From an uncultured Methanomicrobiales archaeon (GTDB lineage: Archaea; Halobacteriota; Methanomicrobia; Methanomicrobiales; Methanospirillaceae): a stretch of 64,000 bases of DNA. How positions within the stretch are numbered: position 1 is the first letter of the stretch; each line of letters opens with the position of its first letter. A program made the translations under genes and the position numbers. The notes below the pieces were generated by a model, which did not search any database, was not told the origin of the DNA, and saw only the letters and a list, made by a program, of their open reading frames with translations. The DNA is taken from NCBI GenBank assembly GCA_963758915.1, contig CAVWXH010000016.1, positions 32,001 through 96,000 of the forward strand, in the 5' to 3' direction. This document shows positions 1 through 64,000 of this stretch, one piece after another.

Positions 1-1401
1 CCTTACTTGTCGCATCACTCCCATCGATAACGACCTATACATTCTTTATAATGAGTGAGAACCTGTTCATGACACTTGTCATATTTTCGGCTTTCTTTTA
101 CGTAAAAGCCTGGGAGTCAGATACATGGTTCTGGACACTCCTCGCGGTTGGATCAATGGCCTTCCTCGCTGCCACCCGTATTATAGGAATAGCCTTTATT
201 GGCGGGTTTGTGATTGGTACCCTTATCCTCGCATATCAATAAGATCAAGGGGGGCCTGGGAATATCAAAGGTCATCAGGAACCCGAATATAATCACCACC
301 CTTGTATGTATACTCTTCACAGGGTTGTGTTTGGAGTAATAATGTTCAGGCCCGGACAGTTTCTTGCGTACAATTCCTCTGGTTATTTGAATGCACTTAT
401 TGTACTCTTTACAAACCCCAATCTGTTTGCGTCGTTTCTATCTCTTGTGATTCATGAGATAGATTATATCCTGATCGCTTCTTTCATCATCTTTCCCCCT
501 ACTTGCAATCGCACTCTTTCTGGGAAGATGGTCTGTTTTTGGAGGGATGTTCGGGATTAATGAATGGTACAGTACGCTCGATATTCCCCAAAAAATCGGA
601 TTATTCGCCCTGTTGATGTATGGCCTCATCTCATCTCTTCTCCTTCTTATTGTAACAGTTACCCACATGTATTTTGCACCAATTGACGCAATGTTCGGGG
701 AAGCAGCCACTTTTCAGGTATTTGGGCGGTATATTGATCCCGCCATTCCTTTAATTGTGCTGATCGGTGTTATTGGATTGGAACGGATGTTTACCGACGA
801 ACCGCGCAAAAAAATTATCCTTCCGCTGGTACTGCTTGGGATTGCGATATTTGTTTTAATTTCATTGACGTTCCCGGTCGGGGATTTCAGATTTGGGGAT
901 ACTACCTCTCTCTATTATCTGCAGTACCCGGGATCAATGATCCCTCCAATGTGGTATGTCGCTGGACTGATAGTTTGTTCATTTATTCTGTTGTATATCG
1001 GTATAACAAGGCCGAAATTAAAATCCCTGATCCTTATTATTTTTATTCTGCTCTCGACCGTACTCTGGATTGGTACTTCTTTCGCAGAATTATATGGCTC
1101 CAAAATGTACGAGAACCGGTATAACGATATCAGCAGGTACCTGCAGACGCATAGCGACGAAAATTCCGTGTTGGTGCTGGACGAAAGGGACATGGCAAAG
1201 CCCGGTACAACGTACTCCTTTTTCCTAATGAGGTTCTGGGGCAAAGGAGATTATTCGATAGGAGATATTGGGGCACGTATACAATCCAATCTGCCAGGAT
1301 CTGGTGGCGAATTGTATCTGGTCTCATCATCGGATCTTCCATATACTAAAGTATTCTGTTCAAAAACAGGACTATGCATCTATAATCCCAGATATCAATA
1401 G
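1..1401 (+). CDS. Polytopic membrane protein, GT-C/ArnT-PMT-like glycosyltransferase candidate; 5'-truncated, split over ORFs 51-242, 306-560 and 547-1401
   Basis: Consecutive hydrophobic ORFs; frame open from window start (LLVASLPSITTYTFFIMSENLF...), many TM segments, GRYIDP motif, soluble C-terminal domain. Family call is by resemblance only. Confidence 0.5.
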
Positions 1402-1580
1402 AAGATCAGGCTAGGGCTGTAAAACGAATGCATCCGGATAACCTTTTATTGGAAACTTCAGAGTGAAAGACGAAATATATTCCCAAATAGACACAAAACA
1501 TCCAAAATATGACTCTCAACTCATCTATAAACGTTTTAATGGTAAGACAACCAATTCTGGTCCCAATTCCCCAATAACTA

Positions 1581-1622
1581 TTACCCCGATCAATCGCTCT
1601 ATTAGGGTACAGCACAGACCTA
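1581..1622. repeat. 42-bp direct repeat, copy 1 (copy 2 at 2203-2244)
   Basis: TTACCCCGATCAATCGCTCTATTAGGGTACA(G/A)CACAGACCTA, 41/42 identical between the copies. Confidence 0.9.
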
Positions 1623-1804
1623 ATCCGGCAGAGTGAATGTTTCGTCCTGAATCCCTCATTCCGCCGATGTCATAACGGAGCTAAATATTTTCAGCGAATT
1701 TCTGCATAACTACTAAGGCAGTATGAGTGTCTCGTCTGCCATCGTGTCTCAATCTATTGGAATCATCTCCCTCTAACCCGATATAGTAATTTTCCCATTT
1801 TTCC

Positions 1805-2150
1805 GGCTCTGTAGAAACATGCATGAACGGGAAGTTCACACCCAAACCATGAAAATGCCGCGTTCAAAATCTCTTCATTTTGGTGGCCGTTAGGCATGTA
1901 GGAAATCCTCTCAAATCTATCTTGCAGATTGGTAATTCCAAAATTTCGTCACGCTCCCGGGGCTCCGCCCCGCCGCTGTGGCGACCCCGGTTGGGATAGG
2001 GAATAATCTCCAAATCTCTGAAATTTCCTTGAATGTCCCAATTGAACCCTGCCAATGAATATCTTACGGGGGTGGGGCAGGGAGGGGGTGAAACCCCCTC
2101 CTGTCTACGTATCTGCTCTTTTTTTAAATATGCAGGGTTTCTACAGAGCC
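1805..2150 (+). mobile_element. MITE-like element: TIR-module A-core(forward)-TIR
   Basis: Perfect 14-bp TIR GGCTCTGTAGAAAC (1805-1818) / GTTTCTACAGAGCC (2137-2150); flanks ATTTTTCC / ATTTTTTCC look like a target duplication; internal sequence repeated at many loci. Confidence 0.85.
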
Positions 2151-2202
2151 ATTTTTTCCTTCACTTTCCGTGTCACAGACAACCCGTTACACCCCTCCCA
2201 CC

Positions 2203-2244
2203 TTACCCCGATCAATCGCTCTATTAGGGTACAACACAGACCTA
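2203..2244. repeat. 42-bp direct repeat, copy 2, just upstream of uvrA
   Basis: Matches 1581-1622 with one mismatch; ends 16 bp before the uvrA ATG. Confidence 0.9.
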
Positions 2245-2260
2245 TTTCCCACTGTTAACA

Positions 2261-5182
2261 ATGAAGAAAATAGTCATAAAAGGGGCCCGGCAGCACAACC
2301 TCAAAAATATCACGGTCGAGCTCCCACGCGATAAATTAATTGTCATTACCGGCCTTTCCGGGTCCGGGAAGTCAACCCTTGCATTCGATACTATTTACGC
2401 CGAAGGGCAGCGAAGATATGTTGAATCGCTTTCAGCATACGCCCGACAGTTCCTCGGGTTGATGCAGAAACCGGATGTTGATGCAATTGAAGGGCTATCT
2501 CCTGCAATCTCGATCGAACAGAAGACCACATCGAAGAACCCGAGAAGTACCGTTGGCACGGTCACGGAGATTTACGACTACCTCCGGCTCCTTTTTGCAC
2601 GTATCGGTGTCCCGTACTGCCCTGTTCACAATATCCGGATTGAGGCACAGTCGCCGGTCCGCATCGCGGAAAGCATTGCAGAAGAATATCCGGGCCAGGT
2701 AACGATCCTTTCACCAATTATCAGGCAGAAGAAGGGCACCTACCTGCAGGTAATAAAAGACCTGAACAAGGAAGGCTATGCAAGGGTCCGTATCAATGGC
2801 GAGATCCACCGCACCGATGAAGAAGTCCCCCTTGAACGGTATAAGAAGCACGATATCGACGTGGTCATCGACCGGCTCGACTCAACTGATCGCTCACGTC
2901 TCGCGGAAGCCTGCGAAAATGCACTGAAGAAATCCGAAGGGCTGGTTATTGCTTCCGGTGGTGACGGAAAGGAAACCACGTACTCGGCAAACATGGCCTG
3001 CCCTGAATGTGGTATCACGTTCGAGGAACTGCAGCCGAGGATGTTCTCATTCAACAGCCCGTTCGGTGCCTGCGAGGTATGTAACGGTCTCGGGATCCGG
3101 ATGGAATTTGACCCGGACCTGATTATCCCGGACAGGAAACTCTCACTCGCTGATGGTGCGGTCGCGATGTACCGTAATTTTCTCGACGGTTACCGGAGCC
3201 AGCACCTCGGTGCCGTTGCAAAACACTTCGGTTTCTCGGTGTTTACCCCCATCAATGACCTTACCACACCGCAATATAATGCCCTGATGTTTGGTTCCGA
3301 AGAACAGGTCCGGTTCTCGATGAGCATGAAGAACGGGGATGCCCACTGGTCTCACAAGGGGGCATGGGAGGGGCTCCTGCCCCAGGCGACCCGCCTGTAT
3401 CACCAGACCCAGTCTGAATACCGGAAACGTGAACTCGAGAAATTCATGCGGATATCAGATTGCCCGAAATGCCATGGCAGGCGCCTGAAGGACAAGATCC
3501 TGGCCGTAAAAATTGCCGGGCATTCAATTATCGACATCACCGATTTACCGGTGACAAAATGCATGGACTTCTTCAAAACAATTGAATTAAACGAAAAAGA
3601 ACAGGAGATAGCGAAGCAGGTATTGAAGGAGATCAATGCCCGGCTCGAATTTCTTGAAAAAGTCGGGCTCGGGTACCTCACGCTCTCCCGGAGTGCAGGG
3701 ACGTTATCCGGTGGGGAAGCCCAGCGGATCAGGCTTGCCACCCAGATAGGCTCGAACCTCGTCGGTGTCCTCTATGTCCTCGATGAACCCTCAATCGGGC
3801 TCCACCAGCGGGACAACCAGAAACTGATTGACACCCTGCGCCGGCTCCGGGACCTCGGGAATACCCTGATCGTGGTCGAACATGATGAGGACACCATCCG
3901 GCATGCCGATTATGTCGTCGACATGGGGCCCGGTGCAGGGCTCCACGGGGGATATGTCGTCGCAGAGGGGACCCCGGTACAGATCGAGCGGAATAAGAAG
4001 TCCCTTACCGGCCAGTACCTTGCACGGACGATGAGGATTGATGTACCCGAGAAAAGAAGAAAAAGCAGGCACCATGTCCGGATAACCGGCTGCAGAGAAA
4101 ATAACTTAAAAGGAATCGATGTGGAGATCCCGATCGGTGTATTCACGGTCATCACCGGTGTATCGGGTAGCGGGAAATCCACCCTTATTTACGATACGCT
4201 CTACAAGGCCCTGATGAGGGTGCTCTATAACTCGAAGGAAAGTCCCGGGAAATATGAAAACCTGGAGTTTGACAGCGAGATTGACAAGGTAATCGTGATC
4301 GACCAGAGCCCGATCGGAAAGACACCCCGGTCGAACCCTGCGACGTATACCAAGGTATTCGATGAAGTCCGGAAAATCTTTGCCGAATCAAAGGAGGCGA
4401 AGGTACGGGGGTACCAGCCCGGAAGGTTCTCATTTAACCTGAAGGGTGGCCGGTGTGAGGCCTGTGAAGGGGACGGGCTGATCAAGATCGAGATGAACTT
4501 CCTCCCTGATGTCTATGTCGAATGCGAGGAATGCAAGGGGTCACGGTATAACCGGGAAACACTCGAGGTGAAATACAAGGGGAAATCAATATCTGATGTC
4601 CTGAATATGACGGTCGAAGAGGCAACCGAACTATTTGTAAATATTCCGGCAATACACCAGAAACTTGAGACCCTCTCGGCAGTAGGGCTGGATTATATCA
4701 AGTTAGGCCAGAGTTCAACCACGCTTTCCGGAGGAGAAGCACAGAGGATCAAACTTACCCGCGAGCTCGCAAAAAAAGCCACCGGGAAAACGATCTACTT
4801 CCTCGACGAACCCACAACCGGCCTCCATTTCCATGACGTCAAAAAACTGATCCGGGTCCTTGATGAACTGGTAGCCAAGGGAAATACCGTCGTTGTCATC
4901 GAACATAACCTGGATATCGTCAAATCTGCGGATTATATTATTGACCTCGGGCCTGGTGGGGGCGATGCCGGTGGTGAAGTGATTGCGACCGGTACCCCTG
5001 AGGAAATCGCAGGAAATAAAAAGAGTTACACCGGAGAGTTCCTCAAAGTCCTGCTCGACGATCGACCGGAAAAACAGCCGTCCCAAGCGGTGCATGGTAA
5101 TGGAAATACAACCATCCGTAGTAAAGTCGAAAGCCCGGAGAGCAGGGAAGGTATAAAGATCATACCGATCGGTAATTGGTAA
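2261..5182 (+). CDS. uvrA: Excinuclease ABC subunit A
   Basis: [16 protein letters not shown] start, two Walker A motifs ([16 protein letters not shown]), two LSGGEAQRI signatures, CxxC zinc fingers. Confidence 0.98.
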
Positions 5183-5521
5183 AAGCCCTGAAAATGTAAG
5201 AACTGGCATTTCCTGGGAAATACCGGGAAAAATTAAGAATTGCCGGGAATGGAATATAAGCACGTAGTGGTGAAAAGGCAGGAACAAACAGTGGAATAAT
5301 TTCAAGGGTATGTATCCTGAATAATTGTCCTAGCCGGCCAGGGATACCGATCTAACTGGAACAACCCATGCGATATCGTTTTTTTTCAATTACCTGATAA
5401 AACTCAATTTTATATCTTTCGTCATTCGTTCCAGCCTGGTTTGACTATTGCATCGCCCCTCCATGAGATCCGGTAAAAAATATGATGCATAAACCGCTGC
5501 CGTTGTCAGGAGGACCTGACA

Positions 5522-7075
5522 TTGATAGATCTCTCCATGGTACCTGAAAGTCCGGGCTGCTATATCTTCCGTGATCCGATGCGACGATTCTCTATGTAGG
5601 TAAGGCAAAAAATCTTAAAAAACGGGTTACATCATATTTCCAGAAAAGTGACCATGATACAAAGACCCTCGCGCTGATCAGCCACATAAGTTCGCTCGAC
5701 TTCATGGTCACCAGCAACGAGGTTGAGGCCCTGATCCTTGAAAACAGTCTGATCAAGGAGAACCAGCCGCGGTACAATATCGATCTGAAGGATGCGAAAC
5801 AATACGCCTATATTGAGCTCAACGGATGAGGAGTTCCCCTGTATCAGGATTGCACGGAAGGCAACAACAAAAGGGACGTTTTTCGGACCATTTGTGTCAG
5901 CAGCCGAAAGGGACTACGTGTATTCTGTCGTAAAAAAAGTATTCCGGTTACGGACCTGTAAAAATCTCCGCAGGAGGGCATGCCTCCGGCACCACATCCA
6001 TACCTGTACCGCCCCCTGTCTCGGAGATCTCACGGTCGAAGATTACGGGGAACAGGTAAAAAAAGCAGTTTTGGTATTAAAGGGCCGGGGGACTGAACTT
6101 GTCCGGAAGCTGAAGGATGACATGCAGGCCCATTCTGAATCACAGGATTACGAAGGGGCAATGATGGTCCGGAACCAGATCAATGCAATAGAACGGCTGG
6201 GGCAGCGCCAGGATATGGTCCGCCCCTCTGATACCGAGGAAGACATTATTAATTACCTTGTTCAGGACGACAAAGTTTACCTGATGCTCTTTCCCGTTCA
6301 TTCCGGTACCCTTGCGAATAAAAAGGAGTATGTGTTCGATTATCGTGAGGATTTCTTTGAAGAATTCCTGGTCCAGTACTATTCGTTACATGAACCGCCC
6401 GGAGAACTGGTGGTGCCCGAGCCGGTCAGTGAACCGATGGAAGAATTTCTTTCAGGGCAGAAGGGCAGGAAAGTAACGGTTACCATACCCCAGAGAGGTG
6501 CAAAACGGAGGCTCCTTGATCTCATCAGGGTGAATATCGAGACGGTGTTTTTCGGGGACGAAATAAAACTTCATGAAGTCAGGGACCAGCTGGGCCTTTC
6601 AGATCTCCCGAGGGTGATTGAATGTTTCGATATCTCTCACCTGTCAGGAACTTCGGTTGTAGGTTCAATGGTCCGGTTCAGCGATGCCCGGCCGGACAAA
6701 AAGAATTACCGCCGGTTCCAGATCAAGACTGTTGAAGGGGTTGATGATTTCATGGCGATAGGTGAGATTGTCCGTCGCCGGTATTCCAGGTTAAAGGATG
6801 AAGGCAGCCCTATGCCAGACCTCGTGATGGTTGACGGTGGCAAAGGGCAGCTACATGCTGCGGTAAAGGAAATTAAAAAGTTAGGGCTTTCACTTCCCGT
6901 CATCGCCCTCGCAAAACGCGAAGAGGAGATCTACATGACCGGCCATGCTCACCCGATCCCCGTTGACCGGAAGGAGAGGGCCTCGTTGTTTCTCCAGGAG
7001 ATACGGGATGAAGCACACCGGTTTGCAGTTACCTATCACCGGTTGCTCCGGAAAAAGAAATCGATCAAAGGATAA
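5522..7075 (+). CDS. uvrC: Excinuclease ABC subunit C (two apparent frameshifts near 5577 and 5820)
   Basis: TTG start after AGGAGG; GIY-YIG N-terminus reconstructed across frames (PESPGCYIF / ILYVGKAKNLKKRVTSYF...EALILENSLIK); main ORF has IECFDISH, DGGKGQL, RDEAHRFA. Confidence 0.92.
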
Positions 7076-7088
7076 TATTGGGAAATTT

Positions 7089-7160
7089 GGTTTTATGAAA
7101 ACAGACATGAACCGTGAGTTCAATTGATCGGGGTACACTTCCCGTTTATGTGTGTTTCTA
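7089..7160. repeat. Mini element of two module-A ends in inverted orientation
   Basis: GAAAACAGACATGAACCGTGAGTTCA ... ACTTCCCGTTTATGTGTGTTTCTA; the second part is the reverse complement of the module A start. Confidence 0.6.
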
Positions 7161-7168
7161 TAATGTTC

Positions 7169-7432
7169 TGCTTTGTTGAAACCCTGCGGGGTCATAAAAA
7201 GAAGAGGGAAATACGAATACGGGAGAGAGTTTCACCCCCTCTCTGCCCCACCCCCAGTAAGATATTCATTGGGCAGGGTTTCGGCGAAGGCACATTAAAT
7301 CCAGATTATTTTTGGATAGTCTCTATCCCAACCGGGGTCGCCAAAGCGGCGGGGCGTGAGCCCCGGGAGCGTGACGGAATTTTCGAACGTACCCGAAGTC
7401 GCTAGAAATTATCAGAGCATTTCTACAGAGCC
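7169..7432 (-). mobile_element. MITE-like element, core only
   Basis: TGCTTTGTTGAAAC ... ATTTCTACAGAGCC; core motifs on the reverse strand (TATCCCAACCGGGGTCGCCAAAGCGGCGGGGC); flanks TAATGTTC / TGAAGTTC (6/8). Confidence 0.8.
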
Positions 7433-7670
7433 TGAAGTTCAAAATGTATGGTATGAATCCAGGGTTTTCCTGCAGCATCTTGACGTCAGGAATATCACGT
7501 GAAATGCAGGTATCCAAATTATTATTGAATATCCGGCTGATAAATTTGTGAATTACCAGGCATCTGAATAAAAAATTTGTAAACCAATAATTGACCTTGA
7601 TTCAGGTTTAGAATAAAAAATTTAAAAATAATCCCGGAAAAACAATGATCTGATTTCACAATTCACTACC

Positions 7671-9606
7671 ATGACCGATTTTAACCTGCATGCACCATTC
7701 GAACCAAAAGGCTCCCAGCCTGAGGCAATACAGAAACTGGTCACGCGGTATCAGTGAAGGGATGCAATACCAGACACTTCTCGGGGTTACCGGGTCGGGT
7801 AAGACGTTTACCATGGCAAACGTGATCAGGGATTCAGGAAGGCCTGCCCTGGTCATCGCTCACAACAAGACCCTTGCAGCACAATTCTACAATGAATTCC
7901 GGGAATTTTTCCCTGATAACCGGGTCGAATATTTTGTATCATACTATGACTATTACCAGCCTGAATCGTATATCCCCGCAAAAGACCAGTATATCGAGAA
8001 AGATTCGCAGATAAACCCGAAGATCGAGCAACTCCGCCTGTCAGCGACCGCATCGCTCCTGTCCCGGCGGGATGTAATTGTTGTCGCCTCGGTCTCCTGT
8101 ATATACGGTCTTGGCCGGCCGGAAAATTTCCGGAATATGGGGTTCGAGGTAAAAGTAAACGAACGGAGTTCAAGGAAACAGATCATCAGTGACCTGGTCG
8201 CCTGCCAGTTCCAGAGAAATGACCTTGAACTCATGCCCGGACGTTTCAGGGTGAAAGGAGATACCATTGACCTGATCCCCGGTTATTTCAATAATATCAT
8301 CCGGGTCGAACTGTTTGGGGACAACATCGAACGGATCATGGAGATCGACAAAAATACCGGACAGGTCAAAGAGAAGATGAACTATTTCTACGTATACCCT
8401 GCACGGCATTATGTTATTCCGGAGGAAGACCAGAAACGTGCGATGGTGACCATACGGGAGGAATTGAAAGAACGTCTTCCGGAACTCGGGCTCATCGAAT
8501 CATACCGGCTTGAACAGCGGACCCGGTACGACCTCGAGATGATCGAGGAAAGCGGGAGCTGCAAGGGGATAGAAAATTATTCCCGGCACTTTGATTTCCG
8601 CAAACCGGGAGAAAAACCCTATTGTCTCCTCGATTATTTCCCTGATGATTTTATTCTCTTTATTGATGAGAGTCACCAGACTATACCGCAGCTTAACGGG
8701 ATGTACAAGGGAGACCGTTCGAGGAAACAGTCCCTTATTGATTACGGGTTCCGCCTTCCAAGTGCGTATGATAACCGGCCGCTCATGTTCAAAGAGTTCG
8801 AGCAGTACATGCACCAGGTCATCTTCGTATCCGCCACCCCTGCGGACTACGAACGTGAGCATTCGGGCCAGGTCGTCGAGCAGATTATCAGGCCGACCGG
8901 GCTTGTTGACCCTGAAGTCGAGGTCAGGAAGACGGAAGGCCAGACAGAGGACGTGATCGGTGAGATCGAGACCACGATTGCCCGTGGTGACCGGGTACTC
9001 CTGACAACCCTGACGAAAAAGCTTGCCGAGGAATATACCGAGTACCTTGCCGGCCGGGGGATCAGGACACGGTACCTGCATTCAGAAATAGATACGCTCC
9101 AGAGGACCGAGATCATCAGGGAACTGAGGCTTGGTAAGTTCGATGTGCTTGTCGGGATCAACCTTCTCCGTGAAGGGCTCGATATCCCGGAAGTGGGGTT
9201 TATCGGGATCCTCGATGCTGACAAGGAGGGGTTCCTGCGGGACGCGAGAAGCCTGATCCAGATTATCGGGCGGGCAGCCCGTAATGTCAATGCCCATGTG
9301 GTATTATACGCTGACAATATCACGAAGTCAATAGAACTGGCACTTTCGGAGACGAAAAGGCGCCGCGAGATGCAACTTGCTTACAACAAGGAGCACAACA
9401 TCGTCCCTCAGACCATAATAAAACCGGTACGAGAGAAGGAGGTCGATATCAAGGATGTCAAGCACATTCCGAAGGTTGAGTTGCCGAACCTGATCATCGA
9501 ACTTGAAGCAGCAATGAAGGCCGCTGCAGAGAACCTTGATTTCGAGGAGGCAATCCGGATACGCGACCAGGTCAATTCATTGAAAAAGAGGCTCGGGGAG
9601 AGTTGA
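7671..9606 (+). CDS. uvrB: Excinuclease ABC subunit B (apparent frameshift near 7745)
   Basis: ATG 7671 gives MTDFNLHAPFEPKGSQPEAIQKL, then shifts into LLGVTGSGKT; also YYDYYQPE, DESH, GINLLREGLD, GRAAR and a C-terminal UVR motif. Confidence 0.95.
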
Positions 9607-9626
9607 AAGGAGAGATTGTAATTTTT

Positions 9627-9979
9627 ACCTCTGTATAAACACACATGAACGGGAAGTTCACACCCGGATGATTGAATAGCTCGTTAATAATCTCCTTATA
9701 TTGGGGTCCTTTCAGGCATTTTCATTGGAAATCCTACGGGTAATAAAAAAACTAGTAAAACTGCTTAGAATGGGGTTTCACACCTTCCCCGTCCTACCAC
9801 CTTTAAGATATTCCTGGCAAGGATTTAACTGGGGCATTTAAAAAAAAATTTTAGAGGTTGTGAGATCATACCCTATCCCAACCGGGGTCGCCAAAGCGGC
9901 GGGCCTGAGCCCCGGGAGCGTGAGTAAATTTTTGAATAACCTAATGCACAAAATAGAGTGAGAGGGTTTCACCAAAGGG
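9627..9979. mobile_element. MITE-like element: TIR-module A-core(reversed)-TIR
   Basis: Degenerate TIRs ACCTCTGTATAAAC / GTTTCACCAAAGGG; ACACATGAACGGGAAGTTCACACCC then GGAAATCC junction and reverse-strand core. Confidence 0.8.
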
Positions 9980-10824
9980 CTATTTCATTCTAATCCGGAA
10001 TACCACGCTGACTTGGGACTTCTGCATCCAGGCGTCACTTTCGTCCGGGATAGTATTTTTTTCATGTTAACCTGTTTTCTCTTGTTGTAAAATAACGTTT
10101 TGTGAGGATTCCGGCACTCCCGGATAATCTATCATAAAAAAACGGGTAGAACTAGCAGAAATTCAGAATCTGGTTGTTATGTTCTCTCAAAAATGGATAC
10201 GTATAGAATAGTCTGGCAGGCTGATGTATGGGGAGATCGATCTGAAAAAAGGACAAAGAGGAATGTATTTATAAATAATTGTATCCTGGTATAATACTCT
10301 GCATGGTTTACCGTGTTAAGCTGTTCAGTAACTGGAACATTTTTTTCATTTCAATACCCGTTCTCCATTTCAATTATTCTGGTATTCCGGAATCCTGTAT
10401 TGATACTCAAATGACATTATTTTGTAATAACCGCGCGTAAAGCCGTTTTCATAAAAATGTCTGCCAATACGCTGACATATGGCTGCCGGAAAAAAATCTC
10501 ATATACTGGAAAGTGTTTACCTTGTTAAGCTATTAACCAATTATATTCAATTTGGCCTTAATTTCTGTCAATCCTACCCCTATCACTTTGCAAATTCTGT
10601 ACCTTAGTATGGAACCCGTTGACACCCTGATATCACATTTAACGCGCTCCGGTGATGCGATATCGGAAAAAACGGGTGTATAAAAGACCAAAATTCACGA
10701 AAAGTTTAAATATGTTACAGGAGAGGATATGTTGAATACATTTATATCGGGGTTTTGGGATGTCAAGCATCGCAGATTTCCGATTCAAGGATGTACAAAA
10801 CCAGACTGAGCTCAGGTGATCAAG

Positions 10825-13800
10825 GTGACAACAACGAAGTTTACGAATGCGGCTATTATTATTGGAGTATTGCTGTTACTGGTGCTGCCAGCGTGTGCAG
10901 TCGCACCGACAATTATAAGCACATCTCCCAGTAGTGGAATGAATAATACTCTTGTATTGGTTTACAACATCGCAGGAACTGATTTTCCTGATCAAAACAA
11001 TGCGAGTGTGTATCTGAATCGGACAGGACAAACCGACTTCTATGCAGATAGTGTCATTGTAGATTCAAGCACTCAAATTCAGTGTATTCTGGATCTGACG
11101 CAGAAACCACTGTTTGGACAATGGAATGTTGTTGTAAAAAATACTTCGAGTCATGGAAACCGGGATTGGAATTAACAACTTTTCCGTAATAAATCCCGCA
11201 CCGACTCTGACTGGAACAGGTATTACACCGACTTCTGGGTATAACAACAATACCGCATTACCATTTACGGTAACAGGGACCAATTTCATATCCGGCGCGA
11301 GGGTAAACCTTACAAAATCCTTATCTCCAAATATAACTGCAACGATTTCCAGTTATTCAGGGAACACAATTACCGGAACCTTAGACATTTCAACTGCAGC
11401 AAATGGCACCTGGTATGTCTATGTTACCAACCCCGATGAACAAGTCACATCAGAAGTGAAGACATTCACTATCAACTGGCCACTTCCCACGATTTCCGGA
11501 TTTATACCGTCCCAAAGTATAAATAACGGCCCTCAGTCGATGACGATCAACGGGAACTCTTTCAGGTCCGATTCCACAGCTTATTTGAATAAGACTGGAT
11601 ATGCTGATATCAACCCGATCAGTATGCCTACGCCCACATCAAACCAGACGATTCCTCAATTCAATCTTGACGGTGTTCCTGTGGGTTCTTGGAATGTGAT
11701 AGTCCAGAATTCCGATGGTCCAAAAGCGACAGCAGCTAATAAATTCTGGATATTTTATCCCGATGCACCCGCTGTTGCTAATATCACTCCTTCCACGGGT
11801 GTAAATACAACTACTATCAGCGGATTTATGATTGGGGGTTCAGGATTCCGGCCAGGTGTCATAGTTTTACTGAATAAAACAGGCCAGACCGATATCCTTG
11901 CAACATCCATTGTTGTGAATAACCTGAGCTATATCACCTGTGATCTGCCAATATCAGGAGCACAAACCGGCGCATGGGATGTTAAAGTAATAAATAATGA
12001 TACTCTCCCCAGTCTTACCTCTCCCACATTCACCATCACCACGCCACCATCGCCAACTGCATCTTTCACTGCAGTTCCTATATCGGGGCCAGTCCCACTG
12101 AATGTCCAGTTTAATGATACATCAATAAATGCTCCAACTGCATGGAATTGGAGTTTCGGCGATGGTACCCCTGACTTCAACACAACAAATCCTTCGTTAA
12201 GAAATACAACACACACCTATGCAGCAGGTACCTGGTCAGCCCAGTTAACAGCAAGCAATGCCTATGGTAGCTCGCCAAGTGCACCACAGGTTATTACCGT
12301 GTCCCCTCCACCAGTTGCCAACTTCACTTATACACCAGTAAATGGCTTTGCACCCCTGCATGTTTTCTTCAGTGACACATCCGTGACAGGTATTACCAGT
12401 CAATTGTGGCACTTTGGAATTGATGCACATACGGCAACAGGGCCGACTACGGACTTCACGTATAATGATCCGGGTACCTACACGGTCAACCTTACTGCTA
12501 CCAATGCATCAGGGACCAGTTCAATTCAAAAAACTGTCCTTGTGACGACAAAACCCGTTGCGAACTTTACTGGTACCCCAACGTCGGGCACAAAGCCCCT
12601 ACTCGTGAACTTCACGGATCTTTCAACAGATACAACAGGATGGTACTGGGACTTTGGTGATGGTACAAACTCGACCCTGCAGAACCCGAACCACTCCTAC
12701 ACTGCTGTGGGATCTTACACTGTCAGTCTGATTCCCTCCAATGCTGGTGGCAATGGGGACCTCCTGGTCAATACCGGCTACATTACAGTGCTCCCAGAGA
12801 TCCCGGTTGCCAGTTTTACCGCAAATCCAGTGATGGGAACTACCCCACTTCTGGTAACATTCAATGATACGTCATCCAATATTCCAACGTCATGGGCCTG
12901 GGATTTCGGAGATGGAGCGACATCGGCACTAAAGAATACGACCCATACGTTCACCACCGGGACCTGGATTGTTAATCTTACCGCCTCAAATAGCGATGGG
13001 AGCAACACGACGGAACCAGGTACAACAATAACCGTCAATCCAGCTCTCCCTGAAGCTGCCTTTACTGCGGACCACTACTCAGGGATTGCTCCTCTGATGG
13101 TGAACTTCACTGATTCATCCCTGTATGCACCTACTGCCTGGAACTGGAGTTTCGGTGATGGGACATATTCACTGTTGCAGAACCCCTCAAAGGTTTTCAG
13201 TGTTGGGACCTGGAATGTTACCCTTACAGCATCGAATAGTGCAGGAAGTAATACTTCGTCACCGGCTGCTATAACAGTAAACCCGGTACCTGTACCACCC
13301 GTTGCAAATATTATTGCAACCCCCGACAAGGGATTCGTTCCTCTTACGGTAACGTTTACTGATGGTTCAGAATCAGGAATCTTAAGTTGGAACTGGAACT
13401 TTGGTGATGGATCCTCGAGCACATTGCAAAATCCAACTCCAAAACTCTATAGCAGTGCACAAAATTTCACGGTAAATCTGGAAGTTACTAATGCATCTGG
13501 CACGAACTCGACAACGAAGGCAATTATTGTAACCAACAAGCCGGTTTCCGATTTCAACGCAACGCCGACGTCAGGCATCAGGCCGTTACTGGTAAACTTT
13601 ACCGACCTGTCTACTGACGCAACCGGATGGTATTGGGACTTTGGAGACGGGACCAATTCCACAGAGCCAAACCCTGGTCACATATATGCTGATGAAGGGA
13701 CCTACAGCGTCAGCCTGACTGCAAAGAATGCCGGTGGAAACGGGGATACGGTAGCCAAAATCGATTACATCTCTGCAAGAATTCCAGGACCAGTCGCGGG

Positions 13801-15546
13801 TTTCACCGCTGCTCCGACACATGGAGATGTCCCATTGGCAGTCCAGTTCAATGACACCTCCACAAATGGACCCACTTCCTGGAACTGGGACTTTGGAGAT
13901 TTCAGCTCTTCAAGCATGCAAAATCCAAGCCACATTTACACAACACCCGGGGTCTATACCGTAAGGCTTGAGGCGTCGAATACAGGTGGTACAAACACGT
14001 CCGTAATGCCAGACCTGATTAACGCTACCCAGCCGAAACCCGTAGCGGAATTCACCGGCTACCCAGCAGTGGAATTGCACGGAGTGACCGAGTTCCACTT
14101 TGTTGACCTGTCAACAAACAACCCGACTTCATGGCTCTGGAATTTCGGTGACAGTGCTACATCCAATGTACAGAATCCCAATCATACGTATCAAACAAGA
14201 GGAAATTACACAGTTTCACTGACTGTGACGAATGCAGGTGGCAGTGATACCGCTAAGCAGAGGGTCCGATTGTTGTAACAAACCCACGACCAATCGCGAA
14301 TTTCACCGGTACACCAAGATTAGGGTCAGTCCCTCTGAAAGTCCAGTTTACTGACACATCTTCAGGTATTTCCCTACTACCTGGATATGGGACTTTGGGG
14401 ACAATACCATTGGAACCGGATCGTAACCCGGTCCATACTTACAATAAGGCCGGAAGTTACAATGTTCCCTTATGGCAATAGATGCCAGACCTCGGGATTT
14501 CCGCAATTCCACCCTGACGAGACCGGCGTACATAACAGCGACAAACACACCGTTTGCTGAATTCACTGCGAGCCCGACAAGCGGGATAGTCCCGCTCTTT
14601 GTGAGGTTTACAGACCAGTCACAGGGTAATCCGTTCCGGTACTACTGGAAGTTTGGAGACGGTGACGGTCTCCAGTGCGAAGAACCCCACACACTACTAC
14701 AAGAGACCCGGTGTATACACCGTTACGTAGACGGTCCAGAATATTGCTGGATGAATACAACGTCAAGGAGAACCTGATTACCGTAACGCACTGCCCGCAG
14801 GCAAGTTTCGTCGTAAATGCGACATCAGGAATTGCACCCAAGACAATCCGGTTCACTGACACCTCAACTGGTGTTCCGAATGCCTGGAACTGGGACTTTG
14901 GAGACGGGTCCCCGGTTCTCGACTGAACAGAACCCGGTCCACACCTACTATTCATCCGGTGCTCTATCAGTGTCCAGTTGATAGTGTTCGAACGGAATCG
15001 GGTCGAGCACGGCAACAAAGCCCTCCCTGATTAGCATCGGAACCCCGACTGGTGCTGATTTCACGTTCAAGCCTGCAGAGGGTGATGTACCATTAATGAT
15101 ACAGTTTACCGATAATTCCGCGGGTGGTCCGATCCTCATCTACAAATGGCAGTTCGGCGACGGGTATGTTTCCAAAGATCCAGAACCCGGTCCATACCTA
15201 TATGAAACCAGGGAATTACACGGTGACCCTGACTATTACAGCCAATACCGGTGCAGTATCATCTGTCTCAAAGGAAGTAGTCCTGACAGGTACACCGGTA
15301 GCATCGTTCAAGGCAAACCCGACTGGCGGCTCAACTCCATTGACCGTCCAGTTCACCGATACCTCTTCAAATAATCCGACAACCTGGTTCTGGACATACG
15401 GTGACGGGACATTTGGGAATGTGAAAAATCCAGTCCATACCTATAATTCTCCAGGCACCTACACGGTGAAGATGTTCGCCAGTAACAGTTATGGCGACGA
15501 CACCGTTACCTATCCCGGCCTCATAAGTGTGAGCCAGTTCCCATAA
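10825..15546 (+). CDS. Large secreted surface protein: signal peptide, 4 IPT/TIG-like units, about 14 PKD repeats (several frameshifts)
   Basis: GTG after AGGTGA; hydrophobic leader ending LPACA; repeated PVANF-x-P..G..PL-V-F-D-S...W-W-FGDG...NP-H-Y units continue across ORFs 11153-14278, 14472, 14675, 15096 and 15124; dense N-x-S/T sequons. Confidence 0.88.
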
Positions 15547-15749
15547 CTTTTTTTAGAAACGTAACTATTATCCGCGGATAACTTTTTGAAAGGTTTCGTT
15601 GTTACATAGTTATTTACAGGTAATTATTCACGGAATTAATCAAATTCCACGTAGGAATAAACGGTATGATGGGCAAAAACCGGCTTTTTTTAACCTTCTA
15701 AACCCATCTTCATGATATCAGGTTGTCCGGTAATTATCTCCTGCTCCCG

Positions 15750-15950
15750 GTGCGGAGCTCCGGGAGTGTGACGAAATTTTGGAATTACCAATCTGCAAGA
15801 TAGATTTGAGAGGATTTCCCATCAAATCGTCCGGGTGGGAACTCCATGTTCATGTGTGTTTCTACAGAGCGTGCTATGAGCCGTTGGCTCATAGATGAGT
15901 ATGAAAAAGGTCGTCTTTCAGGTGGTTCGTGGAGTTTTTCATACCAGCCC
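15750..15950 (-). mobile_element. Repeat-family locus: partial core, shortened module A, TIR, extension GGCTCATAGCAC and module B
   Basis: GTGACGAAATTTTGGAATTACCAATCTGCAAGATAGATTTGAGAGGATTTCC is the exact reverse complement of 1901-1952; GTTTCTACAGAGC at 15858-15870; 15871-15950 is homologous (reverse complement) to 27195-27275. Confidence 0.8.
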
Positions 15951-15967
15951 AAAAAACGAGAAAAAAA

Positions 15968-17005
15968 TTATAATTGCGGTTTGGTTTTCAGTGCCTCAAC
16001 AATCAGGCGGACACCTTCTTCAATGTCCTCCAAATCAAGAACTTCGACTGGTGAATGAATATACCTGGTAGCAATTGATATCGTTGTGCTTGGGATACCC
16101 CCCCTGGTCAGGTGTATTGCCGTGGCATCTGTGGTACCCCCGCTTCCAACTTCGAGCTGTACGGGGATGTCATTTTTCTTTGCCGTCCCGGATAACCATG
16201 TTACAAGGGCCCTGCTCGCAATCAGTCCGCGTCCCCCTGCATCAACAATAGTAATTACCGGCCCCTTTCCCATCTCAATATTGGCGTCCTTCTTTTCGAT
16301 GCCGGGGTGGTCACCAGGGATGGTGACATCGGTGGCGATTGCACAATCGGGATCGAGCGTGTAGGAGCTGGTCCTTGCACCTTTCAGCCCTACTTCCTCC
16401 TGGACCGTGAACACAGCATACACCGTATGGGGAGATTTCATGGTCTTCACCGCTTTGATCAGCATCGCGACACCTGCCCTGTTATCGAATGCTTTTCCTG
16501 TCACGCGACCGTTTGCCAGCTCAGCAAATTCGCGGTCGATAGTAACAGGTGTACCGACTGCAATCCCGAGTTCCCAGACTTCATCAGCATTGTTAGCCCC
16601 GACATCCACAAACATATCGTCGGTCTTGATTCCTTTTTTTCTTTCTTCCTCTTCCATCATATGAGGTGGTTTTCCGCCGATTACACCGTAGACCTTTCCC
16701 TTTGATCCATGGAATATGACCCGCTGGTTATAGAGTGTCGGGGCGTACCACCCGCCGAGTGTGACAAACCTGATAAAACCCTTATCATCTATGTATTTTA
16801 CCATCAGGCCAATCTCATCCATATGGGCTGCAAGCATCACCGAAAACTTACCCCCTTTTTTTACGGCAATCAGGTTACCCATCGGGTCTTCCCTTATCTC
16901 ATCAACAGAGCCTTTCAATTCTTTTTTGACAATATCGTAAACGCTTCCTTCACTGCCTGATACACCGTGGGCATTGGATAATTTTTTAAGAAGTTCTTTG
17001 ACCAT
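15968..17005 (-). CDS. M42 family metallopeptidase (TET-like aminopeptidase)
   Basis: AAHMDEIG, KAFDNRAG, TVQEEVGLKGA, GGTTDA, RYIHSPVE motifs. Confidence 0.95.
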   Translation of the reverse strand: MVKELLKKLSNAHGVSGSEGSVYDIVKKELKGSVDEIREDPMGNLIAVKKGGKFSVMLAAHMDEIGLMVKYIDDKGFIRFVTLGGWYAPTLYNQRVIFHGSKGKVYGVIGGKPPHMMEEEERKKGIKTDDMFVDVGANNADEVWELGIAVGTPVTIDREFAELANGRVTGKAFDNRAGVAMLIKAVKTMKSPHTVYAVFTVQEEVGLKGARTSSYTLDPDCAIATDVTIPGDHPGIEKKDANIEMGKGPVITIVDAGGRGLIASRALVTWLSGTAKKNDIPVQLEVGSGGTTDATAIHLTRGGIPSTTISIATRYIHSPVEVLDLEDIEEGVRLIVEALKTKPQL

Positions 17006-17109
17006 AGCACAGGTACTATTACTTCTTGGACCCTATCAACAGTTCGATGTAAAAACGTGCATGAAGCCAGATGGCTCCCGCACCGAAGCAATGAAAATTT
17101 GGAAATAAC

Positions 17110-17374
17110 GGCTTTGTTGAAATGCTCTAAAATCTATCTTTAAGATTAGGTTATTCCAAAATGTAATCACGCTCCCGGGGCTCATGGCCCGCCGCTTTGG
17201 CGACCCCGATTGGGATAGGGAATGATCGCTAAATGACTGAAAATTTTCAGGTACCCTTCAGTTGAACCCTGCCCCAGTGTATCTTAATGGGGGTGGGACA
17301 GGGAGGGGGCGAAACCCCCTCCTGTCTGAGCAGTTCTGTTATTTTTTTATTCCGCGTAGGATTTCTAAAGAGCC
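17110..17374 (+). mobile_element. MITE-like element, core only, with 7-bp target duplication
   Basis: GGCTTTGTTGAAAT / ATTTCTAAAGAGCC; AAATAAC at both 17103-17109 and 17375-17381. Confidence 0.88.
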
Positions 17375-17481
17375 AAATAACATTTTTCACTCCCAGTGCG
17401 TTGTTGGATCCAAAATTTCCAATGAAAATTCCATCTACAATTTCATTCTTTATGCCCGACCGCAGGGCGGTCATAGGCGGT

Positions 17482-17556
17482 TAATATGAAAATTCACCCC
17501 GGCATTTTAATTTTGCATGATTTTGGATTTTTGGTATCATGTCTGTTTTCATGAAA
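17482..17556. repeat. Module C of the repeat family
   Basis: TAATATGAAAAT...ATCATGTCTGTTT shared with 46182-46250. Confidence 0.65.
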
Positions 17557-17692
17557 AAATGTATAGCAATGTGCCCGGGGGCCCCTGGTTCCCGGTTATG
17601 ATAACCCGGTGACCAGGATGAAAATAGGGGGCCGGGGATTACCGGTTATGGACGGACCCGGATTATCTGCCTGTTTACCATGTTTTAAAAAA

Positions 17693-18787
17693 TCAGAGGG
17701 CCGCTTGTATCCGCTGAATGGCCTCTTCAAGAGTTTTACGGGGGGCTGCATAGCTCAAACGGGCATAGTCAGGGGCATTCTTTCCGAATGCACTGCCGGG
17801 TACAATTACAACACCCTTCGAAAGAACCCGGGAGATAAGGGCCTGGTCCATCGGGACAAAAGCATAAAACGCCCCCTCAGGAATAGGAAAATCGATACCC
17901 ATGGATTTGAACCCGTTGTAGATAAGGTCCCTTCGTGCCTGGTACTCCTTGTGCATGGCGGCCACCGCTGACTGGTCACCCGTATAGGCTGCCAGAGATG
18001 CATATTGTGAGATTGACGTTGCACAGGCCTGGCAGTACTGGTGGACCTTCACACATGGGGTAATATATTCTTCAGGTGCTGCAAGGAAGCCCAGACGCCA
18101 CCCTGTCATAGCATAGGTCTTACTTACCGCGTTAACGGTTATTACATCATCACCAAAGGCTGCCGCGCTGATGTGTTCCTGTCCGTAAATAAAATGCTCG
18201 TATACCTCATCTGATACTATCGTTACACCTGCATCCATGGCATATTCAACGATATCCCTGATCGTTTCCTTGTTTTCAACTGCACCTGTCGGATTTGCAG
18301 GAGAATTAAGAACGAATAACCGTGCCCCATCCATTACTTCCTTTGCCTTCTCCACGTCAATGTGAAGTCTATTGTCAAGGGGTACTCCTTCCGGACGCCC
18401 GCCTGCAATCGATGCAAGCGCAGCATATGACACGAATCCCGGGTCTGCAAAAAGGACCCGGTCACCCGTCTCAACCAGGGCCTGCATAATCAGGTGCAGC
18501 GCCTCGCTTGCACCGGCAGTGACAATTACCTGATCAGGGGTATAGGAGAGGTGGTTTTCTCTCCTGAATTTTTCACAGATCGCTTCCCTCAACTCGATAA
18601 TACCGGTATTGTTGGTATACCCTGTTTTGCCGTCACGAATTGCCTGTATTGCAGCTTCCTTGATATGGTCCGGGGTATCAAAGTCAGGCTGTCCGAGCCC
18701 GAGATTGATAGAACCGGGCCCGGCCGATTCGAATAATTTTCTGATACCCGAGACCTCGATATCTTTTACACGTCCTGCGATTTTCAT
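17693..18787 (-). CDS. PLP-dependent aminotransferase class I/II (aspartate aminotransferase-like)
   Basis: INLGLGQPDF, NSPANPTG, SDEVYE, SKTYAMTGWRLG (PLP lysine). Confidence 0.95.
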   Translation of the reverse strand: MKIAGRVKDIEVSGIRKLFESAGPGSINLGLGQPDFDTPDHIKEAAIQAIRDGKTGYTNNTGIIELREAICEKFRRENHLSYTPDQVIVTAGASEALHLIMQALVETGDRVLFADPGFVSYAALASIAGGRPEGVPLDNRLHIDVEKAKEVMDGARLFVLNSPANPTGAVENKETIRDIVEYAMDAGVTIVSDEVYEHFIYGQEHISAAAFGDDVITVNAVSKTYAMTGWRLGFLAAPEEYITPCVKVHQYCQACATSISQYASLAAYTGDQSAVAAMHKEYQARRDLIYNGFKSMGIDFPIPEGAFYAFVPMDQALISRVLSKGVVIVPGSAFGKNAPDYARLSYAAPRKTLEEAIQRIQAAL

Positions 18788-18811
18788 CCTGTTCCTCCGT
18801 TTTCAAATCTC

Positions 18812-19423
18812 CTACTCGATATTTGTATGGCGGTTTTTGAGTTCAGTCTCATCCGTTTTTGTGATCTCCATCAGGCGGGAGACGACGGCATCGGCAAATA
18901 TCATGGATGCTGTCTCAAAAAGGGTGCCAAGTGGTGCGAAGGATTTATGGTCCCCCATCATCTGCCGGATCTCAAACTCCTCCGCGTCATCCTTCACCAC
19001 GTCCCGCTGGTGCTCAATGATCACCATGCAGTCTGCAATTCTTCCAATTTTTGAATCCGGATTGGACGTGATAAGGGAAATTCGTCCTCCTATATCCTTC
19101 GCGGTTTCTGCGATATCTGCAATGGTCTTTGTTTTTCCTGAACCTGAAAAGACGACGAGCAGGTCTCCGGGTTTCATTGCAGGGGTAATCGTCTCACCTA
19201 CCACGTAAGAATGGAGACCAAGGTGCATAAGTCTCATTGCGAAGGCTTTTGCAACCAGCCCGCTCCTTCCTGCACCCATAATAAAAATCCGCTCGGCTTT
19301 CAGTATTTCCGTTAAAAAATTCTCAATCTCTTCTTCAGAGAGTGAACTGGCGATAGACCTGATCCGTTCCACCATCAGGTGCATCATTTCCTGTACTCGA
19401 TGATCAGGCATGAGAAGTCCCAT
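18812..19423 (-). CDS. hxlB: 6-phospho-3-hexuloisomerase (start may be 19411 or later)
   Basis: SIS domain: GAGRSGLVAKAFAMRLMHLG, SGSGKT, APLGTLFE, C-terminal RHTNIE. Confidence 0.93.
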   Translation of the reverse strand: MGLLMPDHRVQEMMHLMVERIRSIASSLSEEEIENFLTEILKAERIFIMGAGRSGLVAKAFAMRLMHLGLHSYVVGETITPAMKPGDLLVVFSGSGKTKTIADIAETAKDIGGRISLITSNPDSKIGRIADCMVIIEHQRDVVKDDAEEFEIRQMMGDHKSFAPLGTLFETASMIFADAVVSRLMEITKTDETELKNRHTNIE

Positions 19424-19610
19424 AAAAAGATCCCACTACAAAACAGATGAGCATTTCGTAATATCCGTACTATCCCGGGTCGGCCCGGATCCTGATCCAT
19501 GTCTCCAGGGATTGGACTGGATAGAAAAGAGCCTTCAGGGACTTATACCCATTTATGACCTGGATGGTCATGGGATGCTCTTCTGGTCATTAAAACCGTT
19601 TGGTTATTCT

Positions 19611-19860
19611 GGCTTTTCTAAAAAACCCCTCAAAATCTATCCGTCAAATCGGGGAATTCCAAAGTTAGTCAAGCTCCCGGGGCTCCGACTTCCAGCTTTG
19701 ACGACCCCGGTTTAGACAGGGAATAATCATCTGAATCAATGAAAATTTTTTAGGATTTTACAGTTGAACCCAGCCTGAATGAAGCCTTAAACGGTGTTGG
19801 ATAGGTAAACCCCCCTCATCCATGAGCAATCCGGTTAACTTTTTTATGGTATGGATATTC
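19611..19860 (+). mobile_element. Degenerate core-only copy of the repeat family
   Basis: GGCTTTTCTAAAAAACCCCTCAAAATCTATC ... GCTCCCGGGGCTCC ... GACCCCGG ... GTTGAACCC; right end eroded. Confidence 0.7.
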
Positions 19861-19875
19861 CCAGTTCACACCGCA

Positions 19876-21417
19876 TCAGGGATAATCCTGCTCCCGGTGG
19901 CAATAGTATTTCTCAATTGTGCCATAGGGAACTAGTTTTCCTTCCAGGAGAACTGATACCGGTCCGTGACCCCCGCAAACCAGGCAATTTTTCCCAGCCT
20001 TTTCTAGTTTAAGGTTTGTTTGAGAGACAATTTCAAATAGTGATTTTCTTTCACGCTTTGCGATATCACTGTCCACATTTACCGAGGTAACAAGGAACGC
20101 TGCAAGCGAGCTGTATGCTGCCCGGTCACTCGTGAGATGCTCGAAATTAATCACGGTGTCTGCAGTAAAAATCAGACCTGCCTCTTCATTGAACAGGTAA
20201 ATTTGTCCGTACTGGTGGCCTCCCAGTCCTTCGAGTACATGGAACTGAAGGTTACCTATTGTAACCTGATCAATAACAGGGAATAAACCAATTTTCTCTC
20301 CCTTTCCTTCCCTGAAAAGGACTTCTTTCACGGGAGGATTGAACCTGGAAAACAATCCTATCAGCCTCGTATACACCTCCTCAAGTATGGACTCCTCGCT
20401 CCGCGATCCATAGGCCCTGTTTGCCTCCCTGATTATTTTTTGCGTTCCCTTGTGCATCAGGACCGGGACATGGTAAAAACCGGTTGCACCGCAGTGGTCC
20501 GCGTCTGCATGTGTGACAATGATTTTTGAGAGTTTTCCCGGCAGGAGAAGATTGCAGGCACAGAGCATCTCCTGGATATCGGGATGATAGATCCCATACC
20601 CGGTATCTACGATTACCTGCTCTTCAGGTGATGAAAACAGGTAGACGCTTCCCCCGCAGGGAGGCTGGAAACAAAAAAGGTCCAGGTCCCTGTTCACAAC
20701 GATGTGCTGGATATCCGCATAAAAATGTTCCCCTGATGTTGTTTTCAAGCTTTTTCCTGTTGTGAGTATACTTTCGAATACCTCTTTTGGTGACTCCCCG
20801 AGACTCATAAGCTCCTGGACAATATGGTTAATATCACCAAGCAGTGGGAGGAGGAAATCATCAGGGGAATCCCCGATAAGGTCCCGGATGGACTGGGCGA
20901 AACGGAGGTAAAAAACCGTGTCATCCAGGTGCGCACCTGAATCATCATATTCAATCACCTCTATCCGGTATTTTGACCGGAGTGCATCAAGAAGCCTGTC
21001 AGCTGCCTCGTTTTCTTCGAGGTTCAGGCTGATGGTGAGCCGTTCCGGGTGTCGCCCCTTGTCGTCAAAATCTATATAGGCAATATTTGCATGGCAGGAA
21101 GTGGTGTAATTCAGAAATTCGAACAGGGCACCCGGGCAGTGAGGGAGGTAGACGAACATCTTCAGGAAGCTCAAAGGTTTTAATGAAGTCTGCAGATAAC
21201 CCAGCTCGTCAAGATCCTTTATAATTTTCCGGTAGTCATCTACACCGGCGGTCATTTCAAAAAACACTATAAAAGGGTCGATTCTGCGATCAAACTGGAT
21301 CCGATTGATATTGCCCTCATATTGTTTCACAATTTCTGCGGCTTTGTGGAGTGAACCCGGCTTATCTGGTACACGGGCAATGAATGAATAACGAGCAGGG
21401 GAATTACCTTCTGACAT
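19876..21417 (-). CDS. Tandem ACT-like domains fused to a metallo-beta-lactamase-fold hydrolase
   Basis: VPDKPGSLHK and LPHCPGALFE ACT-like motifs; IVDTGYG, THADADHCG, GGHQYG, FTADT, CGGHG MBL motifs. Confidence 0.8.
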   Translation of the reverse strand: MSEGNSPARYSFIARVPDKPGSLHKAAEIVKQYEGNINRIQFDRRIDPFIVFFEMTAGVDDYRKIIKDLDELGYLQTSLKPLSFLKMFVYLPHCPGALFEFLNYTTSCHANIAYIDFDDKGRHPERLTISLNLEENEAADRLLDALRSKYRIEVIEYDDSGAHLDDTVFYLRFAQSIRDLIGDSPDDFLLPLLGDINHIVQELMSLGESPKEVFESILTTGKSLKTTSGEHFYADIQHIVVNRDLDLFCFQPPCGGSVYLFSSPEEQVIVDTGYGIYHPDIQEMLCACNLLLPGKLSKIIVTHADADHCGATGFYHVPVLMHKGTQKIIREANRAYGSRSEESILEEVYTRLIGLFSRFNPPVKEVLFREGKGEKIGLFPVIDQVTIGNLQFHVLEGLGGHQYGQIYLFNEEAGLIFTADTVINFEHLTSDRAAYSSLAAFLVTSVNVDSDIAKRERKSLFEIVSQTNLKLEKAGKNCLVCGGHGPVSVLLEGKLVPYGTIEKYYCHREQDYP

Positions 21418-21603
21418 CTGAATAAAAAATTAGACTCCTGTTTCGATATACATTCTGGTCTGCAGAAGGACCGGTTCTCCCCGAAGGCGAACGCATTTCC
21501 TTCCCTTCCGGCCAATCAGCGGAAATTATTATATATCTTCGTAATAGAGTGGGATAGTAATACCCGCCGCAATAGTTAGGGCAGGAAAAGAGGGGGCCCC
21601 TGA

Positions 21604-22389
21604 TTGAACCAATTAAAAATAGTTATTGTTGAAGATGATCCCATCCTCTGTGATCTGTTAAAAATCCGGCTTGCAAAACTGGGATATTCCGTTACGGGTA
21701 TGTTTGCAACCGGGGAAGATGCAATACGGGAAATTTCAGAACACACCCCGGATCTAGTCATTATGGACGTCACCCTTGTTGGTAAGATGGATGGGATCGA
21801 AACTGCACAGCAGATCCAGAAACAATGTCCTATCCCGGTTGTATACCTTACAGGAAGCACGGACCAGCAAACCTTTGAGCGGGCGAAAGTTACTGAAGAT
21901 AGTGAGTACATCATCAAACCGTTCAGCGACAGTGATCTCCATATCGGTATCGAGATGGCCTATCATAAGTTTGGTCTGCATAATAAGACGAAAAAAAAGC
22001 AAAAATTCCTTGAAAATATTATTAAATTTTCAGGAATTGGCATTATCACCACTGACCGGGAGGGAACTGTTATTATTGCAAACCCTGCAGCAGAATTATT
22101 GACCGGGTTTCATTTCCATTCCTCAAAGAAAATTAAATTCGGTGAAATGGTGAATATAACCGATGAAAAAGGCCATAAGATTGAGAGTCTGGTGGAAGTT
22201 ACCAGGGCTGACCTCTTAGTCCGTGACCTCCCTGGATCTGCGGTCCTGGTCGTAACAGACGGGACAACACTTCCTGTCCGGGGTACGGTATCACCCCTGA
22301 CAGAAGGAGACCGGCAGTTTAACGGAATTATTTTTACCTTTGCCCCGGTGACACGGGAACATATTTTGGGTTTTTCAACGACAGTATAA
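21604..22389 (+). CDS. Response regulator receiver plus PAS domain protein
   Basis: IVEDD, PDLVIMD, YLTG, IIKPF; then IITTDREG..ANPAAELLTG PAS fold. Confidence 0.9.
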   Translation: MNQLKIVIVEDDPILCDLLKIRLAKLGYSVTGMFATGEDAIREISEHTPDLVIMDVTLVGKMDGIETAQQIQKQCPIPVVYLTGSTDQQTFERAKVTEDSEYIIKPFSDSDLHIGIEMAYHKFGLHNKTKKKQKFLENIIKFSGIGIITTDREGTVIIANPAAELLTGFHFHSSKKIKFGEMVNITDEKGHKIESLVEVTRADLLVRDLPGSAVLVVTDGTTLPVRGTVSPLTEGDRQFNGIIFTFAPVTREHILGFSTTV

Positions 22390-22423
22390 TACTTTTAATC
22401 CGGTAGTACCTGACCCTTATAAA

Positions 22424-22774
22424 GGCTTTGTTGAACCCCTCTCAAATCCAGTTTGCGGATTTGGGTATTGCAGAATTTCGTCATGCTATCGGGGCCCCGC
22501 CCCGCTGCTTTGGCGGCCCCGGTCTATAGGAAATAATCTTCAACTCTCTGAACATTTCTTCCAATGCTCCAATTGAACCCTGCCAATGAATATGTTATCA
22601 GGAGTTGGGCAGGGAAGGGGTGAAACCCCTTACTGTCAATGTATTCCCTCGTTTTTTAACTAAGCAGGGTTTACCATGTACATGACTAAACGGACCCAGT
22701 ATATGGAAATTTTGAACGAGGCATTTTCATAGCCCTGGTGTGAACTTCCCGTTCATATGTGTTTCAACAATGCT
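22424..22774. mobile_element. MITE-like element: TIR-core(forward)-module A(reversed)-TIR
   Basis: GGCTTTGTTGAACC / GTTTCAACAATGCT; TGAACTTCCCGTTCA at 22741-22755; lies between convergent genes. Confidence 0.82.
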
Positions 22775-22819
22775 CTGAATGCTTAAAATAATGGGAAAAA
22801 CCGGTGCTGTACGTCCCGT

Positions 22820-23131
22820 TTACGTCTCGTTTCTGAGTTCTTCATACTCCATCAGGAGCGACCCGAAAATTATTTTTTCCAGTACCTGCGCGACATATTT
22901 TATATGCTGTGACCTCTCGAGGTCCTCATACCGGTGAATATCCGAATAAATCTGGAGCCGGATCAGAGCGAAGCGGAACCGATCAAGTGCGTCTTCATCA
23001 AATGTGATCGCAGTCCGGTAAATCGGTTCGATCATATCCGGGATCATCCGGATGTCATTGAGGCAGGTGATCACATCATCATAGATATCGATGGGTTTCT
23101 CCCTGCCACAAAGGACCCTCATATAATCCAT
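22820..23131 (-). CDS. Hypothetical helical protein, translationally coupled to mrp
   Basis: ATG immediately follows the mrp stop; 103 aa of ordinary protein composition. Confidence 0.75.
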   Translation of the reverse strand: MDYMRVLCGREKPIDIYDDVITCLNDIRMIPDMIEPIYRTAITFDEDALDRFRFALIRLQIYSDIHRYEDLERSQHIKYVAQVLEKIIFGSLLMEYEELRNET

Positions 23132-24016
23132 TTATTGCTCGACCACCTTCACCAGTGCTTCCATGAGTTTGTCTACACTCTTCCAGGTGGCATTTTTATC
23201 ATGATTAATAAGGTAAGGACGACCTTCATCGCCGGCCTTTCTCATTTCAGGGTCGATCGGGATGCTCCCAAGGAACGGGACGCCAAATTCATCGGCAATC
23301 TTTTTCCCACCTCCCTTCCCGAAGAGATCAATCTCTTCATGGCAATGCGGGCAGACCATCCCGCTCATATTTTCTACAATCCCGATAACCGGCAGTCCTA
23401 ATTTCTGGACAAACTTGATTGCCTTCTTCGAATCGAGTGTTGCAACATCCTGTGGTGTGGTGACAATAACGGCACCTTTTACATTTGGTGCAAGCTGGGC
23501 AATCGTGAGTGCCTCGTCACCGGTCCCGGGAGGGAGATCCACAACAAGGAAATCAAGCGGGCCCCAGTTGACTTCTTCAAGGAACTGGTGGATCACACTC
23601 ATCTTCATCGGACCACGCCAGATTATTGGCGTACTTACATCAGGGAGGAGAAAAGCCATCGAAATGACTGCCAGGTTACCGGTGACATGGACCGGTTCAA
23701 TCATTTCACCCAGTGCTGAAAGCTTATGTTCCTCGATTCCAAGCATTTTAGGGATATTAGGTCCGTGGATATCGAGGTCAAGCAGACCGACCTTATAGCC
23801 ATGGCTCGAAAGTGCAAACGCAAGGTTCACAGAAACGGTTGATTTTCCGACCCCTCCTTTTCCTGAAAGTACAAGGAGTACATGTTTTACATCGATCTTT
23901 GCTTTCTGGTTACATTCAGGTCGCTGCCCTTTTTCTGCGGTGTTACAGGTCTTACAATCTTTCGTACAGGGTCCTTCCTGAGCGTTGGCTGCCTTTTTTT
24001 CCTTCTGTTCCGGCAT
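23132..24016 (-). CDS. mrp: Mrp/NBP35 family Fe-S cluster carrier ATPase
   Basis: SGKGGVGKST, IIWRGP, DLPPGTGD, ENMS..CPHC; N-terminal CxxxCxxC cluster. Confidence 0.95.
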   Translation of the reverse strand: MPEQKEKKAANAQEGPCTKDCKTCNTAEKGQRPECNQKAKIDVKHVLLVLSGKGGVGKSTVSVNLAFALSSHGYKVGLLDLDIHGPNIPKMLGIEEHKLSALGEMIEPVHVTGNLAVISMAFLLPDVSTPIIWRGPMKMSVIHQFLEEVNWGPLDFLVVDLPPGTGDEALTIAQLAPNVKGAVIVTTPQDVATLDSKKAIKFVQKLGLPVIGIVENMSGMVCPHCHEEIDLFGKGGGKKIADEFGVPFLGSIPIDPEMRKAGDEGRPYLINHDKNATWKSVDKLMEALVKVVEQ

Positions 24017-24279
24017 TTTTAGTCCTCACTCTATAGCAGATTTTGTCTCTTTCTATAAGGACACCCGTCCATAAATAAATACGTATCAGACTCTTTAAAC
24101 GGCACCAGGGGCAGGAATTAGCGCCTGAAATTACTACGTGAGATGGAGTGATGTATTGTTGGACCCTAAAAAAAACCTGTAAAGTTCCTGATGCAGTATA
24201 TATTCCCCTGGCAGTCTGATCCGGTCACCAGATTTAAAACCGCATAATGATTGGGAGGATACTTACGAACGGACGGTCA

Positions 24280-24720
24280 CTACAGGAGCTCATGTTGACG
24301 GTCCAGTTCCAGGTTGCAGAGCCTGTCTGCCTGCCTGATGTAATGGTTTTCCCGTGGTACGGATTGATAGGTAACCTGTTCAAACCTTCTGGCAAGCGCC
24401 GATACGTCCCTGTGCAACTCCGCAAGATGAGATTTTTTTACTTTATATGTCCCTGATAACTGCCGCATGACCAGTTCACTGTCTGAACAGACATGTACTG
24501 CCCCACCCGTGACAGGTGCAAGCCATTGCAGACCATGAATGACAGCCTTATATTCTGCCACGTTGTTCGTGCTGACCCCCAGGAACCCACTTTCTTCGTA
24601 GAGAATCGTCTCCTCATTTATAATCAGGAACGCATAAGAGGCGGGCCCGGGGTTTCCCCTGGATGCCCCGTCAGTATAGCAGAACAATCCATGTTCGGGG
24701 GTGTAGCCGGGATATACCAT
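24280..24720 (-). CDS. rnhA: Ribonuclease HI family protein
   Basis: YTDGASRGNPGP, TNNVAEY, DSELV, VPREN..ADRLCN. Confidence 0.92.
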   Translation of the reverse strand: MVYPGYTPEHGLFCYTDGASRGNPGPASYAFLIINEETILYEESGFLGVSTNNVAEYKAVIHGLQWLAPVTGGAVHVCSDSELVMRQLSGTYKVKKSHLAELHRDVSALARRFEQVTYQSVPRENHYIRQADRLCNLELDRQHELL

Positions 24721-24961
24721 GTTCAGATCAGGTTACAGGAGTACAAATCATCATAGTGGAATAATCTTGTTACTTATCTCCAAGATCGCCAAGGTATGAA
24801 TCGGATACCTGAAGGAACCGGTATGATTGATACCGGTGATGGTATGAAATACGTGATTTCCGGCCTCCTGTCAACGTTCCATGGTATCATTTTCGTTTTC
24901 CCTGGTGAATGGCAAAGTTGTGCAAACCCGGGATGATATATAGCAGTACTGATAAGATGGA

Positions 24962-25426
24962 ATGATTACTATGGTCGGACATCTCCATGTATCGCTGGAT
25001 TTTCTCGAGTTCCCACCTACCTGCACCTGTGACGGGGGTGATCAGTCCCCACGCATACATCTGCACGGGCTTGACGCTGCATCAGTAGCGGTCTGGGTGG
25101 TAAACCCTTATATTCGCTCTTGTTGTTCATTCACTCCCTGGCTGGTCTGGAATATTCAGCCAATGGCGATTATTCCCGGAACTATACCAAAAATTCCCCG
25201 GGTGACCTCCCCAATCGCATGTTACCAGGGAATAAATGATCACGGGATCACCGGGTATACCGGCCCGTGTCCACCGCCCGGTGAGTCCCACCGATACCAG
25301 TTCAGGGTATATGGGCTTGACAATATGCTTGAAATTCTCCCGGGAAGTACGAGCCACGAACTGGTGGCTGCGATGAGGGGTCATGTTCTCCAGTATGGCG
25401 AAACAATTGCACTGTATACGAGGTAG
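24962..25426 (+). CDS. YbhB/YbcL (PEBP) family protein, divergent pocket
   Basis: TCDG..SP, WLVWNI, GYTGPCPPPG, HRYQFRVYGLD. Confidence 0.88.
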   Translation: MITMVGHLHVSLDFLEFPPTCTCDGGDQSPRIHLHGLDAASVAVWVVNPYIRSCCSFTPWLVWNIQPMAIIPGTIPKIPRVTSPIACYQGINDHGITGYTGPCPPPGESHRYQFRVYGLDNMLEILPGSTSHELVAAMRGHVLQYGETIALYTR

Positions 25427-25558
25427 GTGCCGGACCGGACTCATGTGGTGAAATTCCTCATCCGGCAATCAGGCGTGACAACAGGCAATATTATCTGAAG
25501 AATATTCTTTGAGGCGTTACCCAGATACCTTCATTAGTCAGGAGACGTTTTTCTCAGT

Positions 25559-26019
25559 ATGAAAGAACTCAAAATAATAGTATCCGTACATACGCTGCCC
25601 CCTGCCTATACCTGTGATGGAGAGGATAAATCACCACCTCTTGAAATCCATGGGATTGATAATTCGGTATCAAAATCACTTGCCCTGATCATGAACGACC
25701 CTGATGCACCGGGTGGAAAAGGGTTTGTGCACTGGTTAATGTGGAATATGGAACTGGTCTCTGTTCTTCCGGAAGATATCCCGAAAGAGACCGCCATTAC
25801 GTTTCCAATCGGCGCGCTCCAGGGCATGAACCATTTTGGAAGGATCGGGTATCGGGACCATGCCCTCCGCCGGGAAAGACACATCGCTATGATTTCAAAG
25901 TCTATGGGCTCGACATAATTCTTAGCCTGGCCCCCGGTTCCGGGAAAGATGAGGTAATCAAGGCATTAGCAGGGCATGTGGTTCAATATGGGGAGGCATC
26001 AGTACAATATGGTCGTTAG
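25559..26019 (+). CDS. YbhB/YbcL (PEBP) family protein (frameshift near 25853)
   Basis: YTCDGED.SP, MNDPDAPGG.GFVHWLMWN in the first frame; GPCPPPGKTHRYDFKVYGLD in the second. Confidence 0.88.
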
Positions 26020-26347
26020 CGGTTGTCCGTGAACTAACCGTCCTCTGTTGTTGAATTCAGGGAGTATCAGCGCACTATAAACGGGCCAGGCCACTATGAA
26101 ACGGGTTACCATAAGGGAAACGTCCCGCTTCGAGGATATACAATACGGGGACCTATGGCGGATACATAGTCCTGAAGGTCCATCCGGTGATATTGATAGC
26201 CAGTTAAACCGGGCGGCCTTATCTGTACCATAACTCCGTTCCGGTATTCCATGAATTCAACCAAAGGCCCCGAACCCTGTTTGATGTGACTATCAGCCCC
26301 GGTGACAGGATGCATCATCTTATACTAATAACAGCCAAAATTATCGT

Positions 26348-27145
26348 ATGGAGAAGCGGGACGTTATAATGGTGGTCCTCGGTCTCGCGATCGTGCTGGT
26401 CATAGCGTTTGTCGTGAAACCCATGATAACCGGCAAACCGGTGGATATGAGTATACCTCTGGCGATACCCGGCGTTGGCACGCCAACTCTTACTCCCACA
26501 CCTGTTGCGACGGTGGACGATGCCTATGAACGTTACAAGGCATCACAAAATATGCCCCAGGTGACAGCGGCGCCAACATCAGCTCCAACCCCGAAGCCCT
26601 CATGGAGCGGACAGTCACAAGGTCTCGGGTTTGTTGACCCCGCACGATATGGCCAGACTCCCACTCCAACCCCGATAGCCCATACGGGGGTCGCCTCACA
26701 GACGAGCGGGTTTGAATCAAATCCGATGGCCATCTACGCCACTATCGAGGGAAAAGACCCTGGATCAACCCAGCCAATCGCTATGCCATTCCCGTACTGG
26801 GAACTTCGTTACACGGTTAACCCCTATGAAACGACGTTTATGAATACAACTGAGAGTAAGGCAGCAGGTGTTGCCAAGTCGGTTGGTAGTGAGGTATTTC
26901 CCTCGTTTTCTATCCAGGTAATCGACGCGGACCAGCCGAACCGGACTGTGAGGACCATCACACCTCCCGGAGGGCTGGATGCGAAGCTGTGGGCTAAAGG
27001 AAAGGACTATGACCCGAGGCCATGGGTTGAAAAATTCTACGAGGGTGTAGAGAACCACAATTATTACTTCGTAATCACTCCCCACATGATACACTCGTAT
27101 CGTATTGATGTTATGGTACCGGAGCGATATATCGGGAAGTATTAG
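26348..27145 (+). CDS. Hypothetical membrane-anchored protein with Pro/Thr-rich linker
   Basis: N-terminal TM helix, PTPTP stretches, globular C-terminus. Confidence 0.8.
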   Translation: MEKRDVIMVVLGLAIVLVIAFVVKPMITGKPVDMSIPLAIPGVGTPTLTPTPVATVDDAYERYKASQNMPQVTAAPTSAPTPKPSWSGQSQGLGFVDPARYGQTPTPTPIAHTGVASQTSGFESNPMAIYATIEGKDPGSTQPIAMPFPYWELRYTVNPYETTFMNTTESKAAGVAKSVGSEVFPSFSIQVIDADQPNRTVRTITPPGGLDAKLWAKGKDYDPRPWVEKFYEGVENHNYYFVITPHMIHSYRIDVMVPERYIGKY

Positions 27146-27194
27146 GGGATTCCAGCAAAGTTGGGAATCCCCTGAATATTATTTTTCTAATCGG

Positions 27195-27732
27195 CGCTGG
27201 TATGAAAAACTCCGGCAGAACAATCTGAAATGCCAATTTTTTATGCCCATCTTTGACTATAAAGGCTCATAGCACGCTCTGTTGAAATAGTGCGTGTAAA
27301 AATAAAGGATGAAGTTAACTAACCCGGGGGAGGTTTCATCTCACATCTGCCAACCCACACACATGAACGGGAAGTTCACGCCCGCACCATCAAAATACCT
27401 CGATCATAATCTCCCTTATATCGGGTTAAGTTCAGGCAGTTTCATGGGAAACCCTGCGTAGTTAAAAAAACGAGGGAATGCGTTGACAGGAGAGGTTTCA
27501 CCCCCTCCCGCCCCACCCCTGATAAAATAAACACCGGAAGGGTTCAAATGGGACATTTTTGATAATTTAAGAGATTAAAGGTCATTTTCAAGCCCAACCA
27601 GGGTCCCAAAGCGGCGGGGTGGTGCCCCGGGAGCGGGGATAAATTTGGAATTACTTAATCAGCAGGATAGATTTATGTGGGTTCAACAAAGCCGGTTGTT
27701 CAACTACCTGACCTGAGGTTTTCTTACCAGCC
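27195..27732. mobile_element. Composite/nested repeat locus: module B, GGCTCATAGCAC, TIR with partial core, module A, reversed core, TIR, outer end
   Basis: GCTGGTATGAAAA (27196) and TTTTCTTACCAGC (27719-27731) form an outer IR; GCTCTGTTGAAAT at 27276; palindrome 27364-27378; GTTCAACAAAGCC ends 27693. Confidence 0.8.
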
Positions 27733-27936
27733 GGTTTTTTTCTCATCATTGTGATTAGCACCAGGAATTCATCAGGACTGGACCGGTAAAAAAATCTTCC
27801 TTGCGTTTCTGCTCTGTCAATACGCACCTCATGATATCATGTGGTTTACTTCACGATCGATACAACCTTTTTCCGCTACCGGAGTTCCATTCAGGAATAA
27901 AAAAGTATGGCCGTTTTATGACTGGTGACAGCCGGG

Positions 27937-28320
27937 TCACTCAATATCGAGTTTTCGTTTTCCCATGGATTCGATATACATAATTTCTTTTCCAACCTCG
28001 ATCCCCGCGAGTTTATCCGCGTCTGTCGGGATCTCGATTGTCTGAAAATCTTTCATGTCCATCATCTGGATTACATTTCCCGTGATGGTAATGACCTGCC
28101 CGCTCTTACGTTCAACAATAGGCACGTAGGTCCTTGCAGAAACCGGCTGTACAACTGAACGTTTTACACCGTCGAATATCCCCACTGCCTCTATCCTTGA
28201 TTTTGCAGCCCCGTGTTTGCCTGGTTTTGATATTGATATGGCAACGATCCTGCATGGTTCATCTTCGATGACCATGTAACGGCCTTCCTTTAATTTTCCA
28301 ATTTCGGTTTGTTCCTTCAT
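27937..28320 (-). CDS. eif5A: Translation initiation factor 5A
   Basis: SKPGKHGAAK hypusine motif. Confidence 0.97.
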   Translation of the reverse strand: MKEQTEIGKLKEGRYMVIEDEPCRIVAISISKPGKHGAAKSRIEAVGIFDGVKRSVVQPVSARTYVPIVERKSGQVITITGNVIQMMDMKDFQTIEIPTDADKLAGIEVGKEIMYIESMGKRKLDIE

Positions 28321-28399
28321 AGTCTAACTCCTTAAACGCAGTAGTAATTTATCTTTATGACATTACATAAATACAACGTAAGAATACCCTGGTGCTGAT

Positions 28400-29176
28400 A
28401 TGGAATTCCTCAAATCCTGTGATCAGATGGCGGTAGCAGTAGAGGATGCAATCCACGATCAGGTCGGAACCCTTGAGGGTGGCAGGATGATTAGAATGGG
28501 TGCAGACGGGACACCGACCAAGCTGATTGACCAGGTCGCCGAGGACTGCATCGTGACCTACCTTTCAGAACATCCGCTCTGTCGTACTTTGATCAGCGAG
28601 GAGCTTGGGAAACGTGAATTTGATGGCGAACAGGGTACCATATTCCTTGACCCGGTTGACGGGACCTATAATGCAGTGAATGGCATCCCTTTCTATGCCC
28701 TTTCAATTGCGTATGCCGAAGGGGGTATTGTTAATAAGGCATATGTGCGTGACCTTGCGAATGGAGAAACTTTTAGTGCAATTCGCGGAAAAGGTGCTCA
28801 TATGGCAGGGAAAATCCTCCGGGTCTCGCAGACTGCGAACCTTGACGAGGCGGCAATGAGCATCTATGGCCGCAAGTTTGACCCGAAGCGCGTAATGCAG
28901 CTTGGACAGAAGATCCGGCGGTGGCGTCTACTCGGTGCTTCTGCCCTTGAACTTAGTTATATCGGGGCCGGACGCATTGATGGTTTTATTGACCTCCGGG
29001 GGACGCTTCGGGTGACCGATGCAGCAGCAGGGATGCTCATCTGTACAGAAGCAGGAGGTTCCGTATCCGATATGAATGGAAATGCGATCAATTTCCCGGA
29101 CGAAGTGACCATCGGCCGGTGTCTGGTCGCTACGAATGCAGTCCTGCACCATAAGGTTATCGAGTACCTGAGGTAA
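28400..29176 (+). CDS. suhB: Bifunctional fructose-1,6-bisphosphatase/inositol monophosphatase
   Basis: [32 protein letters not shown]. Confidence 0.92.
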
Positions 29177-29181
29177 CAGGG

Positions 29182-29994
29182 ATGAAAATCATTCTAATAT
29201 CCCGGATTGATGACAGGGAGGCACTGCTTTACACTGAGCAGACTGGGCGTCTCCTTTCAGGCTGGGGCCATGATATCAGTTTTGATCAGACGACTGCCGC
29301 AGCCATCGGGGTCAGAGGGTGCTTGCTCGAGGAATCTGATGCATCCATGGCCGTGGTAATTGGTGGTGACGGGACAATACTCCACTCTGTCCAGCGCATG
29401 GTGAACCAGAAACCGATACTGGGTATTAACTGGGGGGAGGTAGGTTTCCTTGCAGACATAGAACCTGTGGAAGCAGAAAAGTTTCTACGGGATATGGGGC
29501 CCGGTTTCCCGATTGAAAGGAGAATGCGGCTTAATCTGATGTGGGATGGTGAAGTGCTGGGGAATGCCCTGAATGAAGCACTAATTATTACAAGCCGGCC
29601 TGCAAAAATGCTCAGGTTTGTTGTGGTGGTTGATGGAGTCCCCGCAGAAAAATTCAGGGCTGACGGGGTTCTTATCAGTACCCCGACGGGTTCTACTGCC
29701 TATGCAATGAGCGCTGGAGGACCCATTGTCGACCCCAGGATCGAGGGGGTAGTGCTGGTGCCCCTTGCACCGTACCTTCTCTCCTCCAGGCCTCATGTCA
29801 TCAGCTCCTCCCGCACACTTGAAATACGACTTGAAAGTGTCAAACCTGCAAAAATCGTAATTGATGGCCAGAATACCTTTGAATTTGAAACAGGAGGCAC
29901 AATTACCGTCCGGAAAGCCGCAGAGCCTGCGTTGTTTGTTGATGCGAGAAAGAATTTTTTTGAAAAGGTTGACCGGAAATTACGGCGCCTGTAA
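29182..29994 (+). CDS. nadK: NAD(+) kinase
   Basis: [37 protein letters not shown]. Confidence 0.95.
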
Positions 29995-30022
29995 AAAAAA
30001 ATGTTGTCCTAGTTGAAATGCC

Positions 30023-30192
30023 GGCTCTGTTAACCGGCTCTCAAATCTATCCTGGTGATCACGGGTATTCCCAAATTTATCATCCGCTCCCCGGGCTCCA
30101 CCCCGCTGCGTTGGGACCCTGGTGGGATTGAGAATGACCTCAAAATCTCTGAAATATTCAGGAATCTGCAGTTAACCCTGCCCAAAGAATAT
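30023..30192 (+). mobile_element. Truncated core copy of the repeat family
   Basis: GGCTCTGTTAAC..CTCTCAAATCTATC...GGGCTCCACCCCGC...AACCCTGCCC; ends at the Trm11 stop. Confidence 0.72.
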
Positions 30193-30198
30193 TATTGC

Positions 30199-31155
30199 TT
30201 ATGCCAAAAGCACCATGATGCGCCGGGTGAGGCTTTTATGAACGCGTTGCTCGTGAAATTCACAGAGGTCCATAATCGGGGAAGCAATTGCCCTGATATC
30301 CCGGTGTGTTACAATAACCGCCCGTCTCCCCGGTTTCAGGACCCTCCTGATCTCTTCAAGTGACTGGGTATACAACGATTCAAGGCCTTCAGCCATGATT
30401 GACGAAGACTGGCCATAGGGGAGGTCTGTCGCAACAGCGTCAACAGAGTTATCTTTTAACGGGAGGTTCCCGGCATCTGCGAGAAACAGCCCGGCACCAA
30501 AAATATTCCGCCGTGTCCCTCTTACCATGAAAACATCCATATCACCCCCTGTTGCGATTGCACCGACCATCCCTGCCTCGATTAGGACACCCCCTGTTCC
30601 ACAGAACGGGTCAAGAAACCGTTCACCGTTCGCTACCCGTGTGAGGTTAACGATAGTCCGGGCAATCCGGGGCATCATCACACCCGGATGAAAAAATTCC
30701 CGTTTTCCGGGGTTTCTTGCGTCAAACGAACCCCTGTCGATAGTACAGAGTAGTTTTCCCAGGTAACAACGGTCCCCAGAACATATCGCCCTGAACTCGT
30801 GTGCCGGGTGATCAAGTGATACCATTCCCGAAATAGCATCTCCCATCAGCCGTTCAAGCGATGGTGCAGGCTCTGTGATCTCTGTCCCCTCAACTTTTTT
30901 TACCCTTGCCACGAATGGACCCGGGGATGATATCGACAGTTCCCTTAAGAGTTGGAGGAAAGACCCGGTATCTGCCGGGCATTCACCAAGGTATTCCATT
31001 ACGGAGTGAGCCATTGCCAGCCTCTTCACAGGAGACACCCTGTTGCATAATGCCACCGCAACCTGTGGCCGTGAATCAATTACCTCTCCAACGCACGACA
31101 ACTCTGAGCTGGGTAGTGTCGGGTGTTCTCCGGAAAGGTGGAAGAGGAGTTTCAT
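30199..31155 (-). CDS. tRNA (guanine-10 N2) methyltransferase, Trm11-type
   Basis: LSGEHPTLP start, FFHPGVM, LDPFCGTGG, TDLPYG, RVHKSLTR. Confidence 0.88.
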   Translation of the reverse strand: MKLLFHLSGEHPTLPSSELSCVGEVIDSRPQVAVALCNRVSPVKRLAMAHSVMEYLGECPADTGSFLQLLRELSISSPGPFVARVKKVEGTEITEPAPSLERLMGDAISGMVSLDHPAHEFRAICSGDRCYLGKLLCTIDRGSFDARNPGKREFFHPGVMMPRIARTIVNLTRVANGERFLDPFCGTGGVLIEAGMVGAIATGGDMDVFMVRGTRRNIFGAGLFLADAGNLPLKDNSVDAVATDLPYGQSSSIMAEGLESLYTQSLEEIRRVLKPGRRAVIVTHRDIRAIASPIMDLCEFHEQRVHKSLTRRIMVLLA

Positions 31156-31474
31156 TGGTATAGAATTCGTCCCCGGGAAAGAAATTGGTTGGGGTATTTC
31201 ATCAGGTCAGAACCGGATATCCCGTAGACATTTCTCGGAAAATTCCGGGTTATCAAAAAAAAACCCGGCCGTTTTTTTTGGTACAGCCGCTGGCGTGAAT
31301 AGATCTTTTCGGCCCCGGCCATGGGTTGTACCCTTCACGATAAACGATGGTGGTTTCCTGCCATTCCCATAAAAAATAGTATTTGGGTATTGCTTCTGAT
31401 GACCCGATCAAAAGTTACACATGTATCAGCAGAAAAAAGTACATAATACATTGATTGATCCGGGGCTATGAACG

Positions 31475-31936
31475 ATGCAACCACCTTTTCAACAGAATAA
31501 TGACCGGTTGGACGAGGGAGCAGGGCAATGCAGCAAATCCCCGTATGTTATCCTCCTCATGGATGACGAAGAAAGTATTCTCGATTCGTATGCAAAGCTG
31601 CTCAGGATAAAAGGGTTTATTGTCTATACCGCGTGTGACGGAGAGCAGGCAATAGATATCTATAACCAGGTGTTATCGTCGGGACGAGCGGTGGATGTAG
31701 CGATTATTGACCTGACAATTCCTGATGGTATGGGTGGAATAGAGACGGTTGCCCGGATTAGGGAGATTGACCCGGATGTGAGGGCTATTGCAACAACCGG
31801 ACATTTTCAGGACTGCCTGACAGATGAGTATAAAAAACACGGGTTCGTGGAGATTCTTCCAAAACCATACCTGTTAAAAGAATTACTTGAAGCAATAGAC
31901 CGGGTAATCATGATGGAGAGGTATTCCCCGGAATAA
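31475..31936 (+). CDS. Stand-alone response regulator receiver protein
   Basis: LLMDDE, IIDLTIPDGMGG, ATTG, LPKPY. Confidence 0.88.
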   Translation: MQPPFQQNNDRLDEGAGQCSKSPYVILLMDDEESILDSYAKLLRIKGFIVYTACDGEQAIDIYNQVLSSGRAVDVAIIDLTIPDGMGGIETVARIREIDPDVRAIATTGHFQDCLTDEYKKHGFVEILPKPYLLKELLEAIDRVIMMERYSPE

Positions 31937-31938
31937 TC

Positions 31939-33072
31939 TTACTTTTTACCCCTTAATCCTGAGAAAATCCCTTTCTTTGAACTCCCTGCCTTTTTCCCTT
32001 CCGCCTCGAGGATCTTCTGGTAGAATTCACGTTGTTCAGGTGGGACTGATTTCGGGACGACAATTTTAAGCCTTACCAGGAGATCGCCTGGTTTTCCCCT
32101 TCTTTTTACGCCTTCGGCGGGTATTTTCAGGGCGGTATTATGCTGTACTCCTGCCGGTATTGAAAGGTCCACGTGCTTATTATCGATTGTCTCAATCGTT
32201 TCCGAAGAACCAAGAACTGCCTGGGCAGGACTTATTTCTAAGGTTGTTTCGAGTGTATCACCGGTACGGATGAACCGGTTATGCGCCCGGACATGAACCT
32301 CGATGAAGAGGTCACCACTAGGTGCCCCGGTGTCGCCCGCTTCGCCATACCCCTCCATCCGGAGACGCATACCGGTATCGATACCCGCCGGGAAATGGAC
32401 CGACAATGTCCTTTTAACCCTGTTATGACCGCTCCCTTTGCATTCGGGGCATTTCTTCTCTGCTACCCTTCCACGGCCCATGCATTCGTTACAGGTAGTC
32501 ATCCGGACAAACTGGCCGAAAACAGTCTGGCTCATCTGCTGGAGCTGGCCTGACCCGTTGCATCTCTTACAGGTATGGAGTTTTTTTGTCTCGCTTCCGG
32601 TACCATTGCATGCAGGGCAGGGCTCGTTGTGCATGAGCTGTACCTCTTTATCGGTGCCGGCAACTGCCTCTTCCAGGGATATCTGCATCCGCATCAGGAC
32701 ATCGTTACCTGACTGCGGGCCTCTCGGGCCCCTCGCCCCGCCATACGACCCGCCGAAGAAATCAAAGATATCGCCGAAGCCCGAAAAGTCTGCAGAGAAA
32801 CCTCCCGCATGGGGGCCCCCTGCCCCGGAATACTGGCCTTTCGAGGCGTTGGTGAAGTTGGTATGACCGAGCTGATCGTACTGGGACTTTTTCTGCGAAT
32901 CGGAGAGGACGCTATATGCCTCGTTTATCTCTTTGAACTTCTCTTCTGCGCCGGGTTCCTTGCACACATCGGGGTGATATTTTCGCGCAAGGTTGCGGTA
33001 GGCTTTTTTGATCTCTTTGTCATCGGCAGTCCTCGATACCCCAAGGACTTCGTAGTAGTCGCCAGCACCCAT
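31939..33072 (-). CDS. dnaJ: Chaperone DnaJ
   Basis: J domain with HPD, G/F region, four CxxCxGxG repeats. Confidence 0.98.
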
Positions 33073-33078
33073 CTGCGC

Positions 33079-34929
33079 TCACTCTTCTTTCATCTTATAA
33101 TCTGCATCAACAACATTATCTTCTGGTTTTTTCTCTTCACTGCCGGCACCCTGGCTTCCTGCTGCAGATGCCGTTTCCTGCTGTTCCTGCTGGATCTTCT
33201 GGTAAATCTTAGCCGTGACTGCATATACAGCTTCGGTGAGCGTGTCCATTTTACTCTTTATTTCATCGGTTGAATCGTCCTCGAGTGCCTTCCGGAGCGC
33301 TGCAACGCCTTCCTCAACCTTGACTTTATCTTCCGGTTCGATCTTGTCTGCGCTGTCTTTTAACATTTTTTCTGCGGTAAAGATCGCTGTATCAGCGGTG
33401 TTCCGGACTTCAATTTCCTCTTTCTTCTTTTTGTCCTCTTCCTCGAATTTTTTCGATTCATTGACGTATCGCTTTATCTCATCTTCTGAGAGCTTTTTGT
33501 CGCCCTTGATGGTAATGGCCTGCTGGTTTCCGGTACCAAGGTCTTTTGCCGATACATGGATGATACCATTTGCATCGATATCGAAGGTGACTTCAATTTG
33601 CGGTAACCCACGCTGCGCCGGCGGGATACCGGTAAGCTGGAACCGTCCGAGGGGGAGGTTATCCTTGGCAAGTGCCCGCTCACCCTGCACGACATGGATC
33701 TCGACACTGGTCTGACCATCGGCAGCGGTTGAAAAGATCTGGCTTTTCCTTGTTGGGATCGTCGTGTTCCTCTCGATAAGCTTGGTCGCAATACCCCCCA
33801 GTGTCTCGATACCGAGGGTGAGCGGGGTGACATCCAGAAGGACGATATCTTTTGTTTCGCCGGTGAGTACCGCTCCCTGGATTGCAGCCCCCAGGGCGAC
33901 GCATTCATCAGGGTTAATCCCTTTATCCGGCTCTTTTCCGAGGATTTTACGGACCGTTTCAACAACAAGTGGTACTCTTGTTGATCCACCCACCAACAGC
34001 ACATGATCGATTTTATCGGGTGTAAGATTCGCATCAGAAAGGGCCTGTTTTACCGGTCCCACTGTGGATTCCACCAGGTCACCGATCAGTTGCTCGAGTT
34101 TTGACCGGGTCAGGTCAATATCAAGGAACTTGGGACCGTTCGCCCCGGTCGTGATGTAGGGGAGGTTGATGTTCGTCTTCTGCTTCTGTGAAAGTTCAAT
34201 TTTTGCATTTTCAGCCGCGTCACGTAGCCGCTGCGTGGCAATCGGATCTTTAAGAAGGTCGACCCCTTCTTTCTTTTTGAACTCATCAGCGAGGTAGTTC
34301 ATGACCCTCATGTCAAAGTCGTCACCACCAAGGTGGTTATTACCTGCCGTTGATTTTACTTCGAATACTCCGTCACCGAGAGCCAGGATGGACACATCAA
34401 AGGTCCCGCCACCCAGATCGTATACCAGGACTGTTGTGTCCTGTTCCTTGTCTATTCCATAGGCAAGTGCGCTGGCAGTCGGTTCATTTATTATTCGCAT
34501 TACCTCGAGCCCGGCGATCCTCCCTGCGTCCTTCGTTGCCTGCCGTTGTGCATCGTTGAAGTAAGCAGGAACGGTAATAACTGCTTTTGTGATCTTCTCA
34601 CCGAGGTACGCCTCAGCATCGACTTTCAGTTTCTGCAGGATCATAGCAGAGATTTCCTGTGGTGAGAACGACTTGTCGTCGATGGTAACCCGTTCTCCCG
34701 ACCCCATTTTTCTTTTAATCGACTGGATGGTCCGTTGTGGGTTTGTTACAGCCTGCCTTTTTGCGAGGCTCCCGACAATCCGTTCACCGTCCTTGGTGAA
34801 CGCAACAACTGATGATGTAGTCCTTGCTCCTTCTGCGTTCGGAATGACCACCGGTTTTCCGGCCTCGATGATTGCCATGCAGGAAAACGTGGTCCCGAGG
34901 TCAATACCTAAAATTTTTTCATGTGCCAT
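33079..34929 (-). CDS. dnaK: Chaperone DnaK
   Basis: [36 protein letters not shown]. Confidence 0.99.
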
Positions 34930-34934
34930 GATTA

Positions 34935-35495
34935 CTACTCCTTACCTTTTGAAACTGCAACTTTTGCGCATCTGACAATTTTGTCATGCATCCGGTATCC
35001 TTTACAAAACTCTTCGATTACCATTCCTTCCTCCTTTTCTGAAGGGATGCATACAACCGCCTCATGTTCGGCCGGGTTGAATTTCTCCCCTACTGATACT
35101 ACCGGGGTAATCCCGTGTTGTTCAAGGAGGGTCTGGAACAGCTTACTGATCTGTTCAAGACCTTCCCGGGTCTTGGAATTCTCTGAATTAATTGCACGGT
35201 CAAAATTATCGATCACCTCGATCAATTCAACAGCAAATTTTTCTATAGCATACCTGATGTGAGTGTCAAGGTCGCGCTCAGTCCGTTTCCGGTAATTATC
35301 GAAATCGGCCGCGAGACGGAGATACTTTTCATTCTGTTCCCTCAGTTCTTCCCGCAGGGGGTCGGTACCGGGATCAGTATTGATCTGATCCATTCCGGCC
35401 GTGTGTTCCGGAATAACGGTGCCAAAACCTCTTGCCGGATCTCCCGTTTCCCCATCGATATGCGCTTTTCCTCTCTCTCCATTCATGTGTGCCAT
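34935..35495 (-). CDS. grpE: Nucleotide exchange factor GrpE
   Basis: [35 protein letters not shown]; upstream of dnaK. Confidence 0.95.
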
Positions 35496-35818
35496 ATAAC
35501 GGTCTATTATCTATTGCATTGTAGTTCTATATATAACTAACTCATAAGACAAACGAATAATCATGCTTGTTTTTAAATTTCAATCATTTAAATTGGTTGG
35601 ATTCATATAATCTGTAAAAGGGTGTAAAATAACCGCGCAGCGTGGGCTCTACCCTGAATGCTGGTAGTAATAAAAATGAAAAGGGCCTCTCTACGGATAA
35701 ATTCGTCCAAAAGAATTCCTGCTTGCCCTTCCTGTATAACGAGGAGCATAACCTGTCGATAGTGACAGGACCCGCTGTCCAATACTGTCATAACTGCTGA
35801 CGTACTTATACTGTCTCT

Positions 35819-37303
35819 ATGAAATGGGCACTGCTCTCTGTGTGGGATAAAAGCGGGATTATTGAACTTGCAACCGTACTTCATGAACATGAAGTTGGAA
35901 TCATGAGTTCAGGAGGGACCGGGAAAACGCTGTCCGAAGCCGGCATTCCATTCACGGAAGTTTCATCATACACAGGTTACCCCGAGATGATGGACGGGCG
36001 GGTTAAAACACTCCACCCGCGTGTCCATGGCGGTCTTCTTGGACGTCGGGGGATTGACGATGTAGTGATGCAGGCCCATGGGATCCACCCGATTGACCTA
36101 CTCGTGGTGAACCTTTACCCGTTCGAAGAAATGTCCGGGAAGGACCTTCCTCTTGAACAGTTGATCGAGTATATAGATGTCGGGGGTCCGGCAATGATCC
36201 GGGCTGCCGCGAAAAATTACCGGGATGTAGCGGTCGTTGTCGACCCTGGTGATTACCCGCTGGTGGAAAAGGCTGTTCTTTCCGGGGCATTCACGGATAC
36301 GGAGCGGATAACGCTTGCAAAAAAGGCCTTTTCACGTACTGCCGCGTATGACGCATCGATAAGCAATTATCTCCACACCGATGGAAAAAAATTCCCTGAT
36401 GTTTATACGGTCCAGTTCCGGAACGGGCGTCCGCTCAGGTATGGCGAGAACCCTCACCAGGAGGCCGCTATCTATGGGTGCACAGGTATCGCTTCAGCGG
36501 AACCATTCCAGGGAAAACAGATGTCTTATAATAATTACCTGGACCTGAATGCAGCATCAGGTCTCCTTTATGAGTTTGATGAGCCCTGTGCTGTAATAAT
36601 GAAACATAATAATCCCTGCGGGGTGGCTGTCGCCGGCACGGTAGCTGAAGCATACCGGAACGCACGGGATACAGACCCGGTATCTGCTTATGGATCGGTC
36701 GTTGCATTGAACCGCCCGGTTGATGAACCCCTTGCAAAAGAATTTTGTGCCACGTTTGTCGAGGTCCTTTGTGCTCCGGCCTTTACACGGGGTGCCCTTG
36801 AATTATTAAAAACAAAGGAGAATATGAGGGTTATCCATCTGCCAGACCCCGTCGTCCAGGATGAAATAAGGACAATCGCAGGTGGTATCCTGGTCCAGCG
36901 TACACCGCCGTACCAGGAGCACTGGGAGACGGTATCAGACCGGGACCCCTCTGCGGATGAGATGTCGGCGTTGAATTTTGCCTGGAAGGTCGTTAAGCAT
37001 ACCCGGAGTAATGCCATCATATTCGCAGGCCGGGGAAAAACCATCGGTATCGGTGCCGGACAGATGAGCAGGGTCGATGCGGCAAAAATTGCTATCGATA
37101 AAGCCCTTTCCCCGCTTAATGGCTCCGCAGTTGCATCTGATGCGTTTCTCCCGTTCCCTGATACTCTCGAAGTGGCAGTAAAGGCAGGTGCTACTGCGCT
37201 CGTGCAGCCGGGTGGATCGATCCGGGACAAGGAAGTAATTGATGCGGCAAATCACCACAATATTGCGATGATATTCACCGGGATACGTTATTTCAGGCAT
37301 TGA
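35819..37303 (+). CDS. purH: AICAR formyltransferase/IMP cyclohydrolase
   Basis: ALLSVWDK, GRVKTLHP, LRYGENPHQ, KHNNPCG, SDAFLPF, RYFRH. Confidence 0.97.
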   Translation: MKWALLSVWDKSGIIELATVLHEHEVGIMSSGGTGKTLSEAGIPFTEVSSYTGYPEMMDGRVKTLHPRVHGGLLGRRGIDDVVMQAHGIHPIDLLVVNLYPFEEMSGKDLPLEQLIEYIDVGGPAMIRAAAKNYRDVAVVVDPGDYPLVEKAVLSGAFTDTERITLAKKAFSRTAAYDASISNYLHTDGKKFPDVYTVQFRNGRPLRYGENPHQEAAIYGCTGIASAEPFQGKQMSYNNYLDLNAASGLLYEFDEPCAVIMKHNNPCGVAVAGTVAEAYRNARDTDPVSAYGSVVALNRPVDEPLAKEFCATFVEVLCAPAFTRGALELLKTKENMRVIHLPDPVVQDEIRTIAGGILVQRTPPYQEHWETVSDRDPSADEMSALNFAWKVVKHTRSNAIIFAGRGKTIGIGAGQMSRVDAAKIAIDKALSPLNGSAVASDAFLPFPDTLEVAVKAGATALVQPGGSIRDKEVIDAANHHNIAMIFTGIRYFRH

Positions 37304-37473
37304 ACCGGTTCAATCCGCTCCCTCTTTTTAATGGTTTACAAAACATAAGTCTGCGCGGTTTTAGAAAAAAGCATGGTGGAAAGGCGAACCAGGATTATTG
37401 CGAACAACCTCCGGTTTTATTGGGACACTATTAATTTCACATACGAACAACTCAACCACGTATGGTGATATCT

Positions 37474-38202
37474 ATGGATTATGGGAAAATGCTACAGGAT
37501 TCCTATACCTATGCAAAAGATGCGGTGTGGGGCAAATGGGAACGATGGCTTCTCCTTCTGATGAGTGTTGTGGTATTTCCACTGATAATCGGGTACATCG
37601 CAAAGATCTATCGCGGAGATCAACCCGCACCAAAATTTGAAGAAGGCGGGCTTTTTATTTTGGGCCTTAAACTCATTTTTGCAGGGCTGATCTATGCGAT
37701 TCCCGTTATTGCGGTGCTGTTGGTTACGATTTTCTATGCGATGGTCAATTTCATGCCCTATATTATCATGGGGAACCCCGCGTACATTTTCAACAACATG
37801 GACAAGTTTGTCGGTGTTCTCCTTGGTATCGGTATCGGACTGCTGATTACCGGGATTCTCGCCATAATCATCTCGTTCATTTCCACGATTGCCCTGATAA
37901 GGCTCGTAAAAGAAGGTAAGTTTTCTGAGGCATTCAATTTTGGTGCCGTTATGCAGACAATCCGGTCAATTGGCTGGGGTCGTTACATTGTTGCAATGAT
38001 TATCTACTGGGTAATCAGCATAATTTTCTTTGGTGTCATTGAGCTTCTTAACCTGATACCAATAGCAGGTATGGCCATTTACTGGCTGGTTTATATTATT
38101 GTGCTGGTGCCGTTCATTGTATTCTCGGCAAGGTACGTCACCCTGGTCTATGAAAGCGCCATACCGGAAATTCCGGATACTCCATCGGAACTTCCCGGAT
38201 AA
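37474..38202 (+). CDS. DUF4013-like membrane protein
   Basis: GGTGA RBS before ATG 37474; FPLIIGY, four TM segments, EAFNF..IGWGRY pattern. Confidence 0.75.
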   Translation: MDYGKMLQDSYTYAKDAVWGKWERWLLLLMSVVVFPLIIGYIAKIYRGDQPAPKFEEGGLFILGLKLIFAGLIYAIPVIAVLLVTIFYAMVNFMPYIIMGNPAYIFNNMDKFVGVLLGIGIGLLITGILAIIISFISTIALIRLVKEGKFSEAFNFGAVMQTIRSIGWGRYIVAMIIYWVISIIFFGVIELLNLIPIAGMAIYWLVYIIVLVPFIVFSARYVTLVYESAIPEIPDTPSELPG

Positions 38203-38352
38203 ATCGTATTTTTTAAATGTAACCGATAATTGCAGACATTTGATAAGCAACTGTGAAAAAATCCCAAATTTAACCAGAGATTTTAAATAATCCTGCCACA
38301 ATTCTCTATTGTGGTGGAACTTCCATGACAGATCGTTTTATTTGTTGAAAAT

Positions 38353-39840
38353 TTGCGTTTTTTTGATACGACCTTACGGGACGGGGAACAAACACCCGGC
38401 GTCTCGCTCGAACCGCATGAGAAACTCCAGATCGCGGAAAAACTCTCCTCAATCGGTGTTGATGTAATCGAAGCCGGTTCAGCGGCTGCATCGGCCGGCG
38501 AATGCGAGGCAATCCGCCTGATATCCGATGCAGGGCTGAGTGCAGAATGCTGCACCTATGTCAGGGCCATGCAGGGTGATATCGACCTTGCCGCTGATTA
38601 TGGAGCCGACTCGGTACACCTCGTGATACCGGTAAGTGACCTTCACATCCAGAAGAAGCTCCGGAAGACCCGGTCTGATGTACTCAGGATGGCCTATGAT
38701 GCAGTCGAATATGCAAAGGAACGGGGCCTGATTGTTGAATTATCCGGTGAAGACGCATCTCGAGCCGATCCTGAATTCCTGCTCGAGGTATACAGGGGTG
38801 GCGTTGAGCGGGGTGCAGACCGCCTTTGTTTCTGTGATACGGTAGGTCTCCTGACACCGGAGAAGACTGCCCTGCTGATCCCACCGTTGTGTATTGCACC
38901 GCTATCAATCCATTGCCATAACGATCTCGGGTTTGCGCTGGCGAATACCTTTGCAGCACTGAAGGCAGGTGCAAGCTGCGCCCATGTTACAGTAAACGGA
39001 CTGGGGGAGCGGGCAGGTAACACGGCATTTGAAGAGCTTGTAATGGCGCTGGAAGTCCTGTACGATTACCGGACATCGGTTGTGACGAATGAGATCTACC
39101 ATCTCTCTACCCTGGTCTCAAAACTTACCGGGGTAGCGTTACCGGTGAACAAGGCGATCGTCGGGGAGATGGCATTCACCCATGAAAGTGGTATTCATGC
39201 ACATGGTGTGCTTCGTGAACCGTCAACATATGAATCAGTGAAACCAGAACAGATCGGTCGTAAACGACGTATCGTCCTTGGAAAACATTCAGGTTCCGCA
39301 TCGGTTGGTGCAGCACTGAGCGAGATGAATTACCAGCCTGAAGAAAAACAATTGAAAGAGATCGTAAAAAGGATCAAGGTACTTGGCGATGAAGGCAAAC
39401 GGATTACCGATACCGACCTGATGACCATCGCCGATGCCGTGATGGCAATTGAATGCAGGCCTGTGCTCAGGATGAAACAATTCACGGTGGTTTCAGGGAG
39501 CAATGTAATCCCGACCGCATCGGTCACCCTCATCGTTCACAACGAGGAAATTACCAGTGCTGCGACAGGGACCGGGCCAGTTGACGCTGCCATGGAAGCA
39601 CTAAGAAAATCTGTTGCTGATGTTGCTGACATCAGGCTTGAAGAGTACCATGTAGACGCAATCAGCGGTGGAACGGACGCGCTTGTCGATGTAACGGTAA
39701 GGTTAAGTAAAGACGGAAAGATAATTACGTCACGAGGCGCCCGTACCGATATCATCATGGCAAGTGTGGAAGCGGTGATCGCCGGAATGAACAGGTTATT
39801 GAGGGAAGAGAATGAAAACCGGAGCAAAACTCCTGATTGA
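38353..39840 (+). CDS. cimA: (R)-citramalate synthase, LeuA/CimA family (start uncertain)
   Basis: DTTLRDGEQ, EAGSA (CimA-like rather than LeuA EAGFP), HCHND, GERAGN, HESGIH, regulatory domain; leads ilvB-ilvN. Confidence 0.8.
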   Translation: MRFFDTTLRDGEQTPGVSLEPHEKLQIAEKLSSIGVDVIEAGSAAASAGECEAIRLISDAGLSAECCTYVRAMQGDIDLAADYGADSVHLVIPVSDLHIQKKLRKTRSDVLRMAYDAVEYAKERGLIVELSGEDASRADPEFLLEVYRGGVERGADRLCFCDTVGLLTPEKTALLIPPLCIAPLSIHCHNDLGFALANTFAALKAGASCAHVTVNGLGERAGNTAFEELVMALEVLYDYRTSVVTNEIYHLSTLVSKLTGVALPVNKAIVGEMAFTHESGIHAHGVLREPSTYESVKPEQIGRKRRIVLGKHSGSASVGAALSEMNYQPEEKQLKEIVKRIKVLGDEGKRITDTDLMTIADAVMAIECRPVLRMKQFTVVSGSNVIPTASVTLIVHNEEITSAATGTGPVDAAMEALRKSVADVADIRLEEYHVDAISGGTDALVDVTVRLSKDGKIITSRGARTDIIMASVEAVIAGMNRLLREENENRSKTPD

Positions 39841-41485
39841 AGGACTGCAGCGCGAAGGGGTGGAGACGATATTCGGCTACCCCGGCGGTGTAGTGTTGCC
39901 GATATATGATGAACTCTATGATTCACCATTGAGGCACATCCTGGTACGGCATGAACAGGCAGCCGCCCACGCAGCCGATGGCTACGCACGGGCAAGCGGT
40001 CGTGTCGGTGTATGCCTTGCCACATCAGGTCCCGGGGCCTGTAACCTGGTGACGGGTATTGCGACCGCCTACATGGATTCTATCCCCATCGTTGCTATTA
40101 CCGGTCAGGTCCCGACATCGTTGCTTGGAAATGACGCGTTCCAGGAGTCCGATATTACCGGCATTACAATGCCGGTGACAAAACACAATTACCTCGTGAA
40201 ACGGGCATCGGACCTGCCCCGGATCCTCCAGGAAGCATTTTATATTGCGGGGACCGGCAGGCCCGGACCGGTATTGATTGATATACCGAAGGATGTAAGT
40301 ACCGGGACCGTGGAAACTGAGCCTCCCAGGGTGGAGACGGTCAGTCTCCGTGGTTACCAGCCAACCTACAAGGGCCACCAGAGACAGATGGACCGGGCTA
40401 TAGAAATGCTTACGCTTGCTGAACGACCGCTCATATATGCCGGTGGCGGGGTGATCCTTTCCAATGCGTCTGAAGAGCTGGTGCGTTTTGCTGAGCAGAT
40501 GATGATCCCGATCACCACAACCCTGATGGGTCTTGGTGCAGTGCCCGGCGACCACCCGCTGAACCTCGGTATGCTCGGGATGCACGGGACCGAGTTCGCC
40601 AATTTTGCTGTCACAGAATGTGACCTCCTTATAGCAATCGGGGTCAGGTTTGATGACAGGGTTACCGGAAAGCTCGACACCTTTGCCCCACATGCGAAGA
40701 TCATTCATATCGATATCGACCCGGCAGAGATAGGGAAAAACAAGAAGGTCGATGTGCCTATCGTCGGCGATGTGAGGAATATCCTCGGGGAGATGGTAAT
40801 AAAACTGCAAAAGACGGGACATTACCAGACCTGGCATGAAAAAATAAAAGGCTGGAAGAAAAAGCACCCCCTCCGTTACAAGGACGACGGGAAACTAAGG
40901 CCCCAGTATATCCTCCAGCAGCTATCATCACTGCTGGAAAGCGATGACATCATTGTATCGGAAGTCGGCCAGAACCAGATGTGGACAGCCCAGTACTACT
41001 CTTTCCGGAAACCAAGGACCTGGATCACATCCGGGGGGCTCGGGACGATGGGGTACGGGCTGCCGGCATCGATGGGGGTGCACTATGCACGGCCGGACAG
41101 GACTGTCTTTGATATTGCAGGAGACGGGAGTATCCAGATGAATATCCAGGAGCTGGGGACAATAGCCCAGTATAAAATCCCGGTGAAAATCGCCATCCTC
41201 AATAACCAGTACCTCGGGATGGTCAGGCAGTGGCAGGAGCTGTTCTATGACCGGAGGTACTCGTTTACCGAACTGCCGTCAGTGGACTTTGTGAAAATTG
41301 CGCAGGCCTATGGAATTGACGGGATACGGGTAGAGTCCCGGGATGAAGTGTCGTCTGCACTGAAGACTGCAATTAACACTCCCGGGCCATTTATGCTTGA
41401 TTTCAGGATTGAACGGGAAGAAAACGTGTTTCCGATAGTACCCCCGGGTGCAGCCAATAACGAGATGATAGGAGGTAACAGCTGA
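39812..41485 (+). CDS. ilvB: Acetolactate synthase large subunit
   Basis: FGYPGG, RHEQ, TSGPG, GDGSIQMN..NNQYLGMVRQWQ. Confidence 0.97.
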   Translation: MKTGAKLLIEGLQREGVETIFGYPGGVVLPIYDELYDSPLRHILVRHEQAAAHAADGYARASGRVGVCLATSGPGACNLVTGIATAYMDSIPIVAITGQVPTSLLGNDAFQESDITGITMPVTKHNYLVKRASDLPRILQEAFYIAGTGRPGPVLIDIPKDVSTGTVETEPPRVETVSLRGYQPTYKGHQRQMDRAIEMLTLAERPLIYAGGGVILSNASEELVRFAEQMMIPITTTLMGLGAVPGDHPLNLGMLGMHGTEFANFAVTECDLLIAIGVRFDDRVTGKLDTFAPHAKIIHIDIDPAEIGKNKKVDVPIVGDVRNILGEMVIKLQKTGHYQTWHEKIKGWKKKHPLRYKDDGKLRPQYILQQLSSLLESDDIIVSEVGQNQMWTAQYYSFRKPRTWITSGGLGTMGYGLPASMGVHYARPDRTVFDIAGDGSIQMNIQELGTIAQYKIPVKIAILNNQYLGMVRQWQELFYDRRYSFTELPSVDFVKIAQAYGIDGIRVESRDEVSSALKTAINTPGPFMLDFRIEREENVFPIVPPGAANNEMIGGNS

Positions 41486-41988
41486 TGAAACCGCATACCC
41501 TCTCGATCCTCGTTGAGAACCGGGCCGGGGTGCTCTCACGCGTGACCGGGCTGTTCTCCCGGCGTGGTTTTAATATCGAGAGCCTTGCAGTCGGCACCTG
41601 TGAGGAGGCGGGGATGAGCCGGATCACCATTGTATGTATTGGTGACGATGCAGAGATCGAACAGGTGATGAAACAGCTGAACAAGCTCATCGATGTTATC
41701 AAGGTGTCAGATCTTACCGACAACGAGCGTGTTGAACGGGAACTCGCGATGATCAAGGTGAACGCGGACTCCGGGACAACCCGGAGTGAAATCATGCAGA
41801 TTGCCCAGATATTCCGTGCGCAGATCATTGACATGGGCACAAAGACTCTTGTGCTTCAGATTACGGGAAACACCGAGAAGATTGACGCCCTTGAAACCCT
41901 GCTCCGCCAGTACGGGGTAAAAGAACTGGTCCGGACGGGCAAAATCGGTATTCTAAGAGGTTCTAAAACCGTTAAAAGCGGAAAATGA
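41485..41988 (+). CDS. ilvN: Acetolactate synthase small subunit
   Basis: LVENRAGVLSRV.GLFSRRGFNIESL, KQLNKLIDV, ELVRTG. Confidence 0.96.
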   Translation: MKPHTLSILVENRAGVLSRVTGLFSRRGFNIESLAVGTCEEAGMSRITIVCIGDDAEIEQVMKQLNKLIDVIKVSDLTDNERVERELAMIKVNADSGTTRSEIMQIAQIFRAQIIDMGTKTLVLQITGNTEKIDALETLLRQYGVKELVRTGKIGILRGSKTVKSGK

Positions 41989-42163
41989 TCACATTTTTTG
42001 GGATTTTCTGGATCTGCCAAAATTTTTCCTATCATTAAATCAGAAAAGTATTTTTTTGTCATGAACTCAGTCAGACATGAGGGGACTTCAGCCCCTTCCC
42101 TGCGTCCCATCACTAATTAAGGATATTCAATGGGGGCGTTGTTCCTCAATTTTTTTGTATTTT

Positions 42164-42488
42164 TGTTCTGTCGAAATTCCTGCGGTCTTGTTGAAATCCT
42201 ATACGAATAAAAAAATTAGACGGAACTACGAAGACAGGAGGGGGTTTCACCCCCTCCCTGCCCCACCCCCGTTAAGATATTCTTCGGACAGGGTTTTGGC
42301 GAAGGTTCAGTTAAATTCAGAGTATTGGTGGATATCTCTATCCCAACCGGGGCCGCCAAAGCGGCGGGGCGGAGCCCCGTAAGCGTGACAAAATTTTGGA
42401 ATACCCTCTTCATCAAGATAGATTTGAGAGCATGCCAACAGAGCCCTAAAAATCAGTAACATTCGGCTAAGAGGATTTCTACCAGGCC
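42164..42488 (-). mobile_element. Nested locus: intact core element (42184-42445) inside an older copy; a further degenerate half-core at about 42070-42136
   Basis: Inner GGTCTTGTTGAAATCC / CCAACAGAGCC; outer TGTTCTGTCGAAATTCCTGC (42164) / GAGGATTTCTACCAGGCC (42471-42488). Confidence 0.8.
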
Positions 42489-42651
42489 TGCTTTTTCTCT
42501 AAATATCTGGAACTGCAGCCAGAAGCGTCGCAAATTGAGCCTGACCATGGTGAATCTTTTTATCCCTGCGAAGTGCCCCGGGCCTGTCAGGAAGGACCGG
42601 TCCCGACCATGATGGTCAATCATATAAATCGTGGCCACTTACTAATAAGAA

Positions 42652-43959
42652 GTGAAAACCGCGATACTTGGTGGGGGTCTTTCAGGCCTCACACTTGCAA
42701 GGCTCCTTGCCGCCCGGAATGAAGATATTACGATACTGGAAGCTGGAGGGCGTATCGGTGGGCTTTGCCAGTCTGTCCGGAAGGATGGGTTTACATTTGA
42801 TACCGGGGGTTCACATATTATTTTTTCCCGTGACCAGGAAGTGCTTTCCTTTATGCACGATGTCCTTGGCTGTAACCGGAATGAATGTGAACGGAATACA
42901 AAAATATTCTATAAAGGCCTCTTTATCAAATACCCGTTTGAGAACGGTCTTTCTGCCCTCCCAAAAGAGGACCTGTTCTTTTGCATCAATGAATTCGTGA
43001 AGGCCCTTGTAGCATCAGAAAAAGGAGAATTCAGACCTCCTGGTAACTTTAAGGAATGGATCTACCAGACATTCGGCAAAGGGATTGCAGAATGTTACAT
43101 GGTACCCTACAATGAAAAAATCTGGAATTACAAAACAGATATGATGTCTGCACACTGGATGGAGGGGAGGGTACCAAGACCCCCGGTTGAGGACGTCATC
43201 AGGTCCGCTATCGGGATCGAGACTGAGGGATATACCCACCAGTCTGTATTCTCTTACCCCCTGGATGGTGGTATTGAGTCCCTTGTCCAGGCGATTGGTG
43301 AACCGGTAAAAGAGCGGGTAACTACAGGTTTCCGGGTCACGTCCGTAACACGGGATGGTGGAAAATGGGTGATCAGCGACGGTAAACAGACCATTGTTGC
43401 AGACCGTTGTATTTCCACAATTCCCCTGCAATATCTCATCCCGACACTCAAAGACGTTCCGGAGGACGTAAGGAAGGCAGTGGATGACCTGAAGTATAAC
43501 TCCCTGATATCGGTCAGTATCGGAATAAAGGGTCAAGTGCCACCCATTTCGTGGATGTATATCCCTGATGAAAAGACCGGGATGGAGAACCGGATCTCGT
43601 TCCCCTCAAATTTCAGTCCCGGGACTGCACCCGCTGGTTGTAGTTCGATCCTCGCGGAGATCACCTATAATGAAGGGGATATTGTTTCGACAATGAGTGA
43701 CCAGGAAGTTATCGACCATGTGACCCGTTCACTTACAGGAATGGATGTTCTCTCTCCTGGATCAGTTATCTCCACCGGTTTGTACCGCCACCGCTTTGCC
43801 TACGTTGTCTATGACATTAATTACCTGAAAAATATAGCAATTATCAGAGAATACTGCAATAACATCGGCATCTCACTGGTGGGACGATTCTCCCGCTTTG
43901 AATACCTGAACATGGACGGGTGTATACGGAATGCAATTGATTTTGTGAAGGGCAGCTGA
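42652..43959 (+). CDS. FAD-dependent oxidoreductase (protoporphyrinogen oxidase/UDP-galactopyranose mutase-like)
   Basis: ILGGGLSG, IGGL, FDTGGSH, PYNEKIW, FSYP..GG, GRF..FEYLNMD; heads a glycosyltransferase operon. Confidence 0.8.
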   Translation: MKTAILGGGLSGLTLARLLAARNEDITILEAGGRIGGLCQSVRKDGFTFDTGGSHIIFSRDQEVLSFMHDVLGCNRNECERNTKIFYKGLFIKYPFENGLSALPKEDLFFCINEFVKALVASEKGEFRPPGNFKEWIYQTFGKGIAECYMVPYNEKIWNYKTDMMSAHWMEGRVPRPPVEDVIRSAIGIETEGYTHQSVFSYPLDGGIESLVQAIGEPVKERVTTGFRVTSVTRDGGKWVISDGKQTIVADRCISTIPLQYLIPTLKDVPEDVRKAVDDLKYNSLISVSIGIKGQVPPISWMYIPDEKTGMENRISFPSNFSPGTAPAGCSSILAEITYNEGDIVSTMSDQEVIDHVTRSLTGMDVLSPGSVISTGLYRHRFAYVVYDINYLKNIAIIREYCNNIGISLVGRFSRFEYLNMDGCIRNAIDFVKGS

Positions 43960-43960
43960 C

Positions 43961-44939
43961 ATGCGGGTGAATTTTTACGTGGAAGATCAGCTGTTTTTTA
44001 AATATATCGGCAGTGCAACGGTTGCGAAGTCCCTGTACCGCCAGGTTGCGGTCTCGTCTGATATTGACGTGACCTGGAAAAGTTATTCCCGGACTGCGGA
44101 TATCGTCCATTATCATTCGTTCGGCCCCATTGCAGCCGTTAACCGGCGGATCAGCACAGGGTGTAAAGTCCTGACGGCCCATTCAACGCCAAGGATTAAC
44201 CACGGGAATATTGCATTTGTTAAGGTGATCAACAAGCAGTACCCGAAAGTGTACCGGAAGATACGATCATATCATTACCATCTCAAAGTCATGCCATGAG
44301 GAAGTAACGTCCATGGTACCGGAAATGCCGGTGACATATATTCCGAATGGAGTGAACCGGGATATTTTCAGGAAAGATGACAGGAAGCGGGCAGCGTTTC
44401 GTGAAGAGTTCGGGATTGAAGATGACACGGAGGTTGTACTCACTGTCGCACAGCAGACGCCGCGAAAAGGGCTCTATGATTTCTTTGCCCTGGCCAAACA
44501 GTTCCCGGAGAAGAAATGGGTCTGGGTTGGCGGGCTTCCCTATGGGTTTCTATCGAAAGATTACCGTAAAATCCGGTTTATGCGCGACCGTTGCGGGAAA
44601 AATGTTATCCTTACCCGCCATATCAGAGATGTTGTTAATGCCTATAACGGGGCGGATGTCTTTTTCATGCCGTCGTATGCGGAGACATTCGGGCTTGTGA
44701 TCCTTGAGGCTCTTGCCTGTGGTCTGCCGGTGGTCGCGCGAGATATCCCCGAATTCCACGATATTTTCGGGGATAAGGTCCTGTATTTCGCAAATAACGG
44801 GGAGGCTGCAACATTGATCAATGACAAGCCCGCTTTACAGAGAATTGCAGCCGGTTCAAGAGACTATACACGGTCATTTGATATCAGGAATGTTGCAAAA
44901 CAACATGTTGAACTCTATCATTCGCTGGTGGAACCATGA
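43961..44939 (+). CDS. Glycosyltransferase family 4 (frameshift near 44262)
   Basis: DIVHYH, IPNGV, RKG, PSYAETFGLVILEALACGLPVV. Confidence 0.88.
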
Positions 44940-45634
44940 TTTCTGTCATTATCCCCTCCTATAACGAGGAGGCAAATATAGCCCGGTGTCTGGAATCCTT
45001 GCAAAAACAGACGATTCCAAGGGAAGAATACGAGATTATTGTCGTCGATGGCAATTCGAAAGACCAGACACGGGAAATTGCAGAAAAATATGCAGACCTC
45101 GTTTTTATCCAGACAAGTAACAAGGTGGGTGGAGCAAGGAATGACGGGGTGCTAAAGTCCAGGGGGGAGATAATTGTTACCACCGATGCCGATTGTGTAC
45201 TGCCTGAAGACTGGCTGGAAAACATCACATCAGAGTTTTCAAAACAGCCGATAGTCCAGCTCTTCGGGCCCGTCGATCCGATTGAAGGGGGCATTAAGAA
45301 CCGGATCTCGCTCTTCTTCGCAAATATGTTTGCGAGAGCCGGCTATTATACGGGTACCCTGTATTACACGCTCGGGTGTAATACTGCATTTGAGCGGGGC
45401 GCATTCATACAAGCTGGGATGTACCGGACGGTTGATGCCGGCGACGATCTTGAGATTGCCAGGCGCATGAGAAAACTCGGGAAAGTAAAGTTTTCCAACC
45501 GGGTCAGGGTGGGGTTCTCCATGCGCCGGTACCAGCAGTATGGGACGCTTAAATCCCTTTATGAATGGCTCTATATTGTTGCACACGGTGGATCATCCGA
45601 TAAGCACAGCTATACGAAAAGGGAATACAAGTAA
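44936..45634 (+). CDS. Glycosyltransferase family 2
   Basis: ISVIIPSYNEE, VVDGNSKD, ARN.G, TDAD, GDD. Confidence 0.93.
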   Translation: MISVIIPSYNEEANIARCLESLQKQTIPREEYEIIVVDGNSKDQTREIAEKYADLVFIQTSNKVGGARNDGVLKSRGEIIVTTDADCVLPEDWLENITSEFSKQPIVQLFGPVDPIEGGIKNRISLFFANMFARAGYYTGTLYYTLGCNTAFERGAFIQAGMYRTVDAGDDLEIARRMRKLGKVKFSNRVRVGFSMRRYQQYGTLKSLYEWLYIVAHGGSSDKHSYTKREYK

Positions 45635-45667
45635 GGTGTTCCCGACCTATTATCCCGTGACTGGCAG

Positions 45668-46066
45668 ATGAAATCACCCGGCGTACAAATAAACCAGGAA
45701 ATTATTGAGGCCTTTAATTCATGCGAATTTGCACAGCTCCTTGGAATGACCGTTGCGGAAGTTTGGGGAAACGGTGTCAGGGTCACGATGACTGCCGAAG
45801 GGAAAGCGGGTCCCAACAGGGTTGCACATGGGGGTGCGGTTTTCGCGCTGGCAGACCATGCCTTTGGTATAGCGGCAAACATGGGTGGAGAACGACAGGT
45901 CGCGCTATCGGCAACCATACAGTATATCAGTCCGGCGAGTGGTCATCTTGAAGCGATCGCAGAACGTGTTTCAGGAAATGATTTGTGCTCGCTCTACCGG
46001 GTTACGGTAACCGCAGGTGACCGCCTGGTCGCCATCTTTTTTGGTACCGGAATAAAAGTTACCTGA
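45668..46066 (+). CDS. PaaI family thioesterase
   Basis: AHGGAVFALAD hotdog-fold motif. Confidence 0.9.
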   Translation: MKSPGVQINQEIIEAFNSCEFAQLLGMTVAEVWGNGVRVTMTAEGKAGPNRVAHGGAVFALADHAFGIAANMGGERQVALSATIQYISPASGHLEAIAERVSGNDLCSLYRVTVTAGDRLVAIFFGTGIKVT

Positions 46067-46085
46067 TAAACCGTACAATTCTCCG

Positions 46086-46465
46086 GGTTCTGTTGAAACA
46101 CACATGAACGGGAAGTTCACATCCGGACGATTGAAAATGCCTCGCTCAAAATGTATCTTTGTCGGGGTCCGTTTTGTCAGGTAATATGAAAATCCCCACT
46201 GGAAATTTCATGTTGTATGCTTGTGGCCTTCTGGCATCATGTCTGTTTAAATAGTTCAACCCTGGAGATTTAAAAAAAGAGGAGATACGTGGACAGGAGG
46301 GACTTTCACCCCCTCCGCGTCCCATCCCCGACAATCTACCCGATGGACAGGGTTCAACTGTAGTATTCCTGAACATTTCAATGATTTATACATCATTCTC
46401 AATCCTGACCGGGGTCGCCAGAGTTGCTGGGCGGAGCCCCGGGAGCGGGGGTAAATTTCAGGACA
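46086..46465. mobile_element. Repeat locus: TIR-module A-module C-reversed core (right end eroded)
   Basis: GGTTCTGTTGAAACACACATGAACGGGAAGTTCAC; module C 46182-46250; CCGGGGTCGCCA...GGCGGAGCCCCGGGAGCG. Confidence 0.8.
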
Positions 46466-46622
46466 CTCCACATGCTGTCACGATCACAGAACCTGTTTGC
46501 CTGTGACCTGGACCGCCATCATTGCGGGCCTGGGGAGTCCACCCTGTTGTTTATACCACCAGTCAGTGAAAGACCGGGAAAATTGAATAATCATGAGTAT
46601 AATTTACTATAAGACCCGATAC

Positions 46623-46922
46623 ATGACAATTATACTCACATGCAGGCGTTGTAAAGGTACTGGCAAGGTCGTGAATGACCATTTTGAGATCTGTAAAGCG
46701 CTCAAATCAGATGCGGCCAGGCGCCATTTTCATGTTCATGCAAAGACCGAAATGCTGGAATCGGATGCGGATGAAGCACTAATCGCGGCCGAGTGCGGTG
46801 AAAGCCCCACTATTATTTGCCCAAAGTGTAATGGTGAAGGAAGTCTCGAATTCGATGAAGATGGGTGGGAAATATCCGTGGTCCCCAGGGGAGATGATGA
46901 GATGGAAGGTGATGGGTCATAA
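46623..46922 (+). CDS. Small DnaJ-type zinc-finger protein with acidic tail
   Basis: CRRCKGTG and CPKCNGEG motifs; start may be 46593. Confidence 0.75.
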   Translation: MTIILTCRRCKGTGKVVNDHFEICKALKSDAARRHFHVHAKTEMLESDADEALIAAECGESPTIICPKCNGEGSLEFDEDGWEISVVPRGDDEMEGDGS

Positions 46923-47012
46923 AAAGGAAAGGATGTCAATCGTTTCAACCAAACCTGGCATATCCAGGAAAGCAGCTGACCCTTTTGTTTTCACCGGTTT
47001 TGTAGGAATTAA

Positions 47013-47186
47013 CGCTCTGTTGAAACATACATGAACGGGAAGTTCACACCCGGATCATGAAAATGCATCGTTCAGTATCTCCTTGTATCGGATGCAGATC
47101 AGGCATCTGCATGGGGGATCCTGCATATTTAAAAAATGGGATATACGTAGACAGGTGGGAATTTCACCCCCTCCCTGCACCACCCC
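47013..47186. mobile_element. Left part of repeat element: TIR-module A-first part of reversed core
   Basis: CGCTCTGTTGAAACATACATGAACGGGAAGTTCACACCCGG ... TTTCACCCCCTCCCTGCACCACCCC. Confidence 0.8.
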
Positions 47187-47204
47187 ATGTTCCCGGAGCA
47201 GGAG

Positions 47205-47925
47205 TCAACCGGGTTTTACCAGGTGGTTCTCTTCCAGTTCTCCTGCATGATATACCATTACGGTGACTGCTTCCCCCTTTGAAAACCGCCTCATCCGGTC
47301 GTCATATACTTTCTGTACATGCCGAAGATTGTGCCTGGTAAAATATTTCTCCATAAACTCCAGGAACGCTATTTCATGGGTGAGAATAGCATTTTCAAAC
47401 TCTTTTATCTGACGGGCAAGGCTGAGGCATTCCTCAATGGGAATTTCATGGTGGTAATCCCCGTGTTCATTGAGTCCTGACAGTCTGTCTCCATTCGATT
47501 TTTCCCATTTCATCGGGTTCGCGGTGGAGCATGTACGGGTATATCCGGCAGATGGAGAACCGCTGGTCATAGATCCGGCACCGGCCGTTTTCCAGGAACC
47601 AGCAGGGTCCGGGGGCATCACCTTTTGTACGCAATGCATAGCCAGATACATAAAAAATCCCGTTCTGGTCGCAGAACTCAGGGTAAGGGGCAGGTTCCAG
47701 TGCACCAGGATCAATTGTTTTAACCACGGTAACGTCGTGATCGAGTAAAAAAACGTGCCCATTGAATTCGTGGGTGCAGCAACGTGCGCAGTTGGTACAC
47801 CGGAACCCGATCTCTCTAATGATACCGGCAAGGCGGTCCGGCGGGTACTCAAAGAGGCTGTTTCTTTCCTGCGTTAATGCAATTATCTGAAAAGGGATCG
47901 GGACAAGAGAAACGACGATCACCAC
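47205..47925 (-). CDS. YkgJ family cysteine-cluster protein (frameshift near 47485; start uncertain)
   Basis: FRCTNCARCC, CWFL..GRCRIYDQRFSICRIYPY; continues SGLNEHG.. in the other frame. Confidence 0.82.
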
Positions 47926-48009
47926 GATACAGTTATGGTGAAGTATGGGGCTCTCCGTTATGTTATTTTTTTGGAATGGGGACCCGGGGTAGCATGGGCT
48001 CCTGGAAAA

Positions 48010-48114
48010 ATTCCCTCTGCTGACCCGGGGCAGAGGGGCACCCCGGGAGCATGGAACAAATTTCAGGATATCTTTACCTGTGTATACGTTATTTTTGAGG
48101 ATGTCTGCATCGCC
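48010..48114. mobile_element. Degenerate right part of reversed core with eroded TIR
   Basis: ATTCCCT..CCGGGG..CCCCGGGAGCATG..AAATTT..GAGGATGTCTGCATCGCC aligns by eye to the consensus ..CCCCGGGAGCGTG..AAATTT..GAGGATTTCTACAGAGCC. Confidence 0.55.
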
Positions 48115-48166
48115 CTAACAACACAAGCTTTTTTTTAGCGGGGTTTTCCATCCGGTTCCGGAAGGT

Positions 48167-48607
48167 CTACTCCCGTCCCCCGATGAGCACCGCAATATAT
48201 TCCCTCAGAGCCGGATCCTCGTCTTCATTATTCACGTGGTCCATCAGGCACTCGATTGCGCGGTAACTATGAATTACTGCCAGTGCCATCGCGGCTTTTT
48301 GACGTGCTTCGGGCACCTCATTTTCATTCTCCAGGTGTTCAATGAGCGTGGGGACTGATCTCCCGCTTCTCAACATGGATAGGGCGTTAATGGCTTGAAT
48401 CCTGATTTCCTGGTCCTGATCATCACAACAGATCAGAAGGGCTGATACAGCCCTCGGGTCTCCCCGTTCCCCTAATGATTTCAAAGCCCTGATCCTCTCT
48501 TCCCTTTCGTTTCCACTCTGGACGTCTTCAATAATACGGTAGATATGTGCTGATCCTGCGAACCGGCTGAACCATTCATTGTTACCTTCATTTAATTTTG
48601 CAGACAT
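48167..48607 (-). CDS. HEAT/PBS-lyase repeat protein
   Basis: RIRALKSLGERGDPRAV..L, IRIQAINALS, ARQKAAMAL repeats. Confidence 0.85.
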   Translation of the reverse strand: MSAKLNEGNNEWFSRFAGSAHIYRIIEDVQSGNEREERIRALKSLGERGDPRAVSALLICCDDQDQEIRIQAINALSMLRSGRSVPTLIEHLENENEVPEARQKAAMALAVIHSYRAIECLMDHVNNEDEDPALREYIAVLIGGRE

Positions 48608-49342
48608 GTTGTATTCCTCGTGACTGGGACTGGATATGACGATAAATATTGACCGTAATGCACGAAATTTTTGAGATTCTGCCCGGTTTGGGCGAGAATT
48701 CGGGTTGCTAATATATCTTGTTAATGTACAGAAAACAGCAGCCGCTTACCAAGTACTTCCCGTACCGGACGAGTGTTGATTGACCTGGTAAGATGCAAAT
48801 AGTACATCTGGTACTGGGTTGTTGCAGCAATTATAAATAATTAATTCCCGGGAAAACAGGAAAACTCCGTTCCCATTCGGAAAATAATTCTATCACCCTG
48901 TGGAAATTGTATCCCTGAGCCACAGATCCCTTTATCGCGGCTGTCAAGCTCCGATTAAGTCCTCCAGAAGGTGTGGTATGCATTGATATTCTCCATCCCA
49001 AATCCAATTATCCTCCGAACCAATAAGGAAGTGAAATTAAACCCTTCCATATAGCAATTATCTTCCTGGTCCTGATGCTCTGCACCGGGGAGTGATGGTA
49101 GTATCGACCTATTCATCTGTATTGCACAAAGTCGGCGAATGATATACCCGTTCTGACCATCCATGGGTCAGAAAAAATCCATCACCCCGTTTCAGATGTG
49201 AGATATAATTCAGTAACCGGGTACAGGATGCCTGATCCCTGTTGCACCCTGGTAACACCAGTTTTTCATTTTCCTGCCATCCCCTCCTAAAATAAGCAGA
49301 TACCCTGAAGAGATAACCAGCCTAATAGGTTACAGAGTGTAA

Positions 49343-50113
49343 ATGGTGTTCGATCTTAAAACTTTTTTTTCTGATGAGGGAATAGACGTATTCACCGAGG
49401 TTAGCATTGCGAACCTCCCGGATGCCGACAGAAAATCCGTAGTACAGATGTTACCGTCAGCCCGATCAGTTATCGTGTTTGGACGGGAGGTCCCCGTTCA
49501 GGCTTACCGGATGACACCACGGGAACAGACCCGGGTGATGCTCCGGATAGCCGGTGAGCTGGATAATTCTGCCAAACTGCTCGCCCGGCTATTGAATATG
49601 GATGGAATTCCAGCCTTGCCCGTTCCGCTCTACCTGCCTGTCAGGATCCAGGATGGGCGGGTACATGGAGTCATACGGTTGAAGAAGGTTGCAGAAGTCG
49701 GTGGGCTGGGATCGATAGGAATGAGCTCCATACTTCTCTCTCCCCGGTATGGCCCACGATTGTTGTTACTCGGTGTTGTAACAAACCGGCCTGTTTCTGA
49801 AGATGAACCTGGCAGTGAAATACCGGTCAGTACAGGAACTCCAGGAAAAGGCCTCTGTACCGGGTGCAAACGTTGCGTTACCGTCTGCCAGGGTGGAGCG
49901 ATTGGACCGGATGGTGTCGATGCATTCCGGTGCCGGACTGTTCGGGCATGGGTACCTCCAACCCTAGTCCCGGTTGTAAAATGGATGCTGGGACGGCAGA
50001 TAGTACTTAAATGTGCAGCCCCGCTTGCCCCGTGGATTGCCCGGATGGCATCGATCCGTTGCAGCCTCTGTGTGACGGAGTGCCCACTATTTGAGGGTAC
50101 CGAAGGAACATGA
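49343..50113 (+). CDS. QueG/epoxyqueuosine reductase-like 4Fe-4S protein
   Basis: LPSARSVIVFG, GLGSIG..LLSPRYGPR, CTGCKRCVTVC, CSLCVTECP. Confidence 0.8.
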   Translation: MVFDLKTFFSDEGIDVFTEVSIANLPDADRKSVVQMLPSARSVIVFGREVPVQAYRMTPREQTRVMLRIAGELDNSAKLLARLLNMDGIPALPVPLYLPVRIQDGRVHGVIRLKKVAEVGGLGSIGMSSILLSPRYGPRLLLLGVVTNRPVSEDEPGSEIPVSTGTPGKGLCTGCKRCVTVCQGGAIGPDGVDAFRCRTVRAWVPPTLVPVVKWMLGRQIVLKCAAPLAPWIARMASIRCSLCVTECPLFEGTEGT

Positions 50114-50120
50114 TTAAAAG

Positions 50121-50205
50121 CGCCGAGGGGGAGATTTGAACTCCCGAGGCGCAGGGCGCCAGTAGCTTTCGAGGCTACCGCCTTCCCGGACTAGACTACC
50201 TCGGC
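50121..50205 (-). tRNA. tRNA-Ser (anticodon CGA)
   Basis: GCCGAGG acceptor pairs with CCTCGGC; anticodon arm GTAGC-CTCGAAA-GCTAC; long variable arm; GTTCAAATC T-loop; no encoded CCA. Confidence 0.96.
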
Positions 50206-50348
50206 AAAAACGGATGTGATATTTTTTACCGGATTTCGTATAAGGGTATCGGAATGTGAAGAATGCTGAAAGATAATTCCCCGGGAAAAAACCCGGGATG
50301 TTGATAAATTATTAAAAGAGGGGGTTAACCTCTGACTATTCCGGACTA

Positions 50349-51938
50349 TTACATTCCGCCGCCGGGTGCCCGGTTCTGGGTAATCATCATGTCATCCACC
50401 CGTATGAGCATGATTGCAGACTCTGCCGAACTCTGGATTGACTGGCGCTTCGACCGGGATGGTTCGATGACTCCCTCTTTTAACATGTCGATTATTTCGC
50501 CGTTATAAACATTGAGGCCTGCATTTTTCTGCCCCTTTGCATGGGCATTTTTCAGGTTGACAAGTTTGTCAATCATGTTATAGCCTGAATTTTCTGCGAG
50601 GGTGAGTGGGATCACTTCAAAGGAAGCTGCATATGCCTCAATTGCGAGCTGCACACGTCCCCCGACGGTTGATGCATAATCACGGATCCTCAGGACGAGT
50701 TCTGTCTCGACAGCCCCTCCCCCTACGACGAAGCTCCCATCCTCCATGGTGTCCATTACAACGCGGGTACCATCAACGACAGCACGCTCGAGTTCATCGA
50801 GAAGGTAATCTGAGGTCCCCCGGAGAAGAATGGTGGTTGTCTTCGGGTTCTTGCATCCTTCGATCCTGATGATATCAATATCGTCAGATTCTTCAACAAG
50901 TTCTGCAGTGCCGAGCACACCCGGGACAAGGTCTTCTGCCTTGTTGACGACCGAGGCACCAAGTGCCCTGGCTGCATTTTTCATGTCATTTTCAGCTACA
51001 TCTTCGACTGCGAAGATGCCTGCCTTTGCAAGGTAGAACTGGATCGGGTCTGCGATACCTTTCTGGCACAGGAGGACATTTGCCCCGCTCGAGATAACAG
51101 CGTCAGAAAGTTTCTTCAGTGTTTCGCGTTCCTGGAGACCGAATGCATCCATTTGCTCGCTGGAAGTGATCTTGATCTTCGCCTTGACCTGTGTTTTTTT
51201 GATCTCGAAAGGACTGGCGACAAGGGCAACCTTTGCCTTCTTAATCCGCTTTGGCATTGCCTCGTTGACACGCTTCTTATCGATAACGATGCCCTTGATC
51301 AGCTCGGCATCGTCCATGGAGGCACCTTTCTGCTTCTTGATCATGACATTATCTTCATCTGCCAGTACTTTACCGCCACTTTTCTCTGCGATTGCCATGA
51401 CTGCATCAACGACAATTCCGTCAAGTTTCCCCTTTACCGACTCGATGGATTTCCCTGTCATCGCAGTGTCAGCGATCTTCAAGAGGGTCTTCCGGTCATA
51501 GGAGTCGACCTTGATTGAGAGGTCTTTTAAGATCTCAAGGGCTTTTTCCATCCCTAACCTGTACCCCTGGGCAATGACCGTCGGGTGGATCTTCTTGGCA
51601 AACATCTGCTCTGCCTGCTCCATAAGTGCACCGACAAGTACCACGGCGGTTGTCGTCCCGTCGCCTACCTCATCGTCCTGGGCTTTTGCTACCTCGATTA
51701 CCATCTTGGCGCCGGGGTGCTGCACTGAGATCTCCTGCAGGATAGTGGCACCATCGTTTGTGATCACCACATCGCCTGTTGAACTGACCAGCATTTTGTC
51801 CATTCCACGTGGGCCGAGAGTTGTCCTTACGGCACCTGCAATGGCCTTTGCTGCAACGATATTGGAGCGCTGGGCCTCGTGGCCACGGTTTCGCTCTACA
51901 TCTTGTCTAAGAATTATAATCTGTTGTCCGGCTAGCAT
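50349..51938 (-). CDS. Thermosome (group II chaperonin) subunit
   Basis: [30 protein letters not shown]. Confidence 0.97.
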
Positions 51939-52020
51939 AGTGAATCCTTCAATGTGGTAAAAAGATGGAATTGAACTTCTATATAAGTGATTCTATATAG
52001 GAATTCGATATGTTCACCTG

Positions 52021-52641
52021 TCAGTCGATACGCGAGATTTTGAAGAGACTATACACCGGGACTCCGTCGATATCACTGATACCGCGCTTGTCAAATATTA
52101 CGAGGATTGCGGTCGGGGTTGCCCCATGTTTTCTTAAGTATTTTACCATCTCCCTCATGGTATTCCCTGACGTGATCACATCATCGACGATAATACATGA
52201 TTCTCCTTTTACCGTAGCAAAATTCCCGCTGATGGAACCGACCGGTTTTTCGCTCGAGCTCTGTTTTACCGGGTGATAAATCGCAAGTTTTGCTTCCAGT
52301 GATGCGGCCATAAGTGTGGCCAGGGGAATTCCTGACAGTGCTATCCCCACGATTACTGCAGGCTGGTCCTCTGCTCCACATGAGCAGGTGGATGAAATAC
52401 CATGGGCACACTGAAGCCTTGTAAGCATCATCCCGGCCATCGCGGTAAGCAGTGATGCTTCCCTGCTGACACTGGTCCAGTCAATGTGCACATCTTTTGG
52501 TATGTCTGTACCTTTCGCCTGCGTCAGAAGCCAGGTCACCGTCTCCATTGAGAGTGAAAGTTCATCAGCTATCTGGCCCGGACTATGGCCTTCAGAGAGG
52601 AGTTCTTTTGCCTTTCTGATCAGCTCTTCGAGGGATGACAT
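52021..52641 (-). CDS. gfcR: HTH plus PRTase-fold transcriptional regulator (orotate PRTase-like)
   Basis: [36 protein letters not shown]. Confidence 0.82.
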
Positions 52642-52661
52642 GAACAGAGGTAAACAGCCAT

Positions 52662-53117
52662 CTATTTAAGTTTTCTTTTGATGAGTGAGCCACAGACCGG
52701 ACATTCCCCGGTCTTTGGATAATAACGCCCGCATCCAGAGCAGCGGAATTTCCAGACCCTCGCTCGCGCAGACCGCTGGTGAATAGGCAGGGTCGTAATC
52801 CCCAGCTTTCGTGCGACATTCTGTACCGCAAAATCATCAGTGATAATCGTGCCATTCAGTTCGAGCGCAAGGGATATCAGGTCAAAATCTGTTTGTGAAA
52901 GGACTGATACATCACCTGTCCGGCTTGCAGCCTCTTCTACACGCCGCAGGTATTCCGGGGCCGGTTGCCTCACAACCAGACCTGATGCGAGGAATACCTC
53001 GTAACGGCATTTTGAACGCAGGTCAATGAGCTCTGCCACAACTGAATGAGTTGTATATGCAGGCAGTTCAACGGGGAAATCAGAAAAAAACACCGAAGAG
53101 TCAAGGATTGGTATCAT
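52662..53117 (-). CDS. nob1: Nob1-family PIN endonuclease with zinc ribbon
   Basis: Likely ATG 53117 overlapping the rtcA stop (ATGA); [27 protein letters not shown]. Confidence 0.88.
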
Positions 53118-54097
53118 GTGAAGAAAACAGCCCCCTTCTGTCGTTCCATTGTTACCTGGTAACCGAACCGCGCAAGGACCGAGCACACGGAACGAGCGTG
53201 GCTGGAACAATCTGTGGCAGTATAGGACCCCCCGTACTGGGCGAGATAGACGAGGAGCTGATCGGCAAGGTGTATATCGATCACTCCCGGGCTTTTCAGT
53301 TCATTCAGCAGTCGCCCGGCTGCAACCTTCCCGACTTTTTCTGCAGGCAACCCTCTCCTGCCTATTGCCGAGGACCCTTTCCAGCCGCAAATCACGGTGA
53401 CCGAACTCCCCGTACCCGGTCCGGGCCTGATATCATGATGGATCTGCACAGCATCCACGGCATCTCCAAGGTATATCCTTGCGGACTCTGCCTGCCTTTC
53501 TGCAACATGGGGTGGAAGGTGTGACGAACATGAGAAAAGTCCGGGTCCCGGTAGTTCCGTTATCGCTGGGTCAATCGGCTCAAGTTCCATAGGTTTTTGG
53601 ACTTCTAACCTTACCCGCCCCCCTCCTTCCGGATAATAACCCCGGTTAATGAGTGTCATTTTCAAATCAGCACCGTGCTGTTCGAGGAAATTTAACTGAA
53701 GGTGCTGGACATAGTCTATTGTCGGGCTGTTTTCTACCTCCGTCCCCCCCGAAATCGTCACGCTTCCCCCTACCCGGAGTGCAACAGGCAGCCATGCCTG
53801 GATCACGAGAGGAATACTCCCTGCAGTTCCAATGTCGATATGGATATCCTCCCGGACGGGATCCCCGGGAATAAATACTACCCGGCTGCTCCCGGGATAA
53901 AGGCCCTCGCAGCGGGCATGGCATATTGTTGCTACAGACTGTATAGCAGCAATATGCTGGGCTCTCAGGCCAGGTCTCTCTCTGCCAGCCCGTATCGTAT
54001 GAATCGTGACAGGGGTCCCGGTGATTGCCGATAGTGTAACGGCAGTACGGACGATCTGACCTCCACCTTCAAGGACTGACCCGTCAATGATTAACAT
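53114..54097 (-). CDS. rtcA: RNA 3'-terminal phosphate cyclase
   Basis: IDGS..EGGGQIVR, PGL.AQH, GTAGS, RGYYPEGGG, HLADQL. Confidence 0.94.
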   Translation of the reverse strand: MLIIDGSVLEGGGQIVRTAVTLSAITGTPVTIHTIRAGRERPGLRAQHIAAIQSVATICHARCEGLYPGSSRVVFIPGDPVREDIHIDIGTAGSIPLVIQAWLPVALRVGGSVTISGGTEVENSPTIDYVQHLQLNFLEQHGADLKMTLINRGYYPEGGGRVRLEVQKPMELEPIDPAITELPGPGLFSCSSHLPPHVAERQAESARIYLGDAVDAVQIHHDIRPGPGTGSSVTVICGWKGSSAIGRRGLPAEKVGKVAAGRLLNELKSPGVIDIHLADQLLVYLAQYGGSYTATDCSSHARSVCSVLARFGYQVTMERQKGAVFFT

Positions 54098-54937
54098 TCC
54101 GATAGTGCCTTCGAAATAATTCCTGCGGCTGATACCTCACTGCATGCTCTCTCGATCGTATCGCTGCAGATTACCGATTTTATACCCGCTGCCGCCAGGT
54201 GGGTATAAGCGCCACCGGTAAAGACCCCGTGGACGCAGGCCGCATGAACACTGTTTGCCCCCTGTTCATATAACATCCCTGCAGCGGCAGCAATAGTCCC
54301 GCCCGTGGAGATAATATCATCTACGATTACCACATCCCTTCCGGCAGTCCGGAGGTTCTTCGGGTCCATCCGAACCACCTCTCCGGATATCCGGGTTTTC
54401 TCAAGATGGTCAAATTCCCAGTTCCCTGATTGTGCGATTTGTTCAGCGAAATAACGAGCCCCGTCATCGGGTGCAAGGATTATGGGATTTGAAAAGTCTG
54501 ATTTGAGGTATATACCGATATCGTTCCCCAGTGAGACATTGACGGTTGGGAGCCCGAAATGCCTGAGTACATCTTCATCATGGACATTCACCGTGTAGAT
54601 GCAGCTGACACAATTCAGCTACTGCCCTGGCTATTGCTCGGGCACTTAACGGCTCACCGGGATGGAATTGTTTGTCCTGCCTGGCATACCCCATGTAAGG
54701 AATTACGAGCCGGCTCTCCGATTCGCTGCAAGCATCGATGAGAAGCAGAAGCTGGACAAGTGCATCGCTCCCGGTTACCGACCCCACGATGACCAGTTCA
54801 TCATCAAGGGCTCCCGTTTTCAGATATAATTCACCGTCTGGAAATTTCGAGAACTTTACGTCCACAAGGCCCACACCAAGCCGTTGTGAGATTCTTGCAC
54901 CAAGAATCTGCGAATACTCCGTACTGATAACCTTCAT
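54091..54937 (-). CDS. prs: Ribose-phosphate pyrophosphokinase (frameshift near 54612)
   Basis: FPDGE, PYMGYARQD in the first ORF; APDDGA, VDDIISTGGT, ACVHG in the second. Confidence 0.93.
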
Positions 54938-55023
54938 CCCATGCTACCTCATGCTGAAAGTACTTAAACTAGCATGAAATAATTATACCAGTACTTACGC
55001 GTGAGAAAGAGGTAAATCTGACG

Positions 55024-56940
55024 ATGGAAACCACAAATATCGAGGCAGAGACGCAAGAGAGCATCCCTGCCGGAGAGCAGAAGACAGAGTTATCCTCACA
55101 GGTGGAAGTGCCTGCCAAGCTGATTGACCAGGTGATTGGCCAGGAACACGCGGTTGAGGTCATCAAAAAGGCTGCGATACAGAGGCGGCACGTAATGATG
55201 ATCGGGAGCCCCGGGACCGGGAAGTCAATGCTTGCCAAGGCCATGGCGGAACTCCTCCCGAAGGAAGAACTCCAGGATATCCTCGTCTATCCTAATTCTG
55301 ACGACAATAACAACCCTGTAATCAGGACCGTCCCGGCAAGCAGGGGCAAGCAGATTGTTACCGCCCACAAGGCCGAGGCACGCAAGAAGACCCAGTTCCG
55401 CAACACCCTTATGCTGCTCCTGATGATCGGGATAGTCGGCTATGCTTTCATTACCTTCCAGTGGCTTATGGGGATCATTGCAGCAGCATTTGTATTTATG
55501 GCGCTCCGGTATGCCACGCCAAGAGAAGAGGCAATGGTACCAAAACTCCTCGTTTCAAATGATGTGAATGCTGTTGCCCCTTTTGTTGATGCCACGGGTT
55601 CGCATGCAGGTGCGTTACTGGGAGATGTGCGGCATGACCCGTTCCAGAGTGGTGGTCTTGAGACCCCGTCACATGACCGGGTTGAAGCTGGTGCTATTCA
55701 CAGGGCCCATGAAGGCGTGCTTTTCATTGATGAGATCAATACACTGGGCCCGCATTCACAGCAGAACCTGCTCACGGCACTGCAGGAAGGGGAATTCCCT
55801 ATAACCGGGCAGAGTGAACGGTCAAGTGGGGCCATGGTCAGGACAGAACCGGTACCGTGCAAATTTGTCATGGTTGCGGCTGGTAACCTTGATGCAATTC
55901 AGGGGATGCACCCGGCCCTGAGGTCAAGGATACGGGGGTACGGGTATGAAGTCTACATGAGCGAGAGCATGCCTGATACGCCGGAAAACCGGGAAAAATA
56001 CATCAAGTTCATCGCCCAGGAAATCAAGAACGACGGAAAGATCCCGCATTTTGACCGGTCTGCCATAGATGAGATCATACGGGAGGCCAGGAGAAGATCG
56101 AGCCGGAAGGGTCACCTCACCCTGAAACTTCGTGACATGGGTGGCCTGATCCGTGTTGCAGGCGACCTTGCAAGGCAGGAAGGAGTGGAGATTACCACCG
56201 CTGAACATGTTATTGCAGGAAAATCCGTGGCCAGGTCGATTGAGGACCAGGTATCAGATGAATATATCAAGCGCAACCGGGAGTATGAACTCACCGTTAT
56301 TGAGGGTACGCGGATCGGACGTGTGAACGGACTCGCGGTCATGGGTAGTGATTCAGGGTCTGTCCTTCCCATCATGGCAGAAGTCACCCCGGCCCAGGGG
56401 GCAAGCGGGACTGTCATCGCCACGGGGATGCTTAAGGAGATTGCACAGGAATCAATAAAGAACGTGAGCGCTGTCCTGAAGAAGTTTACAGGAAAGGATA
56501 TCAAGAACATGGACGTCCATATCCAGTTTATCGGCACATATGGCGGCGTTGAAGGAGATTCTGCGTCTGTAAGCGTAGCAACTGCAGTAATCAGTGCGAT
56601 TGAAGGAATTCCGGTACGCCAGGACGTCGGGATGACGGGGTCCCTTTCTGTCCGGGGGGATGTGCTCCCGGTAGGCGGGGTAACCTTCAAGATTGAGGCT
56701 GCAGCCAAGGCGGGACTTAAGATGGTGCTGATCCCCCGGTCAAACGTGGATGATGTATTGATCGAAGAGCGGTTCAAATCAATTGTTGAAGTAATCGCAG
56801 TAGACCATATCGAGGATGTTTTAAAATATGCCCTCGTCCCTGAGAACAATGAGGGATTCCTTGCCAAGCTGAAGAAGATGGCAGCAGCCACGTCTAACAA
56901 GGTCCTTGAAACAACACCTGTTTCCCCTACACTGGTATGA
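55024..56940 (+). CDS. lonB: Archaeal membrane-anchored ATP-dependent protease LonB
   Basis: [17 protein letters not shown] insert, GDVRHDP, EGDSAS catalytic Ser, KIEAA Lys. Confidence 0.96.
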
Positions 56941-58277
56941 ATATGGGCAGGGACATCAGGTATTACGATGTCAGGCATGTGACAGGCCAGACAACCCATA
57001 TTGATATCGACAACTCGGTTATAGAATCGGCCGGTACTTCTTTTTTCAGCACTGCCGTGATCCGGGTGCTGGGACCTTCAGGCTGGGGAATATTGACCAT
57101 CGATAATTATTCATCCCCGAAAGGAAGAGAATTTGAGTCTCTACTTTCGAATGCGGCGTCTCTCGCACATATCACAACCGAACCTGTGACCCTTGCAGAT
57201 GCCCCCCATGGTGCACTTGTTGTACCCCCGATGAAAGAAGACCCGCGTGATGTGAGCCTTGAGGAAAAAACCGGGGTACTCGGGGAGATTGAATCCTCAG
57301 CCCGGCTCCCTGGTATCGTTAATACACGTGCCACGTATATCGAACGTGCCGAGCAGGTCCACTTTATCGACAGCAGTGCGAATGAATATTCGTTCGGGAT
57401 ATGCCGGTCGGGATTCAACATCATGGCGGTGGCCTCAAGGGAAGGCAATGTACAGATGGGGTATGAACGCCTGCATTCGATCCATGGACTGAATCTCCGT
57501 CACCAGCAGGAGATGGGGAGGTTAGCCGGGGAACGGGCGCTGTCACTCATCGATGCGAAGGCAGCCACCGGTGGTACAATGGATGCGATTCTTGACCCCG
57601 AACTCGCGGGGGTTTTTGCCCATGAGGCAGTCGGGCATGCAAGCGAGGGGGACCTTGTCCATGAAGGGAATTCAGTCCTGTCCGGAAAGATCGGCGAACG
57701 GATAGGGAGCAGTCTCATCACAATTGTAGATGACCCGTCTCTCCATGAGTTCGGCTTTGACCCGGTTGATGCAGAAGGGGTCAGGGTAGGGAGGACAACA
57801 ATTATTGACCGTGGGATTGTCAGGGCCTACCTGCATAACAGGGAAACCCTTGCATCGGTCGGAAACGGGGTCGCGGGCCATGCCAGGGCAAGCCCTGGTG
57901 AGGCCCCTCTTGTGCGGATGTCCAACACATTTATCGAGGAAGGAGATGCGGGCCTTGATGAAATGCTTGAAGGGATCAGCACCGGGATAATCCTCTATGG
58001 TTCCCGGGGTGGGCAGGTAGACCCGGGAAGAGGCGTATTCCAGTTCAACGCCGAATACGGCTATGTAATTGAGAAAGGGGAGAGAAAAGCGATGGTAAGG
58101 GATGTATCCCTTTCCGGGGAGATCCTATCCACCCTCCATTCGATTGAAATGTGCGGGAAAGAGCGGAAAATGTCACAGGGATATTGTGGCAAAGGTGGCC
58201 AGAGTGTCCCTGTGAGTGATGGGGCGCCTTATATAATGCTCCGGAATGCGGTGGTGGGTGGCAGTGGCACAGAATGA
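56937..58277 (+). CDS. tldD: TldD family metalloprotease
   Basis: [29 protein letters not shown]. Confidence 0.92.
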
Positions 58278-59583
58278 GATCCTGATACCAGGTGACATTG
58301 CCGGTCTGATCGACACAATTATCAGGAACGGTGAGGCCCTTGTCGAAGAAGTAGAGGTCTATATAGCCGGGGGCGAGTCGGTATCTGCCGAATTAACAAA
58401 GACTAACATTGGAATTGCGACAGGTTCCAAGTCTTTAGGCCTTGGTATCCGCACGATTGACCATGGGCGGATCGGGTCATCAGGGACCAGCGATCCCGCG
58501 GCATGGAGAAAATGTCTTGATGCAGCAGTCTCCAGCGGGACCCTTGCCACCCCGCAGGAATGGGGCGGGCTCCCCCTGCCTTCCGTCCAGGAACGGCCAT
58601 TCCTGTCATTTGACCCGGAAGTGCGGGTCGAGGCCGGAATTGTCGAGAAGGCCATTTATAGCATGCTGAACGGTGCAGAGGAATTCCCGGTAAACGTAAC
58701 GTCCGGCTCTGCTGATATTTCAACGGGTTATCTCACGCTTGCCAATTCACACGGGGTACGGTATTCCACAAAAAAATCCATGGTTTCTGTCTCCCTCGAA
58801 GCAATCAGCGATCAGTCGACGGGGTACGAGTTTGACCAGTCTGTGACGAGGTCGGTCGATCCGGAGAATGTCGGGAGGATGGCAGCATTTTTTGCACATC
58901 ATGGCAGGTCTGGTGAGGGACTGCCGACCGGAGACTATTCCCTGGTCCTCTCACCCATGGCATTAGCCCAGTTGCTTGGAAACGTGTTTGTCCCGGCTGT
59001 GAACGGACGGAGTGTCCATGCAGGCCGGTCTAAACTGGCCAAATCCATCGGTGAAGTAGTGGCGGATACCCGCATCTCGATATATGATGACCCGTTCCGG
59101 AGCCATGGGCCGGGTAGCACCTGTTGGGATGCGGAGGGTGTCCCGACAAGGCGCATTGATATTGTTCGGGATGGTGTCCTTACTGAATTCCTGTACGACC
59201 TGAAGACCGGCTACCGGTATGGAAAGAATAGTACCGGAAGTGCATTACGCTCGGGATACGGGGGGTTGCCAGGGATTGGTTACCATAACCTTGTATTTGA
59301 CGGTCCACGCACCGACACCAGGGATGAACCTGCGATTTATGTGCATGATGTTGTCGGGGCCCATACTGCCAATCCCATGAGCGGGGATTTTTCCGTCGAG
59401 ATCTCCAACCCCTCATGGATCGAAAACGGTGAGTTTGGAAACCCTGTACGAAAAGCCATGTATGCAGGAAACGTATTCGATCTGCTAAAAGAGATTGAGG
59501 GAATAGCCCATGGGGAACGGGTTATTGGTGCCATGGTCCTGCCTGAAATCAGGTTGTCAGGGCAGCGTATTATCGGAATTTAA
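58264..59583 (+). CDS. pmbA: TldE/PmbA family protein (start approximate)
   Basis: DAEGVP, STGSA, GAHTANPMSGDFS; no HExxxH; follows tldD. Confidence 0.88.
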   Translation: MAQNEILIPGDIAGLIDTIIRNGEALVEEVEVYIAGGESVSAELTKTNIGIATGSKSLGLGIRTIDHGRIGSSGTSDPAAWRKCLDAAVSSGTLATPQEWGGLPLPSVQERPFLSFDPEVRVEAGIVEKAIYSMLNGAEEFPVNVTSGSADISTGYLTLANSHGVRYSTKKSMVSVSLEAISDQSTGYEFDQSVTRSVDPENVGRMAAFFAHHGRSGEGLPTGDYSLVLSPMALAQLLGNVFVPAVNGRSVHAGRSKLAKSIGEVVADTRISIYDDPFRSHGPGSTCWDAEGVPTRRIDIVRDGVLTEFLYDLKTGYRYGKNSTGSALRSGYGGLPGIGYHNLVFDGPRTDTRDEPAIYVHDVVGAHTANPMSGDFSVEISNPSWIENGEFGNPVRKAMYAGNVFDLLKEIEGIAHGERVIGAMVLPEIRLSGQRIIGI

Positions 59584-59779
59584 TCTTCTATGTCTGGAAG
59601 AATTTTTCTGACATGTGAACCTGCCTTACTGGAACTTATCCGATCGGAAAAAAATCTAAAAAAATCGGGGTCCATCAGGGTAATATCGTGAATAATTACG
59701 AAAAAATTACTCCCCAAAAGCCTGAAAATAAAACGATATACCGAAAATACTTTATGATATGCCGTTTTTTTAATATTTA

Positions 59780-60058
59780 ATGACAGATGTGCCTCTTTCC
59801 AGCTACACATTTCTCATAACGATCCTCATTGTGGCGATACTGGTAGGATTTTTTATCATTAAAAATCTCATGAAACTGGTTATTAATTCGATTCTTGGCC
59901 TGTTGTTACTTTTTTTTGTGAACTACTTTCACGTGCTCGGGGCTGTTGGAAAACCAGACATACCCATTACCCCCCTGACATTCCTTATCTGCCTGTTCGG
60001 GGGAATACCTGGTGCACTCCTCCTTATACTGCTGCAGTTGGCGGGCTTCCCCCTGTAA
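59780..60058 (+). CDS. BofA-like small membrane protein
   Basis: KLVINSILG..L, IPIT, GGIPG pattern; three TM segments. Confidence 0.78.
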   Translation: MTDVPLSSYTFLITILIVAILVGFFIIKNLMKLVINSILGLLLLFFVNYFHVLGAVGKPDIPITPLTFLICLFGGIPGALLLILLQLAGFPL

Positions 60059-60328
60059 TTGTTACAAATTTAATTCGTACTCATCGTGCCCCTATCAGAA
60101 CACAGGGAAATCACAACATTTTAGCCGGAACATTATCTTTTCAAAACAGTATTTTTCCGGATTTCTGACGTCAACTGCAGTTTAAACAGTTAAATTAAAA
60201 TTCTATTGGATTATATTTCGTAAACCTGGATATTCCTGATTTTTATGGTCACCGATTGTGAAAATACAAGGGATAAAGAATAAGAATAAATACTTCAGGT
60301 GATGAAGGACTGAACAGGTGATAGAGAT

Positions 60329-60481
60329 ATGTGCAGTGTCGGCGGCCCGATGGATGTAGAGTTTACAGAACGGATCAAGGGAAAGGATTACCGTTGCAGG
60401 GATTGTGGCGAGCGTTTCAAAGGAATTGGGAAAAAACCAATCTGTCCTTCATGCCAGTCAGATAATGTCGAAGAAGCATAA
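60329..60481 (+). CDS. 50-aa zinc-ribbon protein (absent from the ORF track)
   Basis: AGGTGA RBS; MCSVGGPMDVEFTERIKGKDYRCRDCGERFKGIGKKPICPSCQSDNVEEA. Confidence 0.82.
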   Translation: MCSVGGPMDVEFTERIKGKDYRCRDCGERFKGIGKKPICPSCQSDNVEEA

Positions 60482-60956
60482 CCTTGGATCAGGAAACGAG
60501 TACCTTCTCATCCAGGGTGACTATTCTTTTCTTCTCATAGGGAAAGCCGGAACTCTGCGTTGCATCTGTATCGAGACAACAGACAATGAGTACTGCCAGG
60601 GATTGTCACCTGATGATCTCATTGTCGTATCTGCTCCGGAAGGTGGTCCGGTTGAGCCGGCCATCATGCTCCTCGAACTGGTAAGGACGTACAAATGTCC
60701 GCTGATGGTGTTACCAAAAGGGCATCCCGGGTCAAAACGGCTTAGGTACGTGATTTCTGCCGGTGACCGCATAAGGCTCAGTTGTTCAATTGAGCGCGGT
60801 ACTCATCCGGAGCAGGACGTACTCTGCGCCAATGGGGAATTTCTGGAATTGGTGCTTACGGCGGTGAATGGCGGGGTCGACATAGAAGGTCCTGAAAATG
60901 ACTACCCTGTTTCTCTAATCAACTATTCTCTTCCCCCTGTCCCGAAACAGACCTGA
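60465..60956 (+). CDS. Hypothetical protein
   Basis: ATG 60465 overlaps the zinc-ribbon gene end; HPGS and RGTHPEQ motifs; function not recognised. Confidence 0.72.
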   Translation: MSKKHNLGSGNEYLLIQGDYSFLLIGKAGTLRCICIETTDNEYCQGLSPDDLIVVSAPEGGPVEPAIMLLELVRTYKCPLMVLPKGHPGSKRLRYVISAGDRIRLSCSIERGTHPEQDVLCANGEFLELVLTAVNGGVDIEGPENDYPVSLINYSLPPVPKQT

Positions 60957-61164
60957 AAATGCGTCCCGTTTCGTATGGGACTAATTTCATACATGGGATA
61001 AGAGAAAAAAATGTATAAATACCGGCAATTTTTTTGAATTACCCCTGATAATGGGGATTTTAACTCTGAATGCCTGATTCCCTCTCCGTTTCTGATGAAA
61101 TAAATAACAACACATTTAAGAGTGTTTTTCCTAAAATGTAGTAGTATCATGAGAGGAGGGTTGG

Positions 61165-61494
61165 ATGAAGACTGAGGTCTTGAAAGACATCAAAGCTGCA
61201 GAAGAAGAGTATGGAACAACGATACGTAATGCAGAGGTGGACAGGAAAAAAAGTCTTGCCAATGCAGAGCTTGAAGCGGGTAACCTGATTATCAAGGCAA
61301 ACAACACCGCTGAAGAGTACAGGAAGAAACGCATGGCGGATGCCAGGACACATGCCGCAGAAGCCCATGCCCGGATCATCAGGGAGGGTGAACAAGGTGC
61401 GGTTGCACTGCGGGACCAGGGCAAAAGAAACCTTGAACGGGCAGTAGCATTGCTGGTAACCCGGTTCAGGGAGCAGCTGCATGTTCAAGCCTAG
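61165..61494 (+). CDS. atpH: A-type ATP synthase subunit H
   Basis: GGAGG RBS; charged coiled coil; first gene of the operon. Confidence 0.85.
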   Translation: MKTEVLKDIKAAEEEYGTTIRNAEVDRKKSLANAELEAGNLIIKANNTAEEYRKKRMADARTHAAEAHARIIREGEQGAVALRDQGKRNLERAVALLVTRFREQLHVQA

Positions 61495-63448
61495 GCAGAT
61501 GAGCCGCCTGTTTATTGCGGCCTCCAAGGACCAGATGGAGCCGGTTATCCAGGAGCTGTACCGCCACGGTGTGTTTCATATCGAAGAGTTTACAGACCAG
61601 GCTAAAAAGGAATATGAAGGGTTTAAGATTGGAATGCCCCTTGCAGGTGCAAGTGAGGCATCAAGCGATCTCCTGATCATCCGGTCCCTCACCGCAGCGT
61701 ACATGGTGAAAGCTGATGATGAGGGACCTGGTACCAGGCGACGGACTTCTGAGATCAGGTCCCTGATTGAGCGGGACCTTCCTGTTATCGAGAAAGAAAC
61801 CGAAGGTCTTACCACGATGCGTTCGAGGTTAGAAACTGAAGGGAAGGACCTTGAACAGAAGATTGCGGCCCTGAAACCTTTTGCGGGAATACCGGTTGAC
61901 CTTGAACTTTTACGTGGTTACGAGTCTCTTGCCGTATTCGCCGGATCGGTTGTCCATGATGTAGCCCTTGAAATTCCACATGAACGTTTCTATTCCCCTT
62001 CCAAAGCAGGGAATTTTATTGTTGTTATAGTACCGGTTGAAAACCGCTCACAAGTGGAAAAAGTTCTCAATGATGCGATGTTCCAGCAGGTCCAGATACC
62101 TGATGAAACGGGTCCTGCATCGGTAGCAATTAGTTCATACCAGGTGCAGATTATTTCAGTAACGGAACAGATTGCAGCAAATACTGCAAAATTAGAGGAG
62201 AACAGGAAAAAATATGCAGGGTTCCTGCTTGCCTGTGATGAGCTCCTCACAACAGATGTTTCAAAAACCGAAGCCCCGCTCCGGTTCGCGACAACAGACC
62301 AGTCGTTCGTTGCAGAAGGTTGGGTACCAGTTGACGAAGTCGCGGGCCTGACAGAGGCAATTAACCGGGTTACCAAAGAAAAATGTTACATAACTGAACT
62401 CCCGGTTGATTTCGAGCACGATGCCATTCCGATGGAGTACGATAATCCATCGTTCTCCCGCCCGTCCCAGCTGATTATGGACACCTATTCGAGGCCGAGG
62501 TACGCGGAGATTGATCCGACACTGATTATTGCCTTCGTATTTCCGCTATTCTTTGGTTTAATCCTTGGAGATGTCGGATACGGACTGTTGCTGTTAGTGT
62601 TAAGCCTCGTGTTGCGTCGTTATATCAAGAGTGGGGACGGTGCGCAACTGGTGAACCTACTCACGATTTTTGCAATTTCAACGATTGCATTCGGAATTTT
62701 GTATTCAGAACTTCTCGGGTTCAAATTACCGTGGGAACCCCTGATGTTCTCGCGACACATGAATATCGGGACCTCACATGGTGAAGGGGCCGCAATACCC
62801 GAACTGATGGTAATGTCGATCTGGATTGGAATCCTGTACATCACACTTGGAAGGTTACTTGGCATAATCAACCATGCCAGGATGGACCATGGTTCCCACC
62901 GGATGAAAGCCGTGCTTGCAAACGTAGGCTGGATTTTCGTTATGTGGGGCCTCCTGTTCATGATCTGGTCGGTCTTCCCAATTCCGTATATGCCGGATTT
63001 AACTATGTTCCCCCCCATTGTTGCAGGGCTTAACATTGCCGCATTAACCGGTGCTGTGATGCTTGTGCTCGGTATCGTATTCATTGCACGGGACAACCCG
63101 CATGAAATTGTCGAGATACCAACTATCATCAGTCATATCCTATCATTTGCCCGTCTTGTGGCAGTAGGTCTCTCTTCAGTAGCAATTGCGATGGTAGTCA
63201 ATCTGATTGCTATCGGAATGATCATTGAACCACAGCTCAGGAACTTCACCCCGGTGAGTATTATCATTATTCTCGTTGGTGTGCTCGTCTTTATTGTCGG
63301 CCACCTTGGTAACGGAGTGCTTGGGCTTATTGGTGGAGGGCTTCAGTCCCTCAGGTTACAGTATGTCGAATTCTTCACCAAGTTCTACAAAGGTGGAGGC
63401 GTAAAATACAATCCATTTGGAATGATTAGAAGATTTACGGAGGATTAA
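61481..63448 (+). CDS. atpI: A-type ATP synthase subunit I (a)
   Basis: EGWVP, EIDPT, GDVGYG, SFARL, LRLQYVEFF.KFY.GGG. Confidence 0.96.
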   Translation: MFKPRQMSRLFIAASKDQMEPVIQELYRHGVFHIEEFTDQAKKEYEGFKIGMPLAGASEASSDLLIIRSLTAAYMVKADDEGPGTRRRTSEIRSLIERDLPVIEKETEGLTTMRSRLETEGKDLEQKIAALKPFAGIPVDLELLRGYESLAVFAGSVVHDVALEIPHERFYSPSKAGNFIVVIVPVENRSQVEKVLNDAMFQQVQIPDETGPASVAISSYQVQIISVTEQIAANTAKLEENRKKYAGFLLACDELLTTDVSKTEAPLRFATTDQSFVAEGWVPVDEVAGLTEAINRVTKEKCYITELPVDFEHDAIPMEYDNPSFSRPSQLIMDTYSRPRYAEIDPTLIIAFVFPLFFGLILGDVGYGLLLLVLSLVLRRYIKSGDGAQLVNLLTIFAISTIAFGILYSELLGFKLPWEPLMFSRHMNIGTSHGEGAAIPELMVMSIWIGILYITLGRLLGIINHARMDHGSHRMKAVLANVGWIFVMWGLLFMIWSVFPIPYMPDLTMFPPIVAGLNIAALTGAVMLVLGIVFIARDNPHEIVEIPTIISHILSFARLVAVGLSSVAIAMVVNLIAIGMIIEPQLRNFTPVSIIIILVGVLVFIVGHLGNGVLGLIGGGLQSLRLQYVEFFTKFYKGGGVKYNPFGMIRRFTED

Positions 63449-63450
63449 TT

Positions 63451-63711
63451 ATGGCAGCAGAAGTTGTAGCAGCAATTACAGACATTGAACTCATGAAAGC
63501 ATCGCAGATTGGACTTAAGGCAATAGGCGCAGGACTCGCAGTTGGTCTCACCGGACTTGGCACAGGAGTTGCCGAGATGGCAATTGGTCCTGCAGCCGTT
63601 GGCGCCACAGCAGAAAACAAGGACATATTTGGTCTTGCCCTGCTGTTTACTGTCATCCCGGAAACAATTGTTATCTTCGGGCTCGTGGTCGCACTCCTGC
63701 TGTTATTCTAA
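63451..63711 (+). CDS. atpK: A-type ATP synthase subunit K (c), single hairpin
   Basis: GAGLAVGL, IPETIVIFG. Confidence 0.95.
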   Translation: MAAEVVAAITDIELMKASQIGLKAIGAGLAVGLTGLGTGVAEMAIGPAAVGATAENKDIFGLALLFTVIPETIVIFGLVVALLLLF

Positions 63712-63724
63712 ACCGGAGCAGATC

Positions 63725-64000
63725 ATGGGACTGGAAGCAGTCGTCGGAGAGATCAGGGCTAAAGGGCAGAAAGAAGCGGCAGCAATCCGCGAGCAGACCC
63801 GGAAAGATGTAGAATACATCCTGTCCGGAAGCCAGGAAAAGGCATCGAAGATCAAGCTCGCTGCAGAAGAATCTATCGAAAAGCAGGTAAGGCATATCGA
63901 GAGCCAGGAAGTCTCTGCCGCAAACCTACTGGTGAAGAGGAATCTTCTTAATACCCAGAAGGCACTGCTCGACGAAACATACCAAGATGCCCTCGAATCC
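63725..64000 (+). CDS. atpE: A-type ATP synthase subunit E (3'-truncated by window)
   Basis: MGLEAVVGEIRAKGQKEAAAI... open to window end; follows atpK. Confidence 0.9.
   Translation, partial: MGLEAVVGEIRAKGQKEAAAIREQTRKDVEYILSGSQEKASKIKLAAEESIEKQVRHIESQEVSAANLLVKRNLLNTQKALLDETYQDALES

Follow-up and report, generated by a model that had tools for sequence, protein, structure and literature searches.

Modular MITEs of an uncultured Methanoregula share one fixed joint inside the terminal repeat

Correia elements of Neisseria, BOX elements of pneumococci and the BIMEs of enterobacteria are dispersed small repeats that occur with alternative ends or modules and with or without internal segments. 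Nested and chimeric MITEs, together with the derivatives that abortive gap repair leaves of cut-and-paste transposons, are known among plant and animal elements. The IncI shufflon occupies one locus, where the Rci recombinase, encoded by its own gene, acts at sfx sites longer than the one described below and switches protein tails. Here we describe a MITE family of an uncultured Methanoregula whose parts occur in several arrangements around a single joint, starting from a window of 64,000 nucleotides on contig C16. The group formed by the family and its partner IS presumably resembles the archaeal ISH1-type IS5 elements, which are ~1 kb long and make 8-bp duplications.

The genome containing the window holds ~184 loci of the family, defined by the terminal repeat GGCTYTGTWGAAAC and by 8-bp target duplications. 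Within these 184 loci, profile models gave 188 matches to a core, K, of ~240 bp and 76 to a module, A, of ~95 bp that is found at one end of K, at the other, or not at all. The 13-nt TIR occurs 156 times at up to two mismatches, versus 54 times in a shuffled genome. Copies of K alone mostly measure 255-263 bp from TIR to TIR, and A+K composites 344-357 bp. Short, multicopy, devoid of a transposase of their own, flanked by target duplications and sharing TIRs with an autonomous IS, the repeats are MITEs. That partner IS (C6:46100-47109, 1010 bp) has the same ends as the family and a single 285-aa ORF whose product matches NF033579 with 203 bits (cut-off 140) and PF01609 with 73.3 bits (cut-off 23); transposase matches occur at only three places genome-wide. 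With its DDE transposase, single ORF, length of ~1 kb, TIRs and target duplications, the partner belongs to the IS5 family. The C6 IS and an adjoining H module are bordered by TAAATAAC on either side, and IS copies of relatives (L026, L027, L031, L033 and L035) have the same ends and 8-bp duplications.

An nhmmer map built with the A and K models located the copies in the window (Table 1). K has a t-end, which is the TCTCAAATC end, and a p-end, the poly-A end reading CTGC..AAAAAA. The first-pass annotation had distinguished three configurations, with A on the t-end (i), A on the p-end (ii) or K alone between TIRs; all the window copies that it listed are present in the nhmmer map, and the pattern extends genome-wide. 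The A-core junctions read as it had given them: GGAAATCC at 1901 and 9740, GTAAACCC at 22683 and GGGGATCC at 47105. Two of its points needed amendment. The core at 7169, described as standing alone, does lie between TIRs but abuts a 44-nt inverted A fragment (7119-7162). A GAAA(C/T)CC site was said to occur three times per element; the outer TIR beside A reads GAAACAC, so the full heptamer GAAAYCC occurs only twice per composite, and GAAAC is what all three places have in common. An Rfam scan of positions 1700-10100 of the window gave no match at E values up to 1, and the hairpins are thus not explained by a known RNA family.

Table 1. Copies of the MITE family and their modules in the window
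Feature	Position	Strand	Remarks
Copy 1, module A	1805..1909	+	Outer TIR GGCTCTGTAGAAAC, A body, eroded joint ..GTAGGAAATCC; nhmmer A match 1806-1896
Copy 1, core K	1910..2150	+	t-end (TCTCAAATCTATC) adjoins A; distal TIR GTTTCTACAGAGCC; configuration (i)
Copy 1, whole A+K	1806..2150		nhmmer map; borders CATTTTTC/CATTTTTT; target duplication 7/8
5'-end fragment of A, 44 nt	7119..7162	-	nhmmer model positions 5-48; tip to tip with K at 7170
Core K alone, plain TIRs	7170..7431	-	From sequence and nhmmer
Module A	9627..9742	+	Joint ..CATTGGAAATCC to poly-A end of K; configuration (ii)
Core K	9743..9975	-	p-end (TACGGGTAATAAAAAAA) adjoins A; decayed distal TIR GGGTTTCACCAAAGGGC; nhmmer span of the A-K copy 9629-9957
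Truncated H-A-K composite, configuration (i)	15748..15949	-	H outer tip at 15949; in 15748-15870 K cut to 63 nt and A to 51 nt; extra H ~15871-15949
Core K alone	17111..17374	+	nhmmer map
TIR-K-A (A inverted), configuration (ii)	22425..22774	+	nhmmer map 22441-22772
Compound locus: H, 80-nt K p-end fragment, A-K composite (configuration ii)	27195..27692	+	nhmmer A-K 27357-27674
Core K alone	42187..42450	-	nhmmer map
A, 81-nt module C, K p-end first; configuration (ii)	46087..46470	+	nhmmer map 46088-46470
A and truncated K p-end, configuration (ii)	47014..47222	+	Eroded joint GGGGATCC; nhmmer map

The joint of A reads ...CATGG/GAAAY(C/G)C, the slash falling between bases 9 and 10 of the end repeat. 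The 3' end is preserved in 65 copies of A; 26 of them join a t-end directly and a further 12 a p-end, and all of these direct joints read ...CATGG/GAAAY.., a few of them in eroded form. This genome-wide tabulation bears out the earlier proposal that one precise breakpoint is reused. Modules or partial copies intervene before K in 19 of the 65, a complete TIR stands at the joint in one, another has an eroded but similar joint, and six are without K. The sequence common to the joint and the distal TIR is GAAAYCC only, 7 nt (at most ~8 nt). Further modules, C, D and H, occur in the family; these and A begin with, or precede, a look-alike of the inner end repeat (..ATG[A/G][A/G]AAAYCC). The joint is also seen in the form ..TTTTCATGGGAAAYCC, and look-alikes form palindromes of the type ATGAAAAY..RTTTTCAT.

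K carries IS-like sequence at both of its ends, and in a relative (L041) A caps the left end of an autonomous IS copy through the same joint. That was the one A-bearing copy among 36 Methanoregula-type IS loci scanned in relatives, none of which carried H or K; at two of the relatives' IS loci scanned, an unrelated IS110-like insertion had an A stub nearby. An IS bounded by two A ends was not found in this genome. These contexts bear on the idea that A moves as a small hitchhiker, as C/D and H may do too, and inserts specifically into the end repeat of IS and MITEs between GTA and GAAAY, with GAAA(Y) on both sides, which we regard as possible but rather doubtful. A hitchhiker that targets the end repeat could land in either end of K or in an IS end, and A is indeed flanked by GAAAC...GAAAT on the t-end, the p-end and the IS left end alike, keeps a constant polarity relative to the capped end and is joined to many end subtypes. 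K, moreover, is present in all 12 other same-genus genomes searched and full-length A in some only. However, every A start bears a TIR tip, no A body was found away from such a tip except in truncated copies, and the inverted similarity between the ends of A itself spans only ~6-7 nt. The duplications made by the family transposase are of 8 bp rather than 4-5 bp, and the 5' part of A is elsewhere a regular long end repeat, belonging to other MITEs from further genera of the same taxonomic family. TIR-tip typing (C/T at base 5, A/T at base 9) assigned the native TT type to the outer tip in 3 of 10 typed p-end composites versus 37 of 48 plain p-ends, a difference that counts against insertion on few typed copies and that flip and insertion models both fit. 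Solo copies of A were also considered as ends of a larger element; they proved to be truncated elements beside ordinary host genes.

Composites transpose whole, with their arrangement as a unit. Target duplications with at least 7 of 8 positions alike flank 14 of 22 composites with A on the t-end, 20 of 44 copies of K alone and 1 of 4 composites with A on the p-end, versus 1 of 70 shifted controls, and H lies inside the target duplication in 4 of 7 composites that bear it. Copies with A on the p-end look old: of 15, 4 show two recognisable TIR tips, and their only end branches below 0.05 belong to the duplicates on contigs C12 and C13, compared with 11 among 32 composites with A on the t-end.

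The two modules, A and K, have histories of their own. Their divergences correlate with r = 0.30 over 1081 pairs, and discordant pairs combine 95.6% identity in A with 78% in K, or 97% in K with 79% in A. On the K tree the configuration labels change 37 times, against 41.7 with shuffled labels, and the well-supported branches imply no fewer than 5-6 changes for each label; the clade-per-configuration pattern that the first-pass annotation associated with one historical event followed by copying did not appear. The two deep p-end lineages are each found capped as well as uncapped, as are several t-end subtypes, and one pair of a capped and an uncapped K is 99.5% identical. Separate histories and K-end subtypes with and without A together indicate that the joint was made or lost repeatedly. 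It is accordingly most improbable that a single random deletion or fusion gave rise to each configuration, with nothing but copying thereafter: arrangements do transpose as units, as such a course would have it, but the K tree shows an almost random spread of labels, and no fewer than two deep p-end lineages and several t-end subtypes, all of which also occur uncapped, carry A joined at the same base. Very unlikely, too, is an ancestral symmetrical element with A on both ends from which the present forms derive by differential precise loss of A alone. Related MITEs of another genus do carry an A-like extension at both ends, precise module deletions occur, and at the locus at 22441 A lies on opposite ends in G006 and in G000 and G010 with K unflipped. 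Yet none of 117 copies of K is doubly capped, the sole candidate (C16 102691-103438) being a nested insertion, and loss alone cannot yield the discordant identities of A and K.

Precise deletion of a module in situ is documented by one event. Along more than 6.6 kb, contigs C12 and C13 share ~99% identity, and a single 130-bp D+C indel flanked by TIR-like direct repeats distinguishes them; because the next-best copy of D+C is only 90.8% identical, the indel is a deletion. The two contigs may be strain variants in the metagenome bin rather than paralogues. Precise loss between direct repeats, which the first-pass annotation had proposed as one outcome of an enzyme-directed, shufflon-like exchange, thus takes place. 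The other proposed outcome, ongoing inversion of the core, fared worse. In 480 pairs of opposite configuration, identity never rises above 86.5% in both modules at once (the best pair has 86.3% in K and 86.5% in A), same-configuration pairs reach 95-99%, and mosaic breakpoints also fall inside A and inside K. A co-occurring recombinase gene, which that annotation suggested looking for, is absent from the window. Tyrosine-recombinase (PF00589) loci number three in the genome, on C3, C18 and C5 and none on the window contig, and no serine recombinase (PF00239) match was obtained in the genome, which is 94% complete.

Comparison with related genomes shows the arrangement kept at five shared loci across species whose flanks diverge by ~9-10%. 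The A-K copy at 9627 has the same joint at the orthologous site in G010, K alone at 42187 the same arrangement in G006 and G010, and A-C-K at 46087 the same arrangement in G006. K at 17111 is present in G010 and its site is empty in G006; the segment 7077-7465 is absent as a whole from the orthologous, empty sites of G010 and G005. At 22441, G010 has the same arrangement as the window and G006 has H-A-K, with A at the opposite end and K unflipped; at 47014, the site in G006 is occupied instead by an H in reversed orientation together with a TIR stub. The occupants of these two sites and of 15748 are all arranged differently in G006. Since they belong to different subfamilies (H type; K 71%), we read the three sites as re-occupied and did not count them as flips in situ, although rearrangement in place followed by divergence might also have produced them. 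The orthologous alignment of the locus at 27276 is complex. The 20 read runs contained at most 28% of the sampled words; three contig runs yielded short pieces only, broken at the repeats, and the joints in them were mostly those of other copies. The elements break assemblies, and two family copies border a 2.3-kb inversion between species.

We therefore consider it improbable that the family's transposase or a recombinase exchanges strands at GAAAYCC, with inversion of K across the inverted pair and deletion of A across the direct pair. In favour of such an enzyme are the exactness and reuse of the joint, the position of the shared motif in the inner end repeat, where a transposase is likely to bind, the precise deletion between direct TIR-like repeats and the three differing sites in G006, if these are read as flips. 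But recent pairs in opposite orientation are lacking, p-end composites look old, the five shared loci hold their arrangement between species, and at 22441 A switches side while the orientation of K stays constant; the differing occupants differ in subfamily as well. The shared site is of 7 nt, A also caps an autonomous IS end, the elements are dispersed and non-coding, the window lacks a recombinase gene, and the 94% complete genome showed no serine recombinase. Quite unlikely as well, in our estimate, is a broader version in which the inner motif (..ATGGGAAAYCC / ..GTAGAAAYCC) truly serves for recombination, and at it the transposase or a recruited host factor swaps, deletes and occasionally inverts end modules.

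The explanation that we favour, and hold to be somewhat more probable than the remainder, is rare joining and loss at short homologies, followed by unit-wise copying by the IS5-family transposase, with no present-day inversion switch. The MITEs would be moved in trans by the transposase of the ~1.0-kb IS, and the apparent occurrence of the core in both orientations would amount to a cap, A, on either terminus of K, which describes the observed arrangements equally well. Joints would be gained and lost in rare events at the shared GAAAYCC and TIR-like motifs, ordinary recombination between copies would then reshuffle longer stretches of homology, and each arrangement would afterwards be amplified as a unit through transposition. 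We infer the molecular route of joint formation; candidates are copy-choice or slippage in replication, or repair of transposition gaps. The exactness of the joint across many K-end subtypes, despite only 7 shared bases, could point to an enzyme or to targeted insertion.

The family is a clean natural example of the modular assembly of small non-coding mobile elements, with one cap and one splice base in MITEs and their parent IS, precise loss in place, and re-occupation of sites. Its copies make up a visible share of the intergenic DNA of uncultured Methanoregula; through that share, the assembly breaks and the copies flanking an inversion, the family bears on methanogen genome plasticity and annotation. 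If an enzyme does work at the joint, the finding would assign a new activity to an IS5-type transposase, and cap exchange between MITEs and their parent IS by site-specific recombination inside the TIR would be a mode of transposon evolution that, to our knowledge, has not been described for prokaryotic IS elements. In the part of the literature that our search reached, we found no paper on Methanoregula MITEs or on such a TIR-internal cap.

Like other IS5-derived MITEs, the elements are short and non-coding, bear the TIRs of an IS, are flanked by 8-bp duplications, reach high copy number and have an autonomous partner; they differ in that a ~95-bp module is spliced inside the end repeat, on either MITE end and on an IS end, and in the stackable modules C, D and H, each starting with a TIR look-alike. 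With Correia elements, BOX and BIMEs they share the occurrence of small repeats in module combinations, but sequences, hosts and partners are others, and here the joints lie at a TIR-internal heptamer and the IS itself can be capped. The shufflon likewise has segments in both orientations beside a constant part, with short border repeats, whereas the present family comprises 184 dispersed non-coding loci with a 7-nt site, lacks a recombinase next to them and gives no hint of recent flips. Nested and chimeric MITEs offer mosaics with short-homology breakpoints, nested insertions and replacement at a site by other family members; the strong reuse of a single joint position, atypical there, sets the Methanoregula elements apart.

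The pattern of capped and uncapped repeats described in the first-pass annotation is real: these are modular MITEs with a cap that joins the end repeat internally, always at the same base. Reading window positions 1600-2600, 7000-7600 and 9400-10200 together with a repeat search confirmed the family. The cap, module A (approximately 95-105 nt), starts with terminal-repeat sequence (GGCTCTGTAGAAAC) and continues as ACACATGAACGGGAAGTTCAC; the core, K (approximately 240 nt), contains two G+C-rich hairpins and has two distinct termini, a t-end (TCTCAAATCTATC) and a poly-A p-end (CTGC/CTTCGG..AAAAAA). Two rounds of nhmmer searching across the 2.38-Mb genome, whose 18 contigs include the window as positions 32001-96000 of C16, returned 76 A matches and 188 K matches at 184 loci, and the 13-nt terminal repeat (at most 2 mismatches) occurs 156 times in the genome compared with 54 in a shuffled genome. 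Queried with window positions 1805-2151, all 12 of the other same-genus genomes searched contained the family, and parts of the window sequence are present in sediment, freshwater and wastewater metagenome runs. An Rfam scan of window positions 1700-10100 gave no match, and the literature listings searched contained no description of these elements.

An nhmmer map of the window recovered every copy in the first-pass list in its reported configuration, that is, with A on the t-end, A on the p-end or K alone. Among the 65 A copies genome-wide with an intact 3′ end, A directly joins the K t-end in 26 and the p-end in 12, all at one place, ...TTT(T/A)CATGG|GAAA(T/C)(C/G)C.. (bar, joint), a few of them eroded, including both eroded joints named earlier. 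In 19, additional modules or partial copies separate A from K; a full TIR occupies the joint in one, another shows a similar eroded joint, and six lack K. The 117 near-full K copies comprise 70 alone, 32 with A at the t-end and 15 with A at the p-end (one a nested insertion). Where a plain repeat precedes K, the sequence is GGCTCTGTA|GAAATCC.. or GGCTTTGTT|GAAACCC.., indicating that A substitutes for the outer nine repeat bases, which puts the joint between bases 9 and 10. The site was thought to occur three times per element; the full heptamer is found twice per composite (A+K unit), the outer repeat beside A being GAAACAC. At 7169, where K had been described as standing alone, a core copy is indeed present, but an inverted 44-nt A fragment adjoins it; the block that they form is missing at the same site in two related genomes, G010 and G005.

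Further optional modules extend this architecture. C and D, each approximately 65-70 nt long, separate the A body from the TTTTCATGG joint. H (approximately 80 nt, 56 matches) begins with a terminal-repeat look-alike, GGCTGGTATGAAAAAC, and lies outside the complete terminal repeat yet within the target duplication, with duplications of at least 7/8 beyond H in four of seven H-carrying composites and TAAATAAC bordering an H+IS unit on contig C6 on both sides. The palindrome ATGAAAAY...RTTTTCAT occurs in every module, and each module has an inner-repeat look-alike before or after it.

A Pfam search of the genome found transposase matches at three places. Against NF033579, the NCBIfam IS5 model, the ORF of the partner IS reaches 203 bits (cut-off 140), and many Methanoregula genomes carry copies of approximately 1005 bp that share these ends and are bordered by clear 8-bp target duplications. 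Scoring a duplication when at least 7 of 8 positions matched, we observed duplications around 20 of 44 K copies alone, 14 of 22 A-on-t-end composites, one of four A-on-p-end composites with recognisable tips and one of 70 shifted controls, which indicates that K alone and composites each transpose as a unit. Over approximately 17-45 nt, the t-end of K is similar to the right end of the IS and the p-end to variants of the IS left end. The family comprises MITEs of an IS5-family element.

Features in the window, elsewhere in the genome (contigs C2-C7) and at L043, an IS locus in a relative's genome
Feature	Location	Observation
Partner IS	C6:46100-47109	1010 bp; same terminal repeats as the family; one 285-aa ORF
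Two degenerate IS copies	C3:83470-84048	One interrupted by a K insertion
Tyrosine recombinase	C3:81648-82106	Best match in the genome; ~1.1 kb from degenerate IS copies at C3:83227-84520
H with repeat stub	C2:126765; C3:349989; C7:67846	H, then just 8-20 nt of terminal repeat, then unrelated DNA; could be footprints of inner-element excision via its own intact repeat
Mini-element	C6:43290-43368	79 bp; A 5′ part alone; each end carries the 24-nt inverted repeat GCTYTGTTGAAACACACATGAACG
A fragment and K tip	window 7119-7175	Inverted A fragment and K p-end tip, tip to tip, few bases between
Direct repeat	window 1581-1622; 2203-2244	42-nt copies, 622 nt apart (98% identity), on either side of copy 1 and its flanks; upstream repeat copy matched once in G010 and once in G005
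Tandem repeats	window 12063-15469	Five to six, diverged, ~250-1000 nt spacing, in a long coding region (families D1, D5); probably a repeat-domain surface protein
Inverted segment	window 27717-29995	2.3 kb; inverted in G006 versus G000 (the studied genome) and G010; bordered by inverted-orientation K copies (27448-27674; 30040-30193) and hence looks like a MITE-mediated genomic inversion
ORF at L043	2367-3626, minus strand	419 aa, in the right end of an IS5-family copy without recognisable right TIR; by eye, probably an IS110-type transposase
A stub at L043	3784-3832

A is not tied to K. At L041, an autonomous IS in a related Methanoregulaceae genome, A occupies the left end through the same joint (..GTTTCATGG|GAAATCATTTTTCC..), and in other genera of the archaeal family, MITEs with different cores have the A 5′ part as their long terminal repeat. 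These occurrences mean that a core in both orientations is better put as a cap A that can occupy any terminus of the IS/MITE family, at one fixed base. That A is itself a hitchhiker targeting TIRs is an alternative that we consider possible though doubtful.

Configuration was scored as three states across an IQ-TREE phylogeny built from the 117 K copies. The states are placed almost at random, with 37 changes needed versus 41.7 for shuffled labels, and the well-supported branches alone require at least 5-6 changes per state. The configurations thus do not each form one clade, the pattern that the first-pass annotation expected of one historical event followed by copying, and an origin in single events is very improbable. 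Both deep p-end lineages (..GAGGGAATACGTTGACAGG and ..AACAGAACTGCTCAGACAGG types) occur capped and with a plain repeat, as do several t-end subtypes. We consider it distinctly unlikely that the present forms arose by differential loss from an ancestor capped at both ends. Identities in A and K correlate poorly (r = 0.30; 1081 pairs, 47 composites): window copy 1 and C16:434284 are 95.6% identical in A but only 78% in K, and C9:120172 and C3:419970 are 97% identical in K but 79% in A. The histories of A and K are separate, and the tree, end subtypes and A-K mismatch together indicate repeated formation or loss of the joint. In pairwise alignments, breakpoints also fall within K (approximately 95 nt in) and within A (a swapped patch of approximately 55 nt), so part of the reassortment reflects ordinary recombination between copies rather than exchange at one site.

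One module loss can be seen directly. The regions C12:18480-25135 and C13:1574-8352 share approximately 99% identity along more than 6.6 kb, and C12:22400-23200 and C13:3500-4450 within them differ by one 130-bp indel corresponding exactly to D+C, with borders ..A|TTTCCAATGAAAATCC.. and ..G|TTTTCATGGGAAACC... Because no other D+C copy in the genome is more than 90.8% identical, the shorter form represents a deletion between TIR-like direct repeats. The two regions represent either a segmental duplication of recent origin or a pair of strain variants placed in one bin, a distinction that affects how the indel is interpreted. The earlier idea that exchange between a direct pair removes a module is borne out here, by a route that requires no dedicated enzyme.

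The companion proposal, shufflon-like inversion of the core, fared differently, as several observations argue against frequent flipping. In none of 480 opposite-configuration pairs are both modules more than 86.5% identical; pairs sharing a configuration reach 95-99%, and one capped and one uncapped K are 99.5% identical. The p-end composites appear to be old: just four of 15 retain two recognisable tips, and end branches shorter than 0.05 lead only to the C12/C13 duplicates among them, compared with 11 of 32 t-end composites. In DNA syntenic with the window in the related species G006 and G010 (flanks approximately 87-94% identical), arrangement is conserved at 9627 (G010), 19633 (both), 22441 (G010), 42187 (both) and 46088 (G006). 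Three sites differ in G006: 22441 holds H-A-K with A on the opposite end and K unflipped, 15748 a whole element reversed and without A, and 47014 just a repeat stub plus an H in reversed orientation. Their occupants belong to other subfamilies (distinct H type; K 71% identical, no closer than paralogues), which disfavours in-situ inversion; from sequence comparison, we read these sites as favoured A/T-rich targets that were probably re-occupied or had their occupant replaced. Ordinary insertion polymorphism is evident from the empty counterparts of 7077-7465 and 17100-17483 in relatives and from a contig of metagenome run X2 in which 1804 is connected to 2166, bypassing copy 1. The three tyrosine-recombinase loci found in the genome all lie outside the window, and a search for serine recombinases gave no match in the genome; enzyme-directed exchange at the joint is improbable.

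We lean towards turnover of the joint by short-homology events, together with homologous recombination between copies. Joints would arise and dissolve at GAAAYCC and TIR look-alikes, by copy-choice or slippage or by template switching in excision-gap repair, perhaps helped by the 13-bp hairpin of A that ends exactly at the joint, and homologous recombination between copies would shuffle larger blocks. Collectively, these results reveal trans-mobilised modular MITEs in which a fixed TIR-internal joint is reused with many partners, module histories are separate and one module pair was precisely deleted in situ; the family is probably not a shufflon.
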